Notes under the pieces: model-generated
The model's database searches: none
Told to the model about the DNA's origin: nothing
The model's input: the letters and a program-made list of their open reading frames with translations, nothing else
Made by a program: the position numbers and the translations under genes
NCBI GenBank assembly: GCA_038249055.1
Contig: JBBRWS010000006.1
Span: 927 to 64,926 of the forward strand
Length of the DNA stretch: 64,000 nucleotides
Direction of reading: 5' to 3'
DNA from: Minisyncoccia bacterium
Lineage (GTDB): Bacteria; Patescibacteriota; Minisyncoccia; Phycocordibacterales; UBA9973
Shown: positions 1-64,000 of the stretch, piece by piece
How positions within the stretch are numbered: position 1 is the first letter of the stretch
Layout of the letters: the number at the start of each line of letters is the position of its first letter

Positions 1-1077
1 AAAATCTGCAAAAGTAATAAGAATTTCATGGAGAGAACCCGTTCTCTCACCTACCACAATAAGACTCAAAAGTAAGTTTGGAAAAAGTTTTGGGTATTTA
101 ATAAGTGATTCTGAAATAGGAACACCACTTTTTATATCCTCTATGGCTTTATTTATAGCTTCAGTATATTCACTATTGTTCATTGATTCTGAGGCAATAA
201 CTAAAGAGTCTATAACTGATAGCCCACTACCTATTAGGTTACCTAGTGTACGAGAAAAGCGAACAAGGGCAATTTTTTTAATTAAATTATTCGCAACTGG
301 TAAATGAGAGGCTATGCTAAAGAAAAGTTTTTTTCCTACTTTTGTAGTTCTAAAATAAGAAAAGAAAAAAATAAGACCAGCAATGACTGCTACGTCGGCT
401 AAATAACTCCAAGTAAGAATATCAGAAACAAATAAAAAGACCTTTGTAATCCAAGGCAATGCTACTCCACTTGATGCAAATGAAGCAGTTAATTTTGGAA
501 GAACAAACATAAGCATTAGTACGACGACTACCGCAGATGCGACTAAAAGTATAATCGGATAAGTAAGTGCTCCTTTTATTTTACTTCGTAGTGCATATTC
601 TTTAGAAAGATATTTTGCAAGTTCAGATAGATTTTGATCTAGTTGCCCTGACACTTCACCTGCTTTTATCATTCCAATAAAAATAGGCGGGAACGAATCT
701 TTATATGCCATAAAAGCAGTAGAGAGAGGTTGTCCATTTTGAACCATTGCTTGGACCCCCTCCAAAATCTTTTTCATGAATTTATTTTTAGTATCTTTAA
801 CTAAAATTTCAAAGGCTTCAATTATAGATAGCCCGGCCTTCACTGTGATAGCAAGATTTCGAACAAAAAACATTATATCTACGGAACTCACACTATCAAA
901 TAATTCTATTGATAAAATACCTTTACCTTTGGAAATGTCATTAATAGATTTTACAGATAAAGGAACAAGATCTCTTTTATTTAAATAATCAATAACCTCG
1001 TTCGGAGAAGAAGCTTCATATTCACCATGTATAATTTTATTATCTGTATTTGATGCTTCGTAAAAATATGTTGCCAT
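1..1077 (-). CDS. pilC: Type IV pilus assembly platform protein PilC (GspF family), C-terminus beyond window start
   Basis: Manual reverse translation from rc-ATG at 1075-1077 reads MATYFYEASNTDNKIIHGEYEAS... and stays open to position 1. Two T2SS-F type repeats and hydrophobic segments. It sits directly downstream of pilB. It is absent from the ORF track because it is incomplete. Confidence 0.75.
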   Translation of the reverse strand, partial: MATYFYEASNTDNKIIHGEYEASSPNEVIDYLNKRDLVPLSVKSINDISKGKGILSIELFDSVSSVDIMFFVRNLAITVKAGLSIIEAFEILVKDTKNKFMKKILEGVQAMVQNGQPLSTAFMAYKDSFPPIFIGMIKAGEVSGQLDQNLSELAKYLSKEYALRSKIKGALTYPIILLVASAVVVVLMLMFVLPKLTASFASSGVALPWITKVFLFVSDILTWSYLADVAVIAGLIFFFSYFRTTKVGKKLFFSIASHLPVANNLIKKIALVRFSRTLGNLIGSGLSVIDSLVIASESMNNSEYTEAINKAIEDIKSGVPISESLIKYPKLFPNLLLSLIVVGERTGSLHEILITFADF

Positions 1078-1176
1078 TTCGCTGTTACAAATTTATTAAT
1101 AATTATTTTATCAAATCGACATTGCTTATTATTTTTATTTTTTTAATAAAGAATTCGGTATAAGGCTCAGTATAAT

Positions 1177-2886
1177 TTATTCATTAACTACTCGCATTAT
1201 TTCTTCTATTGTAGTAACTCCTCTTTCTATTTTATCTAGACCGTCTTTAAACATTGTTATCATACCCTTTGAAATAGCATATTTTCTAAGTTCTGAAACT
1301 TGCACTTCTTTTGCTATCAATTCACGAGCTTCCTCATCTATAGCAAAAACTTCAAATATTCCAATCTGTCCAGTAAATCCTGAATTACCGCAAACTTTAC
1401 AGCCTTTTCCACGATAAATAGTTGTTGGAATATCTACATGTTCAATCCCAGAAAATGCTATCTGTTCTTTTATGTTTTTTATTATTTCTGGCGTTGGTTC
1501 ATATGATTCAATACACGAACTACAAATACGGCGAACTAGACGTTGAGCAATAATTAAATTGACAGTCGAAGAAAGCAGGAATGCTGGCGCTTTCATATCT
1601 ATCAAACGAGGAATGGCAGATGGTGCGTCATTAGTATGCAAAGATGACAAAACCAAGTGACCAGTAAGAGCCGCTTGAATCGCAATCTCTACTGTTTCAT
1701 CATCTCGAATTTCTCCTATCATTATAATATCTGGATTTTGACGAAGCAGAGCACGAAGTCCATTAGCAAAAGTTATCCCTGTTTTTGTATTAACTTGAGT
1801 TTGATTTACTCTTGGAAATTCATATTCAATAGGATCTTCAATGGTAGTAATGTTTACTAAGGGTGTATTTAAAATATGTAGTATTGCATAGAGAGTAGTT
1901 GTTTTTCCATGACCGGTAGGTCCAGTAACAAGAATCATTCCGTGTGGTTTTTTAATTTCATTACTAAGTATTTCACTCGCTTGATCTGAAAAGCCGAGAT
2001 CTTTTAAAGTTAGCGGTCGTGCTGAACTTTTTAGTAATCTCATCTCAACTTTTTCACCGTGAAAAATTGGCATAATATTTACACGAACATCAAGATTGGA
2101 TCCATCTTGCATTTCAAAACGAAAACGCCCATCTTGAGGAATACGATGTTCATCTATTTGAAGATTGCCGAGAATTTTTACCCGAGCTACAAGTATAGGG
2201 GCTATGTCTTCAGGTAGAGTTACTATTTCATTCATTATTCCATCTATACGAAAACGGATTAAGAGTGAATGTTCAAGTGGTTCAAAATGAATATCGGATG
2301 CATTTAAAGTAATAGCCTGCTCAATAATGTTATCTAATATTGCAACAATAGGCACTGCTGCTGCTGTTTTTTTAAGATCTTTTCCGTCTGTAATTAAAAG
2401 AGATTGTTCTATATTTTCAGAAATAATTTGATTAAAACCAGTATTTATTTTCTGTTTATATTGCTTTAAACCATAACGCAAACTAGTATATGTAGTGAGA
2501 TATATATCTACCCAGGCATTAAATTTGGCACGTATATACTCTATTGTGTCATAATCAAGTGGGTCGAGCATTGCTAATTTTACAATCCCCTTTTCTTTAT
2601 CATAATCAAAAAGTACTATACTTTTTGATTTAGCATAGACTTCTGGAATAAGTTCTACAACTGAACGCTCTAGAACTATCTTTTTTAAATTTATTATTGG
2701 AACTCCATAATAAGGAGCTAGAAGTTCTGTTAAATAATCTTCTGTTATTTTTTCATTTCCAATTAAAATATTTGTTATAGTTTGACCACTGCGCTTTGAT
2801 TCTTCTTGAGCTAATTTAAAATCTTCTTCAGAAACTAACCCTGACTCAAGTAAAATAGATTTAAGTTTTTCTTCGCTTATATGCAT
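1177..2886 (-). CDS. pilB: Type IV pilus assembly ATPase PilB (GspE family)
   Basis: 569 aa. Walker A GPTGHGKTTT, an Asp/His box and a C-terminal tetracysteine motif (CSSC...CKVC). The N-terminal domain is GspE_N-like. Confidence 0.9.
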   Translation of the reverse strand: MHISEEKLKSILLESGLVSEEDFKLAQEESKRSGQTITNILIGNEKITEDYLTELLAPYYGVPIINLKKIVLERSVVELIPEVYAKSKSIVLFDYDKEKGIVKLAMLDPLDYDTIEYIRAKFNAWVDIYLTTYTSLRYGLKQYKQKINTGFNQIISENIEQSLLITDGKDLKKTAAAVPIVAILDNIIEQAITLNASDIHFEPLEHSLLIRFRIDGIMNEIVTLPEDIAPILVARVKILGNLQIDEHRIPQDGRFRFEMQDGSNLDVRVNIMPIFHGEKVEMRLLKSSARPLTLKDLGFSDQASEILSNEIKKPHGMILVTGPTGHGKTTTLYAILHILNTPLVNITTIEDPIEYEFPRVNQTQVNTKTGITFANGLRALLRQNPDIIMIGEIRDDETVEIAIQAALTGHLVLSSLHTNDAPSAIPRLIDMKAPAFLLSSTVNLIIAQRLVRRICSSCIESYEPTPEIIKNIKEQIAFSGIEHVDIPTTIYRGKGCKVCGNSGFTGQIGIFEVFAIDEEARELIAKEVQVSELRKYAISKGMITMFKDGLDKIERGVTTIEEIMRVVNE

Positions 2887-2967
2887 GTCATAATTATAAC
2901 ATATTTATATAATAAAAGTTTAAAAAATATACTAATTAAATCAAAATAAACTTTTTTAATAAAAATC

Positions 2968-3172
2968 TGGCCGAACTGAGAGGTCCAACCACGTGTGGCC
3001 CCAGTGATTGTACCTCTAATGAGGAAACCCAAGGTCTTTTTAAAAAATATGATACGATTATTTTTATTTATAATCCATAACAGGGGTACAACCTTGATTG
3101 AGTACAATCACCTACTGGGCCGAAGCCACAGCCCGTGAGGTCAATTTGGTAATTGAAGCTTGGACCTCTATA
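2968..3172. repeat. Composite GC-rich palindromic repeat (two sub-elements) of the GAGGTCCAACC/GGTACAACC family
   Basis: gaggtccaaccacgtgtggccccagtgattgtacctc (2979-3017) and ggggtacaaccttgattgagtacaatcacctactgggccgaagccacagcccgtgaggtc...cttggacctcta (3083-3170). The second part aligns over about 95 bp with the copy at 5400-5490. Confidence 0.8.
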
Positions 3173-3179
3173 AAAACTC

Positions 3180-3953
3180 TTAAAAATAACTTAATATAAT
3201 TTTAGTGAAAAGTAGCCCAAAAAATGTTGCAAATATAAATGCTGGTTCAACAGCTAATATTTTGTTAATTTCTGATTCAATAAAATTTATTTTTGGGAAA
3301 AATTGTTTAAAAATGGTTTCAGATAATCTTTCTGATATAACAGGATAAATTTTCTTAAAAATAGTTTTTAAATAATAAAAAGCAAAGAACAAAATAGCAA
3401 AAATAAACCCTAAGGACAAGGAAACTAATACTCCCATCCATCCAGAAATCAGCATTAGAACTAACATTAACTCAGGACCCTTTTCCAAAAATCCTCCCCG
3501 ATAAAATTTCCAAGTTCTAAATACAAAATACATAAGACCTGAAAAAGTAAATAAAATAAAAATATTAAGCCATACTCTTCCCCAAATATAAAACAAGAAA
3601 TATCCAAGATTATTATTAAAAAGTGGACGAGTCCATTCTAAATAAGAAGGAAATGTAATTTCTACAGGAAGAGGAGAAGTTAATAAAAACTTAGTAACTT
3701 CACTTGCGGTTGACCATACATAGTACTGACCCCAAGAAACAAATAATCCATAAAAAATATTCAAACCGAGAGCGATAAGAATAAGTTTTAAAAATGAAAT
3801 ATTCTTTAGTCCAGTAAATATTTTTGACAGGAATTTATTGTTGGATTTTATCCAAGTAGGTTGAAAATAACGAATAGCTACTATGATTAAAAATAAAATC
3901 CATACACCTAAAACTATCGCGTTTAAATTAGAAAAAATAAAATTTAATATCAT
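3180..3953 (-). CDS. Hypothetical polytopic membrane protein
   Basis: 257 aa ORF with 6 or more hydrophobic segments. No prepilin-peptidase motifs (no CxxC, no DxxxD), so it is not called PilD. Confidence 0.5.
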   Translation of the reverse strand: MILNFIFSNLNAIVLGVWILFLIIVAIRYFQPTWIKSNNKFLSKIFTGLKNISFLKLILIALGLNIFYGLFVSWGQYYVWSTASEVTKFLLTSPLPVEITFPSYLEWTRPLFNNNLGYFLFYIWGRVWLNIFILFTFSGLMYFVFRTWKFYRGGFLEKGPELMLVLMLISGWMGVLVSLSLGFIFAILFFAFYYLKTIFKKIYPVISERLSETIFKQFFPKINFIESEINKILAVEPAFIFATFFGLLFTKIILSYF

Positions 3954-4014
3954 AATGCCCTATTATATACAAAAAACACCTCAGTGTAAAACTGAGGTGT
4001 TTTTAGAGAGAAAA

Positions 4015-4698
4015 TTAGAAATCTACTCCAGCTGCTGTCTTACCCAAAATTAATAAGTTAGTACCAGTTTCATAATAAAGATTACTATTTCCACCGTCAC
4101 TTAAATATTTATTGTCAGTTGAAGTATATGCTGTACTTTCTAGAGTAGCATCAATTTCAAAACCAATAGGACTTTGTGAACATCCATAACGATAAACTAA
4201 GTCTGTATTTGCAACATTAGTGCCTGGGGTTGCAACTGTATTTATAGGGTCAACAGGAACATTTGATATTGGAGAACCTCCAGATATATTTCCAAAATTA
4301 ACAGGAATCCAACCTGTACCATTTGTAAGTCCTGGAGTTGCTGATTGCACTAAAGCTGGAACACTGCCAGTTCCACCGTCTAATGTTGCATCTGTCATAG
4401 CAGTTCCAGATGGAAGAGAGTAAAATATTTTATTTGTTCCTGCCCATGTTCCAGTTGTAGCCTGACATTCAGCATTTGATGCTAAACCTCCTAGGTATAC
4501 AGGTGAGACACTTGTCATATAAAGACCAATAGCTGTTTTTAATGTACTCAAGTCGGAGATACGTTGAGCATCACGCGCCTTTTTTAAAGTTTCTGCTGGA
4601 TTCAAAACAATAACAAGAGCAACGGAAAGAATAGCTAAGATAGCTATAACAATCAAGAGCTCCAACAATGTAAAACCACCCTTTTTATTCTTTTTCAT
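4015..4698 (-). CDS. Type IV pilin/pseudopilin (prepilin with class III signal peptide)
   Basis: The likely start is MKKNKKGG|FTLLELLIVIAILAIL (internal ATG of the track ORF 4015..4743). This is a classic prepilin leader with an N-terminal hydrophobic helix. The C-terminal Cys pair is compatible with a disulfide loop. Confidence 0.8.
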   Translation of the reverse strand: MKKNKKGGFTLLELLIVIAILAILSVALVIVLNPAETLKKARDAQRISDLSTLKTAIGLYMTSVSPVYLGGLASNAECQATTGTWAGTNKIFYSLPSGTAMTDATLDGGTGSVPALVQSATPGLTNGTGWIPVNFGNISGGSPISNVPVDPINTVATPGTNVANTDLVYRYGCSQSPIGFEIDATLESTAYTSTDNKYLSDGGNSNLYYETGTNLLILGKTAAGVDF

Positions 4699-4897
4699 AA
4701 AAAATATATTTATAGAAATAAAATTATTAATAATATATAACACTTCGATATGGTAATTATATCAAAAAACATAAAAACAAACAAACAATTGTGGATAACT
4801 ATATTAAAACATTCAACATTTATAATAAATAGTGACCACTAGATATCTTAAAAAAATTCTTTTTAGTATTTATTAAGTAAAGAAATAAATTTAAAAT

Positions 4898-5281
4898 TTA
4901 TTTAAGATACATTTTTATTTTATTTATAATTTCTTGAATAGATTGATCTATTTTAACTAAATATTCAGTTGCTCCGAGTTCTAATGCTCGAGTCTTATCG
5001 TCTTGTTGTCCAAGATTTGAAATAATTATTATTGGAATTTTTGAATATTTTGAATTTTTTCTAATTTCCTCTAACACCCAAAAACCATCTTTCTTTGGAA
5101 TCATTAAATCAAGAATAACAAGGTCTGGATGTGCTTCTTCAAGGAGTTCTATTGCTTCTTCCCCATTACGGGCAAGAATTGAAAAAATTCCAGCTTTTGC
5201 GAGCTGTAATTGATAAACTTTTGAAATCTGAAAATCATCTTCTACTATTAGTATCCTCTTTTCATCTGTATCCATGTACAC
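4898..5281 (-). CDS. Single-domain response regulator receiver (CheY-like)
   Basis: 127 aa. ILIVEDD...DLVILDLMIP...K gives the acidic pocket, phospho-acceptor Asp and conserved Lys pattern. There is no output domain. Confidence 0.8.
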   Translation of the reverse strand: MYMDTDEKRILIVEDDFQISKVYQLQLAKAGIFSILARNGEEAIELLEEAHPDLVILDLMIPKKDGFWVLEEIRKNSKYSKIPIIIISNLGQQDDKTRALELGATEYLVKIDQSIQEIINKIKMYLK

Positions 5282-5367
5282 ACATATAATAACATTTAAA
5301 ATAAAACTATCAAATTAAATGTTATTTTTATTTATCTATTTTTAAAAAATAATACTAGGTTTTTTGT

Positions 5368-5490
5368 GGGAGTATACCTCCACACTTATATTTTTATAGA
5401 CATCCAACCTTGATTTAGTAAAATCACCTCACGGGCTAGCTGGCTTCGCCCAGTAGGTCATTATGCTTAATAAGAGGTTGTACATCTATA
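5368..5490. repeat. GC-rich palindromic repeat element (same family as 3083-3170)
   Basis: catccaaccttgatttagtaaaatcacctcacgggctagctggcttcgcccagtaggtcatt...aagaggttgtacatcta. The flanks are collinear with the 3083-3170 copy. The central 26-28 bp hairpin is inverted relative to that copy. Confidence 0.8.
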
Positions 5491-5568
5491 AAAATGGTTT
5501 GGGGGTATAGCAAGAAAATATAAAACTTGTTATAATTATTCAGAGATATAAGGGTTTCGTAAATCATT

Positions 5569-7020
5569 ATGAATATTTTAAATTTACTTACAAAAGAAAA
5601 ACACGTAGCAGGGGTTGAAATTAACGACTTGTTTATACGTGTTACTTATTTTCGACCTCGGAAGAGAACTATTTTTAAAAAACATGAAGGTATTACAAAG
5701 CCCCCTAAGAATGAAATAGTATTAATAGAAGAATCTATACCTCCAAATGTTGTTTCAAATGGGATTGTTGTGGATAAAGTAACGCTAGGAAAGATTTTAA
5801 AAAAAATCTGGAACAAAGAGAAACTTAAAAAAAGCTACGCGATTGTTTCAATACCAGAGGATAAAATTTATTCTCATGTTTTTAGCTTCCCTAAAAATGT
5901 TACTGAGCAACAACTAGAGCTAGCCATAAATCTAGCTATTGATTTCCAACTGCCTTTCAAAAAAAATGAAGTTTATACTGGCTGGGAAAATAATAATGTT
6001 TCTAATACTTCAAATGAAATCCTTATTTCTGCAATACCTAAAAATATTGCAGATGATTATATTGAGGTTTTAAATAATGTGGATATTAGTGTTCTAGCAC
6101 TTGAATCACACATTGCAAGTATAGCCCGTTCTATAAAATTAAATGCTGGAGAAACAACTCTTATTACAAAGAAAAATCAGTTTAGCATAACGGTATTCAG
6201 CTTAAAGGATGGCATAAATCAATTTTCAAGGACATTACCACTTGTCTTTGTGAATGATGAAGAAAAATTAATTTCTGAAGTAAATAAAATAAAAATTTCT
6301 CTTGAATCTGAAACAAAAGAATCAATCAAACTACTCTCCCTCATAAACGCAACGGTCAAAGATGAATATTCAATTTACCCAGAAATTTCTGCTGACCCAG
6401 AATCCAAATGGTTTGTATCTCTAGGAGCATTTATTCGAGGAGAAATAGCACAAGGAGAAGATTATCAAATAAGTTTACTTCCTGTTGGTACTGTTAAAGC
6501 TTATGAATATCAAAAATCAAAAACATTCATAACCCTTGTTCGTAATATAATAATAGATATTTCTATATTCTTTTTAATCACTTTTATAATTGCTTATCTT
6601 TTAATTTTTTCTCTTTCTCAAATAATAACTAATACAAGTACTAATATTTCAATTGCCCCAGTTTCTCCTGAGTTAGTAGAAAAAGAATCCTTAATTAAAA
6701 AAATAAATTCTTTAACCTCAATATCTTCTTCATTTTTATCTAGCACAATAAATTGGAGTATTCTAATAGATGAAATTAATTCTCGAACTACAAGTGGAAT
6801 TATAATATCTAATTTTTCAGTTCCTTCAATAAATGAAAATGTTTCCATTATTGGTCTAGCAAAAGATCGTGATACTTTAAATGTATTTAAGAAGTCACTT
6901 CAGGAATCATCTTATGTAACTCAAGTAGAACTACCAATTACAAATTTAGAACAAAAAGCAGATATCCCATTTTCACTTTCATTTCATATTAAAGATCCTA
7001 GTATGTTATATTATAAATAA
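5569..7020 (+). CDS. PilM-like (actin-fold) protein fused to a PilN-like transmembrane/periplasmic tail
   Basis: 483 aa. The N-terminal roughly 330 aa look like a pilus-assembly ATPase-like fold. They are followed by a TM segment (IIIDISIFFLITFIIAYLLIF) and a C-terminal domain of about 120 aa. The gene lies in the pilus locus. Confidence 0.45.
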   Translation: MNILNLLTKEKHVAGVEINDLFIRVTYFRPRKRTIFKKHEGITKPPKNEIVLIEESIPPNVVSNGIVVDKVTLGKILKKIWNKEKLKKSYAIVSIPEDKIYSHVFSFPKNVTEQQLELAINLAIDFQLPFKKNEVYTGWENNNVSNTSNEILISAIPKNIADDYIEVLNNVDISVLALESHIASIARSIKLNAGETTLITKKNQFSITVFSLKDGINQFSRTLPLVFVNDEEKLISEVNKIKISLESETKESIKLLSLINATVKDEYSIYPEISADPESKWFVSLGAFIRGEIAQGEDYQISLLPVGTVKAYEYQKSKTFITLVRNIIIDISIFFLITFIIAYLLIFSLSQIITNTSTNISIAPVSPELVEKESLIKKINSLTSISSSFLSSTINWSILIDEINSRTTSGIIISNFSVPSINENVSIIGLAKDRDTLNVFKKSLQESSYVTQVELPITNLEQKADIPFSLSFHIKDPSMLYYK

Positions 7021-7021
7021 T

Positions 7022-7582
7022 ATGTTCACAATAAAAAATTTATTATTACTTATAGTTCGCAACACAATTATTTCTTTTATATTTGTTGCTCTTTCTTTGG
7101 CTGGAATATTTTTTATTAATAAAAAAATAGAAATTATAACTAATAATATAGTTTTAAATCATAAACTTATATCTGAGCTTAAAAAAAGGACTGAGCTTTT
7201 TTCTACAATTGAAACAGATTCTGAAATAGTTGGAAAAAATGATATTCTTATAAATAATGCTTTTGTTCCTTCAAATAATATTTCAAAATTTACAAATACA
7301 CTTGATGATTTAGCATCTGAAAATCAAATTACACAAATATATAGATTTGAAACACCAGTGTTATCAGGAACTTCTGGTGAATTTTCTACATCCACAATTT
7401 CATATACAAATAATATATCGGCGGATATTTCCGTATTTTCTAAATATTTAAAAGATTTTGAAAAACTTCCATACTTTACAAAAATAGAAGGTTTTAATAT
7501 TGCATCACAAGATAAAAATGGAATAGTTGGTTTATCTAATATTTCAATAAAGGCTACATTATTAACCCAAACAATACAATAA
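7022..7582 (+). CDS. PilO-like bitopic membrane protein (hypothetical)
   Basis: 186 aa. N-terminal TM helix, then a coiled segment. Its position after the PilM/N-like gene is the main support. Confidence 0.3.
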   Translation: MFTIKNLLLLIVRNTIISFIFVALSLAGIFFINKKIEIITNNIVLNHKLISELKKRTELFSTIETDSEIVGKNDILINNAFVPSNNISKFTNTLDDLASENQITQIYRFETPVLSGTSGEFSTSTISYTNNISADISVFSKYLKDFEKLPYFTKIEGFNIASQDKNGIVGLSNISIKATLLTQTIQ

Positions 7583-7584
7583 AA

Positions 7585-8181
7585 ATGGATATTAAAGATA
7601 CACTTCAATTTATAGAATCAAAAAAAATGAAACGAGCTGATTTTGTTTATTTGGGTGTAATTTTATTATTTTTAATAATTACTATATTTTTATTTTTTTT
7701 ATCAACGAGTTTTATTATAAATAATGTAAATAAAATATTCTTACAAAATGAAGATGGTTTAGTTCAATCCCTTGATAAAGATAAATATTTACTTATTGAG
7801 AAAAGGCTGAATTTACCTAAAAATATTCCTGGGGAAAACCCAATAGTGATTCCGGTTACACCAGATATTACAACTCCACAAATAGAGGAAGTTTTAGTAT
7901 TTGATAAAAAATCAGTTATCATAAATATATTAAATAGTACTAAAAAAGCAGGTGCTGCTTCCCTTTTATCTAAAAAATTAGAAAGTGATGGTTTTTCCAA
8001 AGCATCAACTGGAGACAGTACTGAGGTCTATGAAACGACAACAATTTTTATTAAGAATAGTAAAAAAGAATTCCTTACTGATGTACAAAATATTGTAAAA
8101 AAAATATACCCAGCCGTAATAACAGAACTAGCTGGAGAAGATTCAGATTTTGATGTAACTATAATAATCGGTAATAAATAA
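7585..8181 (+). CDS. LytR_C-domain membrane protein
   Basis: 198 aa. N-terminal TM. The C-terminal roughly 90 aa match the LytR C-terminal domain pattern (VLVFD...ILNSTKKAGAASLL...DSDFDVTIIIG). Confidence 0.45.
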   Translation: MDIKDTLQFIESKKMKRADFVYLGVILLFLIITIFLFFLSTSFIINNVNKIFLQNEDGLVQSLDKDKYLLIEKRLNLPKNIPGENPIVIPVTPDITTPQIEEVLVFDKKSVIINILNSTKKAGAASLLSKKLESDGFSKASTGDSTEVYETTTIFIKNSKKEFLTDVQNIVKKIYPAVITELAGEDSDFDVTIIIGNK

Positions 8182-8238
8182 CTATCTCTATTTTCAATAA
8201 ACATCGCTCAAAAACTATTTATCTGTTAGTATAGAATA

Positions 8239-8805
8239 ATGAAAATAACATCCACTAAATTTATAAAAGGAGTCGTTGGAGATGACGATATACTTGCTAA
8301 TAATATTCCCCAAATAGCTTTTATAGGGCGTTCAAATGTAGGCAAATCAAGCCTTATAAATACACTGACTAATAGTAAAGTATCTCGTACGAGTTCATTC
8401 CCTGGTAGAACTCAAGAAATAAATATTTTTCTTATAAATGATGCATTTTACCTTGTAGATCTACCCGGTTATGGTTTTGCTCGTGCCTCAGGACTCGGAC
8501 GTGAAAAAATAGGAGAATTAATTGATTCGTATCTTTTTAATTCAATTTATAATCAAAAGAGAGTAGTTCTTATAATCGACGCCAACGTGGGCATGACAGA
8601 AAGAGATATTACAATGTACCAAGAACTAGTGAACCATGAAAAAGATTTTATTATTGTTGCAAATAAAATAGATAAAATGACGCAAAGTGAATACCATAAA
8701 AAAATGACTGAACTAAAAAAACTGGTAGGAGAAAGTATAGTAATACCATTTTCAACAAAAACACGAAAAGGATTAGATGCTCTTTCTGATACAATCTTTG
8801 AATAA
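8239..8805 (+). CDS. engB: Ribosome biogenesis GTPase EngB/YihA
   Basis: G1 GRSNVGKSS, G3 DLPGYGFA, NKIDK (G4). 188 aa, typical size. Confidence 0.9.
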   Translation: MKITSTKFIKGVVGDDDILANNIPQIAFIGRSNVGKSSLINTLTNSKVSRTSSFPGRTQEINIFLINDAFYLVDLPGYGFARASGLGREKIGELIDSYLFNSIYNQKRVVLIIDANVGMTERDITMYQELVNHEKDFIIVANKIDKMTQSEYHKKMTELKKLVGESIVIPFSTKTRKGLDALSDTIFE

Positions 8806-8808
8806 ATA

Positions 8809-9891
8809 TTATTTTAAATTTCGCTTTATAAAGTATTTAATTTTCTTAAAAATATTTTTTTCTAATTCTTCTCCTTCTAGTAGAATATAATTATAATCTG
8901 ACGGATATCCTACTAGCTCCATAAAGCCTTTGCCTTTAATTTTTTTATTATCTATACTTGCAACTACTTCCATGGGCCCTTCCCAGTAATTAATCTGTCC
9001 AAAAATCATTTCTTGATCTTTTATTAAAGAATTTGTTTCTATTATAATATTTGCCTCTGGTATCTCTATCTTCCAAGAAATAGGATATTTTGCTTTTGTT
9101 TTTTTACTTTTCCAAAATTTATCTAAAGGTATAATGAGAGCTTTTTTATATTGTTTTTGGATTCCTTCATTATCTATTATATCTATTAATATATTTGACT
9201 CTTTTTTTGTATTATATTCCACGCACATTATTTCAGTACCATTTTCTAGTTGAAATGAAAACCAAGTCCATTTATCTTTTTTATAAACAGCATCAGCCCA
9301 TTGATGATCCATCCATGCTTTTCCTTCCACTTCTATCAATTTATCATTAATATTAATATGTCCTTTAACGCTTAAATTTGTAAATGAATAGTAATAGCTA
9401 CCCGATGCTGGAGTTCCTACATAACCATGCCCTCCTTCAAATAATGGTTTTTTCTTTGATTCTAAATAAAGATTTAAATTATTAGTTTTAAGATGAAAAT
9501 TATTTGGAGTTGTTTCTACTATTTCACCATTTAAATCTTCACCAAAAATGTGAATATTTTTATAGTTTACATATAAAAGTTTATCTTTAAAACTGTCATC
9601 TGATATTTGAGAGATATTTTGTATTTCTTTATAACTTTTATTTTCTGTAATATCTGAAATAATAGAATGAGCAAAGTGAATATATTCCGCTTTTTTTATA
9701 TTATCTTCTATCAAGTGTGGCAAAAAATGTGGAATATTTACTTCGCTTAAATTAACCTTAAAAAGACAATCCATAAAAGAATACTCCTTGCCTTGTTTAT
9801 CATATAAATGACCATTAAAATACCACCACTCAACATTAAAATCGTGTGGCCCATTATCTTCTGGTAATTTTATAGGCTTTATTTCTTTCAT
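8809..9891 (-). CDS. AttH/CrtC-like (lipocalin-like) domain protein
   Basis: The motifs EWWYFNGHL and AWMDHQWA match the CrtC/AttH N-terminal domain signature. Confidence 0.5.
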   Translation of the reverse strand: MKEIKPIKLPEDNGPHDFNVEWWYFNGHLYDKQGKEYSFMDCLFKVNLSEVNIPHFLPHLIEDNIKKAEYIHFAHSIISDITENKSYKEIQNISQISDDSFKDKLLYVNYKNIHIFGEDLNGEIVETTPNNFHLKTNNLNLYLESKKKPLFEGGHGYVGTPASGSYYYSFTNLSVKGHININDKLIEVEGKAWMDHQWADAVYKKDKWTWFSFQLENGTEIMCVEYNTKKESNILIDIIDNEGIQKQYKKALIIPLDKFWKSKKTKAKYPISWKIEIPEANIIIETNSLIKDQEMIFGQINYWEGPMEVVASIDNKKIKGKGFMELVGYPSDYNYILLEGEELEKNIFKKIKYFIKRNLK

Positions 9892-9894
9892 AAA

Positions 9895-10293
9895 TTATCT
9901 ATTTATAAAAGTGATAGTTAGTTGTAATATAGTGGCAAACATAACCCAAAGAAGATAAGGAATATTCACAAGTGCTACCCATTTAATGTGGGGATAAATC
10001 ACAATCAACGCCCAAACAAGAGTGACCAAAACAAGTATTATATCTATCGCTGCTAAAATATTACTCTTGAGACCAAACTGAAAATAAGTAAAAGAGAGAT
10101 TAAAAATAAGATTAAGTATAAATGGTATCGCAATAATAAAAGGTAATTGTTTATTAAATACCTTGTAAAAAACAGAACCGAAAGAAATAAAAATAATAAT
10201 ATAAAGAACACTCCAAACGGGACCAAAAATCCATGAAGGTGGTGCCCATGTTGGTTTTATAAGCTGGCTATACCAGGTCGATGAATTATTCAT
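9895..10293 (-). CDS. TspO/MBR family tryptophan-rich membrane protein
   Basis: 132 aa. LIKPTWAPPSWIFGPVWSVLY matches the TspO N-terminal signature. Multi-pass and Trp-rich. Confidence 0.6.
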   Translation of the reverse strand: MNNSSTWYSQLIKPTWAPPSWIFGPVWSVLYIIIFISFGSVFYKVFNKQLPFIIAIPFILNLIFNLSFTYFQFGLKSNILAAIDIILVLVTLVWALIVIYPHIKWVALVNIPYLLWVMFATILQLTITFINR

Positions 10294-10387
10294 AATTTTA
10301 TTATATCATGCAAAATTAAATTATTGCTAAATATTAGAGAGAAGAATACAATTAACTCAAAAGAGGAAACAATTTAAAACAAAAGAA

Positions 10388-10678
10388 ATGAGTGACGGGA
10401 TCATAATTTCTTCAAAAGGTATAAACGGCTCTACTACCTATTTTGGGCTAACAATTAATGGGAATAGACCTCTTCTTAGTAATTTATGTTTACAAAAATT
10501 TTCTGAATCTATAGTCAGATCATATCCTGAATATTCAGAAAAAATTTTTAAATTTTATGAAAGTGGTTTTGCTGGATATTTTCCAAAAGAAATCAATATG
10601 TCCAATCTTGGCCCTAACCCAAAAGCCGAGTTAATTGAGGCTATTTCAGAAAATTTTAGAAAATTAAATAAAATATAA
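10388..10678 (+). CDS. Hypothetical protein
   Basis: 96 aa ORF followed by a clear terminator. No recognisable motif. Confidence 0.35.
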   Translation: MSDGIIISSKGINGSTTYFGLTINGNRPLLSNLCLQKFSESIVRSYPEYSEKIFKFYESGFAGYFPKEINMSNLGPNPKAELIEAISENFRKLNKI

Positions 10679-10680
10679 AC

Positions 10681-10712
10681 AAAAAAAAGATAACGTGAGT
10701 TATCTTTTTTTA
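10681..10712. terminator. Rho-independent terminator (bidirectional)
   Basis: aaaaaaaagataacgtgagttatctttttttat. Palindrome with A-run and T-run on either side. Confidence 0.7.
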
Positions 10713-10739
10713 TATTAATTAAAATTTTATTTCTAAAAA

Positions 10740-11177
10740 TTATTTAAGAAAAATCCATTTCTTTTTTAATTTCTTTGCTTCATTTATTAAAATTTCTTTA
10801 TCAATGTTATACTTTTCCGCGATAACTTTCAATTTTTCAATTTTCTTTGGATTACGCACTTCTCTTAATTCTAATTTTTTATCTATCCTTTTACCTAAAA
10901 TATAATAAAATCTCCATCTGAGTGTATATTTTGGAAACATATAAACAATACCTATTAGAAAATATAATTTATGTATAGGAAATTTTAAATTTTTATGACC
11001 AGACCAACGAGCACGAGTATAAGTATAAACAATATCAGATATCTCACTCCATGTATCAATTACCCCCTTGGCTTCTTTTAATTCATTAAATTCATCTAGA
11101 ATATCTTGTTCATGCCAAGCTAAATCATTTTTAGGCATATCTAAATAAGAATGCCATTTATTAATTAATTTTTCCAT
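10740..11177 (-). CDS. Hypothetical protein
   Basis: 145 aa ORF, basic C-terminus. No motif recognised. Confidence 0.35.
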   Translation of the reverse strand: MEKLINKWHSYLDMPKNDLAWHEQDILDEFNELKEAKGVIDTWSEISDIVYTYTRARWSGHKNLKFPIHKLYFLIGIVYMFPKYTLRWRFYYILGKRIDKKLELREVRNPKKIEKLKVIAEKYNIDKEILINEAKKLKKKWIFLK

Positions 11178-11193
11178 TTTTTGTTAATTTAAT

Positions 11194-12027
11194 TTATAAA
11201 ACTAAAAGGACTAGTCCTAGTATTATTAAAAGAAAAGATATTATTTTAATTGCTAAATGTTTTTCATTGAAAAGCTTATTACCAGAAACAATAGACCACA
11301 ATATAGAAAACGCTCTCTTACCACTCGTGACAACAGAAGCTGGTGCGTATAGATAAGCCTTACTTACAAAAACACCTCCAATTCCCATTAAAATTGATTG
11401 GGCAAAAAATTCTTTTTTAAAAACATATGTAAGTGGATTTTCTTTATATTTCCAAATAGACATTATGAATAAAAAAATAAGTAAGAAAAATGAAGTGATT
11501 ATTTGTTGAGCTTCTACAGAATTATAATAAGTAATACAATATTTATAAATGGTTATAGTGGCGACAGCATTGGTAGCACTAAAAATTACATAACCAATCC
11601 CCTTTTTATTAATACCATGATTAATAAAAAGAAATATAAGGCTTACTACAATCACAAAAATTCCAACTACAGCCCAAATTCCTATCTTATACCCCAATAA
11701 AATATCAACAACAAGTAAAAGAGGGATTGTTATAATCATCAAGAAACCGGAAGTGCTACGGTCGGCTAGAGCAATAGCATTCAAAGATGAATACAATTGT
11801 GCAAATTCTAATATTATCAACACAATTAATATAGGGATTGATGTATAATTAAAAACAAAATTATTATTAATTATTGCTATTATTATAAAAATAACCATAA
11901 GCCAAAAATAATTTAAAAAGCCAAACGTATATATATTTTCCTTTTTATGTAAAATTTCCCACTTACCAAAAGATAAAGAGATTTCATCAAAAAAAGTACC
12001 GAGTGCTGCGAGAGTAATACCAATCAT
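11194..12027 (-). CDS. Polytopic membrane protein (possibly EamA/DMT-like)
   Basis: 277 aa with about 8-9 hydrophobic helices. Confidence 0.35.
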   Translation of the reverse strand: MIGITLAALGTFFDEISLSFGKWEILHKKENIYTFGFLNYFWLMVIFIIIAIINNNFVFNYTSIPILIVLIILEFAQLYSSLNAIALADRSTSGFLMIITIPLLLVVDILLGYKIGIWAVVGIFVIVVSLIFLFINHGINKKGIGYVIFSATNAVATITIYKYCITYYNSVEAQQIITSFFLLIFLFIMSIWKYKENPLTYVFKKEFFAQSILMGIGGVFVSKAYLYAPASVVTSGKRAFSILWSIVSGNKLFNEKHLAIKIISFLLIILGLVLLVL

Positions 12028-12032
12028 AAATT

Positions 12033-12296
12033 TTATTTTTTATATTTAATCCAAACTTTTTTAAAATATGAAACTGAAAGGGTTGAAAGCAAGAAACCAA
12101 TAGTAGGAACTATAGCATTTAAAAATGGTTTTTGTAATGAAGCAAAAAAGAAGAATAAAACAATCACAATGTAAGTAAGAATTGATATAAGACACTTGCG
12201 GAAAATGCTTGTTTCCCAAGCTTTATCAATTTCAACTTTATAATTCCTTTCTTTTATATCTTGTATATCTTTCTTTATCTGTTCTAGTTCATCCAC
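12033..12296 (-). CDS. Small membrane protein
   Basis: 87 aa with two hydrophobic helices. Immediately upstream of 11194..12027 on the same strand. Confidence 0.3.
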   Translation of the reverse strand: MDELEQIKKDIQDIKERNYKVEIDKAWETSIFRKCLISILTYIVIVLFFFFASLQKPFLNAIVPTIGFLLSTLSVSYFKKVWIKYKK

Positions 12297-12377
12297 GTAA
12301 GTATTATATCATCAAATGTACTTTTATTAAATTATGAGAAATTACTAAATCTACTATAAATGTGATAAATTAAGCAT

Positions 12378-13598
12378 ATGAGAGAGAAAATTCAAAATAA
12401 GTTTAATATTTCACCTAAAGCAATTATTCTTTTTACCGTGTTTTTAGACGTGCTTGGGATAGGATTAATTGTTCCAATTCTCCCTTTTTATGTAGAATCT
12501 TTTAATGTTTCTGGAATAGTTGTTACTTTATTATTTGCAGTCTTTGCATTATTTTCATTTTTTAGTTCACCAATATTAGGAATGCTATCAGATAGAATAG
12601 GAAGAAGACCAGTATTATTAGTGAGTCTTGCATCTAGTGCAATAGGTTGGATTATTTTTGCTTTTTCAAATACAATTTTTGGTCTCTTTCTAGGACGAAT
12701 TATAGACGGTTCTGCTGCTGGAAATATTTCTACAGCTCAAAATTACCTTATTGATATAGCAAAAGATAAAAAGGAGCAAACAAAAAACCTTGGATTGATT
12801 GGGGCAGTTTTTGGAGTAGGATTTATTATTGGACCACTAGTAGGAGGAACACTTTCTAGTATTAGCATGAAACTGCCTTTTATAATTGTTGGGATAATGG
12901 CAACAATAAATACCATACTCGCTTATTTCTTTTTACCAGAAACAAATCACAATAGAAATACAAACAAGATTTCTTTAAATCCTTTTTCACCTATAATAAA
13001 AGCATTTAAAAATAAAAAAGTACTCCCTCTCTATTTAGCTTGGTTATTTTTTGGTATTGCTGTTTCCCTCAATCAATCAATATTCGCTTTATATATTGCA
13101 AAAGTTTTTTCTTGGACAGTTATAACTTCAGGGTTACTAATGGCACTTACTGGATTAATAATATCTATTAATCAAGCATTTATGTTAAAAAAAGTTTGGT
13201 TAAAATATTTCAAAGAATCTTTTTTAATGATATGGATGCTTATACCTTTTGCCATCGGATATCTTATAATGGCAATGCCATTTAAATTTTCGTTTATATT
13301 AGGTTTAATTGTTACAGCTTTTGGTCATTCGATTATGAGAGTTGTTATGACAAGCCAAATAATTGGATTCTCTAATAAAAATGAACAAGGTGAAATGATG
13401 GGAATACTTGCATCAATAATGTCTCTATCAATGATATTAGGTCCATTATTAGGCGGCGCAGTATATGAAATACATCCAAACCTTCCATTTATAATAGCAG
13501 GGTTAATTTTAATTATTACTTTTATATTTGTGTATAAAACTTATAAACAGGCAAAACCGATTGATCACTTAGATGTTATTCCAGTAGAGGCACTATAA
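12378..13598 (+). CDS. MFS transporter
   Basis: 406 aa, 12 predicted TMs. MFS motif A is GMLSDRIGRRPVLL between TM2 and TM3. Confidence 0.85.
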   Translation: MREKIQNKFNISPKAIILFTVFLDVLGIGLIVPILPFYVESFNVSGIVVTLLFAVFALFSFFSSPILGMLSDRIGRRPVLLVSLASSAIGWIIFAFSNTIFGLFLGRIIDGSAAGNISTAQNYLIDIAKDKKEQTKNLGLIGAVFGVGFIIGPLVGGTLSSISMKLPFIIVGIMATINTILAYFFLPETNHNRNTNKISLNPFSPIIKAFKNKKVLPLYLAWLFFGIAVSLNQSIFALYIAKVFSWTVITSGLLMALTGLIISINQAFMLKKVWLKYFKESFLMIWMLIPFAIGYLIMAMPFKFSFILGLIVTAFGHSIMRVVMTSQIIGFSNKNEQGEMMGILASIMSLSMILGPLLGGAVYEIHPNLPFIIAGLILIITFIFVYKTYKQAKPIDHLDVIPVEAL

Positions 13599-13603
13599 AA
13601 ATT

Positions 13604-14128
13604 TTACATATTTCTACTATCATAAGCCCAGTGTAGAACTGCTTGGCGTTGAACCCTTCTACAAAGTAAATCTTTCGGTCTACAATTTTTTGTTATTTGA
13701 GCGATGTGTCTTGTAATTGCACGCCACCTTTTAATTTGCCTTTCATCTTCTTTTTCTATTCTCCTCCCCATATAATAACGACAATACCATTGAAACCATC
13801 CTCTTGGGTCATTTTCTTTATTTATCCAGTTATTTTTACGCCAAACAGAAAGAGGTTGAGATGCATTCACTCCAAAATAATTAAGTTTAGGGTTATGGAA
13901 TTCAGGTGAAATTTTAGCTTTAGTAAACCAATCTTTTGGAAATTCTTTTTCGCAATCACTCATATACTTCCCACCAAAAACTCCAAGAGCAAGCATTTGT
14001 CTAGGAGTTAGGTCTGGCCTAAAATCTTTATTAAAATTTTTACCGATAGGTTCTACAAGTTCATATTTATAACCTTTCTGCATTTTGTCATTAACTACAA
14101 CAATTTTTTTTAGAAATTTATTGGCCAT
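13604..14128 (-). CDS. Hypothetical protein (Trp/Arg-rich)
   Basis: 174 aa ORF. No family recognised. Confidence 0.35.
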   Translation of the reverse strand: MANKFLKKIVVVNDKMQKGYKYELVEPIGKNFNKDFRPDLTPRQMLALGVFGGKYMSDCEKEFPKDWFTKAKISPEFHNPKLNYFGVNASQPLSVWRKNNWINKENDPRGWFQWYCRYYMGRRIEKEDERQIKRWRAITRHIAQITKNCRPKDLLCRRVQRQAVLHWAYDSRNM

Positions 14129-14228
14129 AAATTTTTAGCGAAATTAAAATGTTCTTTTGTTAATGGTCTGGCTCCTCGTCCTCCCTCGTCCGAGGACCTT
14201 AATAAAAGAATGTTTTAATGTAGCCTTT

Positions 14229-14531
14229 TTACTTTTGCATTAAATTCATTAGCGGAGCAAGGGCCTCACGGTGCTTCATTATTTCTGCTTTGTATTTACC
14301 CATTACAAGAACTGCCGCATACTGTTCTGCTAAGCCACCTTTTTTCTTTTCTTCAATTTCTTTAGTTATTTTTTCAAAAAGCTCTTTAACTTCCTTATTG
14401 GATTCCAGAGCTTTTAAACTCTCAGCAATTTCTGGATTTTCATCGAGCTGTTTAGCAATTTGTTCTGCTTGGTCAGCAGACATACCTTTCATTTGAAGAG
14501 CTTTTTTTGTTATAAATGATTTAAATCCCAT
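14229..14531 (-). CDS. Hypothetical acidic helical protein
   Basis: 100 aa ORF. Confidence 0.3.
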   Translation of the reverse strand: MGFKSFITKKALQMKGMSADQAEQIAKQLDENPEIAESLKALESNKEVKELFEKITKEIEEKKKGGLAEQYAAVLVMGKYKAEIMKHREALAPLMNLMQK

Positions 14532-14673
14532 TCTGAATCAAATTTTTATATTATTTGTTGTATAAAAATTATAGTTATTATAGTAAATTACGATTATATA
14601 TTTGTCCGTTTATCAATAATTTTAAATAGGACAAGTAAGAAGATTATAGCAAAAAAGTTATTTTTGTGCGAAT

Positions 14674-15681
14674 ATGTATTTACTTATGATAAACAATAAA
14701 GTCATTGTAATACTGGGTCAAACATCCACCGGAAAAAGTGATTTTGCTGTAGAAATCGCTAAAAAAGTAAAAGGACTAAATCAATCTAAAAGATTGATTG
14801 CCCGAACTTCACGAAGTGAAGTTTTAGGAGAAATTATATCTGCTGATTCTAGGCAGGTATATAAAGGTATGGATTTAGGAACTGGTAAAATAACAAAAAA
14901 AGAAATGCGTGGGGTTCCTCACCATTTACTTGATGTTGTATCACCTTCAAAAATTTTCTCAGTAACTGATTTTCAAAAGAAAGCAAATAAAAAAATAAAA
15001 GAAATTACAAAAAAAGGAAAAGTTCCAATAATTTGCGGTGGCACTGGATTTTATATAGATACAGTTATAAATGGAACAATATTCCCAGAAGTTCCCCCTA
15101 ATAAGAAATTACGAGAAGAACTTTCAAAAAAAACAGCACCCCAGCTTTTTGATATTTTAAAAAAAATGGATGTTGCTCGATCGGAAAATATAGACAAAAA
15201 TAATAGTGTCCGCCTTATACGTGCTATAGAAATAGCAATATCATTAGGTAATGTTCCAAGTTTGCAGATATTAGATACCCCAAGTGGCCGTTGGAAGCCT
15301 GAAAATGTTTTGAAAATTGGACTTATTCAACAACCAGAAATTTTAAAAGAAAGAATAAAAAAACGACTACTTTCTCGAATGAAAAAAGGTATGATAAAAG
15401 AAATTAAAAAATTACACAATCAAGGTGTTTCTTGGAAACGTATGAATATGCTCGGTTTAGAATATCGATATGGAGCTCTTTACCTCCAAGATAAAATAAC
15501 CAAAGAAGAAATGATCGAAAAATTAAATACAGAAATATGGCATTTTGCTAAACGACAAAATACTTGGTTTAAAAGAGATAAAAGTATTTTATGGATAGAC
15601 CCAACAAAAAAAATAGATAAAGATGGTGCCTTCGTAGAAATTTTAAATTTTTTATCCAATCATCAGAAAGCTGGAAAATAA
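14674..15681 (+). CDS. miaA: tRNA dimethylallyltransferase MiaA
   Basis: P-loop GQTSTGKS and the substrate motif IISADSRQVYKGMDLGTGK typical of IPP transferases. The start may be the internal ATG at MINNKV. Confidence 0.85.
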   Translation: MYLLMINNKVIVILGQTSTGKSDFAVEIAKKVKGLNQSKRLIARTSRSEVLGEIISADSRQVYKGMDLGTGKITKKEMRGVPHHLLDVVSPSKIFSVTDFQKKANKKIKEITKKGKVPIICGGTGFYIDTVINGTIFPEVPPNKKLREELSKKTAPQLFDILKKMDVARSENIDKNNSVRLIRAIEIAISLGNVPSLQILDTPSGRWKPENVLKIGLIQQPEILKERIKKRLLSRMKKGMIKEIKKLHNQGVSWKRMNMLGLEYRYGALYLQDKITKEEMIEKLNTEIWHFAKRQNTWFKRDKSILWIDPTKKIDKDGAFVEILNFLSNHQKAGK

Positions 15682-15709
15682 GACCATTTTGTAGTATACT
15701 TTCCTCACA

Positions 15710-15780
15710 GGGCGATTAGTTTAGTGGTAGAACAACGGTCTCCAAAACCGTTGGTGGGGGTTCGATTCCTCCATCGCCCG
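15710..15780 (+). tRNA. tRNA-Trp (anticodon CCA)
   Basis: Manual fold. Acceptor gggcgat/atcgccc, D arm tagtttagtggtagaacaa, anticodon arm acggt-cTCCAaa-accgt, T arm gggggttcgattcctcc. CCA is not encoded. Confidence 0.85.
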
Positions 15781-15784
15781 CAAA

Positions 15785-15810
15785 TAAAAAAACAGCGTAA
15801 GCTGTTTTTT
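15785..15810 (+). terminator. Rho-independent terminator after tRNA-Trp
   Basis: aaaaaaacagcgtaagctgtttttt. It is flanked by atcgccc / gggcgat, an inverted copy of the tRNA 3' acceptor strand. Confidence 0.7.
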
Positions 15811-15960
15811 AGGGCGATAGCAAGCAAACTGCTTTGCTTGCGTGGAGGCAGGCCGACATTATGGCCTGCACTTGTCGACGGGAATCGAAAAGCTTTTCGT
15901 TTTTCGGTGTTAACCGAAACGAAAAGGTATACTGTCCTTGTAGAGGAAGATATCCTCCAT
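15811..15960 (+). other. Conserved tRNA-downstream non-coding module, copy 1 (shared with 36383-36520)
   Basis: gggcgatAGCAAGCAAACTGCTTTGCTTGCGTG...TCGAAAAGCTTTTCGTT...CGAAAAGGTATACTG aligns with the tRNA-Ala-downstream region. A partial direct copy of the tRNA-Trp 3' end (tcctccatcg) lies at 15948-15957. Confidence 0.6.
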
Positions 15961-16017
15961 CGTATAATTGTACTCGTGGCCTTCCTCCCATATCTACTTT
16001 TTTCTATTCTTTGCTAT

Positions 16018-16375
16018 AATGACCTTATCCATGTCCAACATACTTCAAATGATATTAATGCTAGCTTCTGCTCTGCTTATAATAATTGCTGATACCATAA
16101 TCAAAAAAGAGAGTCTTTCCCATGGATTTGTAAATTCTCTTTCAACTCCTTTAATGTTTGTAGCTTATATTCTTTATTTTATTCAAATAGTTATAGCTAT
16201 TTATATTTTCAGAAAGGGAGGAGAACTAGCAATCTACACAAATCTATATATTATTTTTTATTCAATTTTAGGAATTTTAACAGGCATCATAATCTTTAGC
16301 GAACATATATCTTTGGTACAATCAGTAGGAATTGTGTTTGCACTAATAGGTGCAGTGTTATTAAATTTAAAATAA
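16018..16375 (+). CDS. Small 4-TM membrane protein (SMR/DMT-like, hypothetical)
   Basis: The track ORF 15968..16375 overlaps the tRNA-downstream module. The likely start is ATG at 16018 or 16030 (MTLSMSNILQ...), just after a TATAAT box at 16014-16019. Four hydrophobic helices. Confidence 0.4.
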
Positions 16376-16379
16376 AATC

Positions 16380-16736
16380 ATGGTAAATAAAATTAAAAAA
16401 GAAACCTATTTAAAATTATTTTATATATTATCAAATATAATATTATTTGTAATATTTCTAATGGATTATATCTCTTATAAAGACACCCAAAACTTACCAT
16501 TTTTTATAATATTTTTTATATTAATTCAAATACCAATAATTAATAAACTAAAATATAAATATTATATTTTACGGGGATTATTAATTATAATATCAACAGT
16601 CTCGATTATTGCATTTTTTAGATTTATAACTTGTTCTGGATTTTTGTGTGGAGCATCAGAAATAGTAATATTGTTTTTTACAATTCCATTAATTATTTAT
16701 TATTTTATAATAATTTTATTATCTCCTAACAAATAA
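16380..16736 (+). CDS. Small membrane protein (hypothetical)
   Basis: 118 aa, three hydrophobic helices. Strong terminator immediately after. Confidence 0.35.
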   Translation: MVNKIKKETYLKLFYILSNIILFVIFLMDYISYKDTQNLPFFIIFFILIQIPIINKLKYKYYILRGLLIIISTVSIIAFFRFITCSGFLCGASEIVILFFTIPLIIYYFIIILLSPNK

Positions 16737-16765
16737 AAAATCCCCATAAGGGGATTTTTTATTTC
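16737..16765. terminator. Rho-independent terminator (bidirectional)
   Basis: aaaaaatccccataaggggatttttta. It overlaps the stop of rpmG on the minus strand. Confidence 0.7.
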
Positions 16766-16914
16766 TTTGATTCTTTAAATACAACTCTCTTTCTTAATTT
16801 TTTATCAAATTTTTTAAGTGCAATCTTCTTTGTTACAAGCTTTTTGTTCTTTGAAGTAAAGTAGGTTGTACCTGTTTCTTTGTTTATAAGTTTTATTAAT
16901 CTATCTTGTGACAT
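16759..16914 (-). CDS. rpmG: 50S ribosomal protein L33
   Basis: Manual reverse translation gives MSQDRLIKLINKETGTTYFTSKNKKLVTKKIALKKFDKKLRKRVVFKESKK (51 aa). It matches the L33 pattern (TGxxYxTxKNKK...KKFDP/K.LR.HV.FKE.K). It is absent from the ORF track because of its size. Confidence 0.8.
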   Translation of the reverse strand: MSQDRLIKLINKETGTTYFTSKNKKLVTKKIALKKFDKKLRKRVVFKESKK

Positions 16915-17031
16915 GTGTATAAGATACTATAAAACAGTTAAAATAGCAACTACCACCTCCTATTTCTAGGGCTTCCGGTCTGACCAAAGTTATATAACTA
17001 CATATACCGAAATATAAGGGTTATTACCATT

Positions 17032-18165
17032 TTAAACTATGACTTTTAGTAATAATGCACTTATTCTAGTCGTTACCTCGTAATTTATAGTATCAGAATT
17101 AAGGGCCATATCTTCAGCTGTAATCTCATTTTTTCCTTGTTTACCTAAAATAACAACTTCATCTTCTGGTAATACATCTTTGATATTAGAGACATCAACT
17201 ACTATCATATTCATTGCTACTCTTCCTAAAATTTTTGCTCTTTTACCTTTTATCAAAACTTCCCCTTTATTTGAAAGTGACCGAGGTAATCCGTCAGCAT
17301 AACCTTGTGGAATTACTGCTATCTTTGTAACTTTTTTTGTAATATAAGTAAGACCATAACCAATAGGATGATTAGCGGGTAGAATTTTTATTTGGGCCAC
17401 ATGGGTCACCCATCTTAATGCTGGCTTCAACACAAGTTTCTTTTTATTTAAATATTTTAAATGCTCGCTTGGCCACATACCATAAAGACCAAGACCTAGA
17501 CGAACAATACTATGTAAACTATTACCCTTTTCATAAACAAGAATTCCAGACGTTGCAGAAATATGAGTATTTATTTTATCAAAACCATTTGATTTAAAAA
17601 TTTCTACAAACTTATGATACATTTCTATTTGTTTTTGGGCATGAGTAAAATTCATAGTATCCTCAATATTAGCAAAATGAGAATAGATACCATCAATTTC
17701 AATGTTTTTCATTTTTTTTACCTCTACTATAAAATTCTCGATTTGGTTAGGCATTATTCCTTCTCTCCCAAGATATGAATCTATCGGAACATGAACTTTG
17801 GTTTTGATTTTTAAATTACCAGAAATAAAATTAATTTTTAAAAGATTTATTAAATCAAAAGCAGAAATTATAGCTTTTGATTTTATTGCTCTTTTTATCC
17901 CATCTTCATTTAAATAACCAAAAATTAAAATTGGTTTTTTAGTAACTTTCCTAACTTTTTCACATTCTTCTATACTATTCACCTGGAAATAATCCACATA
18001 AGAATTAATAGCTTTTACTACACATAAATCACCATGACCGTAAGCATTGGCTTTTATAACCGCCGCCATTTTTATATTTTTATTAAGTAGACCACGAAAC
18101 TGCTTGATATTATGTATCAAGTTTTCTTTTGAAATTTCTATATAAGAAAGTGATTTATTGACCAT
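17032..18165 (-). CDS. alr: Alanine racemase
   Basis: PLP-binding motif AVIKANAYGHG near the N-terminus. 377 aa, two-domain architecture length. Confidence 0.85.
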   Translation of the reverse strand: MVNKSLSYIEISKENLIHNIKQFRGLLNKNIKMAAVIKANAYGHGDLCVVKAINSYVDYFQVNSIEECEKVRKVTKKPILIFGYLNEDGIKRAIKSKAIISAFDLINLLKINFISGNLKIKTKVHVPIDSYLGREGIMPNQIENFIVEVKKMKNIEIDGIYSHFANIEDTMNFTHAQKQIEMYHKFVEIFKSNGFDKINTHISATSGILVYEKGNSLHSIVRLGLGLYGMWPSEHLKYLNKKKLVLKPALRWVTHVAQIKILPANHPIGYGLTYITKKVTKIAVIPQGYADGLPRSLSNKGEVLIKGKRAKILGRVAMNMIVVDVSNIKDVLPEDEVVILGKQGKNEITAEDMALNSDTINYEVTTRISALLLKVIV

Positions 18166-18357
18166 AATTTTTATTCTAGCATTTTAGCCAAATTTTTAAT
18201 ACACACTCTGACACCATAATAAAATGAGGATCATGAGTACATTTCTTGGTCCATATTGGACCTGTACACCTTTCGTATTTTCTAAGATTGGTAAATCATA
18301 TAAAATATACTCAAGGTTTTCAAGTCCTCTCACGCAAGCCGTACCAACGGCTTGCTT

Positions 18358-18414
18358 CCGGCACCATAATTAAAAAACCAGGACTTTGTCCTGGTTTTTT
18401 AATTATGGTGCCGG
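18358..18414. terminator. Extended palindrome/bidirectional terminator embedding the tRNA-Leu 3' end
   Basis: ccggcaccataattaaaaaacc-aggactttgtcct-ggttttttaattatggtgccgg. The arms are perfect 22-bp inverted repeats and the loop is itself palindromic. The right arm is the 3' end of tRNA-Leu. Confidence 0.8.
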
Positions 18415-18490
18415 AGAGAGGACTTGAACCTCCATCCCTTGCGAGACGCGATTTTGAGTCGCGCGCGTATACCAATTCCGCCACTCCGGC
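18406..18490 (-). tRNA. tRNA-Leu (anticodon CAA), CCA encoded
   Basis: The reverse complement reads GCCGGAGTGGCGGAATTGGTATACGCGCGCGACTCAAAATCGCGTCTCGCAAGGGATGGAGGTTCAAGTCCTCTCTCCGGCACCA. Long variable arm, anticodon loop cTCAAaa. Confidence 0.9.
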
Positions 18491-18619
18491 AATTATCTCA
18501 ACTTATCAGACAAGTATACTAAAAATTAATATAAAATCAATTAATTTATCCTTTAAAAATATGATATAATATTTCTGAAAAGTCTAGTCAATTTTTCAAT
18601 TAAAATTAAAATACAAAAA

Positions 18620-19123
18620 ATGAACAAACTTGACCCTAAGTCAATATGGCTGTTTTTCTTTAGTTTTGTTTCCAGAGGAATTATTCCTTTAATTTTTATA
18701 ACTATTTTCTTAATTAATCTATCTGAAATAGAAATGGGAATGGAAATATTTTATTCATTAAAAAAATGGTGGTGGTTTGCAATTGCAGTATATCTTTCAA
18801 TTTGTTATATTTGGGCTAATTTATCATATCGTTTTTACAAGTATGAACTTACCGAACAGGGTTTTCGCAAAGAATCTGGTATTCTATATAAAAGATATGT
18901 AACCATCCCTTATGAAAAAATTCAAAATATTGATATAAATCGTGGAATTATGACTCAAATATTGGGTCTCTCAGATTTAAACATACAAACAGCTGGCTCA
19001 AGTGCTGTTATGGGAAGAGGGGGTTTAATATCAGGTATTGGATCAGAAGGACGATTACCTGGACTATCAAAAGAAACCGCAGAAAAAATTAGAGATGAGT
19101 TAGTTAAACGCTCAAACAAATAA
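18620..19123 (+). CDS. Membrane-anchored bacterial PH-domain protein (YdbS/YdbT-like, DUF304)
   Basis: Two N-terminal TM helices followed by the bPH_2 pattern (YRFYKYELTEQGFRKESGILYKRYVTIPYEKIQNIDINRGIMTQILGLSDL). Confidence 0.55.
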   Translation: MNKLDPKSIWLFFFSFVSRGIIPLIFITIFLINLSEIEMGMEIFYSLKKWWWFAIAVYLSICYIWANLSYRFYKYELTEQGFRKESGILYKRYVTIPYEKIQNIDINRGIMTQILGLSDLNIQTAGSSAVMGRGGLISGIGSEGRLPGLSKETAEKIRDELVKRSNK

Positions 19124-19172
19124 AAAATATAAAAACAACCAGATGATTTAAATCATCTGGTTGTTTTTATAT

Positions 19173-20222
19173 TTATATAGTCTCTGGTTCTTGTTCTAAT
19201 GTTATTCCAAATTTTTCTTCGATAATTTTTATTATTTCATTTTTTGCTTTCATTATATCTTCTTTTGTAGCACTTCCATTATTTACTAGAACAAGTGCGT
19301 TCTTATTATAGATAGAAACCTTCCCAAAAGACTTCCCTTTCAAACCAGCATTCTCTATGAGCCAACCTGCGGGTACTTTTGTAAATTCATTATTTACTGA
19401 GAAAAATTTTGCATCTGGAAATTGTTTTTTTATTTTATCAGCAATTTCATTTGAAACAATTGGATTTTTAAAAAATGAGCCGACATTTGGTATTTCTTTA
19501 GGGTTCGGTAATTTTTCACGGCGTATATTTATTATTGCTTCACGAACTTCTTTTAAAGTTGGATTTTTAATTTTATTAACTTCAAAATATTTAACAACTG
19601 CTGGATAAGAAAGGGCCGGAGAATAATTTTGTAAATTTTTATTTAATCTATAAGCTACAGCTGTAATTATATATTTACCTTTTGCTTTATTTTTGAAAAT
19701 ACTATCTCTATAACCAAATTCACAATCTTTGTTTGGAATAATAGAAAGAGCACCTTTTTTTATATCAAATACCTCAACCCAAAGAAGAGTGTCTTTAATT
19801 TCTGCTCCATAGGCCCCAATATTCTGCACTGGCCCAGCTCCTACAGTCCCAGGTACGGAGGAAAGAGACTCAAAACCAGACAGACCCATATCTACGGTTC
19901 GTTTTACAATATCATCCCAAATTTCACCACCTCCGACTTTTATATCAACGTATTCATCTGTTTCATTAATTATATTGAAACCTTTAATTTCAATTTTAAG
20001 AGCAAGTACGTTTAGTACTCCATCTGAAAAAACAATATTCGAACCTCCACCTAAAATAAAAATGGGGGTAATTTTATAATTTAAATCGTTTTGAACGACA
20101 GCATAAAAAACAGCAAGATCTTCTAGAGAATCAATAATAGTAAAATAGCGAAACTGCCCACCTACTTTTAGTGTTGAGTAATCCTTGATATCCACATTTT
20201 CTTGAATAATCATATCTTGCAA
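19173..20222 (-). CDS. murB: UDP-N-acetylenolpyruvoylglucosamine reductase MurB
   Basis: FAD-binding N-terminal domain (YSTLKVGG...ILGGGSNI) and a MurB C-terminal domain. 349 aa. Confidence 0.85.
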   Translation of the reverse strand: MQDMIIQENVDIKDYSTLKVGGQFRYFTIIDSLEDLAVFYAVVQNDLNYKITPIFILGGGSNIVFSDGVLNVLALKIEIKGFNIINETDEYVDIKVGGGEIWDDIVKRTVDMGLSGFESLSSVPGTVGAGPVQNIGAYGAEIKDTLLWVEVFDIKKGALSIIPNKDCEFGYRDSIFKNKAKGKYIITAVAYRLNKNLQNYSPALSYPAVVKYFEVNKIKNPTLKEVREAIINIRREKLPNPKEIPNVGSFFKNPIVSNEIADKIKKQFPDAKFFSVNNEFTKVPAGWLIENAGLKGKSFGKVSIYNKNALVLVNNGSATKEDIMKAKNEIIKIIEEKFGITLEQEPETI

Positions 20223-20287
20223 TTATATCATATATGATATAAAATATACAACAGAAATTATTAATACTTTTAATATTATATACAAAT

Positions 20288-21802
20288 ATGCAAAAAAAAG
20301 AAACAGAGCAACAAAAAATTGGTTATTTTATAAAAGAATTAAGAGAGCGCCGCAATATGACTCAGGACGCTTTTGCAAAAGAACTTGAAACTTCACAAAG
20401 TGCAGTGGCTCGTATGGAAAAAGGAGAGCAAAATTTCAGTACTGAAATACTTGGAAAAATAAGTGAGGTGCTAAATCATCAAATCGTTTCAATAAACAAT
20501 TCTATTGATTTTCAGATAACTGGTGGTAGAAAATTACATGGAAGTATAAATACAAACTTTTCTAAAAATGGTGCCGTTGGGCTTCTTTGTGCTTCCCTTT
20601 TAAATAAAGGTAAGACTACCCTTCACGGAATCGCACGCATAGAGGAAGTTTACCGAGTAATAGAAATACTTGAAAGTATTGGGGTTTCAGTTAAATGGAC
20701 AGACCATAATTCAGTTTTAATTATACCTCCTGTTAAATTTAATTTAGATAAGATAAATGTAGAATCTGCAGTAAAAACTCGCTCAGTAATAATGCTCATT
20801 GGTCCTCTAATACACCTGCTCCCCTCATTCTCTATTCCTCATGCTTCCGGCTGTAAACTTGGTAAGCGTACTATTAGTGCTCACACTTATGCACTAGAAG
20901 ACCTTGGTGTAAAAATTAAAACATTAAATAATGAATATAAAATAGAAAGCAAAAAATTAAAACCTGCTAATATTATAATGTACGAGGCAGGAGATACAGC
21001 TTGTGAAAATATTCTTATGGCCGTATCAAAAATAAAAGGTACCACAACAATACGTTTTGCTAGTGCAAATTATATGGTTCAAGAAATATGCTTCTTCTTA
21101 GAAAAGTTGGGTGTAAAAATAGAAGGGATAGGAACATCTACACTTGTTGTTCATGGAGTAAAAGATATAAACATGGATATTGAATATTACAACAGTGAAG
21201 ACCCTATTGAGTCTATGATGTTCATTTCTGCAGCAATCGCAACAGATTCTGAACTTAAAATATTGAGATGCCCAATAGACTTTCTCTCTTTAGAAATTGA
21301 AAAATTAAAGAGAATGAATTTAAAATATAAAATCCTTAAAAAATATAAATCATTCAACGAGAGAACAAATTTAGTAGATTTACATATATTCCCTTCTAAA
21401 TTGAAAGCTCTTGAAGATAAAATTCATGCAAATCCCTATCCAGGAATAAATATGGACAATCTTCCCTTCTTTGTGCCTATTGCCATCAAGGCAAAGGGTC
21501 AAACTATGATTCATGACTGGGTATATGAAAACCGTGCTATATACTTTACAGAGTTAAATAGATTAGGTGCTAGTGTTACTTTGGCTGACCCACACAGAGT
21601 TTATATTCAAGGTGGCACTCCTCTTAAATCTGCACAAGTTGTATGTCCTCCAGCACTTCGTCCAGCTATGATAATTCTCATCGGAATGCTCGCAGCTAAT
21701 GGTACATCGATTCTACGTAATGTATATATGATTAAACGTGGATATGAAGAGATAGCAGAGCGATTAAATGGAATAGGTGCTGATATTAAAATCCTAAAAT
21801 AA
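20288..21802 (+). CDS. murA: XRE-family HTH domain fused to UDP-N-acetylglucosamine 1-carboxyvinyltransferase MurA
   Basis: The N-terminal roughly 65 aa (IGYFIKELRERRNMTQDAFAKELETSQSAVARMEKGEQNFSTEILGKISEVL) form a Cro/C1-type HTH. There is no stop and no internal ATG before the MurA core. The core begins ...DFQITGGRKLHGSINTNFSKNGAVGLLCASLL and carries the SGCKLGKR active-site Cys loop. Confidence 0.75.
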   Translation: MQKKETEQQKIGYFIKELRERRNMTQDAFAKELETSQSAVARMEKGEQNFSTEILGKISEVLNHQIVSINNSIDFQITGGRKLHGSINTNFSKNGAVGLLCASLLNKGKTTLHGIARIEEVYRVIEILESIGVSVKWTDHNSVLIIPPVKFNLDKINVESAVKTRSVIMLIGPLIHLLPSFSIPHASGCKLGKRTISAHTYALEDLGVKIKTLNNEYKIESKKLKPANIIMYEAGDTACENILMAVSKIKGTTTIRFASANYMVQEICFFLEKLGVKIEGIGTSTLVVHGVKDINMDIEYYNSEDPIESMMFISAAIATDSELKILRCPIDFLSLEIEKLKRMNLKYKILKKYKSFNERTNLVDLHIFPSKLKALEDKIHANPYPGINMDNLPFFVPIAIKAKGQTMIHDWVYENRAIYFTELNRLGASVTLADPHRVYIQGGTPLKSAQVVCPPALRPAMIILIGMLAANGTSILRNVYMIKRGYEEIAERLNGIGADIKILK

Positions 21803-21805
21803 TAA

Positions 21806-22372
21806 ATGAAAAAATCGGACAAAAAATTAATAATGTTTATAGGTAAAACTCATTCTGGTAAGACTACTTTTGCAAAAGAAATAGAAAAAGAATGTAATAT
21901 TATTATTCTCGAAGCGGATCCTATTGCACTATTTATGAATGAATATTTTCCAAAATTAAGGGAGTGTGATGACAAAAGTCATACAAGCTCTTTTAAAAAT
22001 ATTTCATTAAAATATAAAACATTCTTACTCTTCGTTGAATTTGCAATGTCTCTTAATAAAACTATATTATTATCAAATTCAAATATGTGGTCAAATGGAC
22101 GTAAACTTATTTTTAAATTAGCTAAAAAATTTGATTATAAAATTATTGGTGTCTATTTTGATTTACCAGAAAATTTATTATTTGAAAGAGTTAAAAATTC
22201 TAAAAGAGATGAAGCCGTGCTTAGAGTATCTAAAGATTTTAATGATTTAATTATAAATCAAAGAACTAGAATGGAAATACCAATCTCAAAAGATTTTGAT
22301 AAATTTTTTGTAATAAAATCAGCAGAAGATTTAAAACAAACAAAATCAAATTTGATTAAAATAATAAAATAA
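21806..22372 (+). CDS. P-loop nucleotide/nucleoside kinase-like protein (AAA_33/zeta-toxin-like fold)
   Basis: Walker A is FIGKTHSGKTT at the N-terminus. 188 aa. Confidence 0.5.
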   Translation: MKKSDKKLIMFIGKTHSGKTTFAKEIEKECNIIILEADPIALFMNEYFPKLRECDDKSHTSSFKNISLKYKTFLLFVEFAMSLNKTILLSNSNMWSNGRKLIFKLAKKFDYKIIGVYFDLPENLLFERVKNSKRDEAVLRVSKDFNDLIINQRTRMEIPISKDFDKFFVIKSAEDLKQTKSNLIKIIK

Positions 22373-22403
22373 AAACTGCGAGGTAATCCTCGCAGTTTTT
22401 ATT

Positions 22404-22973
22404 TTAATTTAAATCTATTTTTTCATAAGTTTTTATTAATTTTATCCAAGTTTCGTATATTTCTTTAAGCTTATTTTGAATCTCTGGGAAAGCTGCCAAA
22501 TCTCTATAATCACGCTCTATTTTAGAATATACTTTAAATTCTCTATTGTTTTCTTTGTCATTTTTAGCAATATCAAAATACAAAGATGATGTCATATGAC
22601 TTGCAGAATCTACGCATGCAATAATCTTAGCTTCTAGTGTTTCAGGTATAATATCATTACATCTATGTGCCCTTACACAGTGCAAAACTTTATCTATTTT
22701 ATTATTGGAATAATTTTCTTTCTCAAGAAATTCACGTGCTCTTTGTTCGCTTCTCACTGCATGATCAATATCCGCTGGAACAGGATAATGTCCTATATCA
22801 TGAAGCCATACAGAGAGAAGAACTACTTCCATGTCTGCTTGTGGGTATTTTTTTAATAAATATATTGCCCATTTTTCAACTTCTGGAACATGAGAAAGCA
22901 ATTGATATGGGTCTTTACCAAAATCATTAATTACTTTTATAAACTCATTTTTAGTTTTTTCAATTATTGTCAT
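22404..22973 (-). CDS. HD-domain phosphohydrolase
   Basis: VWLHDIGH (the H...HD motif) and a downstream His/Asp. Confidence 0.6.
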   Translation of the reverse strand: MTIIEKTKNEFIKVINDFGKDPYQLLSHVPEVEKWAIYLLKKYPQADMEVVLLSVWLHDIGHYPVPADIDHAVRSEQRAREFLEKENYSNNKIDKVLHCVRAHRCNDIIPETLEAKIIACVDSASHMTSSLYFDIAKNDKENNREFKVYSKIERDYRDLAAFPEIQNKLKEIYETWIKLIKTYEKIDLN

Positions 22974-22976
22974 AAT

Positions 22977-23546
22977 TTATTTACTTATTAACATAAAAGA
23001 AACTATAAGTAATGGAACTAATGATATAAAAAGCCATTTTGCCAAAGCCCATCTAGATGGCTCGTTTTCTATTCTATACCCAGGATTTACTTTAATAATT
23101 TGTTCTCTTATGTATTTGGTTATATTTAATTCACTGAACGAAAACAAACGCTCCTTACTTGTGTACATTTCTGGTAATACAAATATAATATTTGATTTAC
23201 CGGTTTCATTGTTCTTATATTTTATAGTAAGAATATACCAATTTGAACCGAAAATATTCTGATTAATCCATTCTATATCTTTGTATTCAAGAGTCTTTTC
23301 ACTAATCAATGTTTTCATTAAAATATTATTTTCACCAACTTTTACATATCTTAATTTAGAAAAATTTATTATTACTACAATTGAAGCCCAAAACCAAAAA
23401 GGCATCATAAATAATGATTCTTCATCAATCGGATTACCTACGATAAAAAAATAATAGATTTGAAATAAAAAAACAGCTACTATTATTGGTGTTGCAATGT
23501 ATTGTGAATATGTTGCAAACGATGAACTTTTATATTTTATATCCAT
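22977..23546 (-). CDS. Hypothetical membrane protein
   Basis: 189 aa with N- and C-terminal TM helices. Confidence 0.3.
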   Translation of the reverse strand: MDIKYKSSSFATYSQYIATPIIVAVFLFQIYYFFIVGNPIDEESLFMMPFWFWASIVVIINFSKLRYVKVGENNILMKTLISEKTLEYKDIEWINQNIFGSNWYILTIKYKNNETGKSNIIFVLPEMYTSKERLFSFSELNITKYIREQIIKVNPGYRIENEPSRWALAKWLFISLVPLLIVSFMLISK

Positions 23547-23568
23547 AAAATTATAAATTAATTAAAAG

Positions 23569-24285
23569 TTATTTTATTATTCCATTTAGACTAATAACTA
23601 AAAATTGAAAAATAAAATATACTATAACAACCCAAACCCAAACACTTATACCCTTTTTTGTTTTTTGTCCTTCAGGTAAAACCTCCAATTCTGGATGTTT
23701 ATGTATATACAACTTATAAAATATAATTATCAAAATACTTAAAGTTCCATCAATAATAGCAGCGGCGCCAAATATCCTAAAAAATGCTTCTCCTAAAACT
23801 TGAGTGGCATCATTTACATAAATAACAGCTTGTAGCATAGAAAATAATATAGAGACGAAAATATAATTTGCTTGTATGAGCATATCAATGTACTTTTCTT
23901 TATTTAACGCTTTCATTAATACATTAATATATAGTGCTGTTAAAAACACAGAACCAAAAGTTTGGTATAGATGAACGACAGTATTCCCTGTTACAACATC
24001 CCAGACTCCAAAAATAGAAGTAATGAAACTGGCTACAACAAGAGAAAACACTACGTTAGTTATAAATGGCATTTTTTCAAAAATATTTTGTTTTTCATCA
24101 TCCCATATAAAAAGCAAACTAACCAAAGAATGAATAACCACCATAAAAAGTGTCCATAATACCTTCTCACTAATATCATTAAAATCTCCAGTTAGAACGG
24201 TTACCACGGCCACAAGAGCTGACGCAATCAAACTTCCTATTAAACCATACAGAAAAAACTTTTTGAACTGTGAAAAATTTACCAT
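23569..24285 (-). CDS. Hypothetical polytopic membrane protein
   Basis: 238 aa with about 7 hydrophobic helices. Confidence 0.35.
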   Translation of the reverse strand: MVNFSQFKKFFLYGLIGSLIASALVAVVTVLTGDFNDISEKVLWTLFMVVIHSLVSLLFIWDDEKQNIFEKMPFITNVVFSLVVASFITSIFGVWDVVTGNTVVHLYQTFGSVFLTALYINVLMKALNKEKYIDMLIQANYIFVSILFSMLQAVIYVNDATQVLGEAFFRIFGAAAIIDGTLSILIIIFYKLYIHKHPELEVLPEGQKTKKGISVWVWVVIVYFIFQFLVISLNGIIK

Positions 24286-24415
24286 AATTTTTGATATTTA
24301 GTATGTGATATTTAACAAGATTTATCTTGAAAAACAAATACTGGGTTTAAATAATCTAATAATTAACTACTCACTAATTATACCACTTCAACTACAAAAA
24401 TGATAAAATATAAAG

Positions 24416-24994
24416 GTGATTTCAAAGAAAGAAAAATTAAATAAATTAAACATTTTCTGGCAAAAAAATTGTACTTGCAAATTAAAAGCGACGGCAACAC
24501 AACCGGTTTTTGGAGATGGAAATGCAGAAAGTAAAATAGTATTTATAGGAGAAGCTCCTGGTAAAAAAGAAGATATCGAGGGAAAACCATTTATTGGAGC
24601 TGCGGGTAAATTTTTTAGTGAAATGCTTAGTTCCATAAAAATGAACCGAGAAGATGTATATATTACTAATATAGTTAAATATCGCCCACCAAACAATCGT
24701 GATCCAGATGAAGACGAAAAAATATCTTGTAATAAGTGGCTAATAGAAGAACTCAAAATAATAAACCCCAAATTAATTATATTTTTAGGTAGACATTCAA
24801 TGCTCCGATTTTTCCCCGAGGAAAAAATCGGAGCCATACACGGCAAACTTCTAGTTAAAAACGTTCCGGAACTAGGTGAGCAAAATTTTTTGCCTCTTTA
24901 TCATCCAGCCGCTGCACTTTATAATGGTAATTTAAGAAAAACTCTTATAAAAGATTTTAAGAAAATTCCAAAAATATTAGAAAAAATTAGTTAA
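24416..24994 (+). CDS. Uracil-DNA glycosylase, family 4
   Basis: Motif A is FIGEAPGKKED...GKPFIGAAGKFF, motif B is LYHPAAALYN. The N-terminal Cys cluster is compatible with an Fe-S family 4 UDG. Confidence 0.8.
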   Translation: MISKKEKLNKLNIFWQKNCTCKLKATATQPVFGDGNAESKIVFIGEAPGKKEDIEGKPFIGAAGKFFSEMLSSIKMNREDVYITNIVKYRPPNNRDPDEDEKISCNKWLIEELKIINPKLIIFLGRHSMLRFFPEEKIGAIHGKLLVKNVPELGEQNFLPLYHPAAALYNGNLRKTLIKDFKKIPKILEKIS

Positions 24995-25012
24995 AATAGT
25001 TATAATAAGAAA

Positions 25013-25615
25013 ATGGAAAATGCACAAAAAACAAATATAGAAAAAATATTACCCAAAGATATAATTTTACAATTAGAAAATTTGGGTATTAAAAATATAG
25101 AAATATTAAAAGGAGATATTCTTGATATCGGAGCGGGAGATGGTAATTTGGCTAAATATTTATCTCAAAATATAAATTTAAAAGTAACAGCATTAGATGA
25201 AAATCCACCAGAAAAGCCTGAATTTGAAATTATTAAAGGAGATGCTAAAAATCTACCTTTTGAAAATGAATCATTTGATATGATAATATCCCATGCTTCA
25301 ATACCCAATATTTTTATAAGTTTATATTCTTTTGAGCACCCAGAATTATCAGAAAATGAAATACGAAATGCCGTTAAAAAATCTTTTAATGAAATAATAA
25401 GGGTTTTAAAGAAAAATGGAGAAGTAAGAATTTCCCCTGTTATTATGTCAGATAATTATAATTCACAAAAAATATTGAAAGAAATAATCCTTAGTGAATT
25501 GGAGTCATTAAGAAAAGATGGGTATTCTGTTAATAATGATTTCATTAGAACTGAATTTAATCCTTCAAATAAAGAAAAAACAGATATGTACAGAATTATA
25601 ATACATAAAAAATAA
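25013..25615 (+). CDS. Class I SAM-dependent methyltransferase
   Basis: Motif I ILDIGAGDGNLAKYL, motif post-I ALDEN. Confidence 0.65.
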   Translation: MENAQKTNIEKILPKDIILQLENLGIKNIEILKGDILDIGAGDGNLAKYLSQNINLKVTALDENPPEKPEFEIIKGDAKNLPFENESFDMIISHASIPNIFISLYSFEHPELSENEIRNAVKKSFNEIIRVLKKNGEVRISPVIMSDNYNSQKILKEIILSELESLRKDGYSVNNDFIRTEFNPSNKEKTDMYRIIIHKK

Positions 25616-25638
25616 TTAAATTTATCTAAAAAATAAAA

Positions 25639-26406
25639 TTAGAGTTTTTTTACTTCTATACACATAAACATAGGAATCTCTTTGCGAGCTTTATCTTCAG
25701 CCATTTGGCGAGGGCCAATACCACTTTGTTTGTGAGAAATCCATTCTTCAAGCCTAGTAATAGCAAAACCATTTTTAGAAAGTAATTTCATATAATATTG
25801 AAGTGAACGATGAAATGTTATTGTACTAATTTTCTTTTTGAGATTTTTTTCTCCTGGAGTCATATCAATAGATAATTTAGATTCTGAAAGATATTTATGA
25901 ATTATGCGTGATTGTATTCCGTTTTCAAAAAACCAATCACTTCCCTGAGGAACACGAAAAGCGGGATGATTTAATACCAAAACGATTCGTCCATTATTTT
26001 TAAGAATTCTCTTGCATTCTGCAAATACTTCACTAACATTTTCTATATTTTGAATTGCCAAAACGATAACAATAGTATCAACAGAATTATCTTTAAGGAA
26101 TTGAGATCTATGCGCCGGAGAAATGTAAAATGTTACTTTTTCTTTTGAATTTTTTTTGGCTGTTTCTATAAGCTTTTTAGATAAATCTGATGCAACTACA
26201 TTTGCGCCAGCATGCGCAAAAACGTTTGCAAAATAACCTTGCCCACAAGCAAGGTCTAGAACCTGCTCTCCTTTCCTCAAATCAAGAACTCTTAATAAGT
26301 TCGGTAAAATAACCTTAGCTTGATAACTATCGTCATTTTTTAATAAATCATCATACCAATCGGCTACTTTATTCCAGGAAGTATCTTTATTTTGAGAGTT
26401 TTTCAT
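25639..26406 (-). CDS. Class I SAM-dependent methyltransferase (UbiE/COQ5-like)
   Basis: Motif I VLDLACGQGYF. Acidic residue after beta2 (VASDLS). Confidence 0.7.
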   Translation of the reverse strand: MKNSQNKDTSWNKVADWYDDLLKNDDSYQAKVILPNLLRVLDLRKGEQVLDLACGQGYFANVFAHAGANVVASDLSKKLIETAKKNSKEKVTFYISPAHRSQFLKDNSVDTIVIVLAIQNIENVSEVFAECKRILKNNGRIVLVLNHPAFRVPQGSDWFFENGIQSRIIHKYLSESKLSIDMTPGEKNLKKKISTITFHRSLQYYMKLLSKNGFAITRLEEWISHKQSGIGPRQMAEDKARKEIPMFMCIEVKKL

Positions 26407-26451
26407 AGTTTTGATTATATATTAAATTTTAAAAAATAAGAAGGATATCCT

Positions 26452-26542
26452 ATAGAGGTCCAACCTCTACCTAAATTGAAAATAATTGAAATAAAACTGT
26501 TGATAAATAAAGGTATATTTTAGGTAGAGGTTGGACCTCTAT
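26452..26542. repeat. 24-bp perfect inverted repeats (hairpin-containing) of the GAGGTCCAACCTC family
   Basis: atagaggtccaacctctacctaaa at 26452-26475 and tttaggtagaggttggacctctat at 26519-26542. Each arm is itself a palindrome (tagagg-tccaa-cctcta). Located between divergent/convergent gene ends. Confidence 0.85.
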
Positions 26543-28030
26543 TTATTCGATTATTGTCATATCTTCAGGCCGAATTTCTTTATCTTCATAATCTTCTATT
26601 TTTTCTTTCCTCTTTATCAACAAAAAAGAAGTTATACCTATTCCAATAATTACAATTAGCCCGATAAATGGATAAGTGGATTTGGGTAACTCAAACTCAG
26701 ATCCCGATGCACTAGCTGCCAAATCATTTAAGTTTATTATTTGTGAATCTTTAAACAAGGTATCTTCTTTTTCTTTAATATATGTATCCGAATTATTATT
26801 AATGAAATTTTTTATTGTTGGATTTTTTTGTATTGGTTTCTTTATCTCAATCGGGTATGAAGCAACTATTTCTTTATTAGGATTCATTATAAATACAGAT
26901 TTGATATCCTCCGATATAAATCCGGTTATTCTTGATGAAAATTTTATTTTATTACCCGCCAACAGTGTAGTCCCTACAGGGATAATAAAATAATGAGATT
27001 GAGCTGTAATCACCCAATCAGAAAGAGAAATATCGTAATTTGATTTATTTTCAATTTCGATAAAAGGATCAGTATCATCTCCAACTGAACTTATGTAAAC
27101 TTCTGAAGGAATAACTTTTATAACCATTTTATTTGTCGCATCAGGTTCTTTGCTAAAATAACTATCAAAATAAGAAAGAGATAATAAATATTCTCCAGGG
27201 TATTCATAAACGTATTTAAAAGGACCATCTTCTTTTACTTCAACAACCATGCCATCACCAAAATTCCAAACAAATCTTCCAACAGCATAAATTTCTCCCC
27301 TATTAGTTGTAGTCAACGAACTAAATGAGAAAGGAATTCCAGCTAAAACTATTTTTGGTGATATTATTTTTGTGGTTATTTTTAAAATATCTTGTTTCTC
27401 TTTACTTGTACTAGAACTTGAGGTATTTGAACCAGAATTTGCAGTGGTGGTATTTATATCACCAGTATCTATAGTGTCAGCTGTAGTTTCGTTATTGTCA
27501 CTTAAGCTACTGGCGCTTTGGTTTGTTTTACCAGGAGTAGGAATACCACTTACCCATTCTCCATCTATTTTCGATAAAGAACTCTTGGAAGCCTTACTTC
27601 CTCCTTTTGAAATATCATATGTGACATCATCAATAATTGTTTTATTTGAATCTGAAATTGCAATATAAGTATTATCCCCACTATCAGGTAAAGAAAGTAC
27701 GGAGGCACTAAAAACCATATCAAAAAATTCAAGCCAGTTATAATCAGTTTGACTTTTTGCAATAACTGCATATTTTGATGATTGTAAAATTGTACTTTCT
27801 CCAATCTTTAATGTAATAGGCCCAGAATTTTCGCCATGGAAAAATCTATATTTATTTAAATCAACTGATGTAGTTCCATTGTTGTACACTTCTATCCATT
27901 CATAATCAGAACCGCCTTCTGGAGAATACATAATTTCGGTTATTTCCAGATTGGCATATGCTAAATTTGCCCAAGAAAAAAATATTATAAATACAATAAT
28001 ATAATATTTTAATTTAAGTTTAAAAAGCAT
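26543..28030 (-). CDS. Lamin-tail-domain (LTD) surface protein with signal peptide and C-terminal TM anchor
   Basis: The N-terminus LEITEIMYSPEGGSDYEWIEVYNNGTTSVDLNKYRFF matches the LTD pattern (I.E.MY.....D.EFIELYN....VDLSGW). Ser/Thr-rich linker. C-terminal PFIGLIVIIGIGITSFLLIKRKEK. Confidence 0.6.
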   Translation of the reverse strand: MLFKLKLKYYIIVFIIFFSWANLAYANLEITEIMYSPEGGSDYEWIEVYNNGTTSVDLNKYRFFHGENSGPITLKIGESTILQSSKYAVIAKSQTDYNWLEFFDMVFSASVLSLPDSGDNTYIAISDSNKTIIDDVTYDISKGGSKASKSSLSKIDGEWVSGIPTPGKTNQSASSLSDNNETTADTIDTGDINTTTANSGSNTSSSSTSKEKQDILKITTKIISPKIVLAGIPFSFSSLTTTNRGEIYAVGRFVWNFGDGMVVEVKEDGPFKYVYEYPGEYLLSLSYFDSYFSKEPDATNKMVIKVIPSEVYISSVGDDTDPFIEIENKSNYDISLSDWVITAQSHYFIIPVGTTLLAGNKIKFSSRITGFISEDIKSVFIMNPNKEIVASYPIEIKKPIQKNPTIKNFINNNSDTYIKEKEDTLFKDSQIINLNDLAASASGSEFELPKSTYPFIGLIVIIGIGITSFLLIKRKEKIEDYEDKEIRPEDMTIIE

Positions 28031-28036
28031 AAATGA

Positions 28037-30235
28037 TTATTCCAATACTTTACGAAGAATATCTTCTGGAACTTCTCTTTTAGCTTTTGGCTTTTGCCAA
28101 GAATTATTTTGATCTTCTTGTTTATTTATTAATTGTTCTTCTTTTTTGGGTTCTTCATTTTTTTCTATCTTTAATGATTCAGTTTCTACTTCTTTTTCTT
28201 TTATTATTGGTTTATTTTCTATCACTACATCCTGCTCTTTATTTGCCAATATATCCTCTTTTTTAGAAACACTTACTTCTTTTATTTTTTCAGTATTTAA
28301 AGTTGATTCTGTTTTATTAGCCATAGAAATCCTTGCTAATACGTCTTTTAATGAAGCCTTATTCTCTTCAGATGCTTCTTTAGTAGGTAAAATATTTATA
28401 TTTTTTACATTTGGATTATCATTTCTTTTTAATTCAGAAAGAGACATCGGAGCTTGCTTAGGAACAATATTTTCCTCTATTTTAAATCCTTCTTTAGAAG
28501 ACGGTTCCTTGCCACCTATTGCAATTTTTTCTAATAAACCTCTTAAAAGTGGAGATGGGCCAGTGTGTTTCTTTTTTTCTGCAAACTGTGTGCCATTTAT
28601 ATTACTTGGTTTTTGTGCTAAAGGTTGGACCAATGATTTACCTGAATAATTTTTAAAATTATTTTTCTGAGTAGGTCCCAATTTTACATCTAAAGGTTTA
28701 AATTCTATTCCTAGTGCTGCAAGAGGAGCAGTGGAAACTTTCTCTTCTTGATTTGCAGAACGTGACGCTACGAAACCACTTTCAGGCTTGAGCTCCCCAC
28801 TTTTAATTTTAAACATGCATTCCTTACAATATACAGGTCTACCTTCTTTGGGTTCAAAAGGAACCATGGTAGATTTTTTACAATTGGAACAATCCGCTTT
28901 GTATTTTGCATCACCTTCTCCCACCTGAAGCATACCACTCCATTTTGAAATTTCATTTTCAACTTCTTCTCGTGGACGAGTAAATAATCTACGTGATGAT
29001 TCTATAATTTTTTCCTTAACTCCCTTGGATACATCAATTTTTATTGGAGGAAGAGTTGTAGCAGAAAATGGGCGACTAGTAATACCATCAATCATTAATT
29101 TGAGGTAAATATTATAGTTAGGAAGATTTACTAAATCTTGAGCCATGAATTCAGGTTCAAATTCTTTTTCTAAAAAATCAGCATCGTCTGCTCCAACGCG
29201 GAATATTATCATAGTTCCAACGTTACCAAAAACAGCATCACGAACTTTTGAGCCATCTTTATTTTCAAGCTGAGCTGTATATTGGTGAGCAACTGTAAGA
29301 TTGAGTCTATATTTACGAGCTTCAGAAAGAATATTTGCGAATGAATCTGTTGCAAAATTTTGGAATTCGTCGACATAAAGATAAAAATCTTTTCTATCTT
29401 CTTCTGGAATACGTACGCGTTCCATAGCAGCAAGTTGTATCTTTGTAATAATCATACCTCCCAATAAGGCAGAGTTATCTTCTCCGATACGTCCTTTTGA
29501 CACATTCACAAGGAAAATTTTTCCTTCATTCATTATTTTGAAAATATCAATAGTTGATTTTGGCTGGCCTAAAACATTTCGAATAATAGAAGTTGAAAGA
29601 AATTGCCCAACTTTGTTTTGAATCGGCGCTATAGCTTCATTACGAAATTGGTCACGCCATTGTTCATATTCATGGACCCAAAAAGCCTTAACTACTGGGT
29701 CCTTCAAATTAGCAATTATCATTTGACGATAATCTTTATCAACTAAAAGTCTTGGAATACCCAAAAGAGTAGTTCCTGGAGTATCTAGAAGCGCTAGAAT
29801 TGCATTGTTTAAAATGTATTCCATACGAGAACTCCAAGCATTTGCCCAAATCTTTGTAAAAATACCCATGAGTCCTGATGCAACTAAGTGTTTATATTTT
29901 GGGTCATCAATTTGTAAAACATTAAATCCAATATGAAAATCTGTATCTGCGGGATTAAAATAAATAACGTCCTTTACTCTATTGTCTGGAATAAGATGCA
30001 AAATTTCTTCTACTAGTTCTCCATGTGGGTCTACGACACAAACACCTTCTCCGTTCTGTATATTTTGAACGATTAGATTAGAAAGTAATACAGATTTACC
30101 TGTACCTGACTTTCCTAAAACATACATATGTTGACGACGGTCTTTGCGTCTAATACCAAAAATTTCATTACTACTACGAAAATTCGTCTTAGCAAAATAA
30201 GTGATGTCTCTATTGTGTGGCATTTCATTGTCCAT
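28037..30235 (-). CDS. TraD/TraG/VirD4-like (T4CP-like, FtsK/HerA superfamily) P-loop ATPase with C-terminal zinc ribbon and K/E-rich tail
   Basis: Walker A GKSGTGKS, Walker B FYLYVDEF, conserved DPHGE. Zn ribbon CSNCKK...CKEC. It is a paralogue of 33059..34426. Confidence 0.6.
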   Translation of the reverse strand: MDNEMPHNRDITYFAKTNFRSSNEIFGIRRKDRRQHMYVLGKSGTGKSVLLSNLIVQNIQNGEGVCVVDPHGELVEEILHLIPDNRVKDVIYFNPADTDFHIGFNVLQIDDPKYKHLVASGLMGIFTKIWANAWSSRMEYILNNAILALLDTPGTTLLGIPRLLVDKDYRQMIIANLKDPVVKAFWVHEYEQWRDQFRNEAIAPIQNKVGQFLSTSIIRNVLGQPKSTIDIFKIMNEGKIFLVNVSKGRIGEDNSALLGGMIITKIQLAAMERVRIPEEDRKDFYLYVDEFQNFATDSFANILSEARKYRLNLTVAHQYTAQLENKDGSKVRDAVFGNVGTMIIFRVGADDADFLEKEFEPEFMAQDLVNLPNYNIYLKLMIDGITSRPFSATTLPPIKIDVSKGVKEKIIESSRRLFTRPREEVENEISKWSGMLQVGEGDAKYKADCSNCKKSTMVPFEPKEGRPVYCKECMFKIKSGELKPESGFVASRSANQEEKVSTAPLAALGIEFKPLDVKLGPTQKNNFKNYSGKSLVQPLAQKPSNINGTQFAEKKKHTGPSPLLRGLLEKIAIGGKEPSSKEGFKIEENIVPKQAPMSLSELKRNDNPNVKNINILPTKEASEENKASLKDVLARISMANKTESTLNTEKIKEVSVSKKEDILANKEQDVVIENKPIIKEKEVETESLKIEKNEEPKKEEQLINKQEDQNNSWQKPKAKREVPEDILRKVLE

Positions 30236-30247
30236 ATATTATTTTTA

Positions 30248-30460
30248 TTATAACAACAAACGAGGAGCGCATGCAAATAAATACCAATTTATTTGCATTG
30301 CGTCCGAGAGCAGTTGTTCTATAGTACTCTATATAACAACAAGAAAGGAGCATAAGCAAATTAATTAATATTTATTTGCTTAATGTCCGAATGCCGTTGT
30401 TATATCGTAATCGATATAACAACAAGAAAGGAGACAAGCAAATATTGAATTCTTAAATTT
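30248..30460. repeat. Tandem palindromic repeat array (about 2.5 units of about 82 bp) upstream of the T4CP-like gene
   Basis: Units begin with ataacaacaa(g/a)a(a/c)(g)gag at 30253, 30336 and 30416. Each has an internal hairpin gcaaataaat..atttatttgc. A perfect 12-bp inverted repeat gttgttatatcg-taa-cgatataacaac sits at a unit junction. Confidence 0.75.
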
Positions 30461-30561
30461 AATAATTGACAGACTTATGCATTATGATAGTATTAAAACA
30501 AATATAAAGTTCATCATAAGAGTTTTAAATAGTTCTAGTATTTACTTTAAATCAATACCGT

Positions 30562-31089
30562 ATGAAAAAATGGTTTTTCTTAATGGTGTGTTTAATTATT
30601 TCTTTCACTTTTGTAAAAGAAATAGCAAATTCCTCAAATTCACCACCGCAAAACAAAATGTTAGCAATGGATGAATCTCTTCTGGTAATTATGCCTGGTA
30701 TTGAAAGTGGAGTCCAAAAACTACAGATCCCAATTGCAATCTCGGAGGTATTGTATATCAAAAAGAATTTTTCGTTTTGTGCTGTGTTACAAACCGTAAG
30801 TATGTGCCCCATGGTAAGTAACAATTTAATGAAAAATTACCCAACGAAAAATTTACCTCAGTTAGCTAAGAACCAAATTGAAATGGTATCTGCAAATCCA
30901 ACCATGGAGGGGTTGGTTATCAAAAAAGATTTTACTAATTTTTCTGGAGTTAATTATCTTATTGATGCAAGCAAACGTTGTACAATTTATGCAACATCAC
31001 AATCATTCCAGCTATCAACCGTGGAGGGGTTATGTATCAACGAAAAAGTTAATTCTTTTCCAGTAAATTTTACCGGCTTCATTGCATAG
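30562..31089 (+). CDS. Secreted hypothetical protein (signal peptide)
   Basis: N-terminal MKKWFFLMVCLIISFTFV signal peptide. 175 aa with an internal repeat. Confidence 0.35.
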   Translation: MKKWFFLMVCLIISFTFVKEIANSSNSPPQNKMLAMDESLLVIMPGIESGVQKLQIPIAISEVLYIKKNFSFCAVLQTVSMCPMVSNNLMKNYPTKNLPQLAKNQIEMVSANPTMEGLVIKKDFTNFSGVNYLIDASKRCTIYATSQSFQLSTVEGLCINEKVNSFPVNFTGFIA

Positions 31090-31156
31090 TAAAGATTAAA
31101 GTAAACGTGATTTTATATTTTTAGCCTTGGACAATTGTTCAGGGCTAAATTTTTAT

Positions 31157-31570
31157 CTATTTATTTAAAATTGAGGAGTGAAAAATTTCAGGCTTATATG
31201 GATTACCAAAAATAACTTCCATATCAGGGAAATTTCCATTTTTTATTGTTTGGGTTAAATTTTCATATAGGGGTTTTTGGTCATAACCTAAGAATACAAC
31301 ATCAGGCTTAACCTCTTTTAAAATGTTATATGTACCAATCTTCGGATCACCCAAAAGGACAAGATCTATCCCCTCCACTTCTAAAAGTGTTTTTATCCTT
31401 TCAACTTCATTATGCTGAGGTAGTTTACCTTTTAATTCTTTTACTATTTCATCTCGTGCAACGATAGCTACAAGATGATTCCCTTCTTTTTTCGCCTCAT
31501 CAATAAAGGCCAAATGACCTTCATGTATTCCATCAAAAACACCAAAAATTACTACGGTTTTATTAATCAT
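31157..31570 (-). CDS. Cytidylyltransferase-like nucleotidyltransferase (HxGH motif)
   Basis: VVIFGVFDGIHEGH at the N-terminus, the (T/H)xGH nucleotidyltransferase signature. 137 aa. Confidence 0.6.
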   Translation of the reverse strand: MINKTVVIFGVFDGIHEGHLAFIDEAKKEGNHLVAIVARDEIVKELKGKLPQHNEVERIKTLLEVEGIDLVLLGDPKIGTYNILKEVKPDVVFLGYDQKPLYENLTQTIKNGNFPDMEVIFGNPYKPEIFHSSILNK

Positions 31571-31573
31571 ATT

Positions 31574-31879
31574 TTATTCAATAACCTCCATCATCCATTC
31601 TTTATATGGATGATTTATTCGACGGACATCGACTCCTGCAATAAGGGGAACACTATAGGTATGATTTTCTGAAATAATTTGGTTCAATTCTTCAATTTTT
31701 GATTCAAAAGTAGTGATGAGTAACATTGCTTGATCTACACATTGGAAAGAGCCTTCCCAATTGTAGCAAGATGATATTGGCCAGAAATCCACACGAGCAG
31801 CAATTTTACTAATAACTACTAAGCTACCGAGCTCTTTAGCTTCCTCGATGGTTTTGCATGTTGTGTATATAAATACCAT
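31574..31879 (-). CDS. cutA: Divalent-cation tolerance protein CutA
   Basis: 101 aa. The pattern IYTTCKTIEEAKELGSLVVISKIAARVDFWPISSCYNWEGSF...HPYKEWMMEVIE matches CutA1. Confidence 0.65.
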   Translation of the reverse strand: MVFIYTTCKTIEEAKELGSLVVISKIAARVDFWPISSCYNWEGSFQCVDQAMLLITTFESKIEELNQIISENHTYSVPLIAGVDVRRINHPYKEWMMEVIE

Positions 31880-31977
31880 AAAATATATAAATAATTAAAC
31901 AGAATATTAATATAATCTGGGTAAAATTATCTACAATTTTAATTGTAGCATCACAAAAAGATTTGTAAACAAAAAAA

Positions 31978-32010
31978 TAAAGGTAATCGCAATGCAATTA
32001 CCTTTATTAT
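31978..32010. terminator. Rho-independent terminator (bidirectional)
   Basis: aaaaataaaggtaatcgcaatgcaattacctttatt. Confidence 0.7.
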
Positions 32011-32014
32011 AATT

Positions 32015-32875
32015 CTAATCAAAAAACTTTTTTAAATGATGACTCCTATATGGACTCCGCATTAACTTAATCGTTTTCTCTTTGATTTGTCTGACACGTT
32101 CAGGAACTAAATTTAATTTTTCTGAAATTTCACCGATAGTCATCTTGCGACAGTTTATACCATAAAACATTCTGATAACATCAGCTTCTCTTGCTGGAAG
32201 AGTATTTAATACTCTTTCTATTTCAAAAGAAAGTGATTCAAGCATTAAAGTTTTATCTGGACTAGGTGATTCACCATCTACAAGAATATCTAGAAAGCCA
32301 TAATCCTCTTCACCATTAAAAGAAGAGTCAAATGATATCTGCCGACTTTGAGCGCGAAGACTTTCTGATATTTCAACGGGCGTTAAATCAAAGAAATCCG
32401 CAATTTCATCAACCGAGGGATTGCGTTCGTTGTCTTGTTCAAATTTAGAAGAAAATTTATTGATTTTATTCAACAAACTTTTCCGATTTAAAGGTAAACG
32501 AATAACTCTAGATTGATCGTTTATTGCAGAAAGTATTGATTGACGAATCCACCAAACTGCATAAGAGATAAACCTAAAACCTCTGGTCTCATCAAACCTC
32601 TCTGCTGCTTTAATCAATCCCAAGTTCCCTTCATTAATAAGGTCAGACAAACTTAACCCTTGGTCCTTGTACTGTTTTGCAACAGAAATAACGAAGCGTA
32701 GGTTTGCCCTTACCAGTTTATCTACTGCATCACGATCGCCTTTTTTAATTCGTTGAGCTAACTCAACTTCTTCCTCAACAGTAACTAGCCCCTCCTTTGA
32801 AACTTCTTGAAGATATTTTTCCAAAGAAATACTTTCCCTGTTTGTAAAAGATTGAATAATTCTTAATTGTCTCAT
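32015..32875 (-). CDS. RNA polymerase sigma-70 family factor (RpoD-like, regions 1.2-4)
   Basis: Region 2 is ANLRFVISVAKQYKDQGLSLSDLINEGNLGLIKAAERFDETRGFRFISYAVWWIRQ. Region 4 HTH is KMTIGEISEKLNLVPERVRQIKEKT. Confidence 0.85.
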   Translation of the reverse strand: MRQLRIIQSFTNRESISLEKYLQEVSKEGLVTVEEEVELAQRIKKGDRDAVDKLVRANLRFVISVAKQYKDQGLSLSDLINEGNLGLIKAAERFDETRGFRFISYAVWWIRQSILSAINDQSRVIRLPLNRKSLLNKINKFSSKFEQDNERNPSVDEIADFFDLTPVEISESLRAQSRQISFDSSFNGEEDYGFLDILVDGESPSPDKTLMLESLSFEIERVLNTLPAREADVIRMFYGINCRKMTIGEISEKLNLVPERVRQIKEKTIKLMRSPYRSHHLKKFFD

Positions 32876-33058
32876 ATTAACCCGCCCCCTGCGCAGGATT
32901 TTAAATAAAATTATTTAAAATTATTATAACACAATTTAAGTAGAATACAAGACAAATATAATTTTGTTTTAAAAAATATTACTTATTTTTTTAACTTTAT
33001 TAAATAAACAGCCTAATTTTATTATCTGTTATTAATAATTAAATTTTACAATAGTAGA

Positions 33059-34426
33059 TTATTCTTCTGCAATTAATCTATGGGCCTCGTTTGCTGAAAT
33101 AGCATATTTTGCGCGTGAAGCTTCTATCACTTCTTTACGATAAGATTGATGGGTGGGAGGGAGAACTCTTAGTGTCTCTGCAGAAAATGGATCATAACTC
33201 TCTCCATCTATTGTCATTTTAATATAAAATTCTCCTACTCCAAGATTTATCATATCTTTAACATCAAAAACTGGAGCAAATTCTGGTTTAAGTTTTGTGG
33301 CATCATCACCTCCAACTCGGAATGAAACAATAGTACCTATATTGCCGAGTACGGCCTGTTGCACCTTTGGTAAAAGCTGACTAATATATTGATGAGCTAC
33401 TATTAGATTTATCCCATACTTACGAGCTTCAGATAAAATATTTTCAAATGTATCTGTAATAATATTATGGAATTCGTCTATATATAAATAAAAATCATGT
33501 CGATCCTGTGGTCCAAGTTTTGCTCTTTCCATCCCCGCTTGTTTTATTTTAGTCAAAAAAATAGCTCCAAAAAAAGAAGAATTTTCTTCACCAATTTTTC
33601 CCTTTGAAAGATTAATTAAAATAATTTTCTGATTATTCATTAATTGTTCCAAATCTATTTTATTTTCTTTTTGTCCAAAAATATTACGAAGCATTGGGTC
33701 TGATAAAAATTGTCCCAATTTATTTACAAGAGGAATAATAGTATCTGTATCAAATTTTTCAGACCAGTCAGCGAATTCAATGGCCCAGAATCTTTTTACC
33801 ATTTCATCTTGTATATACTCAGTGACTTTTTGACGATAATTACGATCAGTAAGCATTAAAATCATCCCTCTCATATTAGCTTCCGGATAATCGAGTAAAG
33901 CTAAAATCGTAAAACGAAAAACATGCTCGAGACGTGGAGACCAATTTGCACCAAATTGCTTACGTAACACTTCTATCAAACCTTGAGTTAGTTGGTGTTT
34001 AAAAGTTGGATCAATATTTGCAAGAGGGTTAAAAGATGCTGGAAATTCTACGTCACCTGGATCAATAATACAAACATCATCTATTCTATCTTTTGGAATA
34101 AAATTTAAAATATCTTCTATTAGTTCACCGTGTGGATCAATTACACAAATACCTTGACCATATGCAATATCTTGGCGAATCATTAATTCTTGAATTTTTG
34201 ATTTACCAACACCAGACTTACCAATAATATACATATGTCTCCTACGATCTATACGCTTTATGCCAAAGACGAATTTTTTTTCTTCCAATGCTGCCACATA
34301 ATTGGTACGTCCAATAAACACAACTTCACTTGGGTCTGACTTTCCTAAAGTTGCCAAATCTGGAGGTGGTGGAGCATATTTAATTATTTGAATTTTATTT
34401 GGTTTACTGAAAGACATTGTATTCAA
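33059..34426 (-). CDS. TraD/TraG/VirD4-like (T4CP-like) P-loop ATPase, paralogue 2
   Basis: Walker A GKSGVGKS, DPHGE, Walker B FYLYIDEF. 455 aa. Collinear with the N-terminal two-thirds of 28037..30235. Confidence 0.6.
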   Translation of the reverse strand: MNTMSFSKPNKIQIIKYAPPPPDLATLGKSDPSEVVFIGRTNYVAALEEKKFVFGIKRIDRRRHMYIIGKSGVGKSKIQELMIRQDIAYGQGICVIDPHGELIEDILNFIPKDRIDDVCIIDPGDVEFPASFNPLANIDPTFKHQLTQGLIEVLRKQFGANWSPRLEHVFRFTILALLDYPEANMRGMILMLTDRNYRQKVTEYIQDEMVKRFWAIEFADWSEKFDTDTIIPLVNKLGQFLSDPMLRNIFGQKENKIDLEQLMNNQKIILINLSKGKIGEENSSFFGAIFLTKIKQAGMERAKLGPQDRHDFYLYIDEFHNIITDTFENILSEARKYGINLIVAHQYISQLLPKVQQAVLGNIGTIVSFRVGGDDATKLKPEFAPVFDVKDMINLGVGEFYIKMTIDGESYDPFSAETLRVLPPTHQSYRKEVIEASRAKYAISANEAHRLIAEE

Positions 34427-34571
34427 ATTGTATCAAATTAAAATAAAATAGTATAATATATCCGTATATGTGCCTTGCATTAGAAAATGATATTGCCTCA
34501 AAACAATATATTTAGATAAATTATCAAAATTAATAAAAATGGTAAAAATATAATCCCATTTTAAATACCGA

Positions 34572-36083
34572 ATGAACGGAAAAATAAAACAAGGGCTAAC
34601 CAAAAATTCTATATCTAATGACTCATCTTTGATTAAGAATTCTAAAATAATTGATACTGAATTCAAAGATAATAATACTCGAAATAATGAAGATGAATTA
34701 TTAAAAAAAGAAGAAATATTACTGGAAGAAGGTGAAGAATTATTAGAAAAAGAAGAAACACTATTAGAGGAAAGTAAAAATATTATAAAAAAAGAAGAAA
34801 CGTTATTAGAGGAAAGTGAAAAATTATTAAAAGAAGGAAAAGATTATATAAAAAAACTTGGTCCAGGGATAATTACCGGAGCTGCCGATGACGACCCATC
34901 TGGAATTGCTACTTACTCACAAACAGGTGCTCAATATGGAACTGGATTATTATGGCTTGCAGCTTGGACATTCCCATTAATGGCAATGATCCAAGAAATG
35001 TGTGCTCGTATATCATTAGTTACAGGACGAGGTCTTGCTGCTAATATTAAACATGCTTATTCAAAAAAAGTTTTATATCTCTGTACAGCATTACTTTTTA
35101 TAGCTAATACCTTAAATATCGGTGCAGATCTTGGAGCAATGGCTAAAGCAGTTCAATTAATATCTCCATCTATGTCTTTCGCGTTCTTAGTTATTTTTAT
35201 AGGAATTGCTGGTTTACTCATGGAAATATTTATTCCATATAAGAAATACGCTAAATATCTAAAATGGTTAGTAATAACATTGTTCTCGTATGTAATAACT
35301 GGATTACTTATTAATATGGATTGGTCTATGTTATTAAAAGATGGAATTATTCCTCATATTACATTTTCTAAAACACAGATTCTTCTCATCACAGGTATAC
35401 TAGGAACAACAATTTCTCCTTATCTTTTCTTTTGGCAAACATCTCAAGAAGTTGAAGAACAAATAGCTGAAGGTAAAACAACCGCTCATTCACGAAGAGG
35501 AACTAATGCTGCTGAAATAAAATCAATGAGAATAGATATATGGTCAGGAATGTTTCTTTCAAATATGGTAATGTTTTTTATTATCGCAGTATGTGCAAAT
35601 ACCCTTTTTGTAAATGGAATTACAGATATAGCAACCGCAAGCGATGCAGCAGCTGCACTTAAACCATTTGCAGGACCATTTGCATCAATACTCTTTACTA
35701 TTGGAATAATTGGAACTGGATTATTGGCTATTCCAGTTTTAGCTGGTTCCACTTCTTATGCAATATCCGAAAGTTTAGGATGGAAAGAAGGTTTATATCG
35801 TAAATTAAATGAGGCTCGAGCTTTTTATGGAGTAATAATTGTATCTATTTTTATCGGTATAATTATAAACTTTCTAGGAATAAACCCAATCAAAGCTCTT
35901 ATATATTCTGCCATTGCAAATGGTATAGTAGCCCCTGTTATAATTGTATGTATAGTTCATATTAGTTCAAGCCATAAAATTATGGGGCATTTTAAAAATT
36001 CTAAATTTGTAAATATAGTTGGATGGGCGTTATCTGCTCTTATGGGGATTACTGCAGTCGCCGCAATATATTCCCTCTTTTAG
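34572..36083 (+). CDS. NRAMP-family divalent metal transporter with N-terminal low-complexity E/K/L repeat
   Basis: The core is GPGIITGAADDDPSGIATYSQTGAQYG (NRAMP TM1 signature) with 11 TMs. The N-terminal roughly 90 aa carry repeated EETLLEES(K/E) motifs. Confidence 0.7.
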   Translation: MNGKIKQGLTKNSISNDSSLIKNSKIIDTEFKDNNTRNNEDELLKKEEILLEEGEELLEKEETLLEESKNIIKKEETLLEESEKLLKEGKDYIKKLGPGIITGAADDDPSGIATYSQTGAQYGTGLLWLAAWTFPLMAMIQEMCARISLVTGRGLAANIKHAYSKKVLYLCTALLFIANTLNIGADLGAMAKAVQLISPSMSFAFLVIFIGIAGLLMEIFIPYKKYAKYLKWLVITLFSYVITGLLINMDWSMLLKDGIIPHITFSKTQILLITGILGTTISPYLFFWQTSQEVEEQIAEGKTTAHSRRGTNAAEIKSMRIDIWSGMFLSNMVMFFIIAVCANTLFVNGITDIATASDAAAALKPFAGPFASILFTIGIIGTGLLAIPVLAGSTSYAISESLGWKEGLYRKLNEARAFYGVIIVSIFIGIIINFLGINPIKALIYSAIANGIVAPVIIVCIVHISSSHKIMGHFKNSKFVNIVGWALSALMGITAVAAIYSLF

Positions 36084-36269
36084 TTAAACAAGTAAAAAAT
36101 ATGAGCATCCATACATTTATAATATTGAATATATGGGCGCTTATATTAACTTGCAAAAAATATAAAATACGGTAAGATAGGAGTATCTTAATTATTAATT
36201 TAATAATTATTGGGTTTAGTTAGATATTTAATTCTTAATTGGTCATTCTTAATTATTAATTATATTATT

Positions 36270-36342
36270 GGGCCTTTAGCTCATCTGGTAGAGCGCCTCA
36301 TTTGCAATGAGGAGGTAAGCGGTCCGAGTCCGCTAAGGTCCA
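36270..36342 (+). tRNA. tRNA-Ala (anticodon TGC) with G3:U70
   Basis: GGGCCTTTAGCTCATCTGGTAGAGCGCCTCATTTGCAATGAGGAGGTAAGCGGTCCGAGTCCGCTAAGGTCCA. Anticodon arm cctca-tTTGCAa-tgagg. Acceptor G3-T70 wobble (the Ala identity element). CC follows and the final A is not encoded. Confidence 0.85.
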
Positions 36343-36349
36343 CCCGTTG

Positions 36350-36382
36350 AAAAAAGAGACATGCGAAAGCATGCCTTTTTTC
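36350..36382 (+). terminator. Rho-independent terminator after tRNA-Ala
   Basis: aaaaaagagacatgcgaaagcatgcctttttt. It is flanked by cgctaaggtccacc / ggtggaccttagcg, a 14-nt inverted copy of the tRNA 3' end. Confidence 0.75.
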
Positions 36383-36520
36383 TTAGGTGGACCTTAGCGA
36401 GCAAACTACTTTGCTCGCGTGCGGCGATTAGTAAATCGAACCGTGAGGAACTCGGAAAGCTTTTCGTTATAAATTTTAATTTAATAATTTAAATTTATCG
36501 AAAAGGTGTACTGAAGCAGT
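36383..36520 (+). other. Conserved tRNA-downstream non-coding module, copy 2
   Basis: ggaccttAGCGAGCAAACTACTTTGCTCGCGTG...TCGAA...GGAAAGCTTTTCGTT...CGAAAAGGTGTACTG. The motif order is the same as at 15811-15942. Confidence 0.6.
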
Positions 36521-36732
36521 AGGCTTCGAGAAATGTAATCATGGTCCGCCTATCGTGATACACAATATTTAGATGCAAAGCATACTATATAAAAAGTTTT
36601 AGTCGCGGGTGAGAAGCGCGAATAAGTACATTCGCCTACTGGGTACTCGCGGTCCGCTACTTGTAGGCTTCGAGAAATGTACTCATGGTCCGCCTTTCGT
36701 GATACACAATATTTAGATGCAAAGCATATCAC
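36521..36732. repeat. Two 65-bp direct repeats
   Basis: aggcttcgagaaatgta(a/c)tcatggtccgcct(a/t)tcgtgatacacaatatttagatgcaaagcata occurs at 36521-36585 and 36666-36730. The track ORF 36550..36732 is a translation artefact of this repeat. A partial copy of the tRNA-Ala T-arm (gcggtccgcta) lies at 36651-36661. Confidence 0.85.
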
Positions 36733-36791
36733 ACAATAAAAACAGCCATCTTAAAAAGACAGCTGTTAATTTAAACTTAGGATAAAAAAAA

Positions 36792-37094
36792 TTATAATTC
36801 TCTTATCCAAAATTCTTTAATTTTTTCACGAACCTTACTTATAGTAAGATTAAGTTTCTTTTCTTTTATAGCGACGCGGGGGTCCCATACCACTTTGTTA
36901 TTTAAAACAATATGATAATGGCTACAATTGCAATGTATTGCAATCGGAGTGATACCATCTTCATCCCATAAAAAATCATTAAGGGCGCATTTCCCTACTC
37001 TGTCTGCATTAAGAATTCTGACCCACTGACGTCTCGTTTTTTTAACGTCAGTATTTACTTTTCTTACCACTGGTAAATCCATTAAATCTAACAT
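36792..37094 (-). CDS. Hypothetical protein (His/Cys cluster HCNCSHYH)
   Basis: 100 aa ORF. No family recognised. Confidence 0.3.
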   Translation of the reverse strand: MLDLMDLPVVRKVNTDVKKTRRQWVRILNADRVGKCALNDFLWDEDGITPIAIHCNCSHYHIVLNNKVVWDPRVAIKEKKLNLTISKVREKIKEFWIREL

Positions 37095-37170
37095 AGTTTT
37101 TCCCTCCTGTTATTTTAAATTAAAAAATTTTATTTATTTTTTTAAAAAGAACAATTAAAAACATAAAGAA

Positions 37171-37205
37171 CTAAAAACCAGCTTTCTTTTGAAAGCTGGT
37201 TTTTA
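37171..37205. terminator. Rho-independent terminator (bidirectional)
   Basis: aaaaaccagctttcttttgaaagctggtttttag. Confidence 0.7.
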
Positions 37206-37636
37206 GTAATAAATAAAATTGGAGAGTATTATTAACAAAAATCAACCTTCAAATTGAAAGTAAAGAAATAGAAACTTCCCCAGAAGCTTTTATTTAAATT
37301 TTGATTTTTGTTAATATCTAACATATTTATATAATTACATTTTTATATTTTTAAGTCAATAAACAAATATGACTATGCCAAGAAAAAATAAACTTATTGA
37401 CTCGAGCGCTTTAATATGTTAAGGTATTCAAGAATTATTAATTTAAATTTGTACATATGCCATTTACACATGAGTGGGTCGTTGTGGAAGCACCCAAAAA
37501 AGAAGACGTTTTAAATAATGAAGAACAACACGTATTTTTACCTGGTGTCCCCATGAATTAAAATTATCCACTACAATTAAAAAACCCTTCAATCGAAAGT
37601 TTGAAGGGTTTTTCTTTTTTTACTATATATAATTTA

Positions 37637-38149
37637 TTATTCAACTGTTAGAGTTCCCTTCATCCCCATCTGACGATGCTGACCAACAGAACAATAATAT
37701 TCAAAGGTTCCTGTTTTACTAGCAACAAAAGAAATAGTCTCTTCTTGTCCGGCATTTAAAATTTTTGTTCTTACATCATATCCCTCTACAACTAAATCAT
37801 GAGTACCCTCAACATTTTTAAATAAAATATTAACAGTATCTCCTTCTTTAACTTTAAATACATTTGGAGTAAAAGAAAAATTACCACCACTTATTGTAAT
37901 AGAAGCCACTTTAGATACAGAATTTACTGGATTAGTTTTATTTTTTATTAAATTTCCAGTGTTCGCCATATCTTCAGGAGATTGAGTTTCATTTTCCCCT
38001 ATTATACCTCTTGTCTCTCCTAGGTTTGAATCATCTACTATTATTGGTTCATTTATTTTTACTTCATCGACTTTTGAATTTTTACTCAATAAAACACCTG
38101 CAACAATAATTAAAATAACAACACCCCCAATAATTAACGTTTTTTTCAT
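37637..38149 (-). CDS. Membrane-anchored cupredoxin (type 1 copper protein, plastocyanin/azurin-like)
   Basis: N-terminal TM. C-terminal copper ligands HDLVV...YYCSVGQHRQMGMKG (His, Cys-x2-His-x2-Met). Confidence 0.7.
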   Translation of the reverse strand: MKKTLIIGGVVILIIVAGVLLSKNSKVDEVKINEPIIVDDSNLGETRGIIGENETQSPEDMANTGNLIKNKTNPVNSVSKVASITISGGNFSFTPNVFKVKEGDTVNILFKNVEGTHDLVVEGYDVRTKILNAGQEETISFVASKTGTFEYYCSVGQHRQMGMKGTLTVE

Positions 38150-38359
38150 TTGATTTTATTATGCAGAAGGTTGTCGAGTAATCTTAGTTAGCAACAATTC
38201 ATCTGCTTAAATTATTAATAATATTTTTATAAAGCACGTTCAAACATAAAAACAATGGAGACAGTAAGCCTATTATTTATATCATTTTTCAAAATTAAAT
38301 GTCAATCACTAAAAATAATTTCTAGTATTATATGTTAAAAACTGTTAAAATATAAACAC

Positions 38360-38797
38360 ATGTCTAATCCACAACCAAACGAGAATATACCTGTTAAAAA
38401 AATCCATATACTTATGATTGATGACGACCCAGAAATGAGACGTCTTTTTGGTGGGTGGCTAACGATTCTAGGATATGAAATTATTTATGCTTCTGATGGC
38501 AACGAGGGTCGTGAGACAGCTCGACGTCTTCAACCAGATTTAATCCTAATGGATGAAAGAATGCCTGTTATGGATGGCATCGAATCCGCAACAAGAATGA
38601 AATCAGAAGATCCAACAAAAAATATTCCAATAATACTTTTTACTAATGAAGATTTTTCTTTAGAAGCTGAAAAAATGGTAAAAGATATAGGTATAGATGC
38701 TTATGTTCATAAATCATCTGATTTTAGTGTTATTAAAAAAATTATTAAAGATATTTTAGAGAAAAAAGGAATATCTGTTACCCCTCCAAATAAATAA
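38360..38797 (+). CDS. Single-domain response regulator receiver (CheY-like)
   Basis: IHILMIDDDPEMR...DLILMDERMPVMDG...K. No output domain. Confidence 0.8.
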   Translation: MSNPQPNENIPVKKIHILMIDDDPEMRRLFGGWLTILGYEIIYASDGNEGRETARRLQPDLILMDERMPVMDGIESATRMKSEDPTKNIPIILFTNEDFSLEAEKMVKDIGIDAYVHKSSDFSVIKKIIKDILEKKGISVTPPNK

Positions 38798-38809
38798 AAC
38801 TATTAATAA

Positions 38810-38862
38810 TAAAAAATAGAGGTTGTACGTCTATGGAAGACGTCCAACCTCTATTTTTTTAT
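38810..38862. terminator. Bidirectional terminator formed by a GAGGTTG(G/T)AC-family palindromic element
   Basis: aaaaaatagaggttgtacgtcta-tggaa-gacgtccaacctctattttttt, between convergent genes. Confidence 0.8.
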
Positions 38863-38872
38863 TATTTTATAT

Positions 38873-39850
38873 TTATTCCCATTCAAATTTTCTTCCAAAA
38901 TGTCCCCACGTGCAAGTATCAGAAAATTTAACAACATCCAATTTCAAGTGATTATGTATCCCCTTTGGAGTTAAATCGTAATCAGTTATTTCTACTTCTT
39001 TTCCATCTATTACAGCCACAGCCATTACTGGCTCACTCTTACCTATTGCATAAGCAAGCTTTGTATATACTTCTTTCGCATTATGCTTCTTTAGTAAGTC
39101 CACAGCTATTTTACGAGCCATATAAGCACCAGAGCGATCTACTTTTGTATAATCCTTACCAGAGAAAGAACCTCCTCCAATTGTAATCTCTGGTCCATAG
39201 TTATCTACTATCAATTTTCTTCCAGAAAGTCCTGTGTCTGCATCAAATCCACCTTGATTCCATTCTCCCGCAGGATTTATAAGATATTCTTCTGATTCAA
39301 TAATATTTTTTACAAGTTCTAAAAGTTTATCGTTTTTAGTATTTTGAAAACTAGCTACGACTGTAGTAACGACACCATTATCTACTGTCACTTGAGTCTT
39401 TCCATCATAAGGATATACTTCAAATATTTTCTGACATAAATTTCGGGCAAGATTATATTCGAGAGGTAAATATGTATCAGTCTCACTTGTAGCATAACCT
39501 TTCATTATTCCTTGGTCTCCCGCTCCACCCGTATCAACTCCTTGTGCTATTTCTGGACTTTGTAAAACTATATTCGACAAAATTTTAAAATCTTTACCTA
39601 CTATTTTTTTTATAATAGCTTCTATGTCTGGATTTGATTTTGAAGTAACTTCTCCATTGATGGCTACCAGATTATGCCCACCCATTACTTCTATAGCACA
39701 ACGACTATTCTTATCTCCTTCTAAATATGCATCTAAAATACTATCCGCAATAAAATCACATATTTTATCTGGGTGCATTGGACTCACAAACTCTGCAGTT
39801 TTTTTACTCATGCTTGATTTATAAGGAAGAATGACTATATAAATCGGCAT
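38873..39850 (-). CDS. metK: S-adenosylmethionine synthetase (short form)
   Basis: Near the N-terminus: FVSPMHPDKICDFIADSILDAYL (the GHPDK motif). Also GGGAFSGKD. The likely start is the internal ATG (MSKKTAEF..., about 39811). Total length is about 312-325 aa. Confidence 0.8.
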   Translation of the reverse strand: MPIYIVILPYKSSMSKKTAEFVSPMHPDKICDFIADSILDAYLEGDKNSRCAIEVMGGHNLVAINGEVTSKSNPDIEAIIKKIVGKDFKILSNIVLQSPEIAQGVDTGGAGDQGIMKGYATSETDTYLPLEYNLARNLCQKIFEVYPYDGKTQVTVDNGVVTTVVASFQNTKNDKLLELVKNIIESEEYLINPAGEWNQGGFDADTGLSGRKLIVDNYGPEITIGGGSFSGKDYTKVDRSGAYMARKIAVDLLKKHNAKEVYTKLAYAIGKSEPVMAVAVIDGKEVEITDYDLTPKGIHNHLKLDVVKFSDTCTWGHFGRKFEWE

Positions 39851-40165
39851 CCTGTTAAATAAGATTTAACAGGGTTGATTAAAATATAATACGCTTCGCT
39901 CCTTTATTTTAATTAAAAAATTCCTCATAATGAGGAAAGATATAGATGACTAGTCTTATCTTTCCATAATAATACACTTGCATTATTTGGCTGGATTTAG
40001 CACCTTGCTTTCGCGGGTTGCTGATGGGTCATTGAGCCAGTTGCTCTCGCCATACTCTTGATAACTAACTATTTAGTTGTAATTTTATTATAGCATAATT
40101 TTATAAACAAAAATATTTCCATAAAAAAAATAACGAGGATATATCCTCGTTATTTTTTTATAATA

Positions 40166-40396
40166 TTAATTTTTCCATTTAACTTGAAATTCAAGTTCTT
40201 CTTCTTTTTTCCCTTTTTCATGTTCAATGTTTATAATCGCATCTTTGGGAACAGTTATTTTTCCACCTGCTACTTGAATAGAAAAACTTTTACCTGATTC
40301 TAGAGAGTCAGCTAAACGACGTAATTTTTTAATAAATTCTTTTTTAGAATAAACTTTTTCTATATCTCTTGTTTTAAATTTTTTTATCATATACAT
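40166..40396 (-). CDS. Amphi-Trp domain-like small protein
   Basis: 76 aa. The C-terminus is ...HEKGKKEEELEFQVKWKN, and SFSIQVAGGKITVPKDAIINIEHE resembles the amphi-Trp family layout. Confidence 0.4.
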   Translation of the reverse strand: MYMIKKFKTRDIEKVYSKKEFIKKLRRLADSLESGKSFSIQVAGGKITVPKDAIINIEHEKGKKEEELEFQVKWKN

Positions 40397-40426
40397 ATAT
40401 TACCATAAAATATTGGTAATTAATTT

Positions 40427-41503
40427 TTATAATATTTTATAGAATACCTTAATTATTAAATATAAAATATAATCAAACCATTTCATCTTATAAGTTTTTG
40501 TATCAAAAATCACAACATCTTTTGCCCATTTTTTTATAATTTCTGAAATTTTATGAATGGCAATAGGTTCATTAAAAAAAATACCAACTTCTGAGTTTAA
40601 TTCAAATGATAAATAGTCCAGATTATTAGAACCTACAATTGCCTCCTTGCTATCTATTACCATTATTTTTGCATGATTCATTTGAGGTTCTAGATAAAAA
40701 TTTATACCAAGTTTTGATAACTTATGCATATAAAAATGATTTACTCTATCAATAAAATAACTATCTGTATTTCTAGGCACCAAAATATCAACAGATACTC
40801 CTCTTAAGCTTGCCTGATGCAACGCTCCTATTAGCCAACGTTTTGGCATTAAATATGGAGTTACTATAGTGATACTTACTTTTGCATGAGACAAATGTTT
40901 TTTGTAAATCTTTTTTAAATTATATTTATTTTTAATTGGAGAATGCTCTACAAGCCAATCATGTAAAGTGTCTTTGAAAATTTTACTTTTATTATGAATA
41001 AGGATTAATGAGTCCTTTCCTCCACACTCAGCATAAACTTTAGCAAAAGATTTTACTATAAAAAAGACAAGCTGTCCCTTTACCTGAACCATCAAATCAT
41101 CCCAAAGAGATGCACTTTGGTGAAAATTTACTCCTCCAATAAATGCAATTTTTTCATCAACAATTAAAATTTTACGATGAGTTCTATGTAAAAAATAACT
41201 TTGAAAAATTAATTCTACCCCTGCTTCTTTGAGTCCAAAAATAACTTTATTACTTAAGCTATAACTTCCAAAGAAATCCAAAATAACTTTAACCCGGATT
41301 CCATTTTTAGCTTTTTCTTTCATTAATTCCAAGAAATTAAAGTCCACCATGTCATCCTGAAAAATATACATTTCAAGGTATATTGATTTCTTAGCAGAAA
41401 ACATTATGTCATACATTGCCTGCCAAGATTTCTGTGAATTCGCAAAAAATTTATAAGGCATAAAGATATTATACACTAAATATTTATTATTAACGGGCAT
41501 CAA
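40427..41503 (-). CDS. Phospholipase D family protein (cardiolipin synthase-like), two HKD motifs
   Basis: HKD1 is HRKILIVDEKIAFIGGVN, HKD2 is HAKIMVIDSKEAIVGSNNLD. Confidence 0.75.
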   Translation of the reverse strand: MMPVNNKYLVYNIFMPYKFFANSQKSWQAMYDIMFSAKKSIYLEMYIFQDDMVDFNFLELMKEKAKNGIRVKVILDFFGSYSLSNKVIFGLKEAGVELIFQSYFLHRTHRKILIVDEKIAFIGGVNFHQSASLWDDLMVQVKGQLVFFIVKSFAKVYAECGGKDSLILIHNKSKIFKDTLHDWLVEHSPIKNKYNLKKIYKKHLSHAKVSITIVTPYLMPKRWLIGALHQASLRGVSVDILVPRNTDSYFIDRVNHFYMHKLSKLGINFYLEPQMNHAKIMVIDSKEAIVGSNNLDYLSFELNSEVGIFFNEPIAIHKISEIIKKWAKDVVIFDTKTYKMKWFDYILYLIIKVFYKIL

Positions 41504-41587
41504 TGTTGAATAAATTTATTATTGACAAACATTAAATATTAATGAATAATCAGAGAAAATAGAAACTTAAAAAGGAAGGAGAGCTAG

Positions 41588-42283
41588 GTGAACAAACCTA
41601 AAATTGCACAGCCAGAGAAAGAAAAATTCGTACTTACACAAGACGATTTCTTGTTTCTCGAAAGAATGTTACTCAATATGGGGTACCGGGAAGAAACTAC
41701 AACTTACTCAAAAAGACTTTTTGAACGTCTCAATCTCATACCTCCAAGAGTAATCACGGGGAGAGAAGCGACTTATATTTATAAAAGTCGAGAAGTTGGC
41801 AACAACTACACAGTTATCATTCATACCACTTATTTGAAAGCATCAAAAAAATGGAGAGATACGAGTACTGACGTTGGATGGTGTCTGATTGTTGAAGGTG
41901 ATCAAGCAAAATATTTTGCAAAGCCATTTTCAAGAACAAAAGGATTCATACTTAAGTTTTTACGTTACGCTTGGGTTACTAAATGGAAAGTAGACCATCG
42001 TCCGCTATGCCCACAGTGCCAAGACTTTATGCACATTGTAAAAAAAGTAGAACCTCGAGGGTATTACTGGGCTTGTCGCAACAATGTACGGCACGACGAA
42101 AATAAGCCAGTTTTCTCACCTTGGGATTTTGGTCTCCCCTTTAAGGCTTCCAAGTTTGTAAGCATTCGGAGGGACTATACAAAAAGGTACAATGACAAAA
42201 ACAAAAAAGAAGGAAAAGTTCCTACTCCTGCTCGTAAAATAAGAAAGCCTTGGGAAATAAAAAAACCTGGAAATCTTAATTAG
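41588..42283 (+). CDS. Hypothetical protein with CxxC...CxxxxxH zinc-finger-like region and basic C-terminus
   Basis: 231 aa. CPQCQDF...YYWACRNNVRHDE. Confidence 0.35.
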   Translation: MNKPKIAQPEKEKFVLTQDDFLFLERMLLNMGYREETTTYSKRLFERLNLIPPRVITGREATYIYKSREVGNNYTVIIHTTYLKASKKWRDTSTDVGWCLIVEGDQAKYFAKPFSRTKGFILKFLRYAWVTKWKVDHRPLCPQCQDFMHIVKKVEPRGYYWACRNNVRHDENKPVFSPWDFGLPFKASKFVSIRRDYTKRYNDKNKKEGKVPTPARKIRKPWEIKKPGNLN

Positions 42284-42295
42284 CGAAATTACAAA

Positions 42296-42331
42296 ATGCG
42301 TGTCGTCACTAGTGACGACACGCGTTTTATT
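42296..42331. terminator. Rho-independent terminator (bidirectional)
   Basis: acgcgtgtcgtcactagtgacgacacgcgttttatt. Perfect 13-bp arms. Confidence 0.8.
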
Positions 42332-42361
42332 GTTTATGGATTCTTGCTATTCTATGATAAT

Positions 42362-43153
42362 TTAATATCTCCTAAAACTTCCTTGCGTGCGCAATACTGG
42401 CTTATAATATGAACTAAATGATTGTCTATTATTATTTTGAATTGAATTTGCTATATTTTTATTCGCATATATATTAGCAACATGTTCATCGACTGTTATA
42501 TTTATTGTCTGACAAGCATATGATAATTTCCCTATTGCAAACTGAACTTCATTTTCATTTAATTTTTCTTGATTGTATTTTTTAATGCATTCAATCAACT
42601 TATTGAGATAAACCACGTTTTCAATTGGTTCTGTTTTTATTTCAGCTTCCCCTGTGAATACAACAATATTATAAAAATTATCTTTAGCAAAAGGCATCAA
42701 ATCTTTCAGCGCCATCAAGTGCCCATAATTTTGATGAATAGGATTTTGAAATTTATATTTAATTGCCCCTGGCATTGATTGTGTCCATGTTGATTGATTT
42801 TTACTACCAAAAATCCACCCTTTTAAATCTTTACTTTCTAAAACAAAAATTCCAAATTTAGAAACAATTATATGATCAATTTGAGTTGACCCATTATTTT
42901 TAGAATTTATAATAATATTATTAAATATAAAATAATCAGTATAACTTAATTCAGCAGCAAGCAGATCTGCAACTTTTTGTTCTCCAGAATTTAAACCTTC
43001 CATATAGCATTTACATGCATGTTTATTTTTATTATTATATCTAATTTTTTGTAATTCGTATGGGAAACTTCTATCTTTAAACAGCCATTTAAAAAACTTT
43101 ATAATCAAATATATAATTATTACATCTAATATCAAATAAAATAATATATCCAT
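42362..43153 (-). CDS. NERD (nuclease-related domain) protein with N-terminal TM
   Basis: N-terminal hydrophobic helix. The NERD core is QIDHIIVSKFGIFVLESKDLKGWIFGSKNQSTW. Confidence 0.55.
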   Translation of the reverse strand: MDILFYLILDVIIIYLIIKFFKWLFKDRSFPYELQKIRYNNKNKHACKCYMEGLNSGEQKVADLLAAELSYTDYFIFNNIIINSKNNGSTQIDHIIVSKFGIFVLESKDLKGWIFGSKNQSTWTQSMPGAIKYKFQNPIHQNYGHLMALKDLMPFAKDNFYNIVVFTGEAEIKTEPIENVVYLNKLIECIKKYNQEKLNENEVQFAIGKLSYACQTINITVDEHVANIYANKNIANSIQNNNRQSFSSYYKPVLRTQGSFRRY

Positions 43154-43270
43154 AATTTAATATTTTTTCATTTGATTATTTATACTGTGTTTCATAATAA
43201 ATATTATAACATAAGTTTATCTCTTGTAGATATAGGCTTCACCTTTATCTACATACAATATTATTAATTT

Positions 43271-43507
43271 TCAAAAATTTAATAATCCTACTTCTTTTTT
43301 GCTAATTCTTTTTTCACAATTTAAACAAAAAAGTTGTTGCGATTCACAACTATCGTCGCCATAAAAATCTTCCCATTGTTTTGTATTTAACTCCAAAGAA
43401 TAATAATGCTTTTCTGTTTGAACAATGCCTACCTTCTCATTAGTATGTTTACAATTTTTGCAAGTATATTTTCTATTTTTCATATTTAATAAATATTGAG
43501 TTTTCAT
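43271..43507 (-). CDS. Small C4 zinc-ribbon protein
   Basis: 78 aa. CKNCKH...CLNCEKR. It overlaps the upstream gene end by 35 nt, which suggests translational coupling. Confidence 0.4.
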   Translation of the reverse strand: MKTQYLLNMKNRKYTCKNCKHTNEKVGIVQTEKHYYSLELNTKQWEDFYGDDSCESQQLFCLNCEKRISKKEVGLLNF

Positions 43508-43961
43508 AATTAGAAATACCTTTATATTTTTTTATTAAAAACAAACATTCTTCATAAGCATCTGCTTTTCCACCGATAAATTCATTTAACCCATATTCTT
43601 CAATTTTTTCACTTTTATACACATCCTCTTTCCATTTATTTCTATAATTAAAAGCTAATTTTTTTATGTGTTTTTCTAATGAATTATTAGTAATTTTTTG
43701 TATAAATCCTTGAGCCATTAATTTAAGAGTTTCTTTTTTTAAATTCTGCAAATTTTCCCAAAGTTCAAAAGTTTGGTATATTTCGTCACCATTAATCATT
43801 TTCCATTCGTCTGGTTCAATTTCTATAAAATCATCGTCTTCTGGTGTGTATTCTTTGCATACAACTAAAAATGGGAAATAAAAATTGGGATGTCTATATA
43901 AATATTTTAAAATTTGTATTGCTAGATCTCTTGATATTTTCATATAAAAAAATAAAATCAT
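43473..43961 (-). CDS. Hypothetical protein
   Basis: 162 aa ORF between the DpnI-like and Zn-ribbon genes. No family recognised. Confidence 0.4.
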   Translation of the reverse strand: MILFFYMKISRDLAIQILKYLYRHPNFYFPFLVVCKEYTPEDDDFIEIEPDEWKMINGDEIYQTFELWENLQNLKKETLKLMAQGFIQKITNNSLEKHIKKLAFNYRNKWKEDVYKSEKIEEYGLNEFIGGKADAYEECLFLIKKYKGISNYENSIFIKYEK

Positions 43962-44008
43962 TAACTTAATAATGATCTGATCATTGATCGAATTTGAATT
44001 AAAGTCAA

Positions 44009-44776
44009 CTACTTCAATTTATATTTACCTGCATCAATAAAATCAAGGTAATTTTTATCTCTTAAAAATTGTAATTGCTGACGAATTTTATCTTTAATGT
44101 GTTTATTTTCTGGATGAATGTTTTTTAATTCAGACTCAAACTTGTATATATCCGCTAATGTAAACTCTTTTTTATTTAAAGAATCAATACAATTCATAAT
44201 GTCTAAAATCCAACCCTTTGCATCTACTTTTTTAATTTTCTTTAAAAAAACTGTTTTTTGCCATTTTTCTAAAACCTCTTTTTTAGAAATCTCTTTACCA
44301 TTTTCAACATAAAAAACCTGTCCTGCTTTTGGTATTTTTGAAAAAATTATATTTGAACCAACCCAACCAGCTCTTCGAGCAGTTTTTTTTAATGGCTTCC
44401 TCTTTTCAATAATTTCTGGAATAAAAAAATGCTTAGGGATGATAAAAAAATCATTTACAAACAATGTTTCTAAATATCCCATAAAAAAGAAATTGGGTTT
44501 ATTTTTAGAACTTATTCTTTCAATCATTTTAGAATAAGCCCCAGCAGGTATAGTTTTTCTAATTTTTCCTTTTTTAGATTTCAATTCAAAATCTTCAATA
44601 CATTTTTTACAATAAAAATCAGCAACTGGCTTATTATTTTCGTATTCTTCAATATTAGTATTTCCACAATTTGGACAATATATTTGTTTTAAAACCCAAT
44701 TTTCACTTATAACTCTTATTTTTTGGGTTTCACTTAAATATCCAATCCCTAGTTTTTTATCTAAAGTTAAATTCAT
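44009..44776 (-). CDS. DpnI-like (Dam-replacing family) methyl-directed restriction endonuclease
   Basis: N-terminal YCPNCGN...PVADFYCKKCIEDFELKSKKGK and NPNFFF, RKPLKKTARRAGW, IRQQLQFLRDK. These strongly resemble DpnI-family proteins as I remember them (recalled, not searched). Confidence 0.6.
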   Translation of the reverse strand: MNLTLDKKLGIGYLSETQKIRVISENWVLKQIYCPNCGNTNIEEYENNKPVADFYCKKCIEDFELKSKKGKIRKTIPAGAYSKMIERISSKNKPNFFFMGYLETLFVNDFFIIPKHFFIPEIIEKRKPLKKTARRAGWVGSNIIFSKIPKAGQVFYVENGKEISKKEVLEKWQKTVFLKKIKKVDAKGWILDIMNCIDSLNKKEFTLADIYKFESELKNIHPENKHIKDKIRQQLQFLRDKNYLDFIDAGKYKLK

Positions 44777-44889
44777 ATATTTTTAAATAATTGTTCAAAC
44801 ATATAATAATCCAATTATACTATTTTTGCTCCATATTCTCAATAATATTTACAACTTTCAAAATATACCAAAAATGCTATTATACACAT

Positions 44890-45489
44890 ATGCTCTATAC
44901 ACAAAAAATTCAACATGCGATTCGGTTCGCTCTTAAAACTCACGAGGGATATCAAAAACAAAAGCGAAAAGGTAAAGATGTCCCCTATATTGTGCATCCT
45001 TTAACAGCCTCAATTATACTTGCATCTGCGGGAGCATCTGAGGATATAGTCATTGCTGGATTACTACATGACACTATTGAAGATAGTATTGAAGAAAAGA
45101 AGGTTACAAAAGAATTGATTGTGAGTAGATTTGGAGAAAATGTTTACAATTTAGTTTTAAGTGTAACTGAACAAGATAAATCTTTGTCATGGGAAGAAAG
45201 AAAAACTGAAGCAATGGAACATATCAAAACTTTTTCAAATGATTCCGTACTATTAAAATCTGCAGATATAATTGCAAACACTTCTGAAATTATTGATGAT
45301 TACAGCAAAAAAGGAGAAGAAGTATTTGAAAGATTTGGAGCCACAAGAGAAAGATTTTTAGAAATGAACATAAAAATAATAGAAACTATTATAAAAAAGT
45401 GGCCAGAAAATCCCCTAGCCGATAGCCTAAAAGATGTATTGGAAAAAATAAAAATAATTGCAAACAATAAAATAATAAATAATTTGTAA
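44890..45489 (+). CDS. Stand-alone (p)ppGpp hydrolase-type HD domain protein (small alarmone hydrolase-like)
   Basis: HEGYQKQKRKGKDVPYIVHPLTASIIL....IVIAGLLHDTIEDS matches the RelA/SpoT HD hydrolase motif. The start is placed at the internal ATG (MLYTQK). The track ORF 5' extension looks spurious. Confidence 0.65.
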   Translation: MLYTQKIQHAIRFALKTHEGYQKQKRKGKDVPYIVHPLTASIILASAGASEDIVIAGLLHDTIEDSIEEKKVTKELIVSRFGENVYNLVLSVTEQDKSLSWEERKTEAMEHIKTFSNDSVLLKSADIIANTSEIIDDYSKKGEEVFERFGATRERFLEMNIKIIETIIKKWPENPLADSLKDVLEKIKIIANNKIINNL

Positions 45490-45513
45490 TATAATTTTAT
45501 TGTTTGTACTGAT

Positions 45514-45548
45514 TCTAAAAAACAACAAATTTATTTGTTGTTTTTTAG
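45514..45548. terminator. Rho-independent terminator (bidirectional)
   Basis: ctaaaaaacaacaaatttatttgttgttttttag. Confidence 0.75.
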
Positions 45549-46043
45549 AATCCTTCCCCGTTTCGTCATTTATGACTCATCAGACAAAATGCACATTTTG
45601 TTACGGGAGCTACAAAAAAGAAAAAATTCTTTTTTGTAGCGTCTCAAATTAATAAATTATATATAATATTTATTAATATAATTAATTTTAGAATTACAAC
45701 CCGCAAAACCCTAGTAGTGTAATCGTACCGTTATCTAGGTTATGCTCATCAATGTATATCGGCTTGAAATGCGCTCGCCGCTTTCATCCACCTCGTGGAT
45801 TACTCATAAAATAGAAATTCTTTCTTAGAAAGAATCACGTATTTCAATATACTCTGCCCAAGTTATTATTGAACCATTATACTCAACTAAATCAGTATCA
45901 GGTCTTAGAATAACTTCAGCTTCTTTTAAATTTTCCATTTAAAAAAAATTGTTTTTTGACGCTGAAAGAATATACTTCTTTCAAGGTTTAAATTGTATCT
46001 GTAAAGATCAACTCATGTATAGTATACCACAAAAATTACTTAT

Positions 46044-46176
46044 TGACAAATGGTCATATAAATATAAAATTCTATTTACCATATTTTGTGCGAGATAGCG
46101 CACAAAATATGTTTTTATAAAATAATATAAAAAAGTATTTAATCATAAAAAACACCGTTAGGTGTTTTTTATGATT
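46044..46176 (+). ncRNA. Candidate small RNA unit: promoter (TTGACA-N16-TAAAAT), a 12-bp-stem 5' hairpin and a Rho-independent terminator
   Basis: ttgaca at 46044-46049 and a -10-like taaaat about 16 nt later. Perfect palindrome atattttgtgcg-agatag-cgcacaaaatat at 46081-46110. Terminator aaaaaacaccgttaggtgtttttt at 46149-46176. No ORF. Confidence 0.35.
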
Positions 46177-46207
46177 TTATTTAAATCGTGAATTTTTTTA
46201 ATAAATA

Positions 46208-47188
46208 TTATTCTTTCTCACAAAAATATATCGGACCATCTTCTAGCCCAAAATAATCTATTTTACTTTTATCTAAGGTAGAAATAAACATATCGGCTTT
46301 AACTTTAAACCCAGCCCCTCTTAATTTATCTGGAAAATCATTTCCGTATAATCTCACATGGTCAAATTGCCAAAAAGCTTTAGTCCTTTCCTCAGGGGAA
46401 ATTATAGAAAAATCTTCATAAGTCTGGGCTCGACTAGTATCAATAGGAACATCTATAATTGCAAAGCCTCCCTTTTTTAATACTCTATAAAGTTCTGACA
46501 TCGCATTTTTATCATTTTCAACGTGTTCTAAAACATGCGAACAGAAAATAATATCAAACGATGAGTCTGAGAATGAAAGATGTGTTATGTCTTCTACTCT
46601 CATTGCGTTATTTTTGTCTATATCAACACTTAAATAATCAATATTCTTATACGATTTAAACAGCTTTGTAATTAATGGTTCTGGTGCAAAATGTAGAACT
46701 TTAATTTGCTTATTTGTTGGAATTACTTTTTTAAGATATAAAAAGAATGATCTATGCCTGGGTTGAGAAAGACAATTTGGACAAGTTGAATTTACATATA
46801 TATGACCATACCCACAATCAAAATCAACAAATTTTTCCCCATACCATCCACATACATTACACTTTACTTTGTATAATTTTGGGAATAAAAAATGCATTAG
46901 AGACAACCAAAAGATATATATTTTTTTAAATAAATTTAAATGATATCTAAAAAAGAAACTTAGAGTTAACCCAAGTACCAAAATAAAAACTTGGACAATT
47001 GGTGGTAAGGCACAGTTTCCATAAAATACTACAATTGTCCCCTTACCTAACGCCCAATTTAAATAGCTTATCTCTATTAAAGAATGAATAATGAGAGCAA
47101 AAAAAAGACCTAAAAATAAATAAGATATCGCATATAATAATAATTTTGTTTTTCTTTTACTATTTTTAATTCTCTTGATTATATCCAT
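46208..47188 (-). CDS. Membrane-anchored class I SAM-dependent methyltransferase with zinc-ribbon
   Basis: N-terminal TMs, then CNVCGW...CPNC. Methyltransferase motifs VLHFAPEP...DIIFCSHVLEHV...LKKGGFAII. Confidence 0.6.
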   Translation of the reverse strand: MDIIKRIKNSKRKTKLLLYAISYLFLGLFFALIIHSLIEISYLNWALGKGTIVVFYGNCALPPIVQVFILVLGLTLSFFFRYHLNLFKKIYIFWLSLMHFLFPKLYKVKCNVCGWYGEKFVDFDCGYGHIYVNSTCPNCLSQPRHRSFFLYLKKVIPTNKQIKVLHFAPEPLITKLFKSYKNIDYLSVDIDKNNAMRVEDITHLSFSDSSFDIIFCSHVLEHVENDKNAMSELYRVLKKGGFAIIDVPIDTSRAQTYEDFSIISPEERTKAFWQFDHVRLYGNDFPDKLRGAGFKVKADMFISTLDKSKIDYFGLEDGPIYFCEKE

Positions 47189-47393
47189 GGTAATTTTATT
47201 ATAACAAGAAATTATTCTTTAGCATAAATCTTAGTTTCAGAATCTATGTAGAATTGTTATAATAACACCATATGGATCCCGTAAGAGATGTGCTCGTTAG
47301 AATTTTCGGGATAGTTTAAAATATTACATGGTTTACATTATTAAATAAAAATAATAAGATACGTCCCACCTTTGGGGGACTATCTCAAACGGG

Positions 47394-49943
47394 ATGGATA
47401 ATAAAATTGAGATATTGGAACTTAAAGGTCTTTCTGAATTGGAAGCGGATATTGTTTTAAAAAAGGATGGATTTAATGAATTACCTACTCAAAAAAAGAA
47501 GGGTGGTTTTTCTATTTTAATTAAAATACTTTCCGAGCCAATGCTTCTTTTACTCGTTTCGGCTGCAACAATTTATTTGTTTCTAGGTGAAATAAAAGAT
47601 GCATTATTACTTGTCTTTTCTGTGTTTATCGTTATAGGTATTACTTTTTACCAAGAAAGAAAAACAGAAAGAACTTTAGAGGCACTCCGAGAGTTATCTA
47701 GTCCCAGAGCTCTAGTTATCCGCGATGGTGTACATAAAAAAATTGCAGGGCGTAATGTTGTTGTGGGTGACATAGTAATAATACACGAGGGAGATAGAGT
47801 GCCTGCTGATGCAGTAGTCCTCTCTTGTGAAAATCTATCTATAGATGAATCTCTTTTAACTGGAGAATCAATGCCCGTAAGAAAAATAGAATGGGATAAA
47901 AAAATGGAAACAACCAGACCAGGAGGAGATGATTTACCGTTTATCTATTCTGGATCACTCGTAACTAGTGGACGTGGTGTTGCTCAAATAACTTCTACTG
48001 GTTTAAATACTGAGATTGGTCAAATTGGAAAAAGTTTGGAAAGTATTAAAGACGAAGATACTTTACTACACAAAGAGACAACTAAAATAGTTCGAGTTGT
48101 CGCTATTGTTGGAGTTATTCTCTGTGCTCTGGTTGTTGCATATTATTTCTTTGTTGAAGGAAGTATTGTAAATGGACTTTTAGCTGGATTAACTTTAAGT
48201 ATGGCTATTATTCCTGAAGAATTTCCTATTGTTCTTATTATCTTTTTAACTCTGGGTGCTTGGAGAATTTCTAAGAGAAATGTGCTTACACGAAGAGCTG
48301 CTGCTATAGAAACACTCGGAGCTGCCACTGTACTCTGTACAGACAAAACCGGAACTCTAACATTAAATAAAATGGAGTTGAGTGGGCTTTATGTAGACAA
48401 AACATTTTGTGAAATAAATAATTCTACAAAAAGTGAGCTACCTGAACAATTTAAAACTCTACTTGAATATGGGGTTCTGTCTAGTCAAAAAGATCTTTTT
48501 GACCCTATTGAAAAAGAATTAAATAGAGTTGGGACTCTGTTTCTTACAAATATAAAAAATAGAGATATTAATTGGTCTCTAGTAAAGGAATATCCACTAT
48601 CTAAACAACTACTTGCGATGTCTCATGCTTGGCAGTTAAAAGATAGTAAAGAAATTCTTCTCTCTTCAAAAGGAGCACCAGAAGCTATTTTAAAACTATG
48701 CCATATTGAGAACGACCAAAAAGCTGAAATATTATTGAGAGTAAAAGAAATGTCAGAAAAAGGATTGCGTGTCCTTGGAGTTGCTCGTGGAGTAGCAACA
48801 CTTGATAGTCTCCCTGAAAATCAGAGCGATTTAAATTTTGAATTTGTAGGATTACTTGGATTTATTGACCCAGCCCGCGAGACAGTTCCCCTCGCAGTTA
48901 AAGAAGTTTATGAGGCTGGAATGAGAGTGATAATGATTACTGGAGACTACCCAGGAACAGCTCAATTTATAGCAAAACAAATTGGTATTAAAAATACAGA
49001 TGAATATCTGACTGGAGAAGATTTAGAAAAAATTGACCCTCTTGATTTAAAAGAAAAAATAAAAACGGTAAATATTTTTGCGAGAGTTTTTCCTGAACAA
49101 AAATTATTAATTATAAATGCCTTAAAAGCTAATAATGAAATAGTGGCAATGACTGGGGATGGAGTAAATGATGCACCAGCACTAAAAACGGCGCACATAG
49201 GTGTGGCGATGGGCCAAAGAGGTACAGATGTAGCGCGTGAAGCATCATCACTTGTTTTACTTGATGATGATTTTTCTTCAATAGTTACTGCTGTTCGACT
49301 AGGAAGAAGAATTTATGACAACATAAAAAGAGCGATGGGATATTTGATAGCTGTCCATGTTCCTATTGCAGGAATGTCTTTACTGCCACTTATTTTCAAT
49401 CTACCAATAGTACTATTCCCTGCTCATATTGCATTCATGGAATTTATAATAGACCCAGCTTGTTCAACAGTCTTTGAAGCTGAAGATGAAGATGCGGATA
49501 TTATGAAAAGAAAACCTAGAAATCTGCACCAATCTATGTTTAATTATAAAACTGTAATGGTTAGCTTACTTCAAGGATTTGGTATTTTACTCGTAACATT
49601 TGCTATATATTACTTTGTTATTAAAAATGGAAGAAGCGAACTTGAAGCCCGCTCTTTTGCTTTTTCATCACTAGTATTATCTAACTTATTACTTATTGCT
49701 ATTAATCTATCTTGGAAACATAGTATTATTAAAATAATTACTTCTGGTAATAAAATATTGTATGCTGTATTTATTGGTACAATACTAAGTCTTATGGCTG
49801 TAATATATATTCCTTTTATGGCTGACCTATTTCATATGGCACCACTTTACTTGAATGACTTTGTGCTAATAATTTCAGCAGTTTGTATAAGTTTAATGTG
49901 GTTTGAGGTATTAAAATTTTTTAATATTAAATTATTACGATAA
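47394..49943 (+). CDS. P2-type cation-transporting P-type ATPase (Ca2+/Mg2+-like)
   Basis: DKTGTLT phosphorylation motif, TGES actuator motif (LTGESMPV), PEEFP in M4, GDGVNDAPAL hinge. 849 aa with 10 TMs. Confidence 0.9.
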   Translation: MDNKIEILELKGLSELEADIVLKKDGFNELPTQKKKGGFSILIKILSEPMLLLLVSAATIYLFLGEIKDALLLVFSVFIVIGITFYQERKTERTLEALRELSSPRALVIRDGVHKKIAGRNVVVGDIVIIHEGDRVPADAVVLSCENLSIDESLLTGESMPVRKIEWDKKMETTRPGGDDLPFIYSGSLVTSGRGVAQITSTGLNTEIGQIGKSLESIKDEDTLLHKETTKIVRVVAIVGVILCALVVAYYFFVEGSIVNGLLAGLTLSMAIIPEEFPIVLIIFLTLGAWRISKRNVLTRRAAAIETLGAATVLCTDKTGTLTLNKMELSGLYVDKTFCEINNSTKSELPEQFKTLLEYGVLSSQKDLFDPIEKELNRVGTLFLTNIKNRDINWSLVKEYPLSKQLLAMSHAWQLKDSKEILLSSKGAPEAILKLCHIENDQKAEILLRVKEMSEKGLRVLGVARGVATLDSLPENQSDLNFEFVGLLGFIDPARETVPLAVKEVYEAGMRVIMITGDYPGTAQFIAKQIGIKNTDEYLTGEDLEKIDPLDLKEKIKTVNIFARVFPEQKLLIINALKANNEIVAMTGDGVNDAPALKTAHIGVAMGQRGTDVAREASSLVLLDDDFSSIVTAVRLGRRIYDNIKRAMGYLIAVHVPIAGMSLLPLIFNLPIVLFPAHIAFMEFIIDPACSTVFEAEDEDADIMKRKPRNLHQSMFNYKTVMVSLLQGFGILLVTFAIYYFVIKNGRSELEARSFAFSSLVLSNLLLIAINLSWKHSIIKIITSGNKILYAVFIGTILSLMAVIYIPFMADLFHMAPLYLNDFVLIISAVCISLMWFEVLKFFNIKLLR

Positions 49944-49982
49944 TAATATTGTCTTTTATCATTAAAAACATATAATAAAACT

Positions 49983-50918
49983 ATGAATGAAAAATATATA
50001 CAACCAGTAGAGAAAAAACCCAGTATTTTAGATAGTATTGAAAATCAAATAGCTCTAGCAAATAAACTTACAAATGTTTATGAAAATAGACCAGATATTG
50101 ATTCTTTTAAAGGTGCTATGGCTGGAACAAAATTTGAAAATGATTACTCCGAAGAAACAATTGAAAAAAATAAACTCTATGTAGAACAAACTAGGGCTAA
50201 GATAGATGAATCAAATAGTAATTTTGGTAAAGAAAGACTTGAACATCTCGAGGGTGGATTCCAACTTTCTGAAATACTTCAAGCAATGATTGTTGACCGT
50301 CTAAACAAACATTGGTTTAAAGATTGTCAGGCTATCATGACATCTGACTATGATGACCTCGCTTGCGGAATCGATGCGGTAATAAAACATGACAAAGGAG
50401 GATATCTCGGTATTGCTCTTGATTTTACTGTCACTAATCAAGATAAAAAAATATACGAGAAACTTCAAAAAGGTTGGGCGCAAAATACAGAAGAAGGTAA
50501 AATACCAACTGTTAAATATTTTGAAGATCCTGATACAAAAGAAAAAGGAAGATTGCTCGTTCCTAAGTTTATTATTGGTGGGACTAAAAAAGACGTAGAA
50601 GAACTTGCAAATGCATATCTCACAAACAATACTGAAGTACTTGAGAACCATCCATTTAAATATATGATGCTACTCCAAATCGAGGAACAGTTACAAACTG
50701 TACTTGACTACTATGAAGCAAATAGTGATGACCCTAAAATCCAATTTGCAAAAAAACAATATGAGAAAATTCAGACTATCTTAAGAAATATGAAAAATGA
50801 AATTCAGTCTGATAAAAAAATGCACGAAAATACAGACTTACATGAATACACAAAATCAAGCGTCGCACTTGATATGATGAGAAGATTTAGAATAATGAGA
50901 GAGAAGAATTCAAAGTAG
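49983..50918 (+). CDS. Hypothetical soluble protein
   Basis: 311 aa ORF with a terminator after it. No family recognised. Confidence 0.4.
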   Translation: MNEKYIQPVEKKPSILDSIENQIALANKLTNVYENRPDIDSFKGAMAGTKFENDYSEETIEKNKLYVEQTRAKIDESNSNFGKERLEHLEGGFQLSEILQAMIVDRLNKHWFKDCQAIMTSDYDDLACGIDAVIKHDKGGYLGIALDFTVTNQDKKIYEKLQKGWAQNTEEGKIPTVKYFEDPDTKEKGRLLVPKFIIGGTKKDVEELANAYLTNNTEVLENHPFKYMMLLQIEEQLQTVLDYYEANSDDPKIQFAKKQYEKIQTILRNMKNEIQSDKKMHENTDLHEYTKSSVALDMMRRFRIMREKNSK

Positions 50919-50928
50919 TAAATTTAAT

Positions 50929-50962
50929 ATAAAAAACCTCCGCATCAAGGAGGTTTTTTATA
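50929..50962. terminator. Rho-independent terminator
   Basis: aaaaaacctccgcatcaaggaggtttttta. Confidence 0.8.
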
Positions 50963-51066
50963 TAATATCTGCCAAAATACACATTAATTTAAACAAATGA
51001 TATAATGTGCATATTATAAAAAGTCGTTAAAAATTTAATTTTATTAGAAAAAATCTAATTAATTCT

Positions 51067-52113
51067 ATGGATGAAAACAAGAGAGAAAGAAAGGTCATAA
51101 AAATATCAAAGAAAAAGTTTAAAACTTTTATTTGGATCATTATTTTGATTATTATACTCTGGGCAGTTAAATCAGTTGTATTTAATTCATTCGGAGTTGG
51201 AAGAATGACAGGTTCAAGTATAACACCTAGTGATGGCATAAGTGAAGATTATTATAACCCATCATCTCAAAATATGATGCCACCTGATTATTATGACCGA
51301 GGATACCAAAAACCATCTATTTCTGATACTAGAGAATTTTTAAAGACTAGTTATTCTGCATCAATAAAGACAAGGAACGTGAAGGATGTTATGCAAGATG
51401 TAACTAATATTGTTAAAGGAGCAGATGGTAGAATCGATAATTCTTATAGTTCCGAAAAAAGTGGACGTATTAGTTTTGTCGTAGCTAAAAGCAAATTTGA
51501 AGAATTTAAAAATCAAATAGAAAGTATAACTCACAAAAAACTTTATACAGAAACTATCTCATCTCAAAATCTACTCAGTCAAAAACAAGGGATAGAAGAG
51601 CAAACTGGAAATATAGTAAATACATTAACTAATTTACAAGATCAAAAGACAAGTCTAGAGACAAAACATATCCAAACAGTCACTGCTATAAACAAAGAAC
51701 TTACTAGAATTAAAGCTGAACTAGTAGCGGTTAGAGCAGTTATTGCCACAACTACAGAACCTTTAGTTTTAGATTCTTTTGTTAGCCAAGAAAATTCTTT
51801 AGTTAAACAAGAAAATACTCAAAAACAAAAATTGGTGATAGAAAATAATAGCTATATAGCTCAAAGCCAAAGTCTTGAAAATTCTATCAATGATGCTAAC
51901 AACGGCCTAATAAATGTAAATAATCAAGACAGCCAATTTACAGATACTATTGAAACTGTAAATGGAAGTGTTAGTGTTGATTGGATTAGCTTATGGGAAA
52001 TGGCAGATATATTCTCCCCTATTTCTCCATTTATTATCATAATAATCCTAGTAATAATAATTATTATGTATCTTAAACGTAGAGGAAGTATTCCACGAGT
52101 TGAATTCCAGTAA
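51067..52113 (+). CDS. Bitopic coiled-coil membrane protein (hypothetical)
   Basis: Basic N-terminus plus TM (FIWIIILIIILWAV), a long coiled-coil-like middle, and a C-terminal TM (FSPISPFIIIIILVIIIIMYL). Confidence 0.4.
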   Translation: MDENKRERKVIKISKKKFKTFIWIIILIIILWAVKSVVFNSFGVGRMTGSSITPSDGISEDYYNPSSQNMMPPDYYDRGYQKPSISDTREFLKTSYSASIKTRNVKDVMQDVTNIVKGADGRIDNSYSSEKSGRISFVVAKSKFEEFKNQIESITHKKLYTETISSQNLLSQKQGIEEQTGNIVNTLTNLQDQKTSLETKHIQTVTAINKELTRIKAELVAVRAVIATTTEPLVLDSFVSQENSLVKQENTQKQKLVIENNSYIAQSQSLENSINDANNGLINVNNQDSQFTDTIETVNGSVSVDWISLWEMADIFSPISPFIIIIILVIIIIMYLKRRGSIPRVEFQ

Positions 52114-52128
52114 AATTAAATAATTAAA

Positions 52129-52174
52129 ATAGAGGTTGGACGTCTACGATAGACGTCCAACCTCTATTTTTTTA
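52129..52174. terminator. Bidirectional terminator formed by a GAGGTTGGAC-family palindromic element
   Basis: atagaggttggacgtcta-cga-tagacgtccaacctctattttttt, between convergent genes. Confidence 0.8.
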
Positions 52175-52183
52175 ATTTAATAT

Positions 52184-53008
52184 TTATTTTTTTACAGAAG
52201 ACAAAGATACAATAAATTTAGTTCCTTTATCTTTACCTTCACTCTCCACTCTAATAGAACCACCCATTTTTTCTACGAGTTCTTTACATATTGAGATTCC
52301 AAATCCTGTACCTTTTTCTTTATTTGTTCCATCAGTACTAACTCCAGCATTTTCAAAAAGTTTTTTTATTTGATCATTGGTCATTCCAACTCCATTATCA
52401 TTAATAGATACTTCAACTTTATCATTAATTTTTTCAGCAGAAACAGAGACTTCCCCGCCTTCTTTGGTAAATTTAAGTGAATTAGAACAAAGATTTCTAA
52501 TTACAGTTTGTAGCATATTTGAATCTGCAAATATTTCCATATCATTTGGAACTTCATTTGTAAGTTTTATATTTTTTTGGTTAGCAATACTTTGCAAAGG
52601 TGAAATTGCATTATTCACTTGATCAGATAATTTTATTTCTAAAACTTCTATTTTCATACCATCCTGCTGAAGTCGACTCCAGATTAATAAATCTTCGAGT
52701 AATTTAAGGGTGGCTTCATTATCTTTTGAAAGTGACTCCAACATAATAGCTAATTCTGCTTTATTGATTGAGCCGTACTTTATATCTTCAAGTAAAAATT
52801 TGGTTACAACCGCCGCGTTCCCTATTGGATTAATTAAATCATGAGCTATTATACGAAACAATTTTGTCATATTTTCCGACTTATTTTTTAAAGCTTCATT
52901 TTCAGCTTCTAATTGTTCTACCTTAAGAGCCAAAGACCATTCCTGTTCAATAGGCATTACATTGGGCTTTTCTTCCTTTTTATTTAAATTTTCCATAATT
53001 ATATCCAA
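52184..53008 (-). CDS. Soluble sensor histidine kinase (HisKA + HATPase_c), no TM
   Basis: H box RIIAHDLINPIGN. N, G1 and G2 boxes are present (NLCSNSLKFT, NDNGVGM, GTGFGISICKELV). Confidence 0.8.
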   Translation of the reverse strand: MDIIMENLNKKEEKPNVMPIEQEWSLALKVEQLEAENEALKNKSENMTKLFRIIAHDLINPIGNAAVVTKFLLEDIKYGSINKAELAIMLESLSKDNEATLKLLEDLLIWSRLQQDGMKIEVLEIKLSDQVNNAISPLQSIANQKNIKLTNEVPNDMEIFADSNMLQTVIRNLCSNSLKFTKEGGEVSVSAEKINDKVEVSINDNGVGMTNDQIKKLFENAGVSTDGTNKEKGTGFGISICKELVEKMGGSIRVESEGKDKGTKFIVSLSSVKK

Positions 53009-53096
53009 AATTATACTCTGAACTATCTAGAGTGTCAAAATTAAAATAAACATACTGAACCTTTTGATTCATATTTAATATGTTATAATGCACAAA

Positions 53097-53219
53097 TGAA
53101 TCCCGTTAGAAGCCGCGGTCGCAGCAGATAATAGGAAATTTATAATCATTTATTTAAATTAATTTAGTGGTTCGTTGACTCATTAATATATAATGACCGC
53201 GACCTGCTTCTAACGGGAT
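53097..53219 (+). promoter_or_regulatory. Long-range inverted repeat in the 5' leader that pairs across the RBS/start codon of the TMEM175-like gene
   Basis: atcccgttagaagccgcggtcgcagcag at 53097-53124 versus gaccgcgacctgcttctaacgggatg at 53194-53219. The ATG lies at 53218. About 70 nt of AT-rich loop in between. Confidence 0.5.
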
Positions 53220-53868
53220 GAAACAATCAAGATTAGATCAATTATCAGACGGCATATTTGCTATTGTTATGACAATTTTAGTTTTCGAGATACGAGTACC
53301 AGAATTTAGTGGCATTATAAATGAGCAAACTCTTATTAATTCATTAGTTGCTTTATCTCCACTTCTAATAAGCTATCTTCTAAGCTTTTCTTTACTTTTT
53401 ACTTACTGGAGATCACACCACATAATAGCTTCAGTTCTAGCAAAAAATATTGACATTCAATTCACTAACTTAAGTGGAATTTTCTTGTTCCTAGTGGCTC
53501 TTGTACCATTCTCTTCTCATTTCCTAGGAAAATATTTATATTTGAGAACTTCAGTTATATTTTTTGCAATCAATATAATACTAATAGGTCTTTCCCTTTA
53601 TTTCATGAGACAATATGCAATAAAATCAGAAACAATTGAAAATACTCCATTTACCAAAAGAGAGAATGAACATGCCAATATGCATATATTATTTCCTGTT
53701 ATTTCGGCTATAATAGCTATCGCTGTGGCATTTTATAGTACTAAAATTGCAATCCTATTATTTACTGTAGCAATTTTATTTAACCTTTCTAAAAACGGAA
53801 CAAAATATATGTTTTACTTTATTGATATGTTTATAACAAAAGTTCCAGATACTGAGCTTATAAAATAA
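53218..53868 (+). CDS. TMEM175/DUF1211-family putative potassium channel
   Basis: N-terminal RLDQLSDGIFAIVMTILVFEIRVP matches the RxxxFSDGVFAIAxTLLVL signature. 6 TMs. Confidence 0.6.
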   Translation: MKQSRLDQLSDGIFAIVMTILVFEIRVPEFSGIINEQTLINSLVALSPLLISYLLSFSLLFTYWRSHHIIASVLAKNIDIQFTNLSGIFLFLVALVPFSSHFLGKYLYLRTSVIFFAINIILIGLSLYFMRQYAIKSETIENTPFTKRENEHANMHILFPVISAIIAIAVAFYSTKIAILLFTVAILFNLSKNGTKYMFYFIDMFITKVPDTELIK

Positions 53869-53885
53869 AATAAAAATTTATAATT

Positions 53886-53922
53886 AAAAAAAATGAGCAT
53901 TTCAGGATGCTCATTTTTTTTA
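53886..53922. terminator. Rho-independent terminator (bidirectional)
   Basis: aaaaaaatgagcatttcaggatgctcatttttttt. Confidence 0.8.
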
Positions 53923-54927
53923 TTATTTTCTTTCTCTTGCGAGCTTTATTATATGCTCTATAAATTCTGGCATGGTAGAACCAACCGCACTAAGTGCTTT
54001 AGGCATTAGAGATTCACTGGTGAGACCAGGCAAAGTATTTACTTCAAGAGCATAGATACCTCTATTTGGATGAATAATAAAATCACTTCTAGAATAATGA
54101 CTAAGGTCAAGACCGGAATGTATCAGTGCGGCTAAACGTTCAAGTTCTTTTTTTTCTTCTTCTGTAAAATTTCCAGGGCAAATTTCTTGAGATTGTCCAT
54201 TGTATTTTATATCATTATCAAAAAAAGTACTCGTCTTTGGAATACGTATTTCAATAGGAGGAAGAGTATAAACTTTTTTATTTCTAAAATTATCTATCAC
54301 TCCCACTGTTGCCTCTTTTCCATTTATAAATTCTTCAACTAGTACACTCACCTTTTCATTCACACCAACTTTAAAGGCATCAACCAAAGATTGAAAAGTT
54401 TTACAAACGAAAACACCCATAGATGAACCTCCCGTTAGAGGCTTTACAATCCAAGGCGGAGAAAACCTTCCCCAAACTTCCCGAGCCTTTTGTGTAGCAT
54501 ATTTATCTCGAGGTCCATCAAAATCTTCCTGATATGCAGAGAAAAGAATATGTCTAGGAGTTTTAATTCCAAGCTTTTCAAATTCTTGTTTAGCTAACAA
54601 TTTATTATATCCAAGAGCGGAAGCAAAAGGACCTGAACCCGTATAAGGTATTCCCCACTGTTCAAGTTCTTGTTGAACCTTTCCATCTTCACCATAATCT
54701 CCATGAAGTGCATTTACAATAACATCAACTTTGTTAACAATTTTATCTAAATTTGTTGGAATACCATTGATATGCCAAACACCGCCTCGGTCAATAAAAA
54801 TATCAACGGGAGTATATCTATTATTCATTTTATCACCTCTTAAATGAGAAAGGACTTGAGCTCCGCTAGCTAATGAAACATCATGCTCCCCACTTATTCC
54901 TCCACGAATAACTCCAACTTTAATCAT
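53923..54927 (-). CDS. ddl: D-alanine--D-alanine ligase
   Basis: The start is placed at MIKVGVIRGGISGEHDVSLASG, the canonical Ddl N-terminus. The track's longer ORF (to 55041) runs through the palindromic element and was rejected. ATP-grasp motifs are present downstream. Confidence 0.85.
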   Translation of the reverse strand: MIKVGVIRGGISGEHDVSLASGAQVLSHLRGDKMNNRYTPVDIFIDRGGVWHINGIPTNLDKIVNKVDVIVNALHGDYGEDGKVQQELEQWGIPYTGSGPFASALGYNKLLAKQEFEKLGIKTPRHILFSAYQEDFDGPRDKYATQKAREVWGRFSPPWIVKPLTGGSSMGVFVCKTFQSLVDAFKVGVNEKVSVLVEEFINGKEATVGVIDNFRNKKVYTLPPIEIRIPKTSTFFDNDIKYNGQSQEICPGNFTEEEKKELERLAALIHSGLDLSHYSRSDFIIHPNRGIYALEVNTLPGLTSESLMPKALSAVGSTMPEFIEHIIKLARERK

Positions 54928-55027
54928 GAGTTTATTATAACAAATAAAATTGTAATATGTAAAAAAAATTAAGTTTTCAAATATCAAACATCTGAAAAAA
55001 ATAAAAATGAGGCTTAAAATAGTATCT

Positions 55028-55120
55028 TGGTAGAGGTCCAACCTCTACCAAAAAAATACCCATATAAATAAGGATATAATAAATTAAAAAACTCAAAAAG
55101 GTAGAGGTCCAACCTCTACC
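55028..55120. repeat. Two identical 21-bp palindromes ggtagaggtccaacctctacc about 71 bp apart
   Basis: At 55029-55049 and 55100-55120, between the ddl start and the uvrC stop. Same sequence family as 26452-26542. Confidence 0.85.
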
Positions 55121-55124
55121 TAAA

Positions 55125-56507
55125 TTAGGTGAGGAAATTTTTATTTCTCTTTAGTTTATGAAAGGCAATAGCAAACCTATGAGATTCAGTATTTATTAAA
55201 AGAATTTCTTTTTTATATTTCTTAATAATTAACTCATCCCCCATTATTGCTTTCGCTTTGTGTTTATCGTCTTTAACAACCGACACAACTGGAATTTTAA
55301 ATTGATATCGATTTAAAACTGATTTAGCTATATTAATTTGAGCTACCCCTCCATCCATAACTATTAAATTTGGAAGTCCCCACTCTGTATGACGCAAGCG
55401 GCGCGATAAAACTTCTTCGAGTGCACCAGTATCATTTGATTTAGTTTGAGTTCTAATTATAAACTTTTTATATTCACTTTTATTTAATTCACCATTTTCA
55501 ATTACGGTCATAACTCCAACCATATTAGAACCAGATAAATGTGCTATATCGTAAGCTTCAATTCTGAAGAGAGCCTTAGAGGTACAACATCCGGAGCCAG
55601 CTTGATGTTGGACCTCTCGGCGAGGAGATCCCTGCCCGACTACGTCATTCGGGCGGGCGAAGACCTTTTGAAAAGGATTTTCATGCATAATATCATCTTT
55701 AATTAAAGCAACATCATTTATATGCTCAAGTGCAAAAATTCTTTTCTTTATTTCATCAGCCTTTTCAAATTCTTTCTTTTTTGCAAAAGACATCATCTCT
55801 TTTTTAAAATTTGAAATAATTATCTTCTTTTTTCCTTCAAAAAATAATTTGAGATTTCTTATATTTTTCTTATATCCAAGCAACATATCAGAAAAATCTT
55901 TTTCGAAATAGCCCGCCCGAGCTTCAGGGGTACAACCTCCGAAGCCATTTGAGGTTGGACCTCTACGGCTCGGGCATTCAATTAAAGGAACAAGACCTAG
56001 CTGTCTATAAAATTCTTTGTTATTTTTTTTACTTGATTGTTCATCAATAAAAGGGAAAATTCTTCTTACAATTTTCATTGCATCTCTCAATTGCATTCCG
56101 TTTGGAAAGGGACCATAAACCACATCATAATTTTCTTTATTCAAATTTCTACCTCGAAGAACCAAAACCTTTGGCAATAAATCTTTAGTAATACAAACAT
56201 AGTTAAAACTTTTATTATCTTTTTCTTTAGTATTATATTTAGGTAAATATTTCTTAATTAAATTTGCTTCTAATATCAGTGCCTCCAAGACACTGTCTGT
56301 TTCTTTCCATTTAATAGAAGTTGCTTGAGTTACCATATCGAGCAATAATGGTCCCCGAGTTGCTATTAGATCATTCCCAAAATAACTCTTTACTCTATCA
56401 GAGAGATTTGTCGCTTTACCTATATAAAGTATATCTTTCCCTTTATAAAAGAAATATACACCTGGTTTTTTGGGTAATTTTATTTTTTTAAATTGTTGAC
56501 TATTCAC
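55125..56507 (-). CDS. uvrC: Excinuclease ABC subunit C (short form lacking the C-terminal HhH region), carrying two in-frame palindromic-element insertions
   Basis: GIY-YIG N-terminus (LPKKPGVYFFYKGKDILYIGKATNLSDRVKSYF). UVR domain (FEKADEIKKRIFALEH). RIEAYDIAHLSGSNMVGVMTV...EYKKFII (the RIEcfDiSH block). C-terminal endonuclease domain LIVMDGGVAQ. 460 aa. Confidence 0.85.
   Translation of the reverse strand: MNSQQFKKIKLPKKPGVYFFYKGKDILYIGKATNLSDRVKSYFGNDLIATRGPLLLDMVTQATSIKWKETDSVLEALILEANLIKKYLPKYNTKEKDNKSFNYVCITKDLLPKVLVLRGRNLNKENYDVVYGPFPNGMQLRDAMKIVRRIFPFIDEQSSKKNNKEFYRQLGLVPLIECPSRRGPTSNGFGGCTPEARAGYFEKDFSDMLLGYKKNIRNLKLFFEGKKKIIISNFKKEMMSFAKKKEFEKADEIKKRIFALEHINDVALIKDDIMHENPFQKVFARPNDVVGQGSPRREVQHQAGSGCCTSKALFRIEAYDIAHLSGSNMVGVMTVIENGELNKSEYKKFIIRTQTKSNDTGALEEVLSRRLRHTEWGLPNLIVMDGGVAQINIAKSVLNRYQFKIPVVSVVKDDKHKAKAIMGDELIIKKYKKEILLINTESHRFAIAFHKLKRNKNFLT
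55576..55665. mobile_element. GC-rich nested palindromic element inserted in frame in uvrC (copy 1)
   Basis: ttagaggtacaacatccggagccagcttgatgttggacctctcggcgaggagatccctgcccgactacgtcattcgggcgggcgaag. It encodes the odd G/P/R/Q/C-rich peptide VVGQGSPRREVQHQAGSGCCTSKALF between the UVR domain and the RIEAYD block. Confidence 0.75.
55911..55978. mobile_element. GC-rich nested palindromic element inserted in frame in uvrC (copy 2)
   Basis: gcccgcccgagc-ttcag-gggtacaacctccgaagccatttgaggttggacctc-tacg-gctcgggc. It encodes ECPSRRGPTSNGFGGCTPEARAG. Confidence 0.75.
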
Positions 56508-56560
56508 GTTAATTATATTATATTAAATCTTAAATTCGCACAAATTAAAAACTAAAAAAA

Positions 56561-56869
56561 ATGAGTAGGAAAAAGAAGAAAGAAGTCGAAGAAATTCTAA
56601 AAGTGGGAAAAATCTACAAACTCGTCAAAGTATGGGTAAAAAAAGGTTGTAAATCAGGTGTTCCTGTAGGTGTAAAAAACTTAAAACTAGCAGAGATTCC
56701 ATCAGTTGGAAGACCTTTGTCAGGAAAATATGATTCAGAACACTTTGCAAGCGGAGATCCAAAAGAGGTAAAGTTTGTTGCCAGCACATTGATTGTTGGA
56801 GTCAGAGACCTTCCGTTAATTGGATTAAGAATTGAAACGACAACATCGGTTTACATGTTGCTTTACTAA
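56561..56869 (+). CDS. Hypothetical small basic protein
   Basis: 102 aa ORF. No family recognised. Confidence 0.3.
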   Translation: MSRKKKKEVEEILKVGKIYKLVKVWVKKGCKSGVPVGVKNLKLAEIPSVGRPLSGKYDSEHFASGDPKEVKFVASTLIVGVRDLPLIGLRIETTTSVYMLLY

Positions 56870-56937
56870 AAGCAATCAAAAAAAACTGAATTAAATCTCA
56901 AACGAAAAGACGCAAAAAATATTTATTTTGCGTCTTT

Positions 56938-59529
56938 TTATTTTTTTCTTAAAACTTTTTTCAAATATTTTCCTGTGTGACTTGCCGGAGTATTTGCAAC
57001 TTCCTCAGGGGTTCCGCGTGCTACAATATTTCCTCCTCCATTTCCTCCTTCTGGGCCTATATCTATTATATAATCACAATTTTTTATTATATCCATATTG
57101 TGTTCAATCAAAACAACACTATTCCCTTTGTTTACAAGTTTATTCAAAACATCTAAAAGTTTTGAAACATCATCATAATGAAGTCCAACAGTTGGCTCAT
57201 CTAGTAGATAGATAGTCTTCTCCAGATGAGGACGATAAAGCTCTGAAGAAATTTTTACACGCTGTGCTTCCCCACCAGAAAGAGTTGTTGCTGATTGACC
57301 AAGCTTAACATAACCAAGTCCAACGTCCATTAAAGTTCTTACTCTATCATAAACATTTGGAATATCCTCAAAAAAAATCAAACTCTCTTCTACTGTCATT
57401 TGTAAAATATCATGAATATTTTTCTTCTTATATTTTATAGTTAGTGTCTCTTTATCAAATCTTTTCCCGTTACAAACATCACAAGTAACATAAACAGTTG
57501 GTAAGAAATGCATTTCGACTGCTATTTCACCATTACCCTCACATGCTTCACAACGACCTCCTTTTACATTAAAAGAAAATCTATTTGATTTCCAACCACG
57601 AAGTCGCGCCTCATCTGTACTTGCAAAAATATCTCTAATAAAAGTAAATGAACCTGTATAGGTAGAAATATTAGAACGAGGAGTTCTACCTATTGGAGAT
57701 TGGTCTATAAGAATAGCACGAGATAAATATTCAGTTCCAGTAAAAGAAGCGCAATTAAATATTGTTGCCGTTCTAAATTTTCTTTCATAACGAGCTTGAA
57801 GATTCTTGTGTAAAATTTCGTACATAAGAGAACTTTTACCAGAGCCAGAAACCCCAGTAATAACTACCATCTTCCCGAGAGGCACTTCTACATTCATATT
57901 TTTAATATTAAAAACTTTTCCTCCAACTATTTTGAGCGAACCTTTTTCACTTGTTCTTCTTTTTTCTGGAATTTCTATTCTTAATTCATTTCGTAAATAT
58001 GCCAAGGTTCTAGATTTAGATGGATTAGTAGGAGCATCTAATAATTTTTCTAAATAATCTGAAACAATAACTTCTCCACCATGAACCCCTGCTTTGGGTC
58101 CAATATCTATAATATAATCAGATGCATAAATAGTATCCTCGTCATGCTCAACTATTATAATAGTATTTCCAATATCACGAAGATCCTCTAATGTTTTAAT
58201 TAGACGGTCATTATCACGCTGATGAAGTCCGATAGTAGGTTCATCTAAAACATAAAGTGCACCAACCAATCTAGAACCGAGCTGACTTGCAAGTCTTATT
58301 CTTTGAGCTTCTCCCCCCGAGAGAGTATTGGCTTTTCTATCTAGGGATAAATAATTTAATCCTACATTCAATAAAAATTGAAGTCTTGCTTCTATCTCTT
58401 TCACTATTACTTTTGAAATTTCTTTTTCCGTTTCATTTAGAGTAAGTTCAATAAAAAAATCTGATACTTGGTTAATAGATAGATGAGTAAGATCCACAAT
58501 ATTTAAGCGTGTTTTAGTCTGACCCAAAAAAACATTTAAGGCTTCTGGTCTAAGTCGAGCACCCTTACAATCATCACATACTTCAGTACCACCAAAATAC
58601 TTGGTTCCTAATCCATTACAGGTAGGACATGCTCCATATGGGGAATTAAAAGAAAAAAGTCTTGGCTCTACTTCCGGAAAGGAAAAACCATCTCTTGGAC
58701 ATGAAAATTTGGAAGACATTAAAAATTCTTCATCAGCTATTTTTATAATAACAAGACCATCTGATTCAAGAAGTGCCCTTTCCACAGACTCGGCAAGTCT
58801 CATACGAGAATCACTTGGATTATCTTTAAATTCATGAATTTGAAAAGAATCAACGATTACTTCTATGTCATGTTTTTTAGTTTTTGAAATATCGATTCTC
58901 TCTCTTAATTTCTTAATTTCACCATCCATTCTCACCTCAGTAAATCCTTTATTTAATAAATCATAAAGTAATTGATAATATTCACCTTTTCTTCCACGCA
59001 CAACAGGAGATAAAATAGATACTGGAGTTTCATCCCATTCAACTCCTAAAACTTTTTTCTGATTGGAGCTTTTTTTAAATATTTTTATTTTATCAAGTGC
59101 AAAATTAAGAATTTCTTCATTTGAAAGTTTTTTAATTTCATCACCACATTCTGGACAATGAGGCTTCCCTACACGAGCATATAATACTCGAAGATAATCA
59201 TATATCTCTGTGATAGTAGCAACTGTAGAACGAGGGTTATTGGAACGTGATTTTTGATCAATAGAAATAGCTGGTGAAAGCCCTGAAATCTCATCAACAT
59301 CAGGCTTTGGCATTTGATTTAGGAACTGACGAGCATAAGCAGAAAGAGATTCAACATAACGACGCTGACCTTCAGCGAAGATAGTATCAAAAGCAAGAGA
59401 AGATTTACCGGAGCCAGACATACCAGTAATAACCACCATTTTGTTGCGTGGCATCTCCACACTAATATTTTTTAAATTATGAGTGCGCGCTCCCTTTATT
59501 ATTATTTTTCCTTCTTCATTTTTCTTCAT
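56938..59529 (-). CDS. uvrA: Excinuclease ABC subunit A
   Basis: Two ABC ATPase modules ([23 protein letters not shown]), LSGGEAQR signatures twice, zinc-finger Cys clusters. 863 aa. Confidence 0.95.
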
Positions 59530-59678
59530 AATCGTATTTATAACACCATAAGCCCCACATTTGTCCTGTGTGGGGGTATATCAATATTTAACTACTGTTA
59601 TACTAACACGAATAGTCTTATTTGACAATAAATAGCAAATAAGCTAATATAAAAACAAATAAATTATGTTCTCAATAA

Positions 59679-59755
59679 CGTGATATAGCTCAGTTGGTAG
59701 AGCACTAAGCCTAAAAAACTCAGAGGTCGGGAGTTCAAGTCTCTCTATCACGACG
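59679..59755 (+). tRNA. tRNA-like gene with canonical acceptor, D and T arms but a 9-nt anticodon loop (CCUAAAAAA) and an A-C mismatch in the anticodon stem
   Basis: cgtgata-ta-gctc-agttggta-gagc-a-ctaag-cctaaaaaa-ctcag-aggtc-gggag-ttcaagt-ctctc-tatcacg-a. The architecture parallels tRNA-Lys/Thr. Terminator at 59797-59829. Confidence 0.5.
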
Positions 59756-59796
59756 TACTTTTCTACTCAATGAAGATGGATCTAAATCATCTTCCG

Positions 59797-59829
59797 GGGA
59801 CCGTTTGCTATTTAGCGACGGTCCTTTTT
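59797..59829 (+). terminator. Rho-independent terminator
   Basis: ggaccgtttgctatttagcgacggtccttttttatt. Confidence 0.75.
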
Positions 59830-60653
59830 TATTTCCTATTAATCTCAAATTCTGGCATACCTATTACATAAGGACCGACTTGATATTGTGAAAAATATAT
59901 TTTTATTTTATTATCTGTGAAAGTAAATATACCAAAGTTTTCATCTATTGGTTCTGTCCCAATTTTTATCATAGAAATAATATTATCTACATACTCTTTT
60001 AATGCTTCGGGCGAAGAATCTTTTTTATCTTCTTCACTAATAGTTGCAAATTCTTTTTTTAGATATTCTCGAGACTCTATTGAAAGTTTATCTAAATATT
60101 CTGGATTATTTGCAAAAAGTTCTTTCAGTTGAATATTTTTTTTATTCTTAATATCGTAATTAAACGAAGTTAAATTTTCATATCCATGAGCACCTCCATT
60201 AAATCCACCATATTTTAGAATAAAACTAATATAATTGGAATTACTCTGAACTATAGTAAAATCTGAAAAAAATGAAAATTTGTCATCTTCATTTATTGGA
60301 AGTTTTGTAATAGTATCTCCTTCTACTCGTGTATCAAAACGAGCAGTCCAATTATCTTTGCTTATAATTCTATGATCTTCCATCTGTAACTTAACAAAGT
60401 TCTCAATATTTAAATTAAAATCATTATCAGCCCCATTAAAATAAGGATATTTTACATCAAATTTTACATAGGAATCAACGATATTCAAAACTTTTGTTTC
60501 AAAAGAGCCAGCTACAATGAGTTCTTCTTTTTGTTGGGTTAATTTATTATCATCTATTTTTATTTCTTCATTTATTCCTCTTTTTTGATAGATAAAAAAC
60601 CCCGATACTAAAACTGTAATAATCAATAAAACAGCGATTAAAAATTTTTTCAT
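59829..60653 (-). CDS. Membrane-anchored DUF3298/DUF4163-like (RsiV/PdaC-like) domain protein
   Basis: N-terminal TM. YGGFNGGAHGYEN matches the GGAHG hallmark of DUF3298. Confidence 0.45.
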   Translation of the reverse strand: MKKFLIAVLLIITVLVSGFFIYQKRGINEEIKIDDNKLTQQKEELIVAGSFETKVLNIVDSYVKFDVKYPYFNGADNDFNLNIENFVKLQMEDHRIISKDNWTARFDTRVEGDTITKLPINEDDKFSFFSDFTIVQSNSNYISFILKYGGFNGGAHGYENLTSFNYDIKNKKNIQLKELFANNPEYLDKLSIESREYLKKEFATISEEDKKDSSPEALKEYVDNIISMIKIGTEPIDENFGIFTFTDNKIKIYFSQYQVGPYVIGMPEFEINRK

Positions 60654-60691
60654 TATTTTTTTTGTTAATTAATAAAGATATATTGTGACTT

Positions 60692-62902
60692 TTATTTTTT
60701 ATCTTTTGGTAGAAGTTTATTATTTAATGCTATAATTTCATCTCTTAGTATAGCTGCCGTTTCGAAATCCAATTCCTTTACTGCTTTATTCATTTCTTTC
60801 TCTTTAAGATTAATTATTTTTTCGTATATAATTTTATTTCTATCTTGATCTGAAAGTAATAAATTTTTAATTGATTCTCTCTCCCCCTTTCCTTTATTGC
60901 TCTTATTTTTTAGAAATGCTTTTTTAAATAATTCCACATCCAAATCAAGTTCTACTCCTACAGCTTTTTCGTGTTTATTTTCTAATTCTTCTGTTATATC
61001 TTTTATCTTTTTTATAATTGTTTTGGGGGTAATATTATGTTTTTTATTGTAAGCTATTTGTATATTGCGACGACGAGTTGTTTCCTTAATAGCATTTTCA
61101 AGTGCATCGGTCATAATATCTGCATATAAAATAACACGACCTTCTACATTACGAGCTGCACGTCCTATAGTTTGTATTAAAGACGTCTCAGAACGCAAGA
61201 ATCCCGCCTTGTCAGCATCTAAAATACCTATTAGGGCTAACTCGGGTAAATCTAATCCTTCACGTAGCAAGTTTACTCCTACGAGTATATCCATATCCCC
61301 CTTTCTAAATGCAGTCAAAATCTGAATTCTTTCAATTGTTTTAATTTCGCTGTGCAAATATTCAGCTTTCATTCCCTTTTCTTTTAAATAAATAGACAAA
61401 TCTTCAGCCATTTTTTTTGTTAAAGTTGTAGCAATAACTCTAAATCCTTTCTTTATTGTTTTTTCAGCTTCTATAATAAAGTCTTGAATTTGACCAGGGT
61501 AATCTTTCAGAGGTCCAACTTCCTCCGACGTACAACCTCTGGGGCCACATGAGGTTGGACGTCTTAAGACCTCTGAAATATTTGAGGACCTCGCAATAAG
61601 CTTCTCATTTGTGGAAGCGGAGACTGGTTTTACAATTATCTCTGGATCAATCAAACCAGTAGGTCTAATTATTTGTTCTACTATTTGGTCGCTTGCTGAC
61701 TTTTCCTTTTCACTGGGAGTTGCCGAAACGTATATTACCTGTCCCGTGCGTTCTTCAAATTCATTAATCTTTAGTGGACGATTATCTCGAGCTGATGGAA
61801 GTCTAAAACCAAACTCTATCAGAGTATTTTTTCGAGATGCATCTCCCGCATACATTCCACCTATTTGTGGAAGTGTAACGTGTGATTCGTCTATAATTGT
61901 TAAAAATTCATTTCTAAAATATGAGAGCAATGTTTCAGGAGCTTCTCCTTCTTTCTTACCAGACATCTGCCTGGAATAATTTTCTATTCCATTACAATAA
62001 CCAATTTCTTTAATCATAGCCAAATCGTAACTTGTTCTTCTTTTTATTCTTTCTGCTTCAAGTGGTTTTCCTTCCTTTTCAAATTTTTTAAGTTGAGAAT
62101 CGAGTTCAAGTTTAATATTTTTTATTGCAATCTTTAATTGATCTTTGTTTGTAATAAAGTGCTTTGCAGGAAAAAGAAAAATATTTTTTTCCTCTTTTAT
62201 TATATGAGATGAAATTGGATCTACTTTTGCAATCCTTGAAATAACTCCTCTCTCAAATTCTATTTGATAAACAAAAGTTTCAGATATTGGCATAATCTCA
62301 ACTTTCTGTCCTATTGACCTAAAATTCCCTGGATTAATATCTGCATTAGTTCGTTCAAAATGAATTATAACTAATTTCTTCATTAGTTCGATACGTTCCA
62401 TTTTCATTCCAACTTCTAGCTTTAAATTAACTTTCTCATAATCCTCAGGGCTACCCAATCCATAAATACAAGATACGGAAGCCACAATAATAACATCTGG
62501 ACGAGTAAGGAGCGATTGTGTAGTTGCATGTCTAAGGCGGTCAATTTCTTTGTTTATTTGAGCATCTTTTTCAATATAAGTATCTGAAGCAGGCATATAT
62601 GCCTCTGGTTGATAGTAGTCATAATAGGATACAAAATAATGAACTGCTGCATCAGGAAAAAACTCTCGGAACTCTTGAGCGAGCTGTGCAGCAAGCGTTT
62701 TATTGTGGGCTATTACTAGAGTCGGTTTATTCCATTCTGCAATTACGTTTGCAACTGTAAAGGTTTTACCAGTACCGGTTGCCCCAAGAAGTGTTTGTTT
62801 TTGCATTCCTTCCTTTAATCCTTTTAACAACTCCGAAATTGCTTTTGGTTGATCACCATCTGGTTTATAGTCACTTTTTAATTTAAAAACTTTATCTTTC
62901 AT
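60692..62902 (-). CDS. uvrB: Excinuclease ABC subunit B carrying an in-frame palindromic-element insertion
   Basis: Helicase motif I GATGTGKT. DEAD-like DESH (IIDESHVT). Motif VI QTIGRAARN. C-terminal UVR domain FETAAILRDEIIAL. 736 aa. Confidence 0.95.
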   Translation of the reverse strand: MKDKVFKLKSDYKPDGDQPKAISELLKGLKEGMQKQTLLGATGTGKTFTVANVIAEWNKPTLVIAHNKTLAAQLAQEFREFFPDAAVHYFVSYYDYYQPEAYMPASDTYIEKDAQINKEIDRLRHATTQSLLTRPDVIIVASVSCIYGLGSPEDYEKVNLKLEVGMKMERIELMKKLVIIHFERTNADINPGNFRSIGQKVEIMPISETFVYQIEFERGVISRIAKVDPISSHIIKEEKNIFLFPAKHFITNKDQLKIAIKNIKLELDSQLKKFEKEGKPLEAERIKRRTSYDLAMIKEIGYCNGIENYSRQMSGKKEGEAPETLLSYFRNEFLTIIDESHVTLPQIGGMYAGDASRKNTLIEFGFRLPSARDNRPLKINEFEERTGQVIYVSATPSEKEKSASDQIVEQIIRPTGLIDPEIIVKPVSASTNEKLIARSSNISEVLRRPTSCGPRGCTSEEVGPLKDYPGQIQDFIIEAEKTIKKGFRVIATTLTKKMAEDLSIYLKEKGMKAEYLHSEIKTIERIQILTAFRKGDMDILVGVNLLREGLDLPELALIGILDADKAGFLRSETSLIQTIGRAARNVEGRVILYADIMTDALENAIKETTRRRNIQIAYNKKHNITPKTIIKKIKDITEELENKHEKAVGVELDLDVELFKKAFLKNKSNKGKGERESIKNLLLSDQDRNKIIYEKIINLKEKEMNKAVKELDFETAAILRDEIIALNNKLLPKDKK
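61510..61594. mobile_element. GC-rich palindromic element inserted in frame in uvrB
   Basis: agaggtccaacttcctccgacgtacaacctctggggccacatgaggttggacgtcttaagacctctgaaatatttgaggacctcgc. It encodes ...RRPTSCGPRGCTSEEVGPLKDYPGQ... Confidence 0.75.
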
Positions 62903-63138
62903 TTATATAATAAGATTACTCTATTTTTAGAAATAAAAAAAGCGTATCCGAGGATACGCTAAAATTGAAAAGCTGACCTGTTAATACATAAATGTTGTAC
63001 ACCCATAAAGGCATTAAAAAAAACTTAGGGATTTATACCTAAATCTCATCAAGTCCTTCTACTTTTTCCAATTAAGGTAGGAGTAGATTTTGTACTAGAT
63101 CAATTTCGTATATAATATTACTCTTCTAAAATAGAAAA

Positions 63139-64000
63139 TCAAGAAAGATAATTTTTTAAAAATTCTTCTTTAAAATCAAAAAAATTATCCTCAAGTATGG
63201 ATTTACGCATATCTGAAACAAGCTTATTTATAAAATAAATATTATGTATTGAAGCGAGTGTAGCCCCCAACATTTCTTTTGCTCGAAAAAGATGAGACAT
63301 ATAACTTCTTGTATAATTTATACATGTATAACATTCACAACCGGAATCAATTATATTAAAATCTTTAACAAATTTTGCATTAAGAATATTTATTTTTCCA
63401 TTCTTAGTAAATAAAGTTCCATTGCGAGCAATACGGGTAGGACCAACGCAATCAAAAAGGTCTACTCCATTTTCTACTCCCATAAACAAGTCTTCTGGTT
63501 CCCCTATGCCAAGCAAATGACGTGGTTTTTCTTCTGGAAGAATTTCATTCACCCATTTTACTGCTGTAGACATGTCTTCTTTTGCAAAAGAACCACCAAT
63601 TCCAAAACCATCAAAATCCATACTACCAATAACTTCTGCTGATTTTTTACGAAGTATTTCTGAACGTCCCCCTTGAACAATGCCAAAGAGAGCTTGAGGA
63701 AAAGAAGGGGTCCGAAATCCTAGAGGTACAACCTCCGAAGCCAGTTGAGGTTGGACCTCCAGAATTGCGGGTGTAGTATCTTTTATTAATTCCCTCTTTT
63801 TATGTTCTATTAAACTTCTCTTTGCCCAAGCATGTGTACGAGAAAGTGCTTCTTCTTGATAGCGATTATTTTCTGTTGGAGACGTACATTCATCAAAAGC
63901 AAAAATAATATCGGCTCCGAGATTATGTTGAATTTCTATTGATTTTTCTGGAGTAATATAATGAAGTGAACCATCTATGTGTGAGCGAAAAGAAACACCA
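63139..64000 (-). CDS. tgt: Queuine tRNA-ribosyltransferase (N-terminus beyond window end) carrying an in-frame palindromic-element insertion
   Basis: Manual reverse translation is open to position 64000. It reads ...FRSHIDGSLHYITPEKSIEIQHNLGADIIFAFDECTSPTENNRYQEEALSRTHAWAKRSLIEHKK[RELIKDTTPAILEVQPQLASEVVPLGFRTPSFPQ]ALFGIVQGG...MDFDGFGIGG...CECYTC..H zinc site. The track shows only the 3' ATG-initiated part (63139..63621). Confidence 0.9.
   Translation of the reverse strand, partial: GVSFRSHIDGSLHYITPEKSIEIQHNLGADIIFAFDECTSPTENNRYQEEALSRTHAWAKRSLIEHKKRELIKDTTPAILEVQPQLASEVVPLGFRTPSFPQALFGIVQGGRSEILRKKSAEVIGSMDFDGFGIGGSFAKEDMSTAVKWVNEILPEEKPRHLLGIGEPEDLFMGVENGVDLFDCVGPTRIARNGTLFTKNGKINILNAKFVKDFNIIDSGCECYTCINYTRSYMSHLFRAKEMLGATLASIHNIYFINKLVSDMRKSILEDNFFDFKEEFLKNYLS
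63706..63772. mobile_element. GC-rich palindromic element inserted in frame in tgt
   Basis: aggggtccgaaatcctagaggtacaacctccgaagccagttgaggttggacctccagaattgcgggtg. The core is identical in arrangement to the uvrC copies. Confidence 0.75.

Follow-up and report, generated by a model that had tools for sequence, protein, structure and literature searches.

The DNA immediately downstream of the tRNA-Trp gene examined here raises the question of what a non-coding module that recurs behind several tRNA genes of one genome might be. A first-pass annotation, made from the sequence alone, had proposed either the arm of a small integrase-dependent element that targets tRNA 3′ ends or a conserved small RNA. 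The window, i.e., the whole stretch of 64,000 nucleotides that was analysed, has a G+C content of 30% and carries housekeeping genes (miaA, alr, murB, murA-like, uvrABC, ddl, metK and type IV pilus genes). Its MiaA homologues place the organism in the Paceibacteria/Nomurabacteria, the nearest relative showing 74% identity. ARAGORN detects four tRNA genes in the window:

15710..15781, + strand: tRNA-Trp(CCA), also found with the Rfam tRNA model (70.9 bits); the module arms are templated on its final ~22 nt
18406..18490, - strand: tRNA-Leu(CAA), also found with Rfam
36269..36345, + strand: tRNA-Ala(TGC), also found with Rfam
59679..59754, + strand: Phe-like tRNA

Modules are present after three of these four genes (Trp, Leu and Ala), and inspection of the flank downstream of the Phe-like tRNA (59679-59754, + strand) revealed no module. 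The Trp copy is composed of the following parts:

15782..15811, + strand: A-rich trailer and terminator hairpin (ACAGC-GTAA-GCTGT followed by a T tract), folding at -21.2 kcal/mol
15812..15818, + strand: 5′ arm A5, GGGCGAT, exact complement of the tRNA-Trp acceptor 3′ strand ATCGCCC
15819..15843, + strand: P2 hairpin AGCAAGCAAA-CTGC-TTTGCTTGC (hairpin sequence at 15819-15841), 9 bp with loop CTGC, supported by covariation
15844..15889, + strand: T5 (GGAGG), an extra hairpin and L5
15890..15947, + strand: apical domain with P5, junction and P6
15953..15962, + strand: 3′ arm or direct repeat TCCTCCATCG, made of the T-stem 3′ strand and the first 4 nt of the acceptor 3′ strand
15963..15989, + strand: remnant 3′ end of a second unit, with P7-like TGTACTCGTGG and T-stem-like CCTTCCTCC

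All motifs listed in the first-pass annotation lie at the positions given there, in the same order behind tRNA-Trp and tRNA-Ala (36386-36550 in the latter case). The first of them had been taken for a mimic of the tRNA 5′ acceptor strand, but it is the exact complement of the 3′ strand: the Ala arm reads GGACCTT, whereas the 5′ strand of the tRNA reads GGGCCTT. In the Trp copy, the trailer and terminator (15782-15811) together with 15812-15818 pair back onto the acceptor 3′ strand of the tRNA, and P2 is inserted at the place of tRNA nt 8-48. T5 (GGAGG) is the complement of the T-stem 3′ strand CCTCC and L5 (GGAATCGAA at 15881-15889) that of the T loop TTCGATTCC, the extra hairpin (15849-15868) being lineage-specific. 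P5 pairs CTTTTCG with CGAAAAG and encloses an inner hairpin (AAGCTTTTCG...CGAAAAGG at 15890-15927); it is followed by the junction GGTATACTG (15926-15934) and by the P6 hairpin TCCTTGTAGAGGA. The 3′ arm is truncated to 10 nt in the window, and 16 of 16 nt are present at the orthologous locus L055. The module initially estimated at ~140 nt is real but longer, reaching position ~15989. Its resemblance to the Ala copy is not due to chance, since the hairpin pattern GCAAACTNCTTTGCTNGCGTG, with up to three mismatches allowed, matches only the Trp and Ala sites with none expected in 100 shuffles, and since the Trp copy was recovered (57.8 bits, E = 8e-14) by a covariance model trained without it. 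An ORF of 122 aa annotated at 15724-16092 (+ strand) begins within tRNA-Trp and crosses the whole Trp module; it is almost certainly not a gene, in agreement with the first-pass annotation, which called it spurious.

That annotation reported two copies in the window, both of which are genuine, and missed a third one, located behind tRNA-Leu on the - strand (18214-18365). The Leu and Ala copies comprise:

18357..18405, - strand: Leu trailer, terminator and 5′ arm ATTATGGTGCCGGA, forming a perfect 28-bp hairpin with the tRNA-Leu 3′ end (-48.3 kcal/mol)
18214..18365, - strand: Leu module (covariance model, 93.8 bits)
18206..18220, - strand: degenerate second copy of the 5′ arm, ATTATGGTGtCaGAG, a tandem-unit remnant
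36346..36398, + strand: Ala trailer, bidirectional terminator (called on both strands) and 5′ arm GGTGGACCTTAGC
36387..36561, + strand: Ala module (covariance model, 88.6 bits), with the same motif order as the Trp copy
36562..36720, + strand: partial tandem units, the P6-P7-T3 end being repeated twice (19.2 bits at 36570-36705)

The Leu module contains P2 (18334-18355), T5/L5 (18319-18331), GGTGTACAGG (18261-18270), P6 (18248-18262), P7 (18231-18244) and a T3 segment TCCTC (18226-18230), and its 5′ arm is complementary to the tRNA at 14 of 14 positions, taking in CCA and the trailer. A promoter-like sequence, TTGAAA-17-TATGAT at 18295-18323 (- strand), lies within this module in the usual place of P5 and is aimed at alr, the alanine racemase gene (17032-18165). 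The Ala module contains P2 (36397-36418), an extra hairpin (36422-36443), L5 ACTCGGA (36450-36456), P5 (36457-36507), GGTGTACTG (36505-36513), P6 (36514-36526), P7 (36531-36544) and T3 TCCGCC (36545-36550); its 5′ arm is the complement of the tRNA-Ala 3′ end at 13 of 13 positions, with an A where the tRNA has the G3 of its G3.U70 pair. Direct copies of the tRNA 3′ region had been described downstream of both tRNA-Trp and tRNA-Ala: the former (TCCTCCATCG, 15953-15962) stands, whereas the latter (gcggtccgcta, 36650-36660) forms the end of another, partial unit.

P2, the T stem, P6 and the conserved junctions persist in all three window copies, as does P5 or the place where it would lie, and the 5′ arms of these copies are intact (7 nt for Trp, 13 nt for Ala, 14 nt plus trailer for Leu). 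The acceptor part of the 3′ arm is gone from all three, leaving TCCTCCATCG (Trp), TCCTC (Leu) and TCCGCC (Ala), after which each copy runs into fragments of a further unit. The copies share core motifs only, P2 and P5 differing by compensatory changes. They are old, partly eroded copies that have been inherited with their loci.

The module is not restricted to this genome. An exact-pattern scan of one genome per species led to 16 loci, 13 of them in Paceibacteria, Nomurabacteria or 'Saccharibacteria'-labelled MAGs; L004, L009 and L010, which come from non-CPR organisms, were left out. Scanning metagenomes in the same way gave 35 loci, about ten of which have no covariance-model match and were taken as chance pattern matches, and pattern scans of viral contigs gave no matches to the module. 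With a covariance model built from 13 copies (the Trp copy remaining outside the training set), we obtained about 40 distinct strong matches (45-150 bits), including extra copies inside loci and the Trp copy itself. The carriers are Paceibacteria/Nomurabacteria MAGs and metagenomes. Modules follow tRNAs for 13 amino acids with at least 17 anticodons, among them Ser (GCT, TGA, GGA, ACT), Ala, Arg, Gly, Lys, His, Gln (CTG, TTG), Glu, Asn, Tyr, Trp and Leu. They lie 30-45 nt downstream of the tRNA gene, on the tRNA strand in 29 of the 29 tRNA-linked cases; some loci (L006, L013, L022, L050 and L051) have a module without any tRNA upstream.

A search of the whole window with Rfam 15 at the gathering threshold detected only tRNAs and one SAM riboswitch (RF00162, 51.5 bits, 39953-40067, - strand, upstream of the S-adenosylmethionine synthetase gene at 38873-39850, - strand), and the HEARO model gave no match. 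In E-value mode, the best non-tRNA models reached 24-26 bits on the Trp, Ala and L005 modules, against thresholds of 50-70. BLASTN against phage and plasmid collections gave no matches to the module, and no description of it was found in the literature searched. The module is a member of an undescribed 135-175 nt non-coding family of Paceibacteria (CPR). Members of this family also accompany tRNA-Trp and tRNA-Leu in L055, L056 and L057, whose MiaA proteins are 69-74% identical to that of the window; as orthologous loci of diverged species carry them, the association of the module with these two tRNAs is old. Copies present within one genome are diverged paralogues.

The final ~22 nt of the tRNA gene (nt 54 to about 75) recur in the module as an inverted duplication, into which three conserved elements are inserted, namely the hairpin P2, the mini-hairpin P7 and, at the tip, the apical domain P5-GGUGUACUG-P6. 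This anatomy is read most cleanly in L005 (tRNA-Arg) and L014. From its 5′ end, the module begins with the complement of nt 74-66 (A5), followed by P2 (9 bp, loop usually CUNC), the complement of nt 65-54 (T5 and L5, e.g., GTAGGAATCGAA), AAAA, and P5, which has an invariant CUUUUC/GAAAAG base and a variable tip; then come GGUGUACUG and P6 (e.g., GAACC-UGUAA-GGUUC). The 3′ part consists of a sense copy of nt 54-59, AA, P7 (AUG-UACU-CAU), GG and a sense copy of nt 60 to about 75. The insertion points are fixed, P2 lying between the complements of nt 66 and 65 and P7 between nt 59 and 60. The 5′ arm complements the 3′ strand perfectly even at positions where the tRNA has a G.U pair (Ala G3.U70, Arg G2.U71, Trp T stem).

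Folded as a single strand, the module forms a rod whose stem reproduces the duplex of the 3′ end of the tRNA gene. A second pairing joins the 5′ arm to the end of the tRNA gene itself, on the other side of the terminator, which is predicted as a G+C-rich stem followed by a T tract between the tRNA and the module. Because the complementarity of the arm continues through discriminator, trailer and terminator, tRNA end, terminator and arm together form hairpins of 20-29 bp. In 25 loci, these long hairpins total 589 Watson-Crick pairs, 18 G.U pairs and 5 single mismatches, and many are perfect.

Compensatory covariation among the copies is strong. In 35 clean copies, 93.8% of the cells are paired, versus 70% in shuffles and 41-47% in slid controls, and 35 of the 44 pairs change on both sides (covariation score 0.607, against 0.08-0.09 in controls). 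All nine pairs of P2 covary, this helix being 99% paired. Covariation in the outer A and T stems is due in part to the tRNA origin of their two strands; P2, P6 and P7 owe nothing to the tRNA, and in some copies the AUG/CAU of P7 is replaced by GCG/CGC. There is partial support for a short helix formed by L5 with the sense T-loop copy. G.U pairs greatly outnumber A.C mismatches (114:18 overall, 26:3 in the tRNA-independent helices and 30:6 in the closing stem), which indicates that it is the tRNA-sense strand that folds, either as RNA or as single-stranded DNA. In the long tRNA-proximal hairpin, nearly all pairs are of the Watson-Crick type. The junctions GAAAAGGUGUACUG, CUGUAAG and AAAUGUACUCAUGG are invariant.

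The arms correspond to the neighbouring tRNA. In 15 of 24 copies, the 5′ arm is complementary to the cognate tRNA at nine of nine positions (the mean for non-cognate tRNAs is about 5.2), and the 3′ arm is identical to its own tRNA at 14 of 14 positions in 10 of 23 copies. Even T-loop variants are tracked by the arms (TTCAAGT in Leu, TTCAAAT in His, TCCGAGT in Ala). Perfect direct repeats of the tRNA end (15-18 nt, from nt 60) bracket terminator and module at ten loci (L002, L005, L007, L008, L021, L024, L032, L039, L047 and L055), the repeat of the L055 tRNA-Leu being 39 nt long; those of the window are reduced to 10 nt (Trp) or to the T-stem part (Leu and Ala). As a control, 15 module-less tRNAs from the same loci were compared with their flanks: they have no inverted end copy (mean longest match 3.8 nt) and no direct repeat, with the exception of the L055 tRNA-Trp, which has a variant module missed by the covariance model. 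The repeats therefore belong to the module and not to the tRNA terminators of these genomes, and the idea of a general tRNA-terminator design was rejected.

Several loci bear traces of exchange and accretion. Tandem or partial second units are present at the Ala and Leu sites of the window and in L015, L026, L030, L036, L043 and L056. L011 and L034 have tRNA-Lys, trailer and arms in common with different P2/P5/P6 subtypes, and the core of L034, with Lys arms, is nearly identical to that of L026, with Arg arms. In L006, L050, L051 and L048, the module is preceded by the motif GGTTYCNACNTCGNCCCARAC and an acceptor-like segment X. The same combination recurs at the ends of small gene units, arranged in arrays (L050 1-3650, L035 8100-10650, L048, and L006 2800-7700) in which every unit has a terminator at its start and closes with a T-arm-like motif and X. 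The array genes are miscellaneous (serine hydrolase, cupin, Fic, NUDIX, subtilase, peptidase S51, CYTH). L048, a strain variant of L035, is 99.8% identical to it from the X of tRNA-Asn onward and has a different cassette at the place of the L035 tRNA body, the join falling in the acceptor 3′ strand (X). These arrays look like an integron-like cassette system anchored at tRNA genes.

We searched for a recombinase that could act on such sites. Pfam analysis of all window ORFs of at least 110 aa detected no integrase, transposase or reverse transcriptase; neither did that of 150 ORFs near modules and of the array ORFs, on short contigs, in which no such family was enriched. In particular, neither the window nor the surroundings of about 35 modules yielded an integrase, the enzyme presupposed by the first-pass annotation, and no gene for an IS110/IscB/TnpB-type recombinase or nuclease lies beside any module. 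No clean filled-versus-empty pair was recovered for a module among the relatives compared, and a second terminator follows the module in 3 of 33 copies, plus the L055 Trp copy.

Our tentative interpretation is that an insertion element without genes of its own uses this sequence as its attachment module at tRNA 3′ ends, a reading that we hold slightly short of an even chance. A gene-less insertion unit, related to small gene cassettes, would recombine at tRNA 3′ ends and swap the tRNA 3′ end and terminator for element-borne copies, the displaced tRNA end staying behind as a direct repeat that starts at nt 60. By analogy with attC, a recombinase encoded elsewhere could meet a replica of its target site (nt 54-75) in the folded strand (RNA or single-stranded DNA), and P2 and P7, which branch 6 bp apart on opposite strands, may be comparable in geometry to the stagger between the exchange points of tyrosine recombinases. 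Candidate routes by which the arms, interleaved with conserved blocks, could be refitted to each tRNA are gene conversion, copy-back templated by the terminator hairpin and selection for pairing with the tRNA end.

This interpretation, which extends the integrative-element reading of the first-pass annotation, is supported, short of proof, by the cognate arms, the 15-18 nt direct repeats, the tandem units, the arm swapping and the cassette difference (polymorphism) between L035 and L048, as well as by a covarying single-strand fold that has a strand bias, the long hairpins of tRNA end, terminator and arm, the constant placement on the tRNA strand and the control of module-less tRNAs. It is opposed by the lack of any integrase, transposase or reverse transcriptase gene in the window or among the 150 nearby ORFs, by the lack of a clean empty site and by the scarcity of second terminators, and it does not explain how the interleaved arms come to match each tRNA. 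Diverged paralogues in one genome and Trp and Leu associations that predate species splits would fit a long-term function equally well, and covarying stems with invariant junctions are typical of functional RNAs.

The main alternative, possible if on balance unlikely, is that the module is an independent structured RNA that serves the cell and is produced when transcription from the tRNA promoter reads through. The closing helix of the module might then imitate the acceptor and T stem of the neighbouring tRNA for RNase P, RNase Z or a minihelix-binding protein; alternatively, the RNA might pair with the 3′ half of the tRNA precursor, its UGUA-type loops or junctions binding a protein. The covarying stems with their invariant junctions (GAAAAGGUGUACUG, CUGUAAG, AAAUGUACUCAUGG) and the excess of G.U over A.C, closing stem included (30:6), argue for the conserved small RNA already suspected at first reading without proving it, as do the insertion of P2 exactly at the place of tRNA nt 8-48, the conservation at orthologous tRNA-Trp and tRNA-Leu loci across species with MiaA proteins 69-74% identical, and the housekeeping-gene context. 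However, a terminator lies upstream of the module, there is no consistent promoter, and the promoters of downstream genes begin right after it. The arms complement the 3′ strand into discriminator and trailer, which is not tRNA-like, the Ala copies have an A-U pair instead of the G3.U70 identity pair, and the acceptor 3′ strand is absent from all three window copies; cassette arrays and arm swapping would also be left unexplained. The element and RNA readings are not mutually exclusive: the conservation pattern favours an RNA, whereas the location of the module, with a terminator before it and the next promoter behind it, speaks against one, as does the non-tRNA-like extension of the arms.

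A more speculative reading, which we regard as improbable, is that the module is a programmable nucleic-acid device rather than a passive att site. As a retargetable guide, similar to a bridge RNA or to attC, its arms, matching both strands of the tRNA end, would steer a sequence-independent recombinase. Alternatively, RNase Z might excise the succession of trailer, terminator, arm, core and repeat from read-through transcripts at two identical tRNA-like ends; the product would then be sealed into a circular RNA of ~190 nt, rod-shaped and viroid-like, and the copies in the genome would be its DNA forms. Both versions fit the perfect palindromes, the invariant P2 (66|65) and P7 (59|60) insertion points located 6 bp apart and the arm swapping.

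It is very unlikely that the module is a cis-acting extension of the tRNA terminator, in which the 20-29 bp hairpin would be a processing site (e.g., for RNase III) or an insulator and the remainder would be spacer or serve the next gene as a promoter. Such a role would agree with the long, near-perfect hairpins seen at nearly all tRNA-linked copies, with the retention of the 5′ arm and not of the 3′ acceptor arm in the window copies, and with the promoter-like site of the Leu copy aimed at alr, but it explains neither the conserved and covarying P2, P5, P6 and P7 nor the direct repeats, and it is at odds with modules that have no upstream tRNA (L006, L013, L050 and L051) and with the ordinary flanks of module-less tRNAs. 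Decayed tandem tRNA duplicates, i.e., pseudo-tRNAs with insertions, are scarcely credible: acceptor-like and T-stem-like strands do flank the module in tRNA order, but the 5′ strands are complements of the 3′ strands and not copies of tRNA 5′ strands at three of the three G.U positions examined, the T-loop segment is inverted, the same core stands behind tRNAs for 13 amino acids and ARAGORN calls no tRNA at the modules, so that a tRNA duplication was rejected.

Other candidates were discarded. A retro-element primed by tRNA was rejected, the complementarity following the genomic trailer and not the added CCA of a primer-binding site. A small peptide starting at the ATG of P7 was rejected too, since this ATG changes to GCG with a compensating change and the downstream codons are tRNA-derived. 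A promoter of its own in the trailer was not retained for the module, a TATAAT-like sequence being present at few loci only, and persistence of the original second terminator after the module, which held in 3 of 33 copies only, is not a general rule.

The nearest precedents for a folded attachment site are the attC sites of integrons, which are folded single-stranded recombination sites of gene cassettes, and the folded site of the CTX phage. Like attC, the attachment module proposed here is an imperfect inverted repeat that folds in one strand only, as indicated by its strand bias, with an X...X'...X topology (core site, inverse core, core), bulges on the stem sides and a variable apical part, and it is associated with arrays of small miscellaneous cassettes (L050, L035/L048 and L006). 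Unlike attC, it has no RYYYAAC/GTTRRRY (R''/R') boxes in the alignment, its paired arms vary with the local tRNA, its junctions are highly conserved in sequence and its anchor is a tRNA gene end instead of an attI site. Moreover, no intI-like gene or attI was found in the window or the array ORFs examined, which lie on short contigs, and each module unit brings a terminator, whereas the cassettes have their own promoters.

Plant mitochondrial t-elements and mascRNA are known tRNA-like processing signals. The module likewise places an acceptor-plus-T-stem mimic beside other transcripts, and RNase P or RNase Z could cut it; however, its helix passes through the discriminator, a domain of roughly 90 nt replaces the T loop, its arms copy the neighbouring tRNA exactly and a terminator precedes it. 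Partial tRNA repeats have been described in tycheposon islands (bioRxiv 10.1101/2020.12.28.424599). With tycheposons, CIMEs and other integrative elements of tRNA genes, the module shares insertion at the tRNA 3′ part, a direct repeat of the tRNA end and tandem accretion at one tRNA with degenerate copies. Those elements, or their ancestors, have a tyrosine recombinase with one fixed target, whereas none was found here, where units of ~190 bp with one core stand behind a set of tRNAs for 13 amino acids with arms matched in both orientations.

Repeats of the REPIN or Correia type are also short, gene-less, hairpin-forming and intergenic, beside terminators, but they have fixed terminal repeats and many near-identical copies, whereas the module has target-derived arms and diverged copies with compensatory changes. 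It differs from MITEs in the same respects, having neither fixed terminal inverted repeats nor near-identical copies and carrying target-derived arms. The bridge RNA of IS110 and other guide RNAs of mobile elements resemble it as structured non-coding RNAs of ~150-180 nt complementary to both target strands; the module differs by having no adjacent recombinase gene, guide-like arms that pair with each other and a long direct repeat instead of a 2-nt core.

If our interpretation is correct, a folded non-coding element that reproduces the end of the gene accompanies many tRNA genes in a major CPR lineage, with a single conserved core adapted to tRNAs of 13 amino acid specificities (at least 17 anticodons). 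This would represent a new way of recognizing targets at tRNA genes, via matched nucleic-acid arms and not via a one-site protein, and would connect tRNA genes with arrays of small cassettes in genomes regarded as containing little mobile DNA. The module offers a testable case for either a new class of structured RNA or a new folded recombination site. In practice, recognizing it removes spurious ORFs such as 15724-16092 and explains unannotated gaps of 150-400 bp after tRNAs.

Some additional features of these genomes deserve mention. Two TrwB/TraG-like coupling-protein ATPases of the type IV secretion or DNA uptake type are encoded in the window (28037-30235 and 33059-34426, both on the - strand), in the same genome as type IV pilus genes (1177-7020). 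Genes for a NERD-domain nuclease and a DpnI-like methyl-directed restriction enzyme are near each other (42362-43153 and 44009-44776, both on the - strand) and may form a defence islet. In one relative, L053, an rve-family (IS481/IS3-like) transposase gene (11034-11969) lies immediately downstream of miaA; no tRNA gene was found in this locus, and the contig ends about 200 bp past the transposase gene. An A at the wobble position of a tRNA is unusual in bacteria. The Phe-like tRNA of the window has the anticodon AAA and an imperfect anticodon stem, and a tRNA-Ser with the anticodon ACT is conserved in several relatives (L002, L008, L019, L021, L031 and L032).

Follow-up and report, generated by a model that had tools for sequence, protein, structure and literature searches.

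The window, that is, the whole 64,000-nucleotide stretch of DNA analysed here, carries a tRNA-Leu(CAA) gene on its reverse strand, the 3' end of which is embedded in a long palindrome. By a repeat search of the window, the palindrome comprises two arms of 28 nt each, 18357-18384 and 18388-18415, which are 100% complementary around a 3-nt loop, with one arm including the terminal 10 nt of the tRNA (TCCGGCACCA). The earlier note on this DNA had placed the tRNA end within a palindrome, which is borne out in enlarged form; its 22-nt arms and 13-nt centre are the same palindrome as the 28-nt arms, because that centre is itself palindromic. It had also described the opposite arm as running on past a hairpin insert into T-arm antisense, and the repeat search agrees: a further 13-nt block, 100% matched (18319-18331 versus 18416-18428), spans the T-loop, the 3' strand of the T-stem and C66, and is parted from the 28-nt arm by a 22-nt hairpin at 18334-18355. 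The antisense arms target the terminal 23 nt of tRNA-Leu, from the T-loop to CCA. The features of the locus are as follows.

18406-18490, minus strand: tRNA-Leu(CAA) gene, CCA encoded (ARAGORN; Rfam tRNA model, 58 bits)
18367-18405, minus strand: trailer and the tRNA's own intrinsic-terminator-type hairpin (A-tract, GGAC/GTCC core, T-tract), forming the palindrome centre; also seen at empty orthologous sites and in the L111/L099 comparison
18357-18366, minus strand: 5' arm part 1 (g1), TGGTGCCGGA, antisense of the acceptor 3' strand, discriminator and CCA; outer part of the 28-nt arm; cognate-specific in 21/21 tRNA-element pairs
18334-18355, minus strand: P2, a 9-bp hairpin splitting the antisense at the acceptor/T-stem junction; 9/9 pairs with compensatory changes in 30 copies
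18319-18331, minus strand: 5' arm part 2 (g2 and anti-T-loop), GAGAGGACTTGAA, antisense of the T-loop, T-stem 3' strand and C66
18226-18318, minus strand: conserved, covarying domain (covariance model match 18214-18365, 122 bits, E=1.6e-31)
18269-18316, minus strand: P3 of the domain, followed by junction GGTGTACAG
18248-18262, minus strand: P4 of the domain, followed by junction AAGAAATGTACTCATGA
18226-18230, minus strand: TCCTC, which duplicates the T-stem 3' strand and closes the three-way junction
18206-18225, minus strand: second, degenerate antisense copy, ATTTTATTATGGTGTCAGAG, in place of the direct acceptor copy of other family members (repeat search, 83-84%)

In 64 kb at 30% GC, with a per-pair match probability of 0.286, the random expectation for a perfect 28-nt hairpin is ~1e-10. 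This genome has many long, perfect terminator hairpins of the A-tract/T-tract kind (e.g. 19125-19174), and several perfect terminator palindromes with arms of 17-25 nt have no relation to a tRNA. The Leu palindrome is distinctive by reaching into the tRNA, not by arm length. Its centre has the G+C-containing hairpin and T-run of an intrinsic terminator, which explains only the inner ~19 nt of each arm; a terminator would have nothing conserved beyond its hairpin, whereas here a 150-nt covarying domain and tRNA-matched arms come after it.

The palindrome is the edge of a folded, non-coding element of ~150-250 nt that lies directly behind tRNA genes in bacteria of the candidate phyla radiation (CPR). 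Two further loci in the window carry such elements, behind tRNA-Trp and tRNA-Ala, where the shorter inverted copies reported earlier are present at 8 nt (15811-15818) and 11-14 nt (36386-36399), respectively.

15811-15999, plus strand: element behind tRNA-Trp (tRNA 15710-15781); covariance model 43 bits, E=2e-9
15811-15818, plus strand: g1, AGGGCGAT
15820-15841, plus strand: P2
15844-15848, plus strand: g2, GGAGG
15849-15869, plus strand: extra hairpin
15881-15889, plus strand: anti-T-loop, GGAATCGAA
15893-15927, plus strand: P3
15969-15979, plus strand: TGTACTCGTGG
15982-15988, plus strand: TTCCTCC
36386-36561, plus strand: element behind tRNA-Ala (tRNA 36269-36345); covariance model 94.5 bits; clusters with the Ala element of locus L110
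36386-36396, plus strand: g1, GGTGGACCTTA, with A opposite U70
36397-36418, plus strand: P2
36450-36456, plus strand: anti-T-loop, ACTCGGA
up to 36547, plus strand: domain, with a GTCCGC closing strand
36570-36728, plus strand: incomplete second element or duplication following the Ala element, with 36519-36585 repeated at 36663-36728 and a weak covariance model match at 36570-36705

A conserved structured domain of ~150 nt is common to the Leu, Trp and Ala loci, and T-loop antisense occurs in all three; both had escaped the earlier note, as had the frequency of perfect terminator hairpins and the degenerate sequence at 18206-18225, a third antisense copy at the Leu locus. The three elements are homologous but divergent (column identity 63%) and follow one layout: the tRNA's own terminator is succeeded by antisense to the acceptor 3' strand, a covarying hairpin, antisense to the T-stem 3' strand and T-loop, a covarying three-way-junction domain and a direct copy of the tRNA 3' end, which is decayed in all three. 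The acceptor part of their 3' arms is at background, with scores of 5-6 versus 4.4 +/- 1.1, and a minihelix formed by the two arms is therefore unable to close fully in the window elements. Tandem elements occur at five other loci (L025, L094, L097, L108 and L113), with identical copies in L094, L097 and L108, and the degenerate Leu copy is probably the remnant of a tandem second element.

With a covariance model, we found more than 70 copies behind tRNAs for 14 amino acids, 30 of the matches coming from GTDB loci together with the window and 43 from metagenome loci. True matches were confined to Patescibacteria (CPR) contigs, namely Nomura-/Paceibacteria, Saccharibacteria, and Zambryski- and Kaiserbacteria. 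All copies found lie directly downstream of a same-strand tRNA gene; in each of two sets, 25/36 tRNAs are followed on their own strand by an element at a distance of 0-110 nt. Some are embedded in operons, abutting tRNA-Ile and tRNA-Glu or, in one case, lying 10 nt upstream of tRNA-Val. The 5' arm is a two-part, exact Watson-Crick antisense of the last ~20-22 nt of the element's own tRNA (T-loop, T-stem 3' strand, acceptor 3' strand, discriminator and often trailer), mostly split by the covarying hairpin at the acceptor/T-stem junction. The three-way-junction domain covaries and terminates in GUACUCAYGG. The 3' arm repeats UCC and the T-stem 3' strand, to which ~40% of copies add the whole acceptor 3' strand, the discriminator and 1-5 nt of trailer; this direct 3' copy is perfect (14/14) in 8/20 copies. 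Where the 3' arm is intact, e.g. in L015, L022 and L025, an acceptor/T-arm-like helix is predicted, of a geometry suited to RNase P/RNase Z cleavage.

The antisense matches the cognate tRNA in 21/21 pairs, scoring 13-18 of 18 versus 9.3 +/- 1.5 for non-cognate pairs. By a scan independent of the domain, a 12-nt antisense of T-loop and T-stem 3' strand (at most one mismatch) was found within 450 nt downstream of 43/79 tRNAs and upstream of 0/79, with the T-loop antisense following each tRNA's own T-loop variant. The arm exactly complements the tRNA 3' strand even at G.U pairs of the tRNA, as in Ala, where the U of G3.U70 faces an A. It therefore does not reproduce the tRNA 5' strand and lacks G3.U70, the identity pair for alanine. 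An aminoacylatable tRNA mimic of the tmRNA/TLS type was rejected, the Ala elements of the window and L007 having A3-U70 instead of G3.U70.

The structure comprises 37 pairs, of which 26-30 show compensatory changes; double changes were counted at 30/37. Cells are paired at 92.8% versus 68.8% in shuffles, and the covariation score of 0.58 compares with 0.17 for shuffles and ~0.09 for slid controls; these measures beat 500/500 shuffles and the slid controls, and the compensatory changes looked for as a mark of RNA-level selection are present. Outside one helix dictated by the T-loop, the non-Watson-Crick cells are divided equally between G.U (26) and A.C (26), leaving helices that are almost purely Watson-Crick and show no surplus of G.U on the transcribed strand. 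Such helices are unusual for RNA-level selection and equally compatible with a structure that acts as DNA.

The architecture, which the earlier note proposed to look for at other tRNAs and at orthologous loci, recurs at other tRNAs, and the Leu(CAA) palindrome is retained in L112 and L113 with compensatory changes in the trailer. The Leu(CAA) element occurs only in these two and the window; six further relatives have neither the element nor the extended palindrome. In L112, P2 is replaced by a different hairpin, and in L113 the Leu element is truncated. Orthologues at the Trp locus are of type A in L113 and L119 and of type B in L112, L117 and L118. Empty orthologous sites (L114, L116, L118 and L119) retain a terminator-type hairpin lacking the outer arms. 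In the filled/empty pair L111/L099, the native terminator is still attached to the tRNA, and insertion therefore took place after the terminator; the junction is not that of a clean insertion and shows no target-site duplication. A second comparison, L004 versus L024, involves an assembly gap, and L004 carries a different element type. From the filled/empty comparison, what had been described as an inverted partial copy of the tRNA, and is no property of the terminator either, is rather the 5' arm of a separate, conserved and covarying element placed after the native terminator.

These sites also bear on coincidence, the explanation by which over-long bidirectional terminators simply run into the tRNA and no separate element exists. 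The perfect palindromes away from tRNAs speak for it, as does the Leu palindrome centre, itself a terminator of that kind. We regard it as extremely improbable and, on the following grounds, refuted: the 13-nt block is non-contiguous and lies beyond a conserved hairpin, a 150-nt covarying domain is held in common, the homologues stand behind cognate-matched tRNAs, and at empty sites the terminator does not reach into the tRNA.

The patchy occupancy raises the question of a non-autonomous mobile DNA element, a miniature repeat of 5' arm, hairpin, domain and 3' arm, on which a recombinase or HUH-type enzyme encoded at another site would act in trans to move it. Its arms, folded as single-stranded DNA, would mimic the tRNA gene 3' end as a duplex (cf. 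CTX-phage attP and integron attC) and target the site behind the terminator, the junction motifs being protein-binding or cleavage sites. The presence of the Leu(CAA) element in the window, L112 and L113 and its absence from six relatives are consistent with this, as are the tandem identical copies, the truncated copies (L113-Leu, L024-Glu and L063), the equality of G.U and A.C, and the fixed orientation and insertion point after the terminator. Single domain subfamilies also follow different tRNAs, as cluster 25 does with Ala, His, Ser-gga and Ser-gct and cluster 24 with Tyr, Arg and Lys. However, none of the 62 window ORFs is a transposase, integrase or reverse transcriptase, and the L111/L099 pair shows neither duplication nor clean insertion. 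Within a single genome the copies are old and have diverged, and from genome to genome some group by tRNA type (Leu, Ala and Gln), unlike a recent burst; retargeting would require a simultaneous change of four matched segments, and copies within tRNA operons must be transcribed. On balance, we find mobile DNA doubtful. The earlier suggestion of a recombination mark at tRNA ends stands as far as turnover is concerned, given the direct 3'-end copies, tandems, truncations and presence/absence patterns; it fails in that there is no integrase in the window and insertion lies after the terminator.

A different reading places the functional partner of the 5' arm in the 3' half of the upstream tRNA. 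In such a cis-acting antisense clamp on the pre-tRNA, the arm, transcribed by read-through, would zip from the terminator stem and displace the acceptor and T-stem 5' strands of the tRNA, forming a three-way junction beside the domain; the domain or a bound protein would then process, modify, degrade or sense the tRNA, with the 3' arm as internal competitor (a switch). That the trailer region can pair with the tRNA 3' strand, as the earlier note held, is supported by folding: minimum free energy folds of 3/3 tRNA-plus-downstream transcripts take the clamp form, with z-scores of -6 to -13. The antisense to the tRNA is retained in 21/21 pairs, while the element's own acceptor copy persists in only ~40% of copies and is lost in 3/3 window copies. 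A 7-nt T-loop antisense tracks each tRNA and is partnerless in the element's invariant 3' side, and the guide-hairpin-guide topology resembles that of known guide RNAs. Complementarity tracks the genomic trailer, hence the precursor, and not the mature CCA end: TGG is found in the arm only where the gene encodes CCA (window Leu), and orthologues with no encoded CCA have arms matching the genomic trailer AAA (AAACAATT/AATTGTTT; AAATAAAA/TTTTATTT), and the role in CCA maintenance once suggested is not supported. Against the clamp, synthesis of the arm comes only after the tRNA has folded and may already have been processed, and a terminator lies between tRNA and element at most loci. The junction has no unpaired target nucleotide and therefore no modification pocket; elements are lost in close relatives with no visible change in the tRNA, and the trailer might be perfectly complementary only because perfect terminator palindromes are a habit of this genome. 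We consider a clamp unlikely.

We favour, with a probability of roughly 45%, an explanation in which the Leu palindrome is the junction of tRNA-Leu's A-tract/T-tract terminator hairpin with the 5' arm of a separate, tRNA-tethered element. The element would probably be transcribed with its tRNA, by terminator read-through or, where no terminator intervenes, as part of the tRNA operon. The 5' arm would pair with the element's own 3' arm into a perfect acceptor/T-stem-like minihelix, with a hairpin in place of the D and anticodon arms, a shape that RNase P, RNase Z and the CCA-adding enzyme could accept. In copies with a decayed 3' arm, all three of the window among them, the 5' arm may pair instead with the 3' half of the upstream pre-tRNA, giving rise to the long palindrome. 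Selection for pairing could uphold the perfect match between arm and tRNA, as could template switching at the terminator with the hairpin serving as template; template switching is a documented route to making and perfecting hairpins (PMC8794818). Recombination would carry copies from one tRNA locus to another; with duplication, truncation and loss all frequent, the family would act as a semi-selfish and dispensable passenger of tRNA genes. How often copies have been lost, truncated or swapped for another type among close relatives argues against an essential role. Besides this turnover, the almost purely Watson-Crick helices and the decayed 3' arms of the window copies, further observations sit uneasily with this explanation: a terminator-type hairpin stands ahead of most copies, and a minihelix closing on itself would not require the T-loop antisense, an indication that the arm truly pairs with the tRNA or is copied from it.

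We found no description of the family in the searchable literature, nor a match in PMC5737381, and our best reading is that it is a previously undescribed family of tRNA-tethered structured elements in Patescibacteria. Only tRNA and a SAM riboswitch pass Rfam 15 thresholds in the window, and permissive scans of the three loci and one type-B locus gave sub-threshold noise only (HDV-like, group I/II introns, HEARO, ROOL/GOLLD, Y RNA and tmRNA among the families). There were 0 covariance model matches in 14 viral loci and 0 blastn matches in 50,697 phage records. ARAGORN was negative for a tmRNA or second tRNA gene. A small ORF in the conserved ATGTACTCATGG was dismissed because its frame is not conserved: the Leu and Tyr copies reach TGA after three codons. 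Nor did the elements yield a convincing promoter for themselves, which also counts against the favoured explanation; the Leu element contains a TTGAAA-17-TATGAT match that other copies do not reproduce. A GUAC/GUAC tertiary pairing between the two junctions is unsupported because G-to-A variants (window Trp and L045) are uncompensated.

Among known systems, 3'ETS RNAs (e.g. E. coli 3'ETS-leuZ), plant mitochondrial t-elements and MALAT1 mascRNA represent 3' external transcribed spacers or tRNA-like processing signals. By analogy, the element resembles them as non-coding sequence behind a tRNA gene or within a tRNA operon, with a predicted acceptor/T-arm-like closing stem and possible excision by RNase P and RNase Z. 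In contrast, 3'ETS RNAs and t-elements are not known to match the neighbouring tRNA base for base, to carry T-loop antisense or to form a family with a member per tRNA species. As with attL/attR of islands and prophages, the tRNA 3' end is directly repeated around an insert, the repeat starting where the T-loop ends and running a few nt beyond the discriminator (perfect over 14 nt in 8/20 copies and degenerate in the window), and tandem arrays occur. Unlike att sites, the element has no integrase, no crossover within the tRNA and no cargo in its ~200 nt, follows the native terminator, and adds an inverted copy and a folded domain; the 377-aa ORF adjoining the Leu locus is an alanine racemase, and an integrase or prophage att site was rejected.

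Primer-binding sites of retroviruses and LTR retrotransposons likewise complement the 3'-terminal ~18-22 nt of one tRNA. Here, however, the complement in most copies tracks the genomic trailer instead of the mature CCA end, is interrupted by a hairpin, adjoins no reverse transcriptase or LTR and has its tRNA in cis immediately upstream; we rejected a primer-binding site because complementarity tracks trailers, not CCA, and the window encodes no reverse transcriptase. T-box riboswitches are also structured, specific to a single tRNA and paired with its 3' end, but the element has no Stem I/specifier or T-box sequence, stands downstream of a tRNA gene instead of upstream of an aaRS gene, and pairs with ~20 nt that are double-stranded in the folded tRNA. 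With no Rfam T-box match even at E<=10 and unrelated downstream genes, a T-box was discarded. HDV-like 'theta' ribozymes are structured RNAs adjoining phage tRNAs, immediately 3' of them (PMC10879173), and group IIC introns follow intrinsic terminator hairpins directly, in both cases as the element does; unlike them, it has no match to HDV-like or group II models of Rfam at permissive thresholds and no reverse-transcriptase ORF, and it was not found in phage/viral collections, and neither class has tRNA-matched arms. MITEs, REPINs and IS200-IS605-derived palindromes share with it a small, hairpin-rich, non-coding nature and variability among relatives. It differs in that its copies share no terminal inverted repeats, show no target-site duplication and are not dispersed through the window in near-identical form; a MITE/REPIN-type repeat was set aside, the window copies being divergent and the arms differing per tRNA, although tandem identical copies do exist.

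Guide-hairpin-guide RNAs (H/ACA guides and the IS110 bridge RNA) also have antisense split by a conserved hairpin. We speculate, as a possibility of low likelihood, that the elements are genome-wide tRNA-specific guide RNAs, one per tRNA gene, whose split arm would capture the 3' half of the cognate pre-tRNA (or gene) beside a catalytic or protein-recruiting domain, for RNA-guided tRNA processing, modification, quality control or self-retargeting mobility with no known bacterial counterpart. The likeness has limits: both halves bind one strand contiguously, there is no pocket or core dinucleotide, and no partner protein was found.

The family is directly testable, because some of the carrier Saccharibacteria belong to groups with cultured, genetically tractable members. 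If the tRNA-tethered element is what we propose, CPR bacteria, whose genomes are tiny and which account for a large part of bacterial diversity, would spend repeated stretches of 150-250 nt on elements individually matched to their tRNAs. These would represent either a new class of tRNA-linked RNA, possibly serving in pre-tRNA 3'-end handling, in tRNA-specific regulation or as decoys, or a new kind of repeat that retargets by copying its target. The finding would bear on tRNA gene expression and maintenance in minimal genomes, on the origin of perfect hairpins, and on the evolution of RNA- or DNA-guided target recognition without a CRISPR-like apparatus.

The earlier note had described a palindrome at the 3' end of tRNA-Leu, with shorter inverted copies behind tRNA-Ala and tRNA-Trp; all three are present in the window, and an alignment of the regions downstream of these tRNA genes showed them to be homologous across ~200 nt.

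Features in the window (bit scores are from a covariance model trained on 19 element copies):
18406-18490, minus strand: tRNA-Leu(CAA), CCA encoded (ARAGORN)
18214-18365, minus strand: element behind tRNA-Leu, covariance-model match, 122 bits
36413-36561, plus strand: element behind tRNA-Ala, covariance-model match, 94 bits
15838-15999, plus strand: element behind tRNA-Trp, covariance-model match, 43 bits

At tRNA-Leu, a repeat finder confirmed inverted arms of 28 nt (18357-18384 and 18388-18415), 100% complementary across a 3-nt gap, and a second, separate pair (18319-18331 and 18416-18428), perfect over 13 nt. By our calculation, the chance expectation of a perfect 28-nt hairpin in 64 kb is about 1e-10. 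On the tRNA strand, the tRNA end (...TTCAAGTCCTCTC-TCCGGCACCA) is followed by a trailer and an A-tract/T-tract hairpin, then by TGGTGCCGGA, antisense of tRNA-Leu positions 67-76, a 9-bp hairpin (18334-18355), and GAGAGGACTTGAA, antisense of the T-loop, the T-stem 3' strand and C66. The palindrome is long because the first antisense block, g1, prolongs a terminator that is symmetric already. Symmetric perfect terminators are frequent in this genome, with intergenic examples of 17-25-nt arms (A-tract, core, T-tract) at 19125-19174 (25-nt arms), 45511-45552, 22365-22406, 40124-40159 and 37170-37207; the Leu palindrome stands out because it extends into the tRNA, not because it is long. This genome-wide tendency towards perfect hairpins would fit either frequent correction templated by hairpins or selection for terminators that work in both directions. 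Three further intergenic hairpins (26452-26542, 38793-38877 and 52112-52184) share a palindromic core, TAGAGGTTGGACGTCTA / TAGACGTCCAACCTCTA, and look like a REP-like repeated terminator family with no relation to tRNAs.

The 377-aa ORF beside tRNA-Leu, considered as an integrase, is an alanine racemase (alr). At 18206-18225, in the stretch separating the element from the start codon of alr (18165), is a degenerate second antisense of the tRNA-Leu 3' end, probably what remains of a second element in tandem. Within the Leu element, a promoter-like TTGAAA-17-TATGAT (10/12 matches; 18295-18323, minus strand) is directed toward alr, its -35 hexamer being the anti-T-loop; comparable matches occur in loci L025 and L015 and are not general among elements.

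Common to the three window elements are a hairpin, GCRAGCnnn-loop-nnnGCTYGC, followed by GTG; the segment GGAAYTCGRAA, which at each locus is the reverse complement of its own tRNA's T-loop; and AAGCTTTTCG...CGAAAAGGTRTACWG, a short hairpin and then AGAAATGTAMTCATGRTCC, a motif with three occurrences in the window against 0.01 expected. Rfam matched four tRNAs and one SAM riboswitch in the window and nothing else, and permissive Rfam scans of element loci gave no relevant match. The riboswitch (39953-40067, minus strand) lies upstream of metK (38873-39850), an ordinary arrangement. A tRNA called with anticodon AAA ('Phe') by both ARAGORN and Rfam (59679-59754, plus strand) is unusual in its anticodon region, cctaaaaaactc; two hairpins (about 59770-59830) and no element come after it. 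Possible identities are a tRNA whose anticodon loop is enlarged, a pseudogene and a tRNA-like RNA.

In a well-preserved copy behind a tRNA-Arg gene (L015), the tRNA, trailer and terminator hairpin are followed by g1, which is complementary to the acceptor 3' strand, the discriminator and a few bases of the trailer, then by hairpin P2, and by g2 with the anti-T-loop, complementary to the T-stem 3' strand and to the T-loop in all seven bases. Next comes a domain whose helices P3 and P4 are arranged about a three-way junction, then ...GUACUCAUGG, and finally a 3' arm that repeats the end of the tRNA in direct orientation, comprising UCC, the T-stem 3' strand, the acceptor 3' strand, the discriminator and 1-5 trailer bases. 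Given an antisense 5' arm and a direct-copy 3' arm, g1/g2 can pair either with their own 3' arm or with the 3' half of the upstream tRNA; paired with their own arm, they would form an acceptor/T-stem-like minihelix, with P2 at the place from which the D and anticodon arms would extend. Across 30 copies, standard pairs fill 92.8% of cells versus 68.8% in shuffles, with double changes at 30 of 37 pairs; the covariation score is 0.58, versus 0.17 in shuffles and ~0.09 with partners slid 1-3 columns. The helices are nearly all Watson-Crick, and G.U and A.C are equally frequent (26 each, leaving out one helix dictated by the T-loop), so the helices lack the pattern that selection acting on a single RNA strand usually leaves. 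A less likely alternative to the reading favoured below is a DNA repeat mobilised in trans, its folded arms mimicking the end of a tRNA gene; the window's 62 ORFs include no transposase, integrase or reverse transcriptase.

An exact-pattern scan over one genome per GTDB species yielded 67 loci. The ~24 loci that contain the complete motif all come from Patescibacteria MAGs (Nomurabacteria, Paceibacteria, Saccharibacteria, Zambryskibacteria and Kaiserbacteria); in 20 of 25, the element is immediately preceded by a tRNA gene in the same orientation. The covariance model found 30 elements in the GTDB loci and window, 43 more in 30 metagenome contigs, and none in 14 viral contigs with chance pattern matches; blastn against 50,697 phage records gave no match. 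The elements follow tRNAs for Ser (5 anticodons), Ala, Arg (2), Ile, Tyr, Leu (2), Gln, Lys, His, Glu, Trp, Asn and Val (2). All four tRNAs of one 11-kb contig (L097) are followed by elements, two in tandem, and identical copies in tandem also occur. One domain subfamily clusters behind Ala, His and two Ser tRNAs, another behind Tyr, Arg and Lys. A second domain type, type B (...TTTTTCAGYAGAAAAA...ACTYGTGAC...GTGTACTCACGA), takes the same position behind some tRNAs (L004, L007, L048, L025, L112, L117 and L118), with fragments behind the window's Ala element (36519-36585 and 36663-36728); since it escapes the first covariance model, the family exceeds the count. Neither the full-text literature searched, an incomplete collection, nor the largest catalogue of candidate bacterial RNAs yielded a description of the family, so an earlier one may exist.

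Specificity was scored as the best alignment between the reverse complement of T-loop-to-discriminator (20 nt) and the element's 5' part. Cognate pairs (n = 21) reached 13-18 of a possible 18, versus 9.3 ± 1.5 for non-cognate pairs. A domain-independent detector (antisense of T-loop and T-stem 3' strand, 12 nt, at most 1 mismatch, within 450 nt downstream) was positive downstream of 43/79 tRNAs and upstream of 0/79, in loci preselected for elements, so that only the upstream/downstream contrast is informative. Plain coincidence as the explanation of the palindromes is excluded. Seven T-loop variants (TTCGAAT, TTCGATT, TTCAAAT, TCCGATT, TTCGAGT, TTCAAGT and TCCGAGT) are each mirrored in the element, and the element's own 3' side opposite the anti-T-loop is invariant. 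At tRNA G.U pairs (Ala G3.U70, Ser(CGA) G5.U68 and the window Trp T-stem), the arm has A and so complements the 3' strand; it is thus no copy of the tRNA's 5' strand, and the G3.U70 identity pair is missing from Ala elements.

Two contigs, L099 and L111, are nearly identical except behind tRNA-Val, where an A-tract/T-tract hairpin leads to 20 unrelated bases in L099 and directly to g1, P2, g2, a small domain and the direct copy in L111. The terminator thus belongs to the tRNA, and the element is the block immediately past its T-run. The elements show no evident promoter of their own. Several loci (Ile, Glu) have no terminator between tRNA and element, and in L099 and L111 only 10-22 nt separate an element from the tRNA gene that follows it; judged by this arrangement, these copies at least are probably transcribed within tRNA operons, and expression of the others would depend on terminator read-through. 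Of 20 elements, 8 have a perfect (14/14) direct 3' copy; the three window elements all retain only its T-stem part (scores 5-6 versus a background of 4.4 ± 1.1). In predicted folds of the three window transcripts, the tRNA 3' half pairs with the arm, as expected from the decay of the element's own acceptor copy there. Pairing of this kind would also suit a cis-acting clamp or guide on the pre-tRNA, a reading we consider less likely than the favoured one.

Conservation at orthologous loci, a check named in the earlier note, was examined at eight syntenic loci fetched through close Alr homologues (L112-L119). The tRNA-Leu(CAA) element and a perfect palindrome recur in L112 and L113 (Alr 86% and 84% identical); in L114-L119 (75-82%) no palindrome extends into the tRNA, which is followed by a plain terminator or directly by the alr start codon. 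Trailer and arm have changed together (CCATAATT/AATTATGG in the window, AAACAATT/AATTGTTT in L113, AAATAAAA/TTTTATTT in L112), leaving the palindrome perfect. P2 is swapped for an unrelated hairpin in L112; the L113 element is truncated, and the block that it forms with tRNA-Leu (5690-5950) lies the other way round with respect to murB and alr than in the window and L112. In clustering, the Leu(CAA) element groups with those behind tRNA-Leu(GAG), and the T-arms of both tRNAs are nearly identical, which suggests that it was copied from a Leu(GAG) locus and its acceptor arm then re-matched. The Trp element occurs in 6 of the 8 genomes, window included, having tRNA-Trp in the sampled locus; domain types A and B substitute for each other at this site with a common end, GUGUACUCAYGR, and L113 has perfect 30-nt arms as well as two tandem copies. 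Nearby, MurA (EPSP_synthase fold; window 20288-21802, plus strand) has an N-terminal HTH_3 domain, a fusion kept in 8/8 syntenic relatives. In L116 (8769-10804), a reverse transcriptase (RVT_1) and then a bAvd gene form a diversity-generating retroelement 2.6 kb from alr; reverse transcriptases therefore exist in this group, though none in the window.

The element has the position of 3'ETS RNAs and of theta ribozymes, the direct repeat of tRNA-targeted islands, the antisense of primer-binding sites and the tRNA specificity of T-boxes, but lacks a defining feature of each. These data establish a large, structurally conserved, Patescibacteria-restricted family, each member tied to a tRNA gene and matching it in sequence; its mode of action, in contrast, we infer. 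We favour, at a probability of roughly 0.45, a 3' external spacer transcribed together with the tRNA, whose arms would fold into a tRNA-like minihelix or, once the 3' arm is lost, whose 5' arm would clamp the 3' half of the pre-tRNA. The arms would stay perfect through selection or through copying templated by the hairpin at the terminator, a mechanism documented to generate perfect stems (PMC8794818), and elements may turn over through recombination at repeated tRNA ends.

Follow-up and report, generated by a model that had tools for sequence, protein, structure and literature searches.

Orphan coupling-protein-like ATPases of Patescibacteria and their candidate membrane partner DUF8128

Coupling proteins (T4CPs) such as TrwB of R388, VirD4, TraD of the F plasmid, Cagbeta, and DotL have an N-terminal transmembrane domain in addition to their motor domain. 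In TraD the C-terminal tail docks TraM, and in the split T4CP of the Gram-positive plasmid pIP501 the soluble TraJ is recruited by the membrane protein TraI. Patescibacteria represent a large share of bacterial diversity and draw nucleotides and lipids from their hosts. A chromosomal T4SS is essential in their sole genetically tractable species, and its cluster includes no recognisable coupling protein or relaxase (PMC10633639). Across the phylum, 5,713 T4CP homologues have been counted in 2,918 of 3,035 genomes (96%), amounting to about two orphans per genome; just 148 of these homologues are near virB4, and relaxases are present in only 103 of the 3,035 genomes (PMC12102498). Here, we turn a vague annotation of such a locus into a defined, testable machine through three results: the orphan T4CP homologues appear to be soluble motor halves, their conserved partner as judged from fusions and adjacency across classes is the uncharacterised membrane protein DUF8128, and the orphan ATPases carry putative clade-specific C-terminal docking peptides. 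The pilus genes and the lamin tail domain (LTD) protein encoded in the same stretch provide no basis for inferring the function of the family.

Two paralogous ATPases on a Minisyncoccia contig

The window, that is, the whole 64,000-nt stretch analysed here, is part of contig JBBRWS010000006.1 of a Minisyncoccia bacterium. Both ATPase ORFs are found at the coordinates given in the first-pass annotation, and we refer to the long paralogue as L and to the short one as S. The relevant features are as follows:

28037..30235, (-): L, 732 aa, soluble VirD4/TrwB-type coupling-protein-like ATPase with zinc ribbon and disordered tail
28916..30235, (-): ATPase core of L, aa 1-440 (Pfam, AF2 model, Foldseek, ortholog identity)
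30092-30115, (-): Walker A of L (motif position)
29363-29386, (-): Walker B of L, FYLYVDEF (motif position)
28808..28903, (-): zinc ribbon of L, CxxC-x17-CxxC (zf_Tbcl_2 / TIGR04272), aa 445-476 (profile matches)
28040..28738, (-): K/E-rich tail of L, aa 500-732, poorly conserved (composition, low identity, many gaps)
28040-28075, (-): conserved C-terminal peptide of L, EVPEDILRKVLE-COOH (ortholog C-termini)
26543..28030, (-): LTD surface protein, 495 aa (Pfam, hydropathy, ortholog comparison)
27953-28030, (-): signal peptide of the LTD protein
27617-27961, (-): LTD1 of the LTD protein, then an S/T-rich linker
27161-27286, (-): PKD-like domain of the LTD protein
about 26831-27118, (-): LTD2 of the LTD protein
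26609-26677, (-): TM segment of the LTD protein
26546-26608, (-): cytoplasmic tail of the LTD protein, ending ..DMTIIE
33059..34426, probable start 34417, (-): S, 455 aa, with the same ATPase core
32015-32875: sigma-70 gene (profile matches)
1177-2886: PilB (profile match)
4015-4743: pilin (profile match)
5569-7020: PilM/N fusion (profile match)

Over 429 aa, L and S share 44% identity (E=2e-133), and the motifs by which they had been recognised as paralogues are located in both: GKSGTGKS (aa 41-48), DPHGE (69-73), and FYLYVDEF (284-291) in L, and GKSGVGKS (aa 69-76), DPHGE (97-101), and FYLYIDEF (312-319) in S. The HMM search that had been proposed as a check upheld the assignment to the TraD/VirD4/TrwB-type family within the FtsK-HerA superfamily, as both proteins match the Pfam models TrwB_AAD_bind, TraG-D_C, T4SS-DNA_transf, and DUF87 above gathering scores. 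TrwB_AAD_bind scores 53.5 and 34.9 bits for the two ATPases (cut-off 20.5) and aligns to aa 31-348 of L, and TrwB is the sole PDB sequence match of the ATPase (E=3.7e-9). The NCBIfam equivalog cut-offs for TraD and VirD4-like CD1115 are missed widely, with best scores of 50-56 bits vs 250-650. An AF2 model of L, which is of moderate quality (pLDDT 70, pTM 0.69), places an all-alpha insertion (about aa 112-236) after strand 90-93 and before strand 240-244, and its top Foldseek matches are HerA, Cagbeta, TrwB, and DotL, with S. solfataricus HerA the best by E-value and a TMt to TrwB of 0.56-0.59. L and S are genuine VirD4/TrwB-type P-loop ATPase homologues. A hydropathy scan detected no TM segment in either of them, and Walker A is already reached at aa 41 in L and aa 69 in S.

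The zinc ribbon and the K/E-rich tail reported for the longer paralogue were both recovered. The ribbon is matched by zf_Tbcl_2 (Pfam) at aa 445-476, which corresponds to the CxxC-x17-CxxC of TIGR04272, and a regex for this pattern matches about 60 of 81 L orthologues; a domain of this type binds zinc in small proteins of M. mazei (PMC12704099). The K+E share is 29% in the tail (aa 500-732) vs 13% in the core. Mean identity to the window protein, calculated per 20 residues over 82 orthologues, is 0.50-0.93 in the core, and the tail has low identity and a high gap fraction. At the very end of the tail, the peptide EVPEDILRKVLE is kept in L001-L023, and other clade-specific terminal motifs are found elsewhere. 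S has no zinc ribbon, and the acidic tail ending EP[LM]I-COOH that is present in most S orthologues is missing from S of the window. Because these orthologues begin MS/MA-LNKPNK, the start of S is probably the ATG at 34417. The sigma-70 gene was confirmed between the paralogues, and it is followed by a terminator-like hairpin.

HerA defence structures are among the Foldseek matches, the best PADLOC match of both ATPases is mad8 (E=3e-16 and 2e-14; HerA matches are weaker and partial), and a methyltransferase (MTase) encoded two genes downstream of L matches mad2 (E=8e-23), all of which would suit an anti-phage defence module of the HerA or MADS type. However, the mad2 match is confined to positions 273-404 of 492, the generic SAM-binding region, a second, unrelated MTase matches the same region, and the MTase linkage is missing in loci L092 and L094 and in other clades. 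The MADS model makes MAD6, MAD7, and MAD8 mandatory (bioRxiv 10.1101/2023.03.30.534895), but MAD6 and MAD7 are absent among the neighbours, which are LTD, MTase, CTP-transferase, CutA, and sigma-70 genes and include no Sir2, NurA, or DUF4297 partner. The family is, moreover, near-universal, vertically inherited, and located among housekeeping genes, and we regard a defence role as very improbable and largely refuted. MADS membership was rejected as an assignment, the only matches being mad8-like ones to L and S and generic mad2-like ones to SAM domains.

The T4CP domain family, together with a tRNA gene and a DpnI-like gene elsewhere in the window, could also indicate that L and S are the remnant of an integrated conjugative element. 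A Pfam scan of 49 window ORFs, which included all ORFs of at least 160 aa except 63139-63621 as well as five shorter ones, gave no domain match to VirB4, VirB6, relaxase, ComEC, or ComEA, so that the earlier statement that other conjugation genes are lacking held for the ORFs scanned; no relaxase or VirB4 T4SS genes were found within 6-10 kb on each side of the ATPase in about 90 related loci either. The absence of relaxase, VirB4, integrase, and compositional anomaly from the window, conserved chromosomal synteny with 59-94% identity across classes, and the rarity of relaxases in the phylum noted above (103/3,035; PMC12102498) leave this origin refuted for practical purposes. Neither a plain HerA in a defence context nor a flanking conjugative element, the two findings that the first-pass annotation had named as contrary to its proposal, was encountered.

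Distribution of the family and its conserved neighbours

In 80 species of Patescibacteria from Paceibacteria-type and ABY1-type lineages, L has orthologues with 59-94% identity. The ATPase has more than 8000 homologues (the search was saturated), and 24,464 clusters at 50% identity were matched with E<=1e-3. Housekeeping genes adjoin the ATPase in all loci viewed. The T4CP homologue of S. epibionticum has been reported as non-essential (PMC12102498), which fits awkwardly with the very high sequence conservation.

Outside the clade of the window, the conserved gene order is SecDF, a HARE-HTH protein, the membrane protein DUF8128 (PF26449), and then the ATPase. DUF8128 consists of an N-terminal membrane helix and then an alpha/beta domain (about 350 aa). 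Its gene directly precedes L in the same orientation in 42 of the 80 loci, typically at a distance of -14 to +50 bp, and in seven further loci only S and/or a gene for a Zn-ribbon protein comes between the two. The same arrangement was found when starting from a DUF8128 homologue, and 63 of the best 150 cluster representatives are DUF8128-ATPase fusions. In a neighbor-joining (NJ) tree, L nests among DUF8128-linked proteins, whereas S forms its own clade that is sister to the DUF8128-fused proteins, its closest neighbours. The first-pass annotation had called for an analysis of context conservation across Patescibacteria; the partners of the ATPase that are conserved across lineages are DUF8128 and the HARE-HTH protein, not the LTD protein or the pilus, and neither of the two is encoded in the window. 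The DUF8128 HMM has no match in the 64 kb, and none of the 24 loci belonging to the window's clade or the sister clade has DUF8128 in its 6-10 kb flanks. The bipartite arrangement is thus a feature of relatives, and the model is hypothetical for this organism. The core of L is 59-94% identical to orthologues that do have DUF8128 upstream.

Such a neighbourhood raises the question of whether L and S are instead housekeeping dsDNA translocases for chromosome handling, acting like FtsK/SpoIIIE in segregation or division rather than in secretion. Their sequences are as conserved as those of informational genes, 96% of genomes carry the family (PMC12102498), the neighbours include SecDF and the HARE-HTH/sigma-r4 DNA-binding protein, a DivIC-like gene follows the ATPase in locus L087, and the combination of anchor, motor, and DNA-binding module in the DUF8128-ATPase layout parallels FtsK. 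However, beyond the phylum the ATPases are closest to conjugative T4CPs, an all-alpha domain characterises T4CPs and not FtsK, and the reported non-essentiality in S. epibionticum (PMC12102498) also speaks against this function, which we therefore consider unlikely.

The LTD surface protein and the pilus genes

The LTD protein matches the Pfam model LTD (PF00932) with 82.2 bits (cut-off 34.3) in two stretches and PKD weakly, and its homologues carry the annotation "lamin tail domain-containing protein". Its description as a secreted protein with a C-terminal anchor, encoded on the same strand as L after a 6-bp gap, was borne out by the gap itself, a signal-peptide-like N-terminus (..AYA/NLE), and a TM segment at 452-474 that is followed by a 21-aa cytoplasmic tail. 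A sortase LPXTG anchor is not apparent, as the window protein has LPKST but its orthologues have VSNGT, LSKGA, or IPNQI, and the tails of 21-25 aa with a conserved acidic end are unlike the short basic sortase tail. The family is small (325 matches) and limited to the window's clade, where all 14 loci have the LTD gene 3-49 bp downstream of L; three of these loci were reached from LTD homologues just 39-47% identical. Among the 80 species-representative loci, L007-L009, L011, and L012 are the only ones with LTD after the ATPase, and an LTD-domain HMM found none next to L in the others.

L and the LTD protein may therefore be viewed as a lineage-specific two-component unit, in which the LTD protein, as a type I membrane protein, would recruit the soluble ATPase to the membrane through its conserved cytoplasmic C-terminal peptide, would replace or supplement DUF8128 in this clade, and would couple an extracellular Ig-like module that binds the host surface or eDNA to the motor. 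The invariable position downstream of L outlives changes on both sides (in L011, S comes directly before L, and the genes downstream can be UDG, MTase, or ZnP), no terminator-like site separates the two genes, DUF8128 is unlinked to L in this clade, and LTD proteins that have diverged to 23-63% identity retain ..D[MI]TI[IV]E-COOH on the cytoplasmic side. However, among the 18 same-strand gaps in the window's left half, seven are no longer than 10 bp, some of them between unrelated gene pairs, and the 6-bp gap is therefore not special. The adjacency may also be merely inherited because the flanking block of S, CutA, CTP-transferase, L, LTD, MurA-like, MurB, and Alr genes is itself syntenic in most loci of the clade, and the sister clade has the same C-terminal peptide on L with no LTD protein. 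We consider the two-component unit, with all of these roles, a doubtful proposition; the LTD protein is a lineage-specific neighbour, possibly accessory, and not a defining component.

The first-pass annotation had placed both ATPases in one module for DNA uptake or export, together with the LTD protein and the type IV pilus genes. In favour of such a competence-like module, T4CP-type motors transport DNA, the extracellular nuclease ExeM contains LTDs and its profile has a weak N-terminal match to the LTD protein, and CPR bacteria have been proposed to scavenge DNA, with ComEC present in 86% of their genomes (PMC6744442). Of the pilus genes said to be about 20 kb away, PilB, pilin, and a PilM/N fusion are indeed present, whereas PilC was not found among the ORFs scanned. 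However, these genes are separated from L by about 20 kb with MFS, MiaA, Alr, MurB, and MurA-like genes, and related loci have no pilus genes in the 6-10 kb on either side of the ATPase. ComEC, ComEA, ComFA, and DprA were found neither among the 49 window ORFs scanned nor in related loci, and there is no nuclease domain in the LTD protein or the window. With the LTD linkage limited to one clade, the pilus unlinked, and DUF8128 and the HARE-HTH protein as the partners kept across lineages, the proposed module was not supported, and we regard it as distinctly unlikely.

Proposed mechanism and comparison with known systems

Because a conjugative T4CP of Actinobacteria appears, from sequence comparison, to share a DUF8128-like N-domain, we propose that the window holds the soluble motor halves, L and S, of a split, chromosomally fixed coupling-protein machine, and that both are vertically inherited chromosomal members of a Patescibacteria-wide family of orphan T4CP homologues. 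We assign this reading as a whole a probability of roughly 0.55. By homology with TrwB and HerA, L and S would be ring hexamers that translocate a polymer with ATP, and the membrane role of the canonical T4CP N-domain would be supplied in most Patescibacteria by DUF8128, encoded upstream or fused. The zinc ribbon, disordered tail, and terminal peptide of L probably provide a tethered site at which a substrate or partner docks, by analogy with TraD. The ancestor of the machine was most likely a monoderm conjugative T4CP, and its descendants may now feed the relaxase-less chromosomal T4SS in trans or act alone on nucleic acid. In the window's clade, L would have moved away from DUF8128 to be co-transcribed with a fast-evolving LTD/PKD surface protein. 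Points against the split machine are that DUF8128 is unlinked in this clade, that the model of L is of moderate quality, that DUF8128 resembles VirB4 in fold only, that the hhalign probability for the actinobacterial N-domain is 44%, that the TraD/VirD4 equivalog cut-offs are widely missed, and that the S. epibionticum homologue is reported as non-essential.

A broader and speculative extension, which we hold to be rather improbable in its entirety, is that DUF8128 and the ATPases constitute an unrecognised, near-universal membrane translocon of Patescibacteria, a hybrid that combines an N-domain resembling VirB4 with a motor of the VirD4 kind. It would derive by domestication from the conjugation system of a monoderm, with its genes fixed beside SecDF and the HARE-HTH DNA-binding protein, would move nucleic acid or nucleoprotein between episymbiont and host with or without the relaxase-less T4SS, and would accept extracellular adaptors that differ between lineages, the LTD protein being one, through short C-terminal docking peptides.

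Among known systems, HerA (archaeal HerA-NurA, Sir2-HerA, and DUF4297-HerA) and MAD8 of MADS have the same FtsK-HerA superfamily fold, as reflected in the DUF87 and mad8 matches of L and S. In contrast to HerA, L and S have an all-alpha insertion, no Pfam match to the HAS-barrel, and no nuclease, Sir2, or DUF4297 partner, and they differ from MADS in their housekeeping context without MAD6 and MAD7. In the PDB, the 13 best matches of a DUF8128 model, at E 1e-5 to 5e-3, are without exception chains of TrwK/VirB4, and DUF8128 plus ATPase therefore resembles VirB4 in its layout, with a membrane-associated N-domain ahead of the motor. However, the motor here is VirD4-like, and the resemblance of DUF8128 is one of fold only (TMq 0.33-0.40, the matched part of TrwK not being reported), with no signal in sequence-profile comparisons.

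T4CPs resemble L in the all-alpha domain inserted in the RecA-like nucleotide-binding domain and in the matches to TrwB_AAD_bind, TraG-D_C, and T4SS-DNA_transf above cut-off, and the long variable tail of L with its conserved terminal peptide recalls the TraM-docking tail of TraD. L and S differ from them in having no N-terminal transmembrane domain and in not reaching the TraD/VirD4 equivalog cut-offs, L differs in its zinc ribbon, and the genes for both are chromosomal, near-universal, vertically inherited, present as two paralogues per genome, and without relaxase or T4SS genes nearby. The split T4CP of pIP501 likewise has a coupling-protein ATPase that lacks a membrane domain and needs a separately encoded membrane protein, but it is plasmid-borne and located inside a T4SS operon. 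The T4CP of 812 aa encoded on the Embleya sp. plasmid NZ_CP108778 differs in being a single chain with no zinc ribbon and in belonging to a real conjugation cluster (PrgI/VirB3-like, VirB4-like, replication-relaxation protein, and NlpC/P60); however, it is 33% identical to the ATPase core, its TM segment and subsequent N-domain of about 350 aa align co-linearly with DUF8128, a moderately supported homology (hhalign probability 44%), and it shares with DUF8128 the motif ..EL[AT]..H.P...AP...R..A..V.PP..[IL]P that precedes the ATPase.

The ATPase pair and its chromosomal setting

The window encodes two VirD4/TrwB-type ATPases, here called L (long) and S (short), and a lamin-tail-domain (LTD) surface protein. 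The open reading frames of the ATPase pair were found as described in the first-pass annotation.

26543-28030, minus strand: LTD protein, 495 aa, 6 bases downstream of L, with a signal-peptide-like N-terminus, a TM helix (452-474) and a short tail on the cytoplasmic side
28037-30235, minus strand: L, VirD4/TrwB-type ATPase, 732 aa
33059-34426, minus strand: S, VirD4/TrwB-type ATPase, 455 aa

That annotation had also taken the two ATPases for paralogues of the TraD/VirD4 family, and both points are confirmed: L and S share 44% identity across 429 residues (e value 2e-133), have the motifs GKSG[TV]GKS, DPHGE and FYLY[VI]DEF in common at equivalent positions, and both score above the Pfam gathering scores for TrwB_AAD_bind, TraG-D_C, T4SS-DNA_transf and DUF87. 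When known structures were searched by sequence with the ATPase, TrwB was the sole match. No hydrophobic (membrane) segment was found in L or S, and Walker A is found at residue 41 of L and residue 69 of S. L carries a CxxC-x17-CxxC zinc ribbon at aa 445-476 (PF23477/TIGR04272) followed by a poorly conserved tail of 233 residues, 29% of which are K or E. Based on orthologues, S is likely to start at 34417 (ATG) and not at 34426 (TTG). Most S orthologues end in an acidic tail and EP[LM]I-COOH; the S of the window lacks both, and its tail has been lost. A pseudogenised tail was considered and rejected, as the 183-bp spacer holds no remnant of one.

The window is an ordinary stretch of Patescibacteria chromosome with about 30% G+C and no compositional island, and a promoter scan returned fewer matches than were obtained in shuffles. 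Pilus genes lie at 1-7 kb, with no PilC among the scanned window ORFs:

1177-2886: PilB
4015-4743: pilin
5569-7020, plus strand: PilM/N, a single 483-aa fusion

These are followed by genes for LytR_C, a GTPase, CrtC-like, MFS, MiaA, Alr, MurB, HTH-MurA-like, kinase, HD and UDG proteins and methyltransferases. The ATPase/LTD locus sits between these methyltransferases and an Nramp gene, and L and S are separated by sigma-70, CutA and cytidylyltransferase-like genes on the minus strand and an unannotated ORF on the plus strand. Past the locus come Nramp, tRNA-Ala, cupredoxin, MetK behind a SAM riboswitch, PLD, a NERD protein and a DpnI-like gene, and then a P-type ATPase, a histidine-kinase-like gene, Ddl and UvrC/A/B. 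VirB4, VirB6, relaxase, integrase, ComEC and ComEA were all absent from the 49 window ORFs scanned. That the genes are the remnant of an integrative conjugative element is excluded by their context and vertical inheritance.

Several neighboring features were recorded in passing:

20288-21802, plus strand: MurA/EPSP-synthase-fold enzyme with a fused N-terminal HTH_3 DNA-binding domain, a fusion conserved in the related loci L001, L003 and L092-L094
30562-31089, plus strand: unannotated 175-aa ORF, divergent from L, with a hydrophobic signal-like N-terminus and no Pfam, NCBIfam or PADLOC match
31120-31149: terminator-like hairpin after that ORF
36269-36345: tRNA-Ala(tgc)
36519-36595 and 36663-36739: two copies of a 77-nt direct repeat, 91% identical and 144 nt apart, immediately downstream of the tRNA
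38873-39850, minus strand: S-adenosylmethionine synthetase gene
39953-40067, minus strand: SAM riboswitch upstream of that gene (Rfam RF00162, 51.5 bits)
42362-43153, minus strand: NERD-domain nuclease
44009-44776, minus strand: DpnI-like methyl-directed restriction endonuclease (Pfam DpnI and DpnI_C)

At the position of the 175-aa ORF, the related loci L003, L006 and L092-L094 have a gene on the opposite strand that is close to it in size and has no Pfam match, the likeness being one of position and size. By eye, the 77-nt repeat seems G+C-richer than the AT-rich spacer around it; it has no Rfam match at the gathering score and may represent two small RNA genes or the remnant of an attachment site.

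Distribution of the ATPases and their DUF8128 partner

A homology search with L returned at least 8,000 matches. The best 120 of these, which include the L protein of the window itself (P0001), are 69-86% identical to the query, with a query coverage of 99-100% in 111 of them, and their source names include "CxxC-x17-CxxC domain-containing" proteins of Nomurabacteria or Paceibacterota. An exhaustive HMMER scan of representatives clustered at 50% identity recovered 24,464 clusters at an e value of 1e-3 or less and 6,782 at 1e-30 or less. With each GTDB species represented by one genome, the best 80 loci cover Nomura-, Jorgensen-, Wolfe-, Lipton-, Giovannoni-, Staskawicz-, Portnoy-, Doudna-, Moran-, Uhr-, and Kerfeldbacteria with an ATPase core identity of 59-94%, and across 82 orthologues the mean identity to L per 20-residue window is 0.50-0.93 up to residue 400. 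This spread agrees with published counts of 5,713 homologues of VirD4-type type IV coupling proteins (T4CPs) in 2,918 of 3,035 Patescibacteria genomes, only 148 of them near virB4, alongside 2,417 genomes with VirB4 and 103 with relaxases (PMC12102498). It was thus already known from that study that a genome carries about two orphan T4CP homologues; the study raised exaptation as a possibility and contains no description of their architecture and partners.

Across lineages, the dominant gene order is SecD/SecF, a roughly 345-aa protein combining sigma-70 region 4 and HARE-HTH domains, a membrane protein of about 440 aa, L, MnmA, and AlaRS or EF-P. The membrane protein is labeled DUF8128 (Pfam PF26449) in precomputed annotation, the only source of this assignment; PDB profile, NCBIfam and local Pfam searches (E ≤ 10, 40 members) gave nothing useful, and we found no mention of DUF8128 or PF26449 in the literature. 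In 42 of the 80 species loci its gene directly precedes L on the same strand, typically with gaps of -14 to +50 bp, and in seven further Paceibacteria loci the two are parted only by S and/or a zinc-ribbon protein gene. A search begun from a DUF8128 homologue reproduced the arrangement of HARE-HTH, DUF8128, 6 bp and a T4CP-like ATPase with zinc ribbon. Moreover, in 63 of the 150 best ATPase cluster representatives a DUF8128 domain is fused to the N-terminal side of the motor in one chain, as in the 956-aa protein P0268 (DUF8128 at 2-424, 398 bits; ATPase at 424-845). Because of these fusions, which constitute Rosetta-stone evidence, we infer that DUF8128 and the ATPase form one machine.

The window has no homologue of DUF8128 or of the HARE-HTH protein, and neither turned up in the 6-10 kb fetched on each flank of L or S for loci of the window's clade and of its sister clade (loci L013-L023). 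In the sister clade, the order is DnaK, L, an optional zinc-ribbon protein, S and DnaJ, with the paralogues inserted between dnaK and dnaJ. The reading that holds is that the paralogues L and S are the soluble motors of a split coupling-protein machine, fixed in the chromosome and spread across Patescibacteria, whose conserved membrane partner is, in this clade, either encoded elsewhere or lost.

The zinc-ribbon proteins are a Cys-rich family of 550-590 aa with zf_Tbcl at the N-terminus and, at the C-terminus, zf_Tbcl_2, the CxxC-x17-CxxC ribbon that L also carries. Many Paceibacteria loci have one to four copies beside L and/or S; the window has none. Examples are:

L003, 5712-7355: zinc-ribbon protein
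L003, 13806-15470: zinc-ribbon protein
L013, 12146-13834: zinc-ribbon protein

We also considered anti-phage defence of the MADS type, for which L and S match PADLOC mad8 and the methyltransferase downstream of the LTD gene matches mad2. The latter match is limited to a generic SAM-binding region, the MAD6 and MAD7 that the MADS model requires are absent, and the ATPase family is a near-universal core gene; we have therefore downgraded this explanation. Two class I SAM methyltransferases lie by the LTD gene, and both match mad2 in the generic region only:

25013-25615, plus strand: class I SAM methyltransferase
25639-26406, minus strand: class I SAM methyltransferase

Together with the mad8 match of the ATPases, such matches could mislead automated defence-system callers.

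The LTD protein beside L

The LTD protein contains two LTD stretches (82 bits) and a weak PKD match. To map its linkage, ORFs were called in all fetched loci, clustered by all-against-all BLASTP and placed relative to L. An operon-like link of ATPase and LTD protein had been proposed; adjacency is indeed strict throughout the window's clade (L001-L005, L007-L009, L011, L012 and the window), but in other lineages the LTD protein is absent beside L, an LTD-domain HMM finding no LTD ORF in the other approximately 70 loci barring one weak match in L077. The family has 325 detectable members, all of 365-512 aa and all from Paceibacterota; three divergent ones (39-47% identity) each lie 4-12 bp downstream of an L orthologue. 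In the window's clade, L has gained a clade-specific surface-protein neighbor, and the pair is kept while the LTD protein falls to 23-63% identity and the downstream neighbor changes between methyltransferase, UDG and zinc-ribbon protein. The 6-bp gap is weak evidence of functional coupling, because the surrounding block is mostly syntenic in this clade and gaps of 10 bp or less occur in 7 of 18 same-strand pairs in this part of the window, unrelated pairs included.

The cytoplasmic end of the LTD protein, ..DY..D[MI]TI[IV]E-COOH, is conserved while the rest evolves fast, and this is the best sequence hint of a possible cytoplasmic partner. A reasonable minority hypothesis is that L has in this protein a lineage-specific adaptor, either in the membrane or outside the cell. 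An LPXTG sorting signal was rejected because the motif is not conserved, and a motif E[IV]..PED.. common to the LTD and L tails, found only in the window and L001, was treated as coincidence. The earlier proposal that the ATPases, the LTD protein and the pilus genes form a DNA-uptake module was not borne out: the LTD link is confined to one clade, no ComEC or ComEA is found among the scanned ORFs, and the partners conserved across lineages are DUF8128 and the HARE-HTH protein. A competence module is therefore not supported.

Paralogues, predicted structures and known coupling proteins

In a neighbor-joining tree of 251 ATPase cores, a crude method in which long-branch effects are possible, S sequences form one clade whose nearest neighbors are DUF8128-fused proteins, and L nests among zinc-ribbon orthologues. 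The placement of S agrees with the gene order DUF8128, S, L seen in Paceibacteria where both paralogues are near DUF8128. In both lineages, clade-specific terminal peptides follow disordered tails:

L, window and DnaK clades: EVPEDVLRKVLE-COOH
L, other Paceibacteria: VDLxxLRxxLxxxL helix
L, ABY1-type lineages: [IVL]xPGxxxxF-COOH
S: EP[LM]I-COOH

A tblastn search against plasmids matched 641 records, all below 60% identity (best 39%, a Sulfitobacter plasmid) and mostly non-mobilizable plasmids of Bacillus and Streptomyces, with others in haloarchaea and Sulfolobus. An Embleya plasmid homologue (33% identity, 812 aa) lies within a conjugation-type cluster encoding a PrgI/VirB3-like protein, a VirB4-like ATPase, the T4CP, a replication-relaxation protein and NlpC/P60. 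Besides a TM segment, this T4CP carries an N-domain of some 350 aa that is co-linear with DUF8128 over 289 columns (hhalign e value 2.4e-4, probability 44%), including the conserved motif just before the motor. Because of this alignment, DUF8128 plus ATPase looks like a monoderm T4CP subtype inherited by Patescibacteria, consistent with the MPF-FATA ancestry of Patescibacteria VirB4 (PMC12102498). The inherited chain would later have split into two genes in many lineages.

In the structural model of DUF8128 (pLDDT 81.9, pTM 0.77), which is better than that of L, a long helix at the N-terminus (aa 3-49) leads into alpha/beta modules. The 13 highest-ranking PDB matches to this model are without exception TrwK/VirB4 chains from the R388 T4SS (e values 1e-5 to 5e-3), with the matches below at about 0.02 or worse. 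We regard the likeness to a VirB4 N-domain as a lead rather than a result, because the TM-scores are modest (TMq 0.33-0.40), the matched part of TrwK is not reported, and PDB profile, local Pfam and hhalign comparisons, including a negative one with an actinobacterial VirB4-like protein, give no sequence-profile support.

The AF2 model of L (aa 1-500; pLDDT 70.4, pTM 0.69) consists of a RecA-like core, an all-helical insertion at approximately 112-236 and a small beta-beta-alpha zinc-ribbon unit. Its first Foldseek matches in the PDB are HerA (4d2i), Cagbeta (8dol), TrwB (TMt 0.56-0.59) and DotL, with defence HerAs and VirB4 ranking after them. An FtsK-like housekeeping role of the ATPases is a rival explanation; an all-alpha insertion, as predicted in L, is a T4CP feature that sets T4CPs apart from HerA, FtsK and VirB4. 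L and S would presumably act as hexameric translocases on a nucleic-acid substrate, and may have a link to a T4SS. F TraD engages TraM through a tethered terminal peptide, and tails in both the L and S lineages likewise end in conserved peptides; by this analogy, it is plausible that these peptides dock a partner or substrate.
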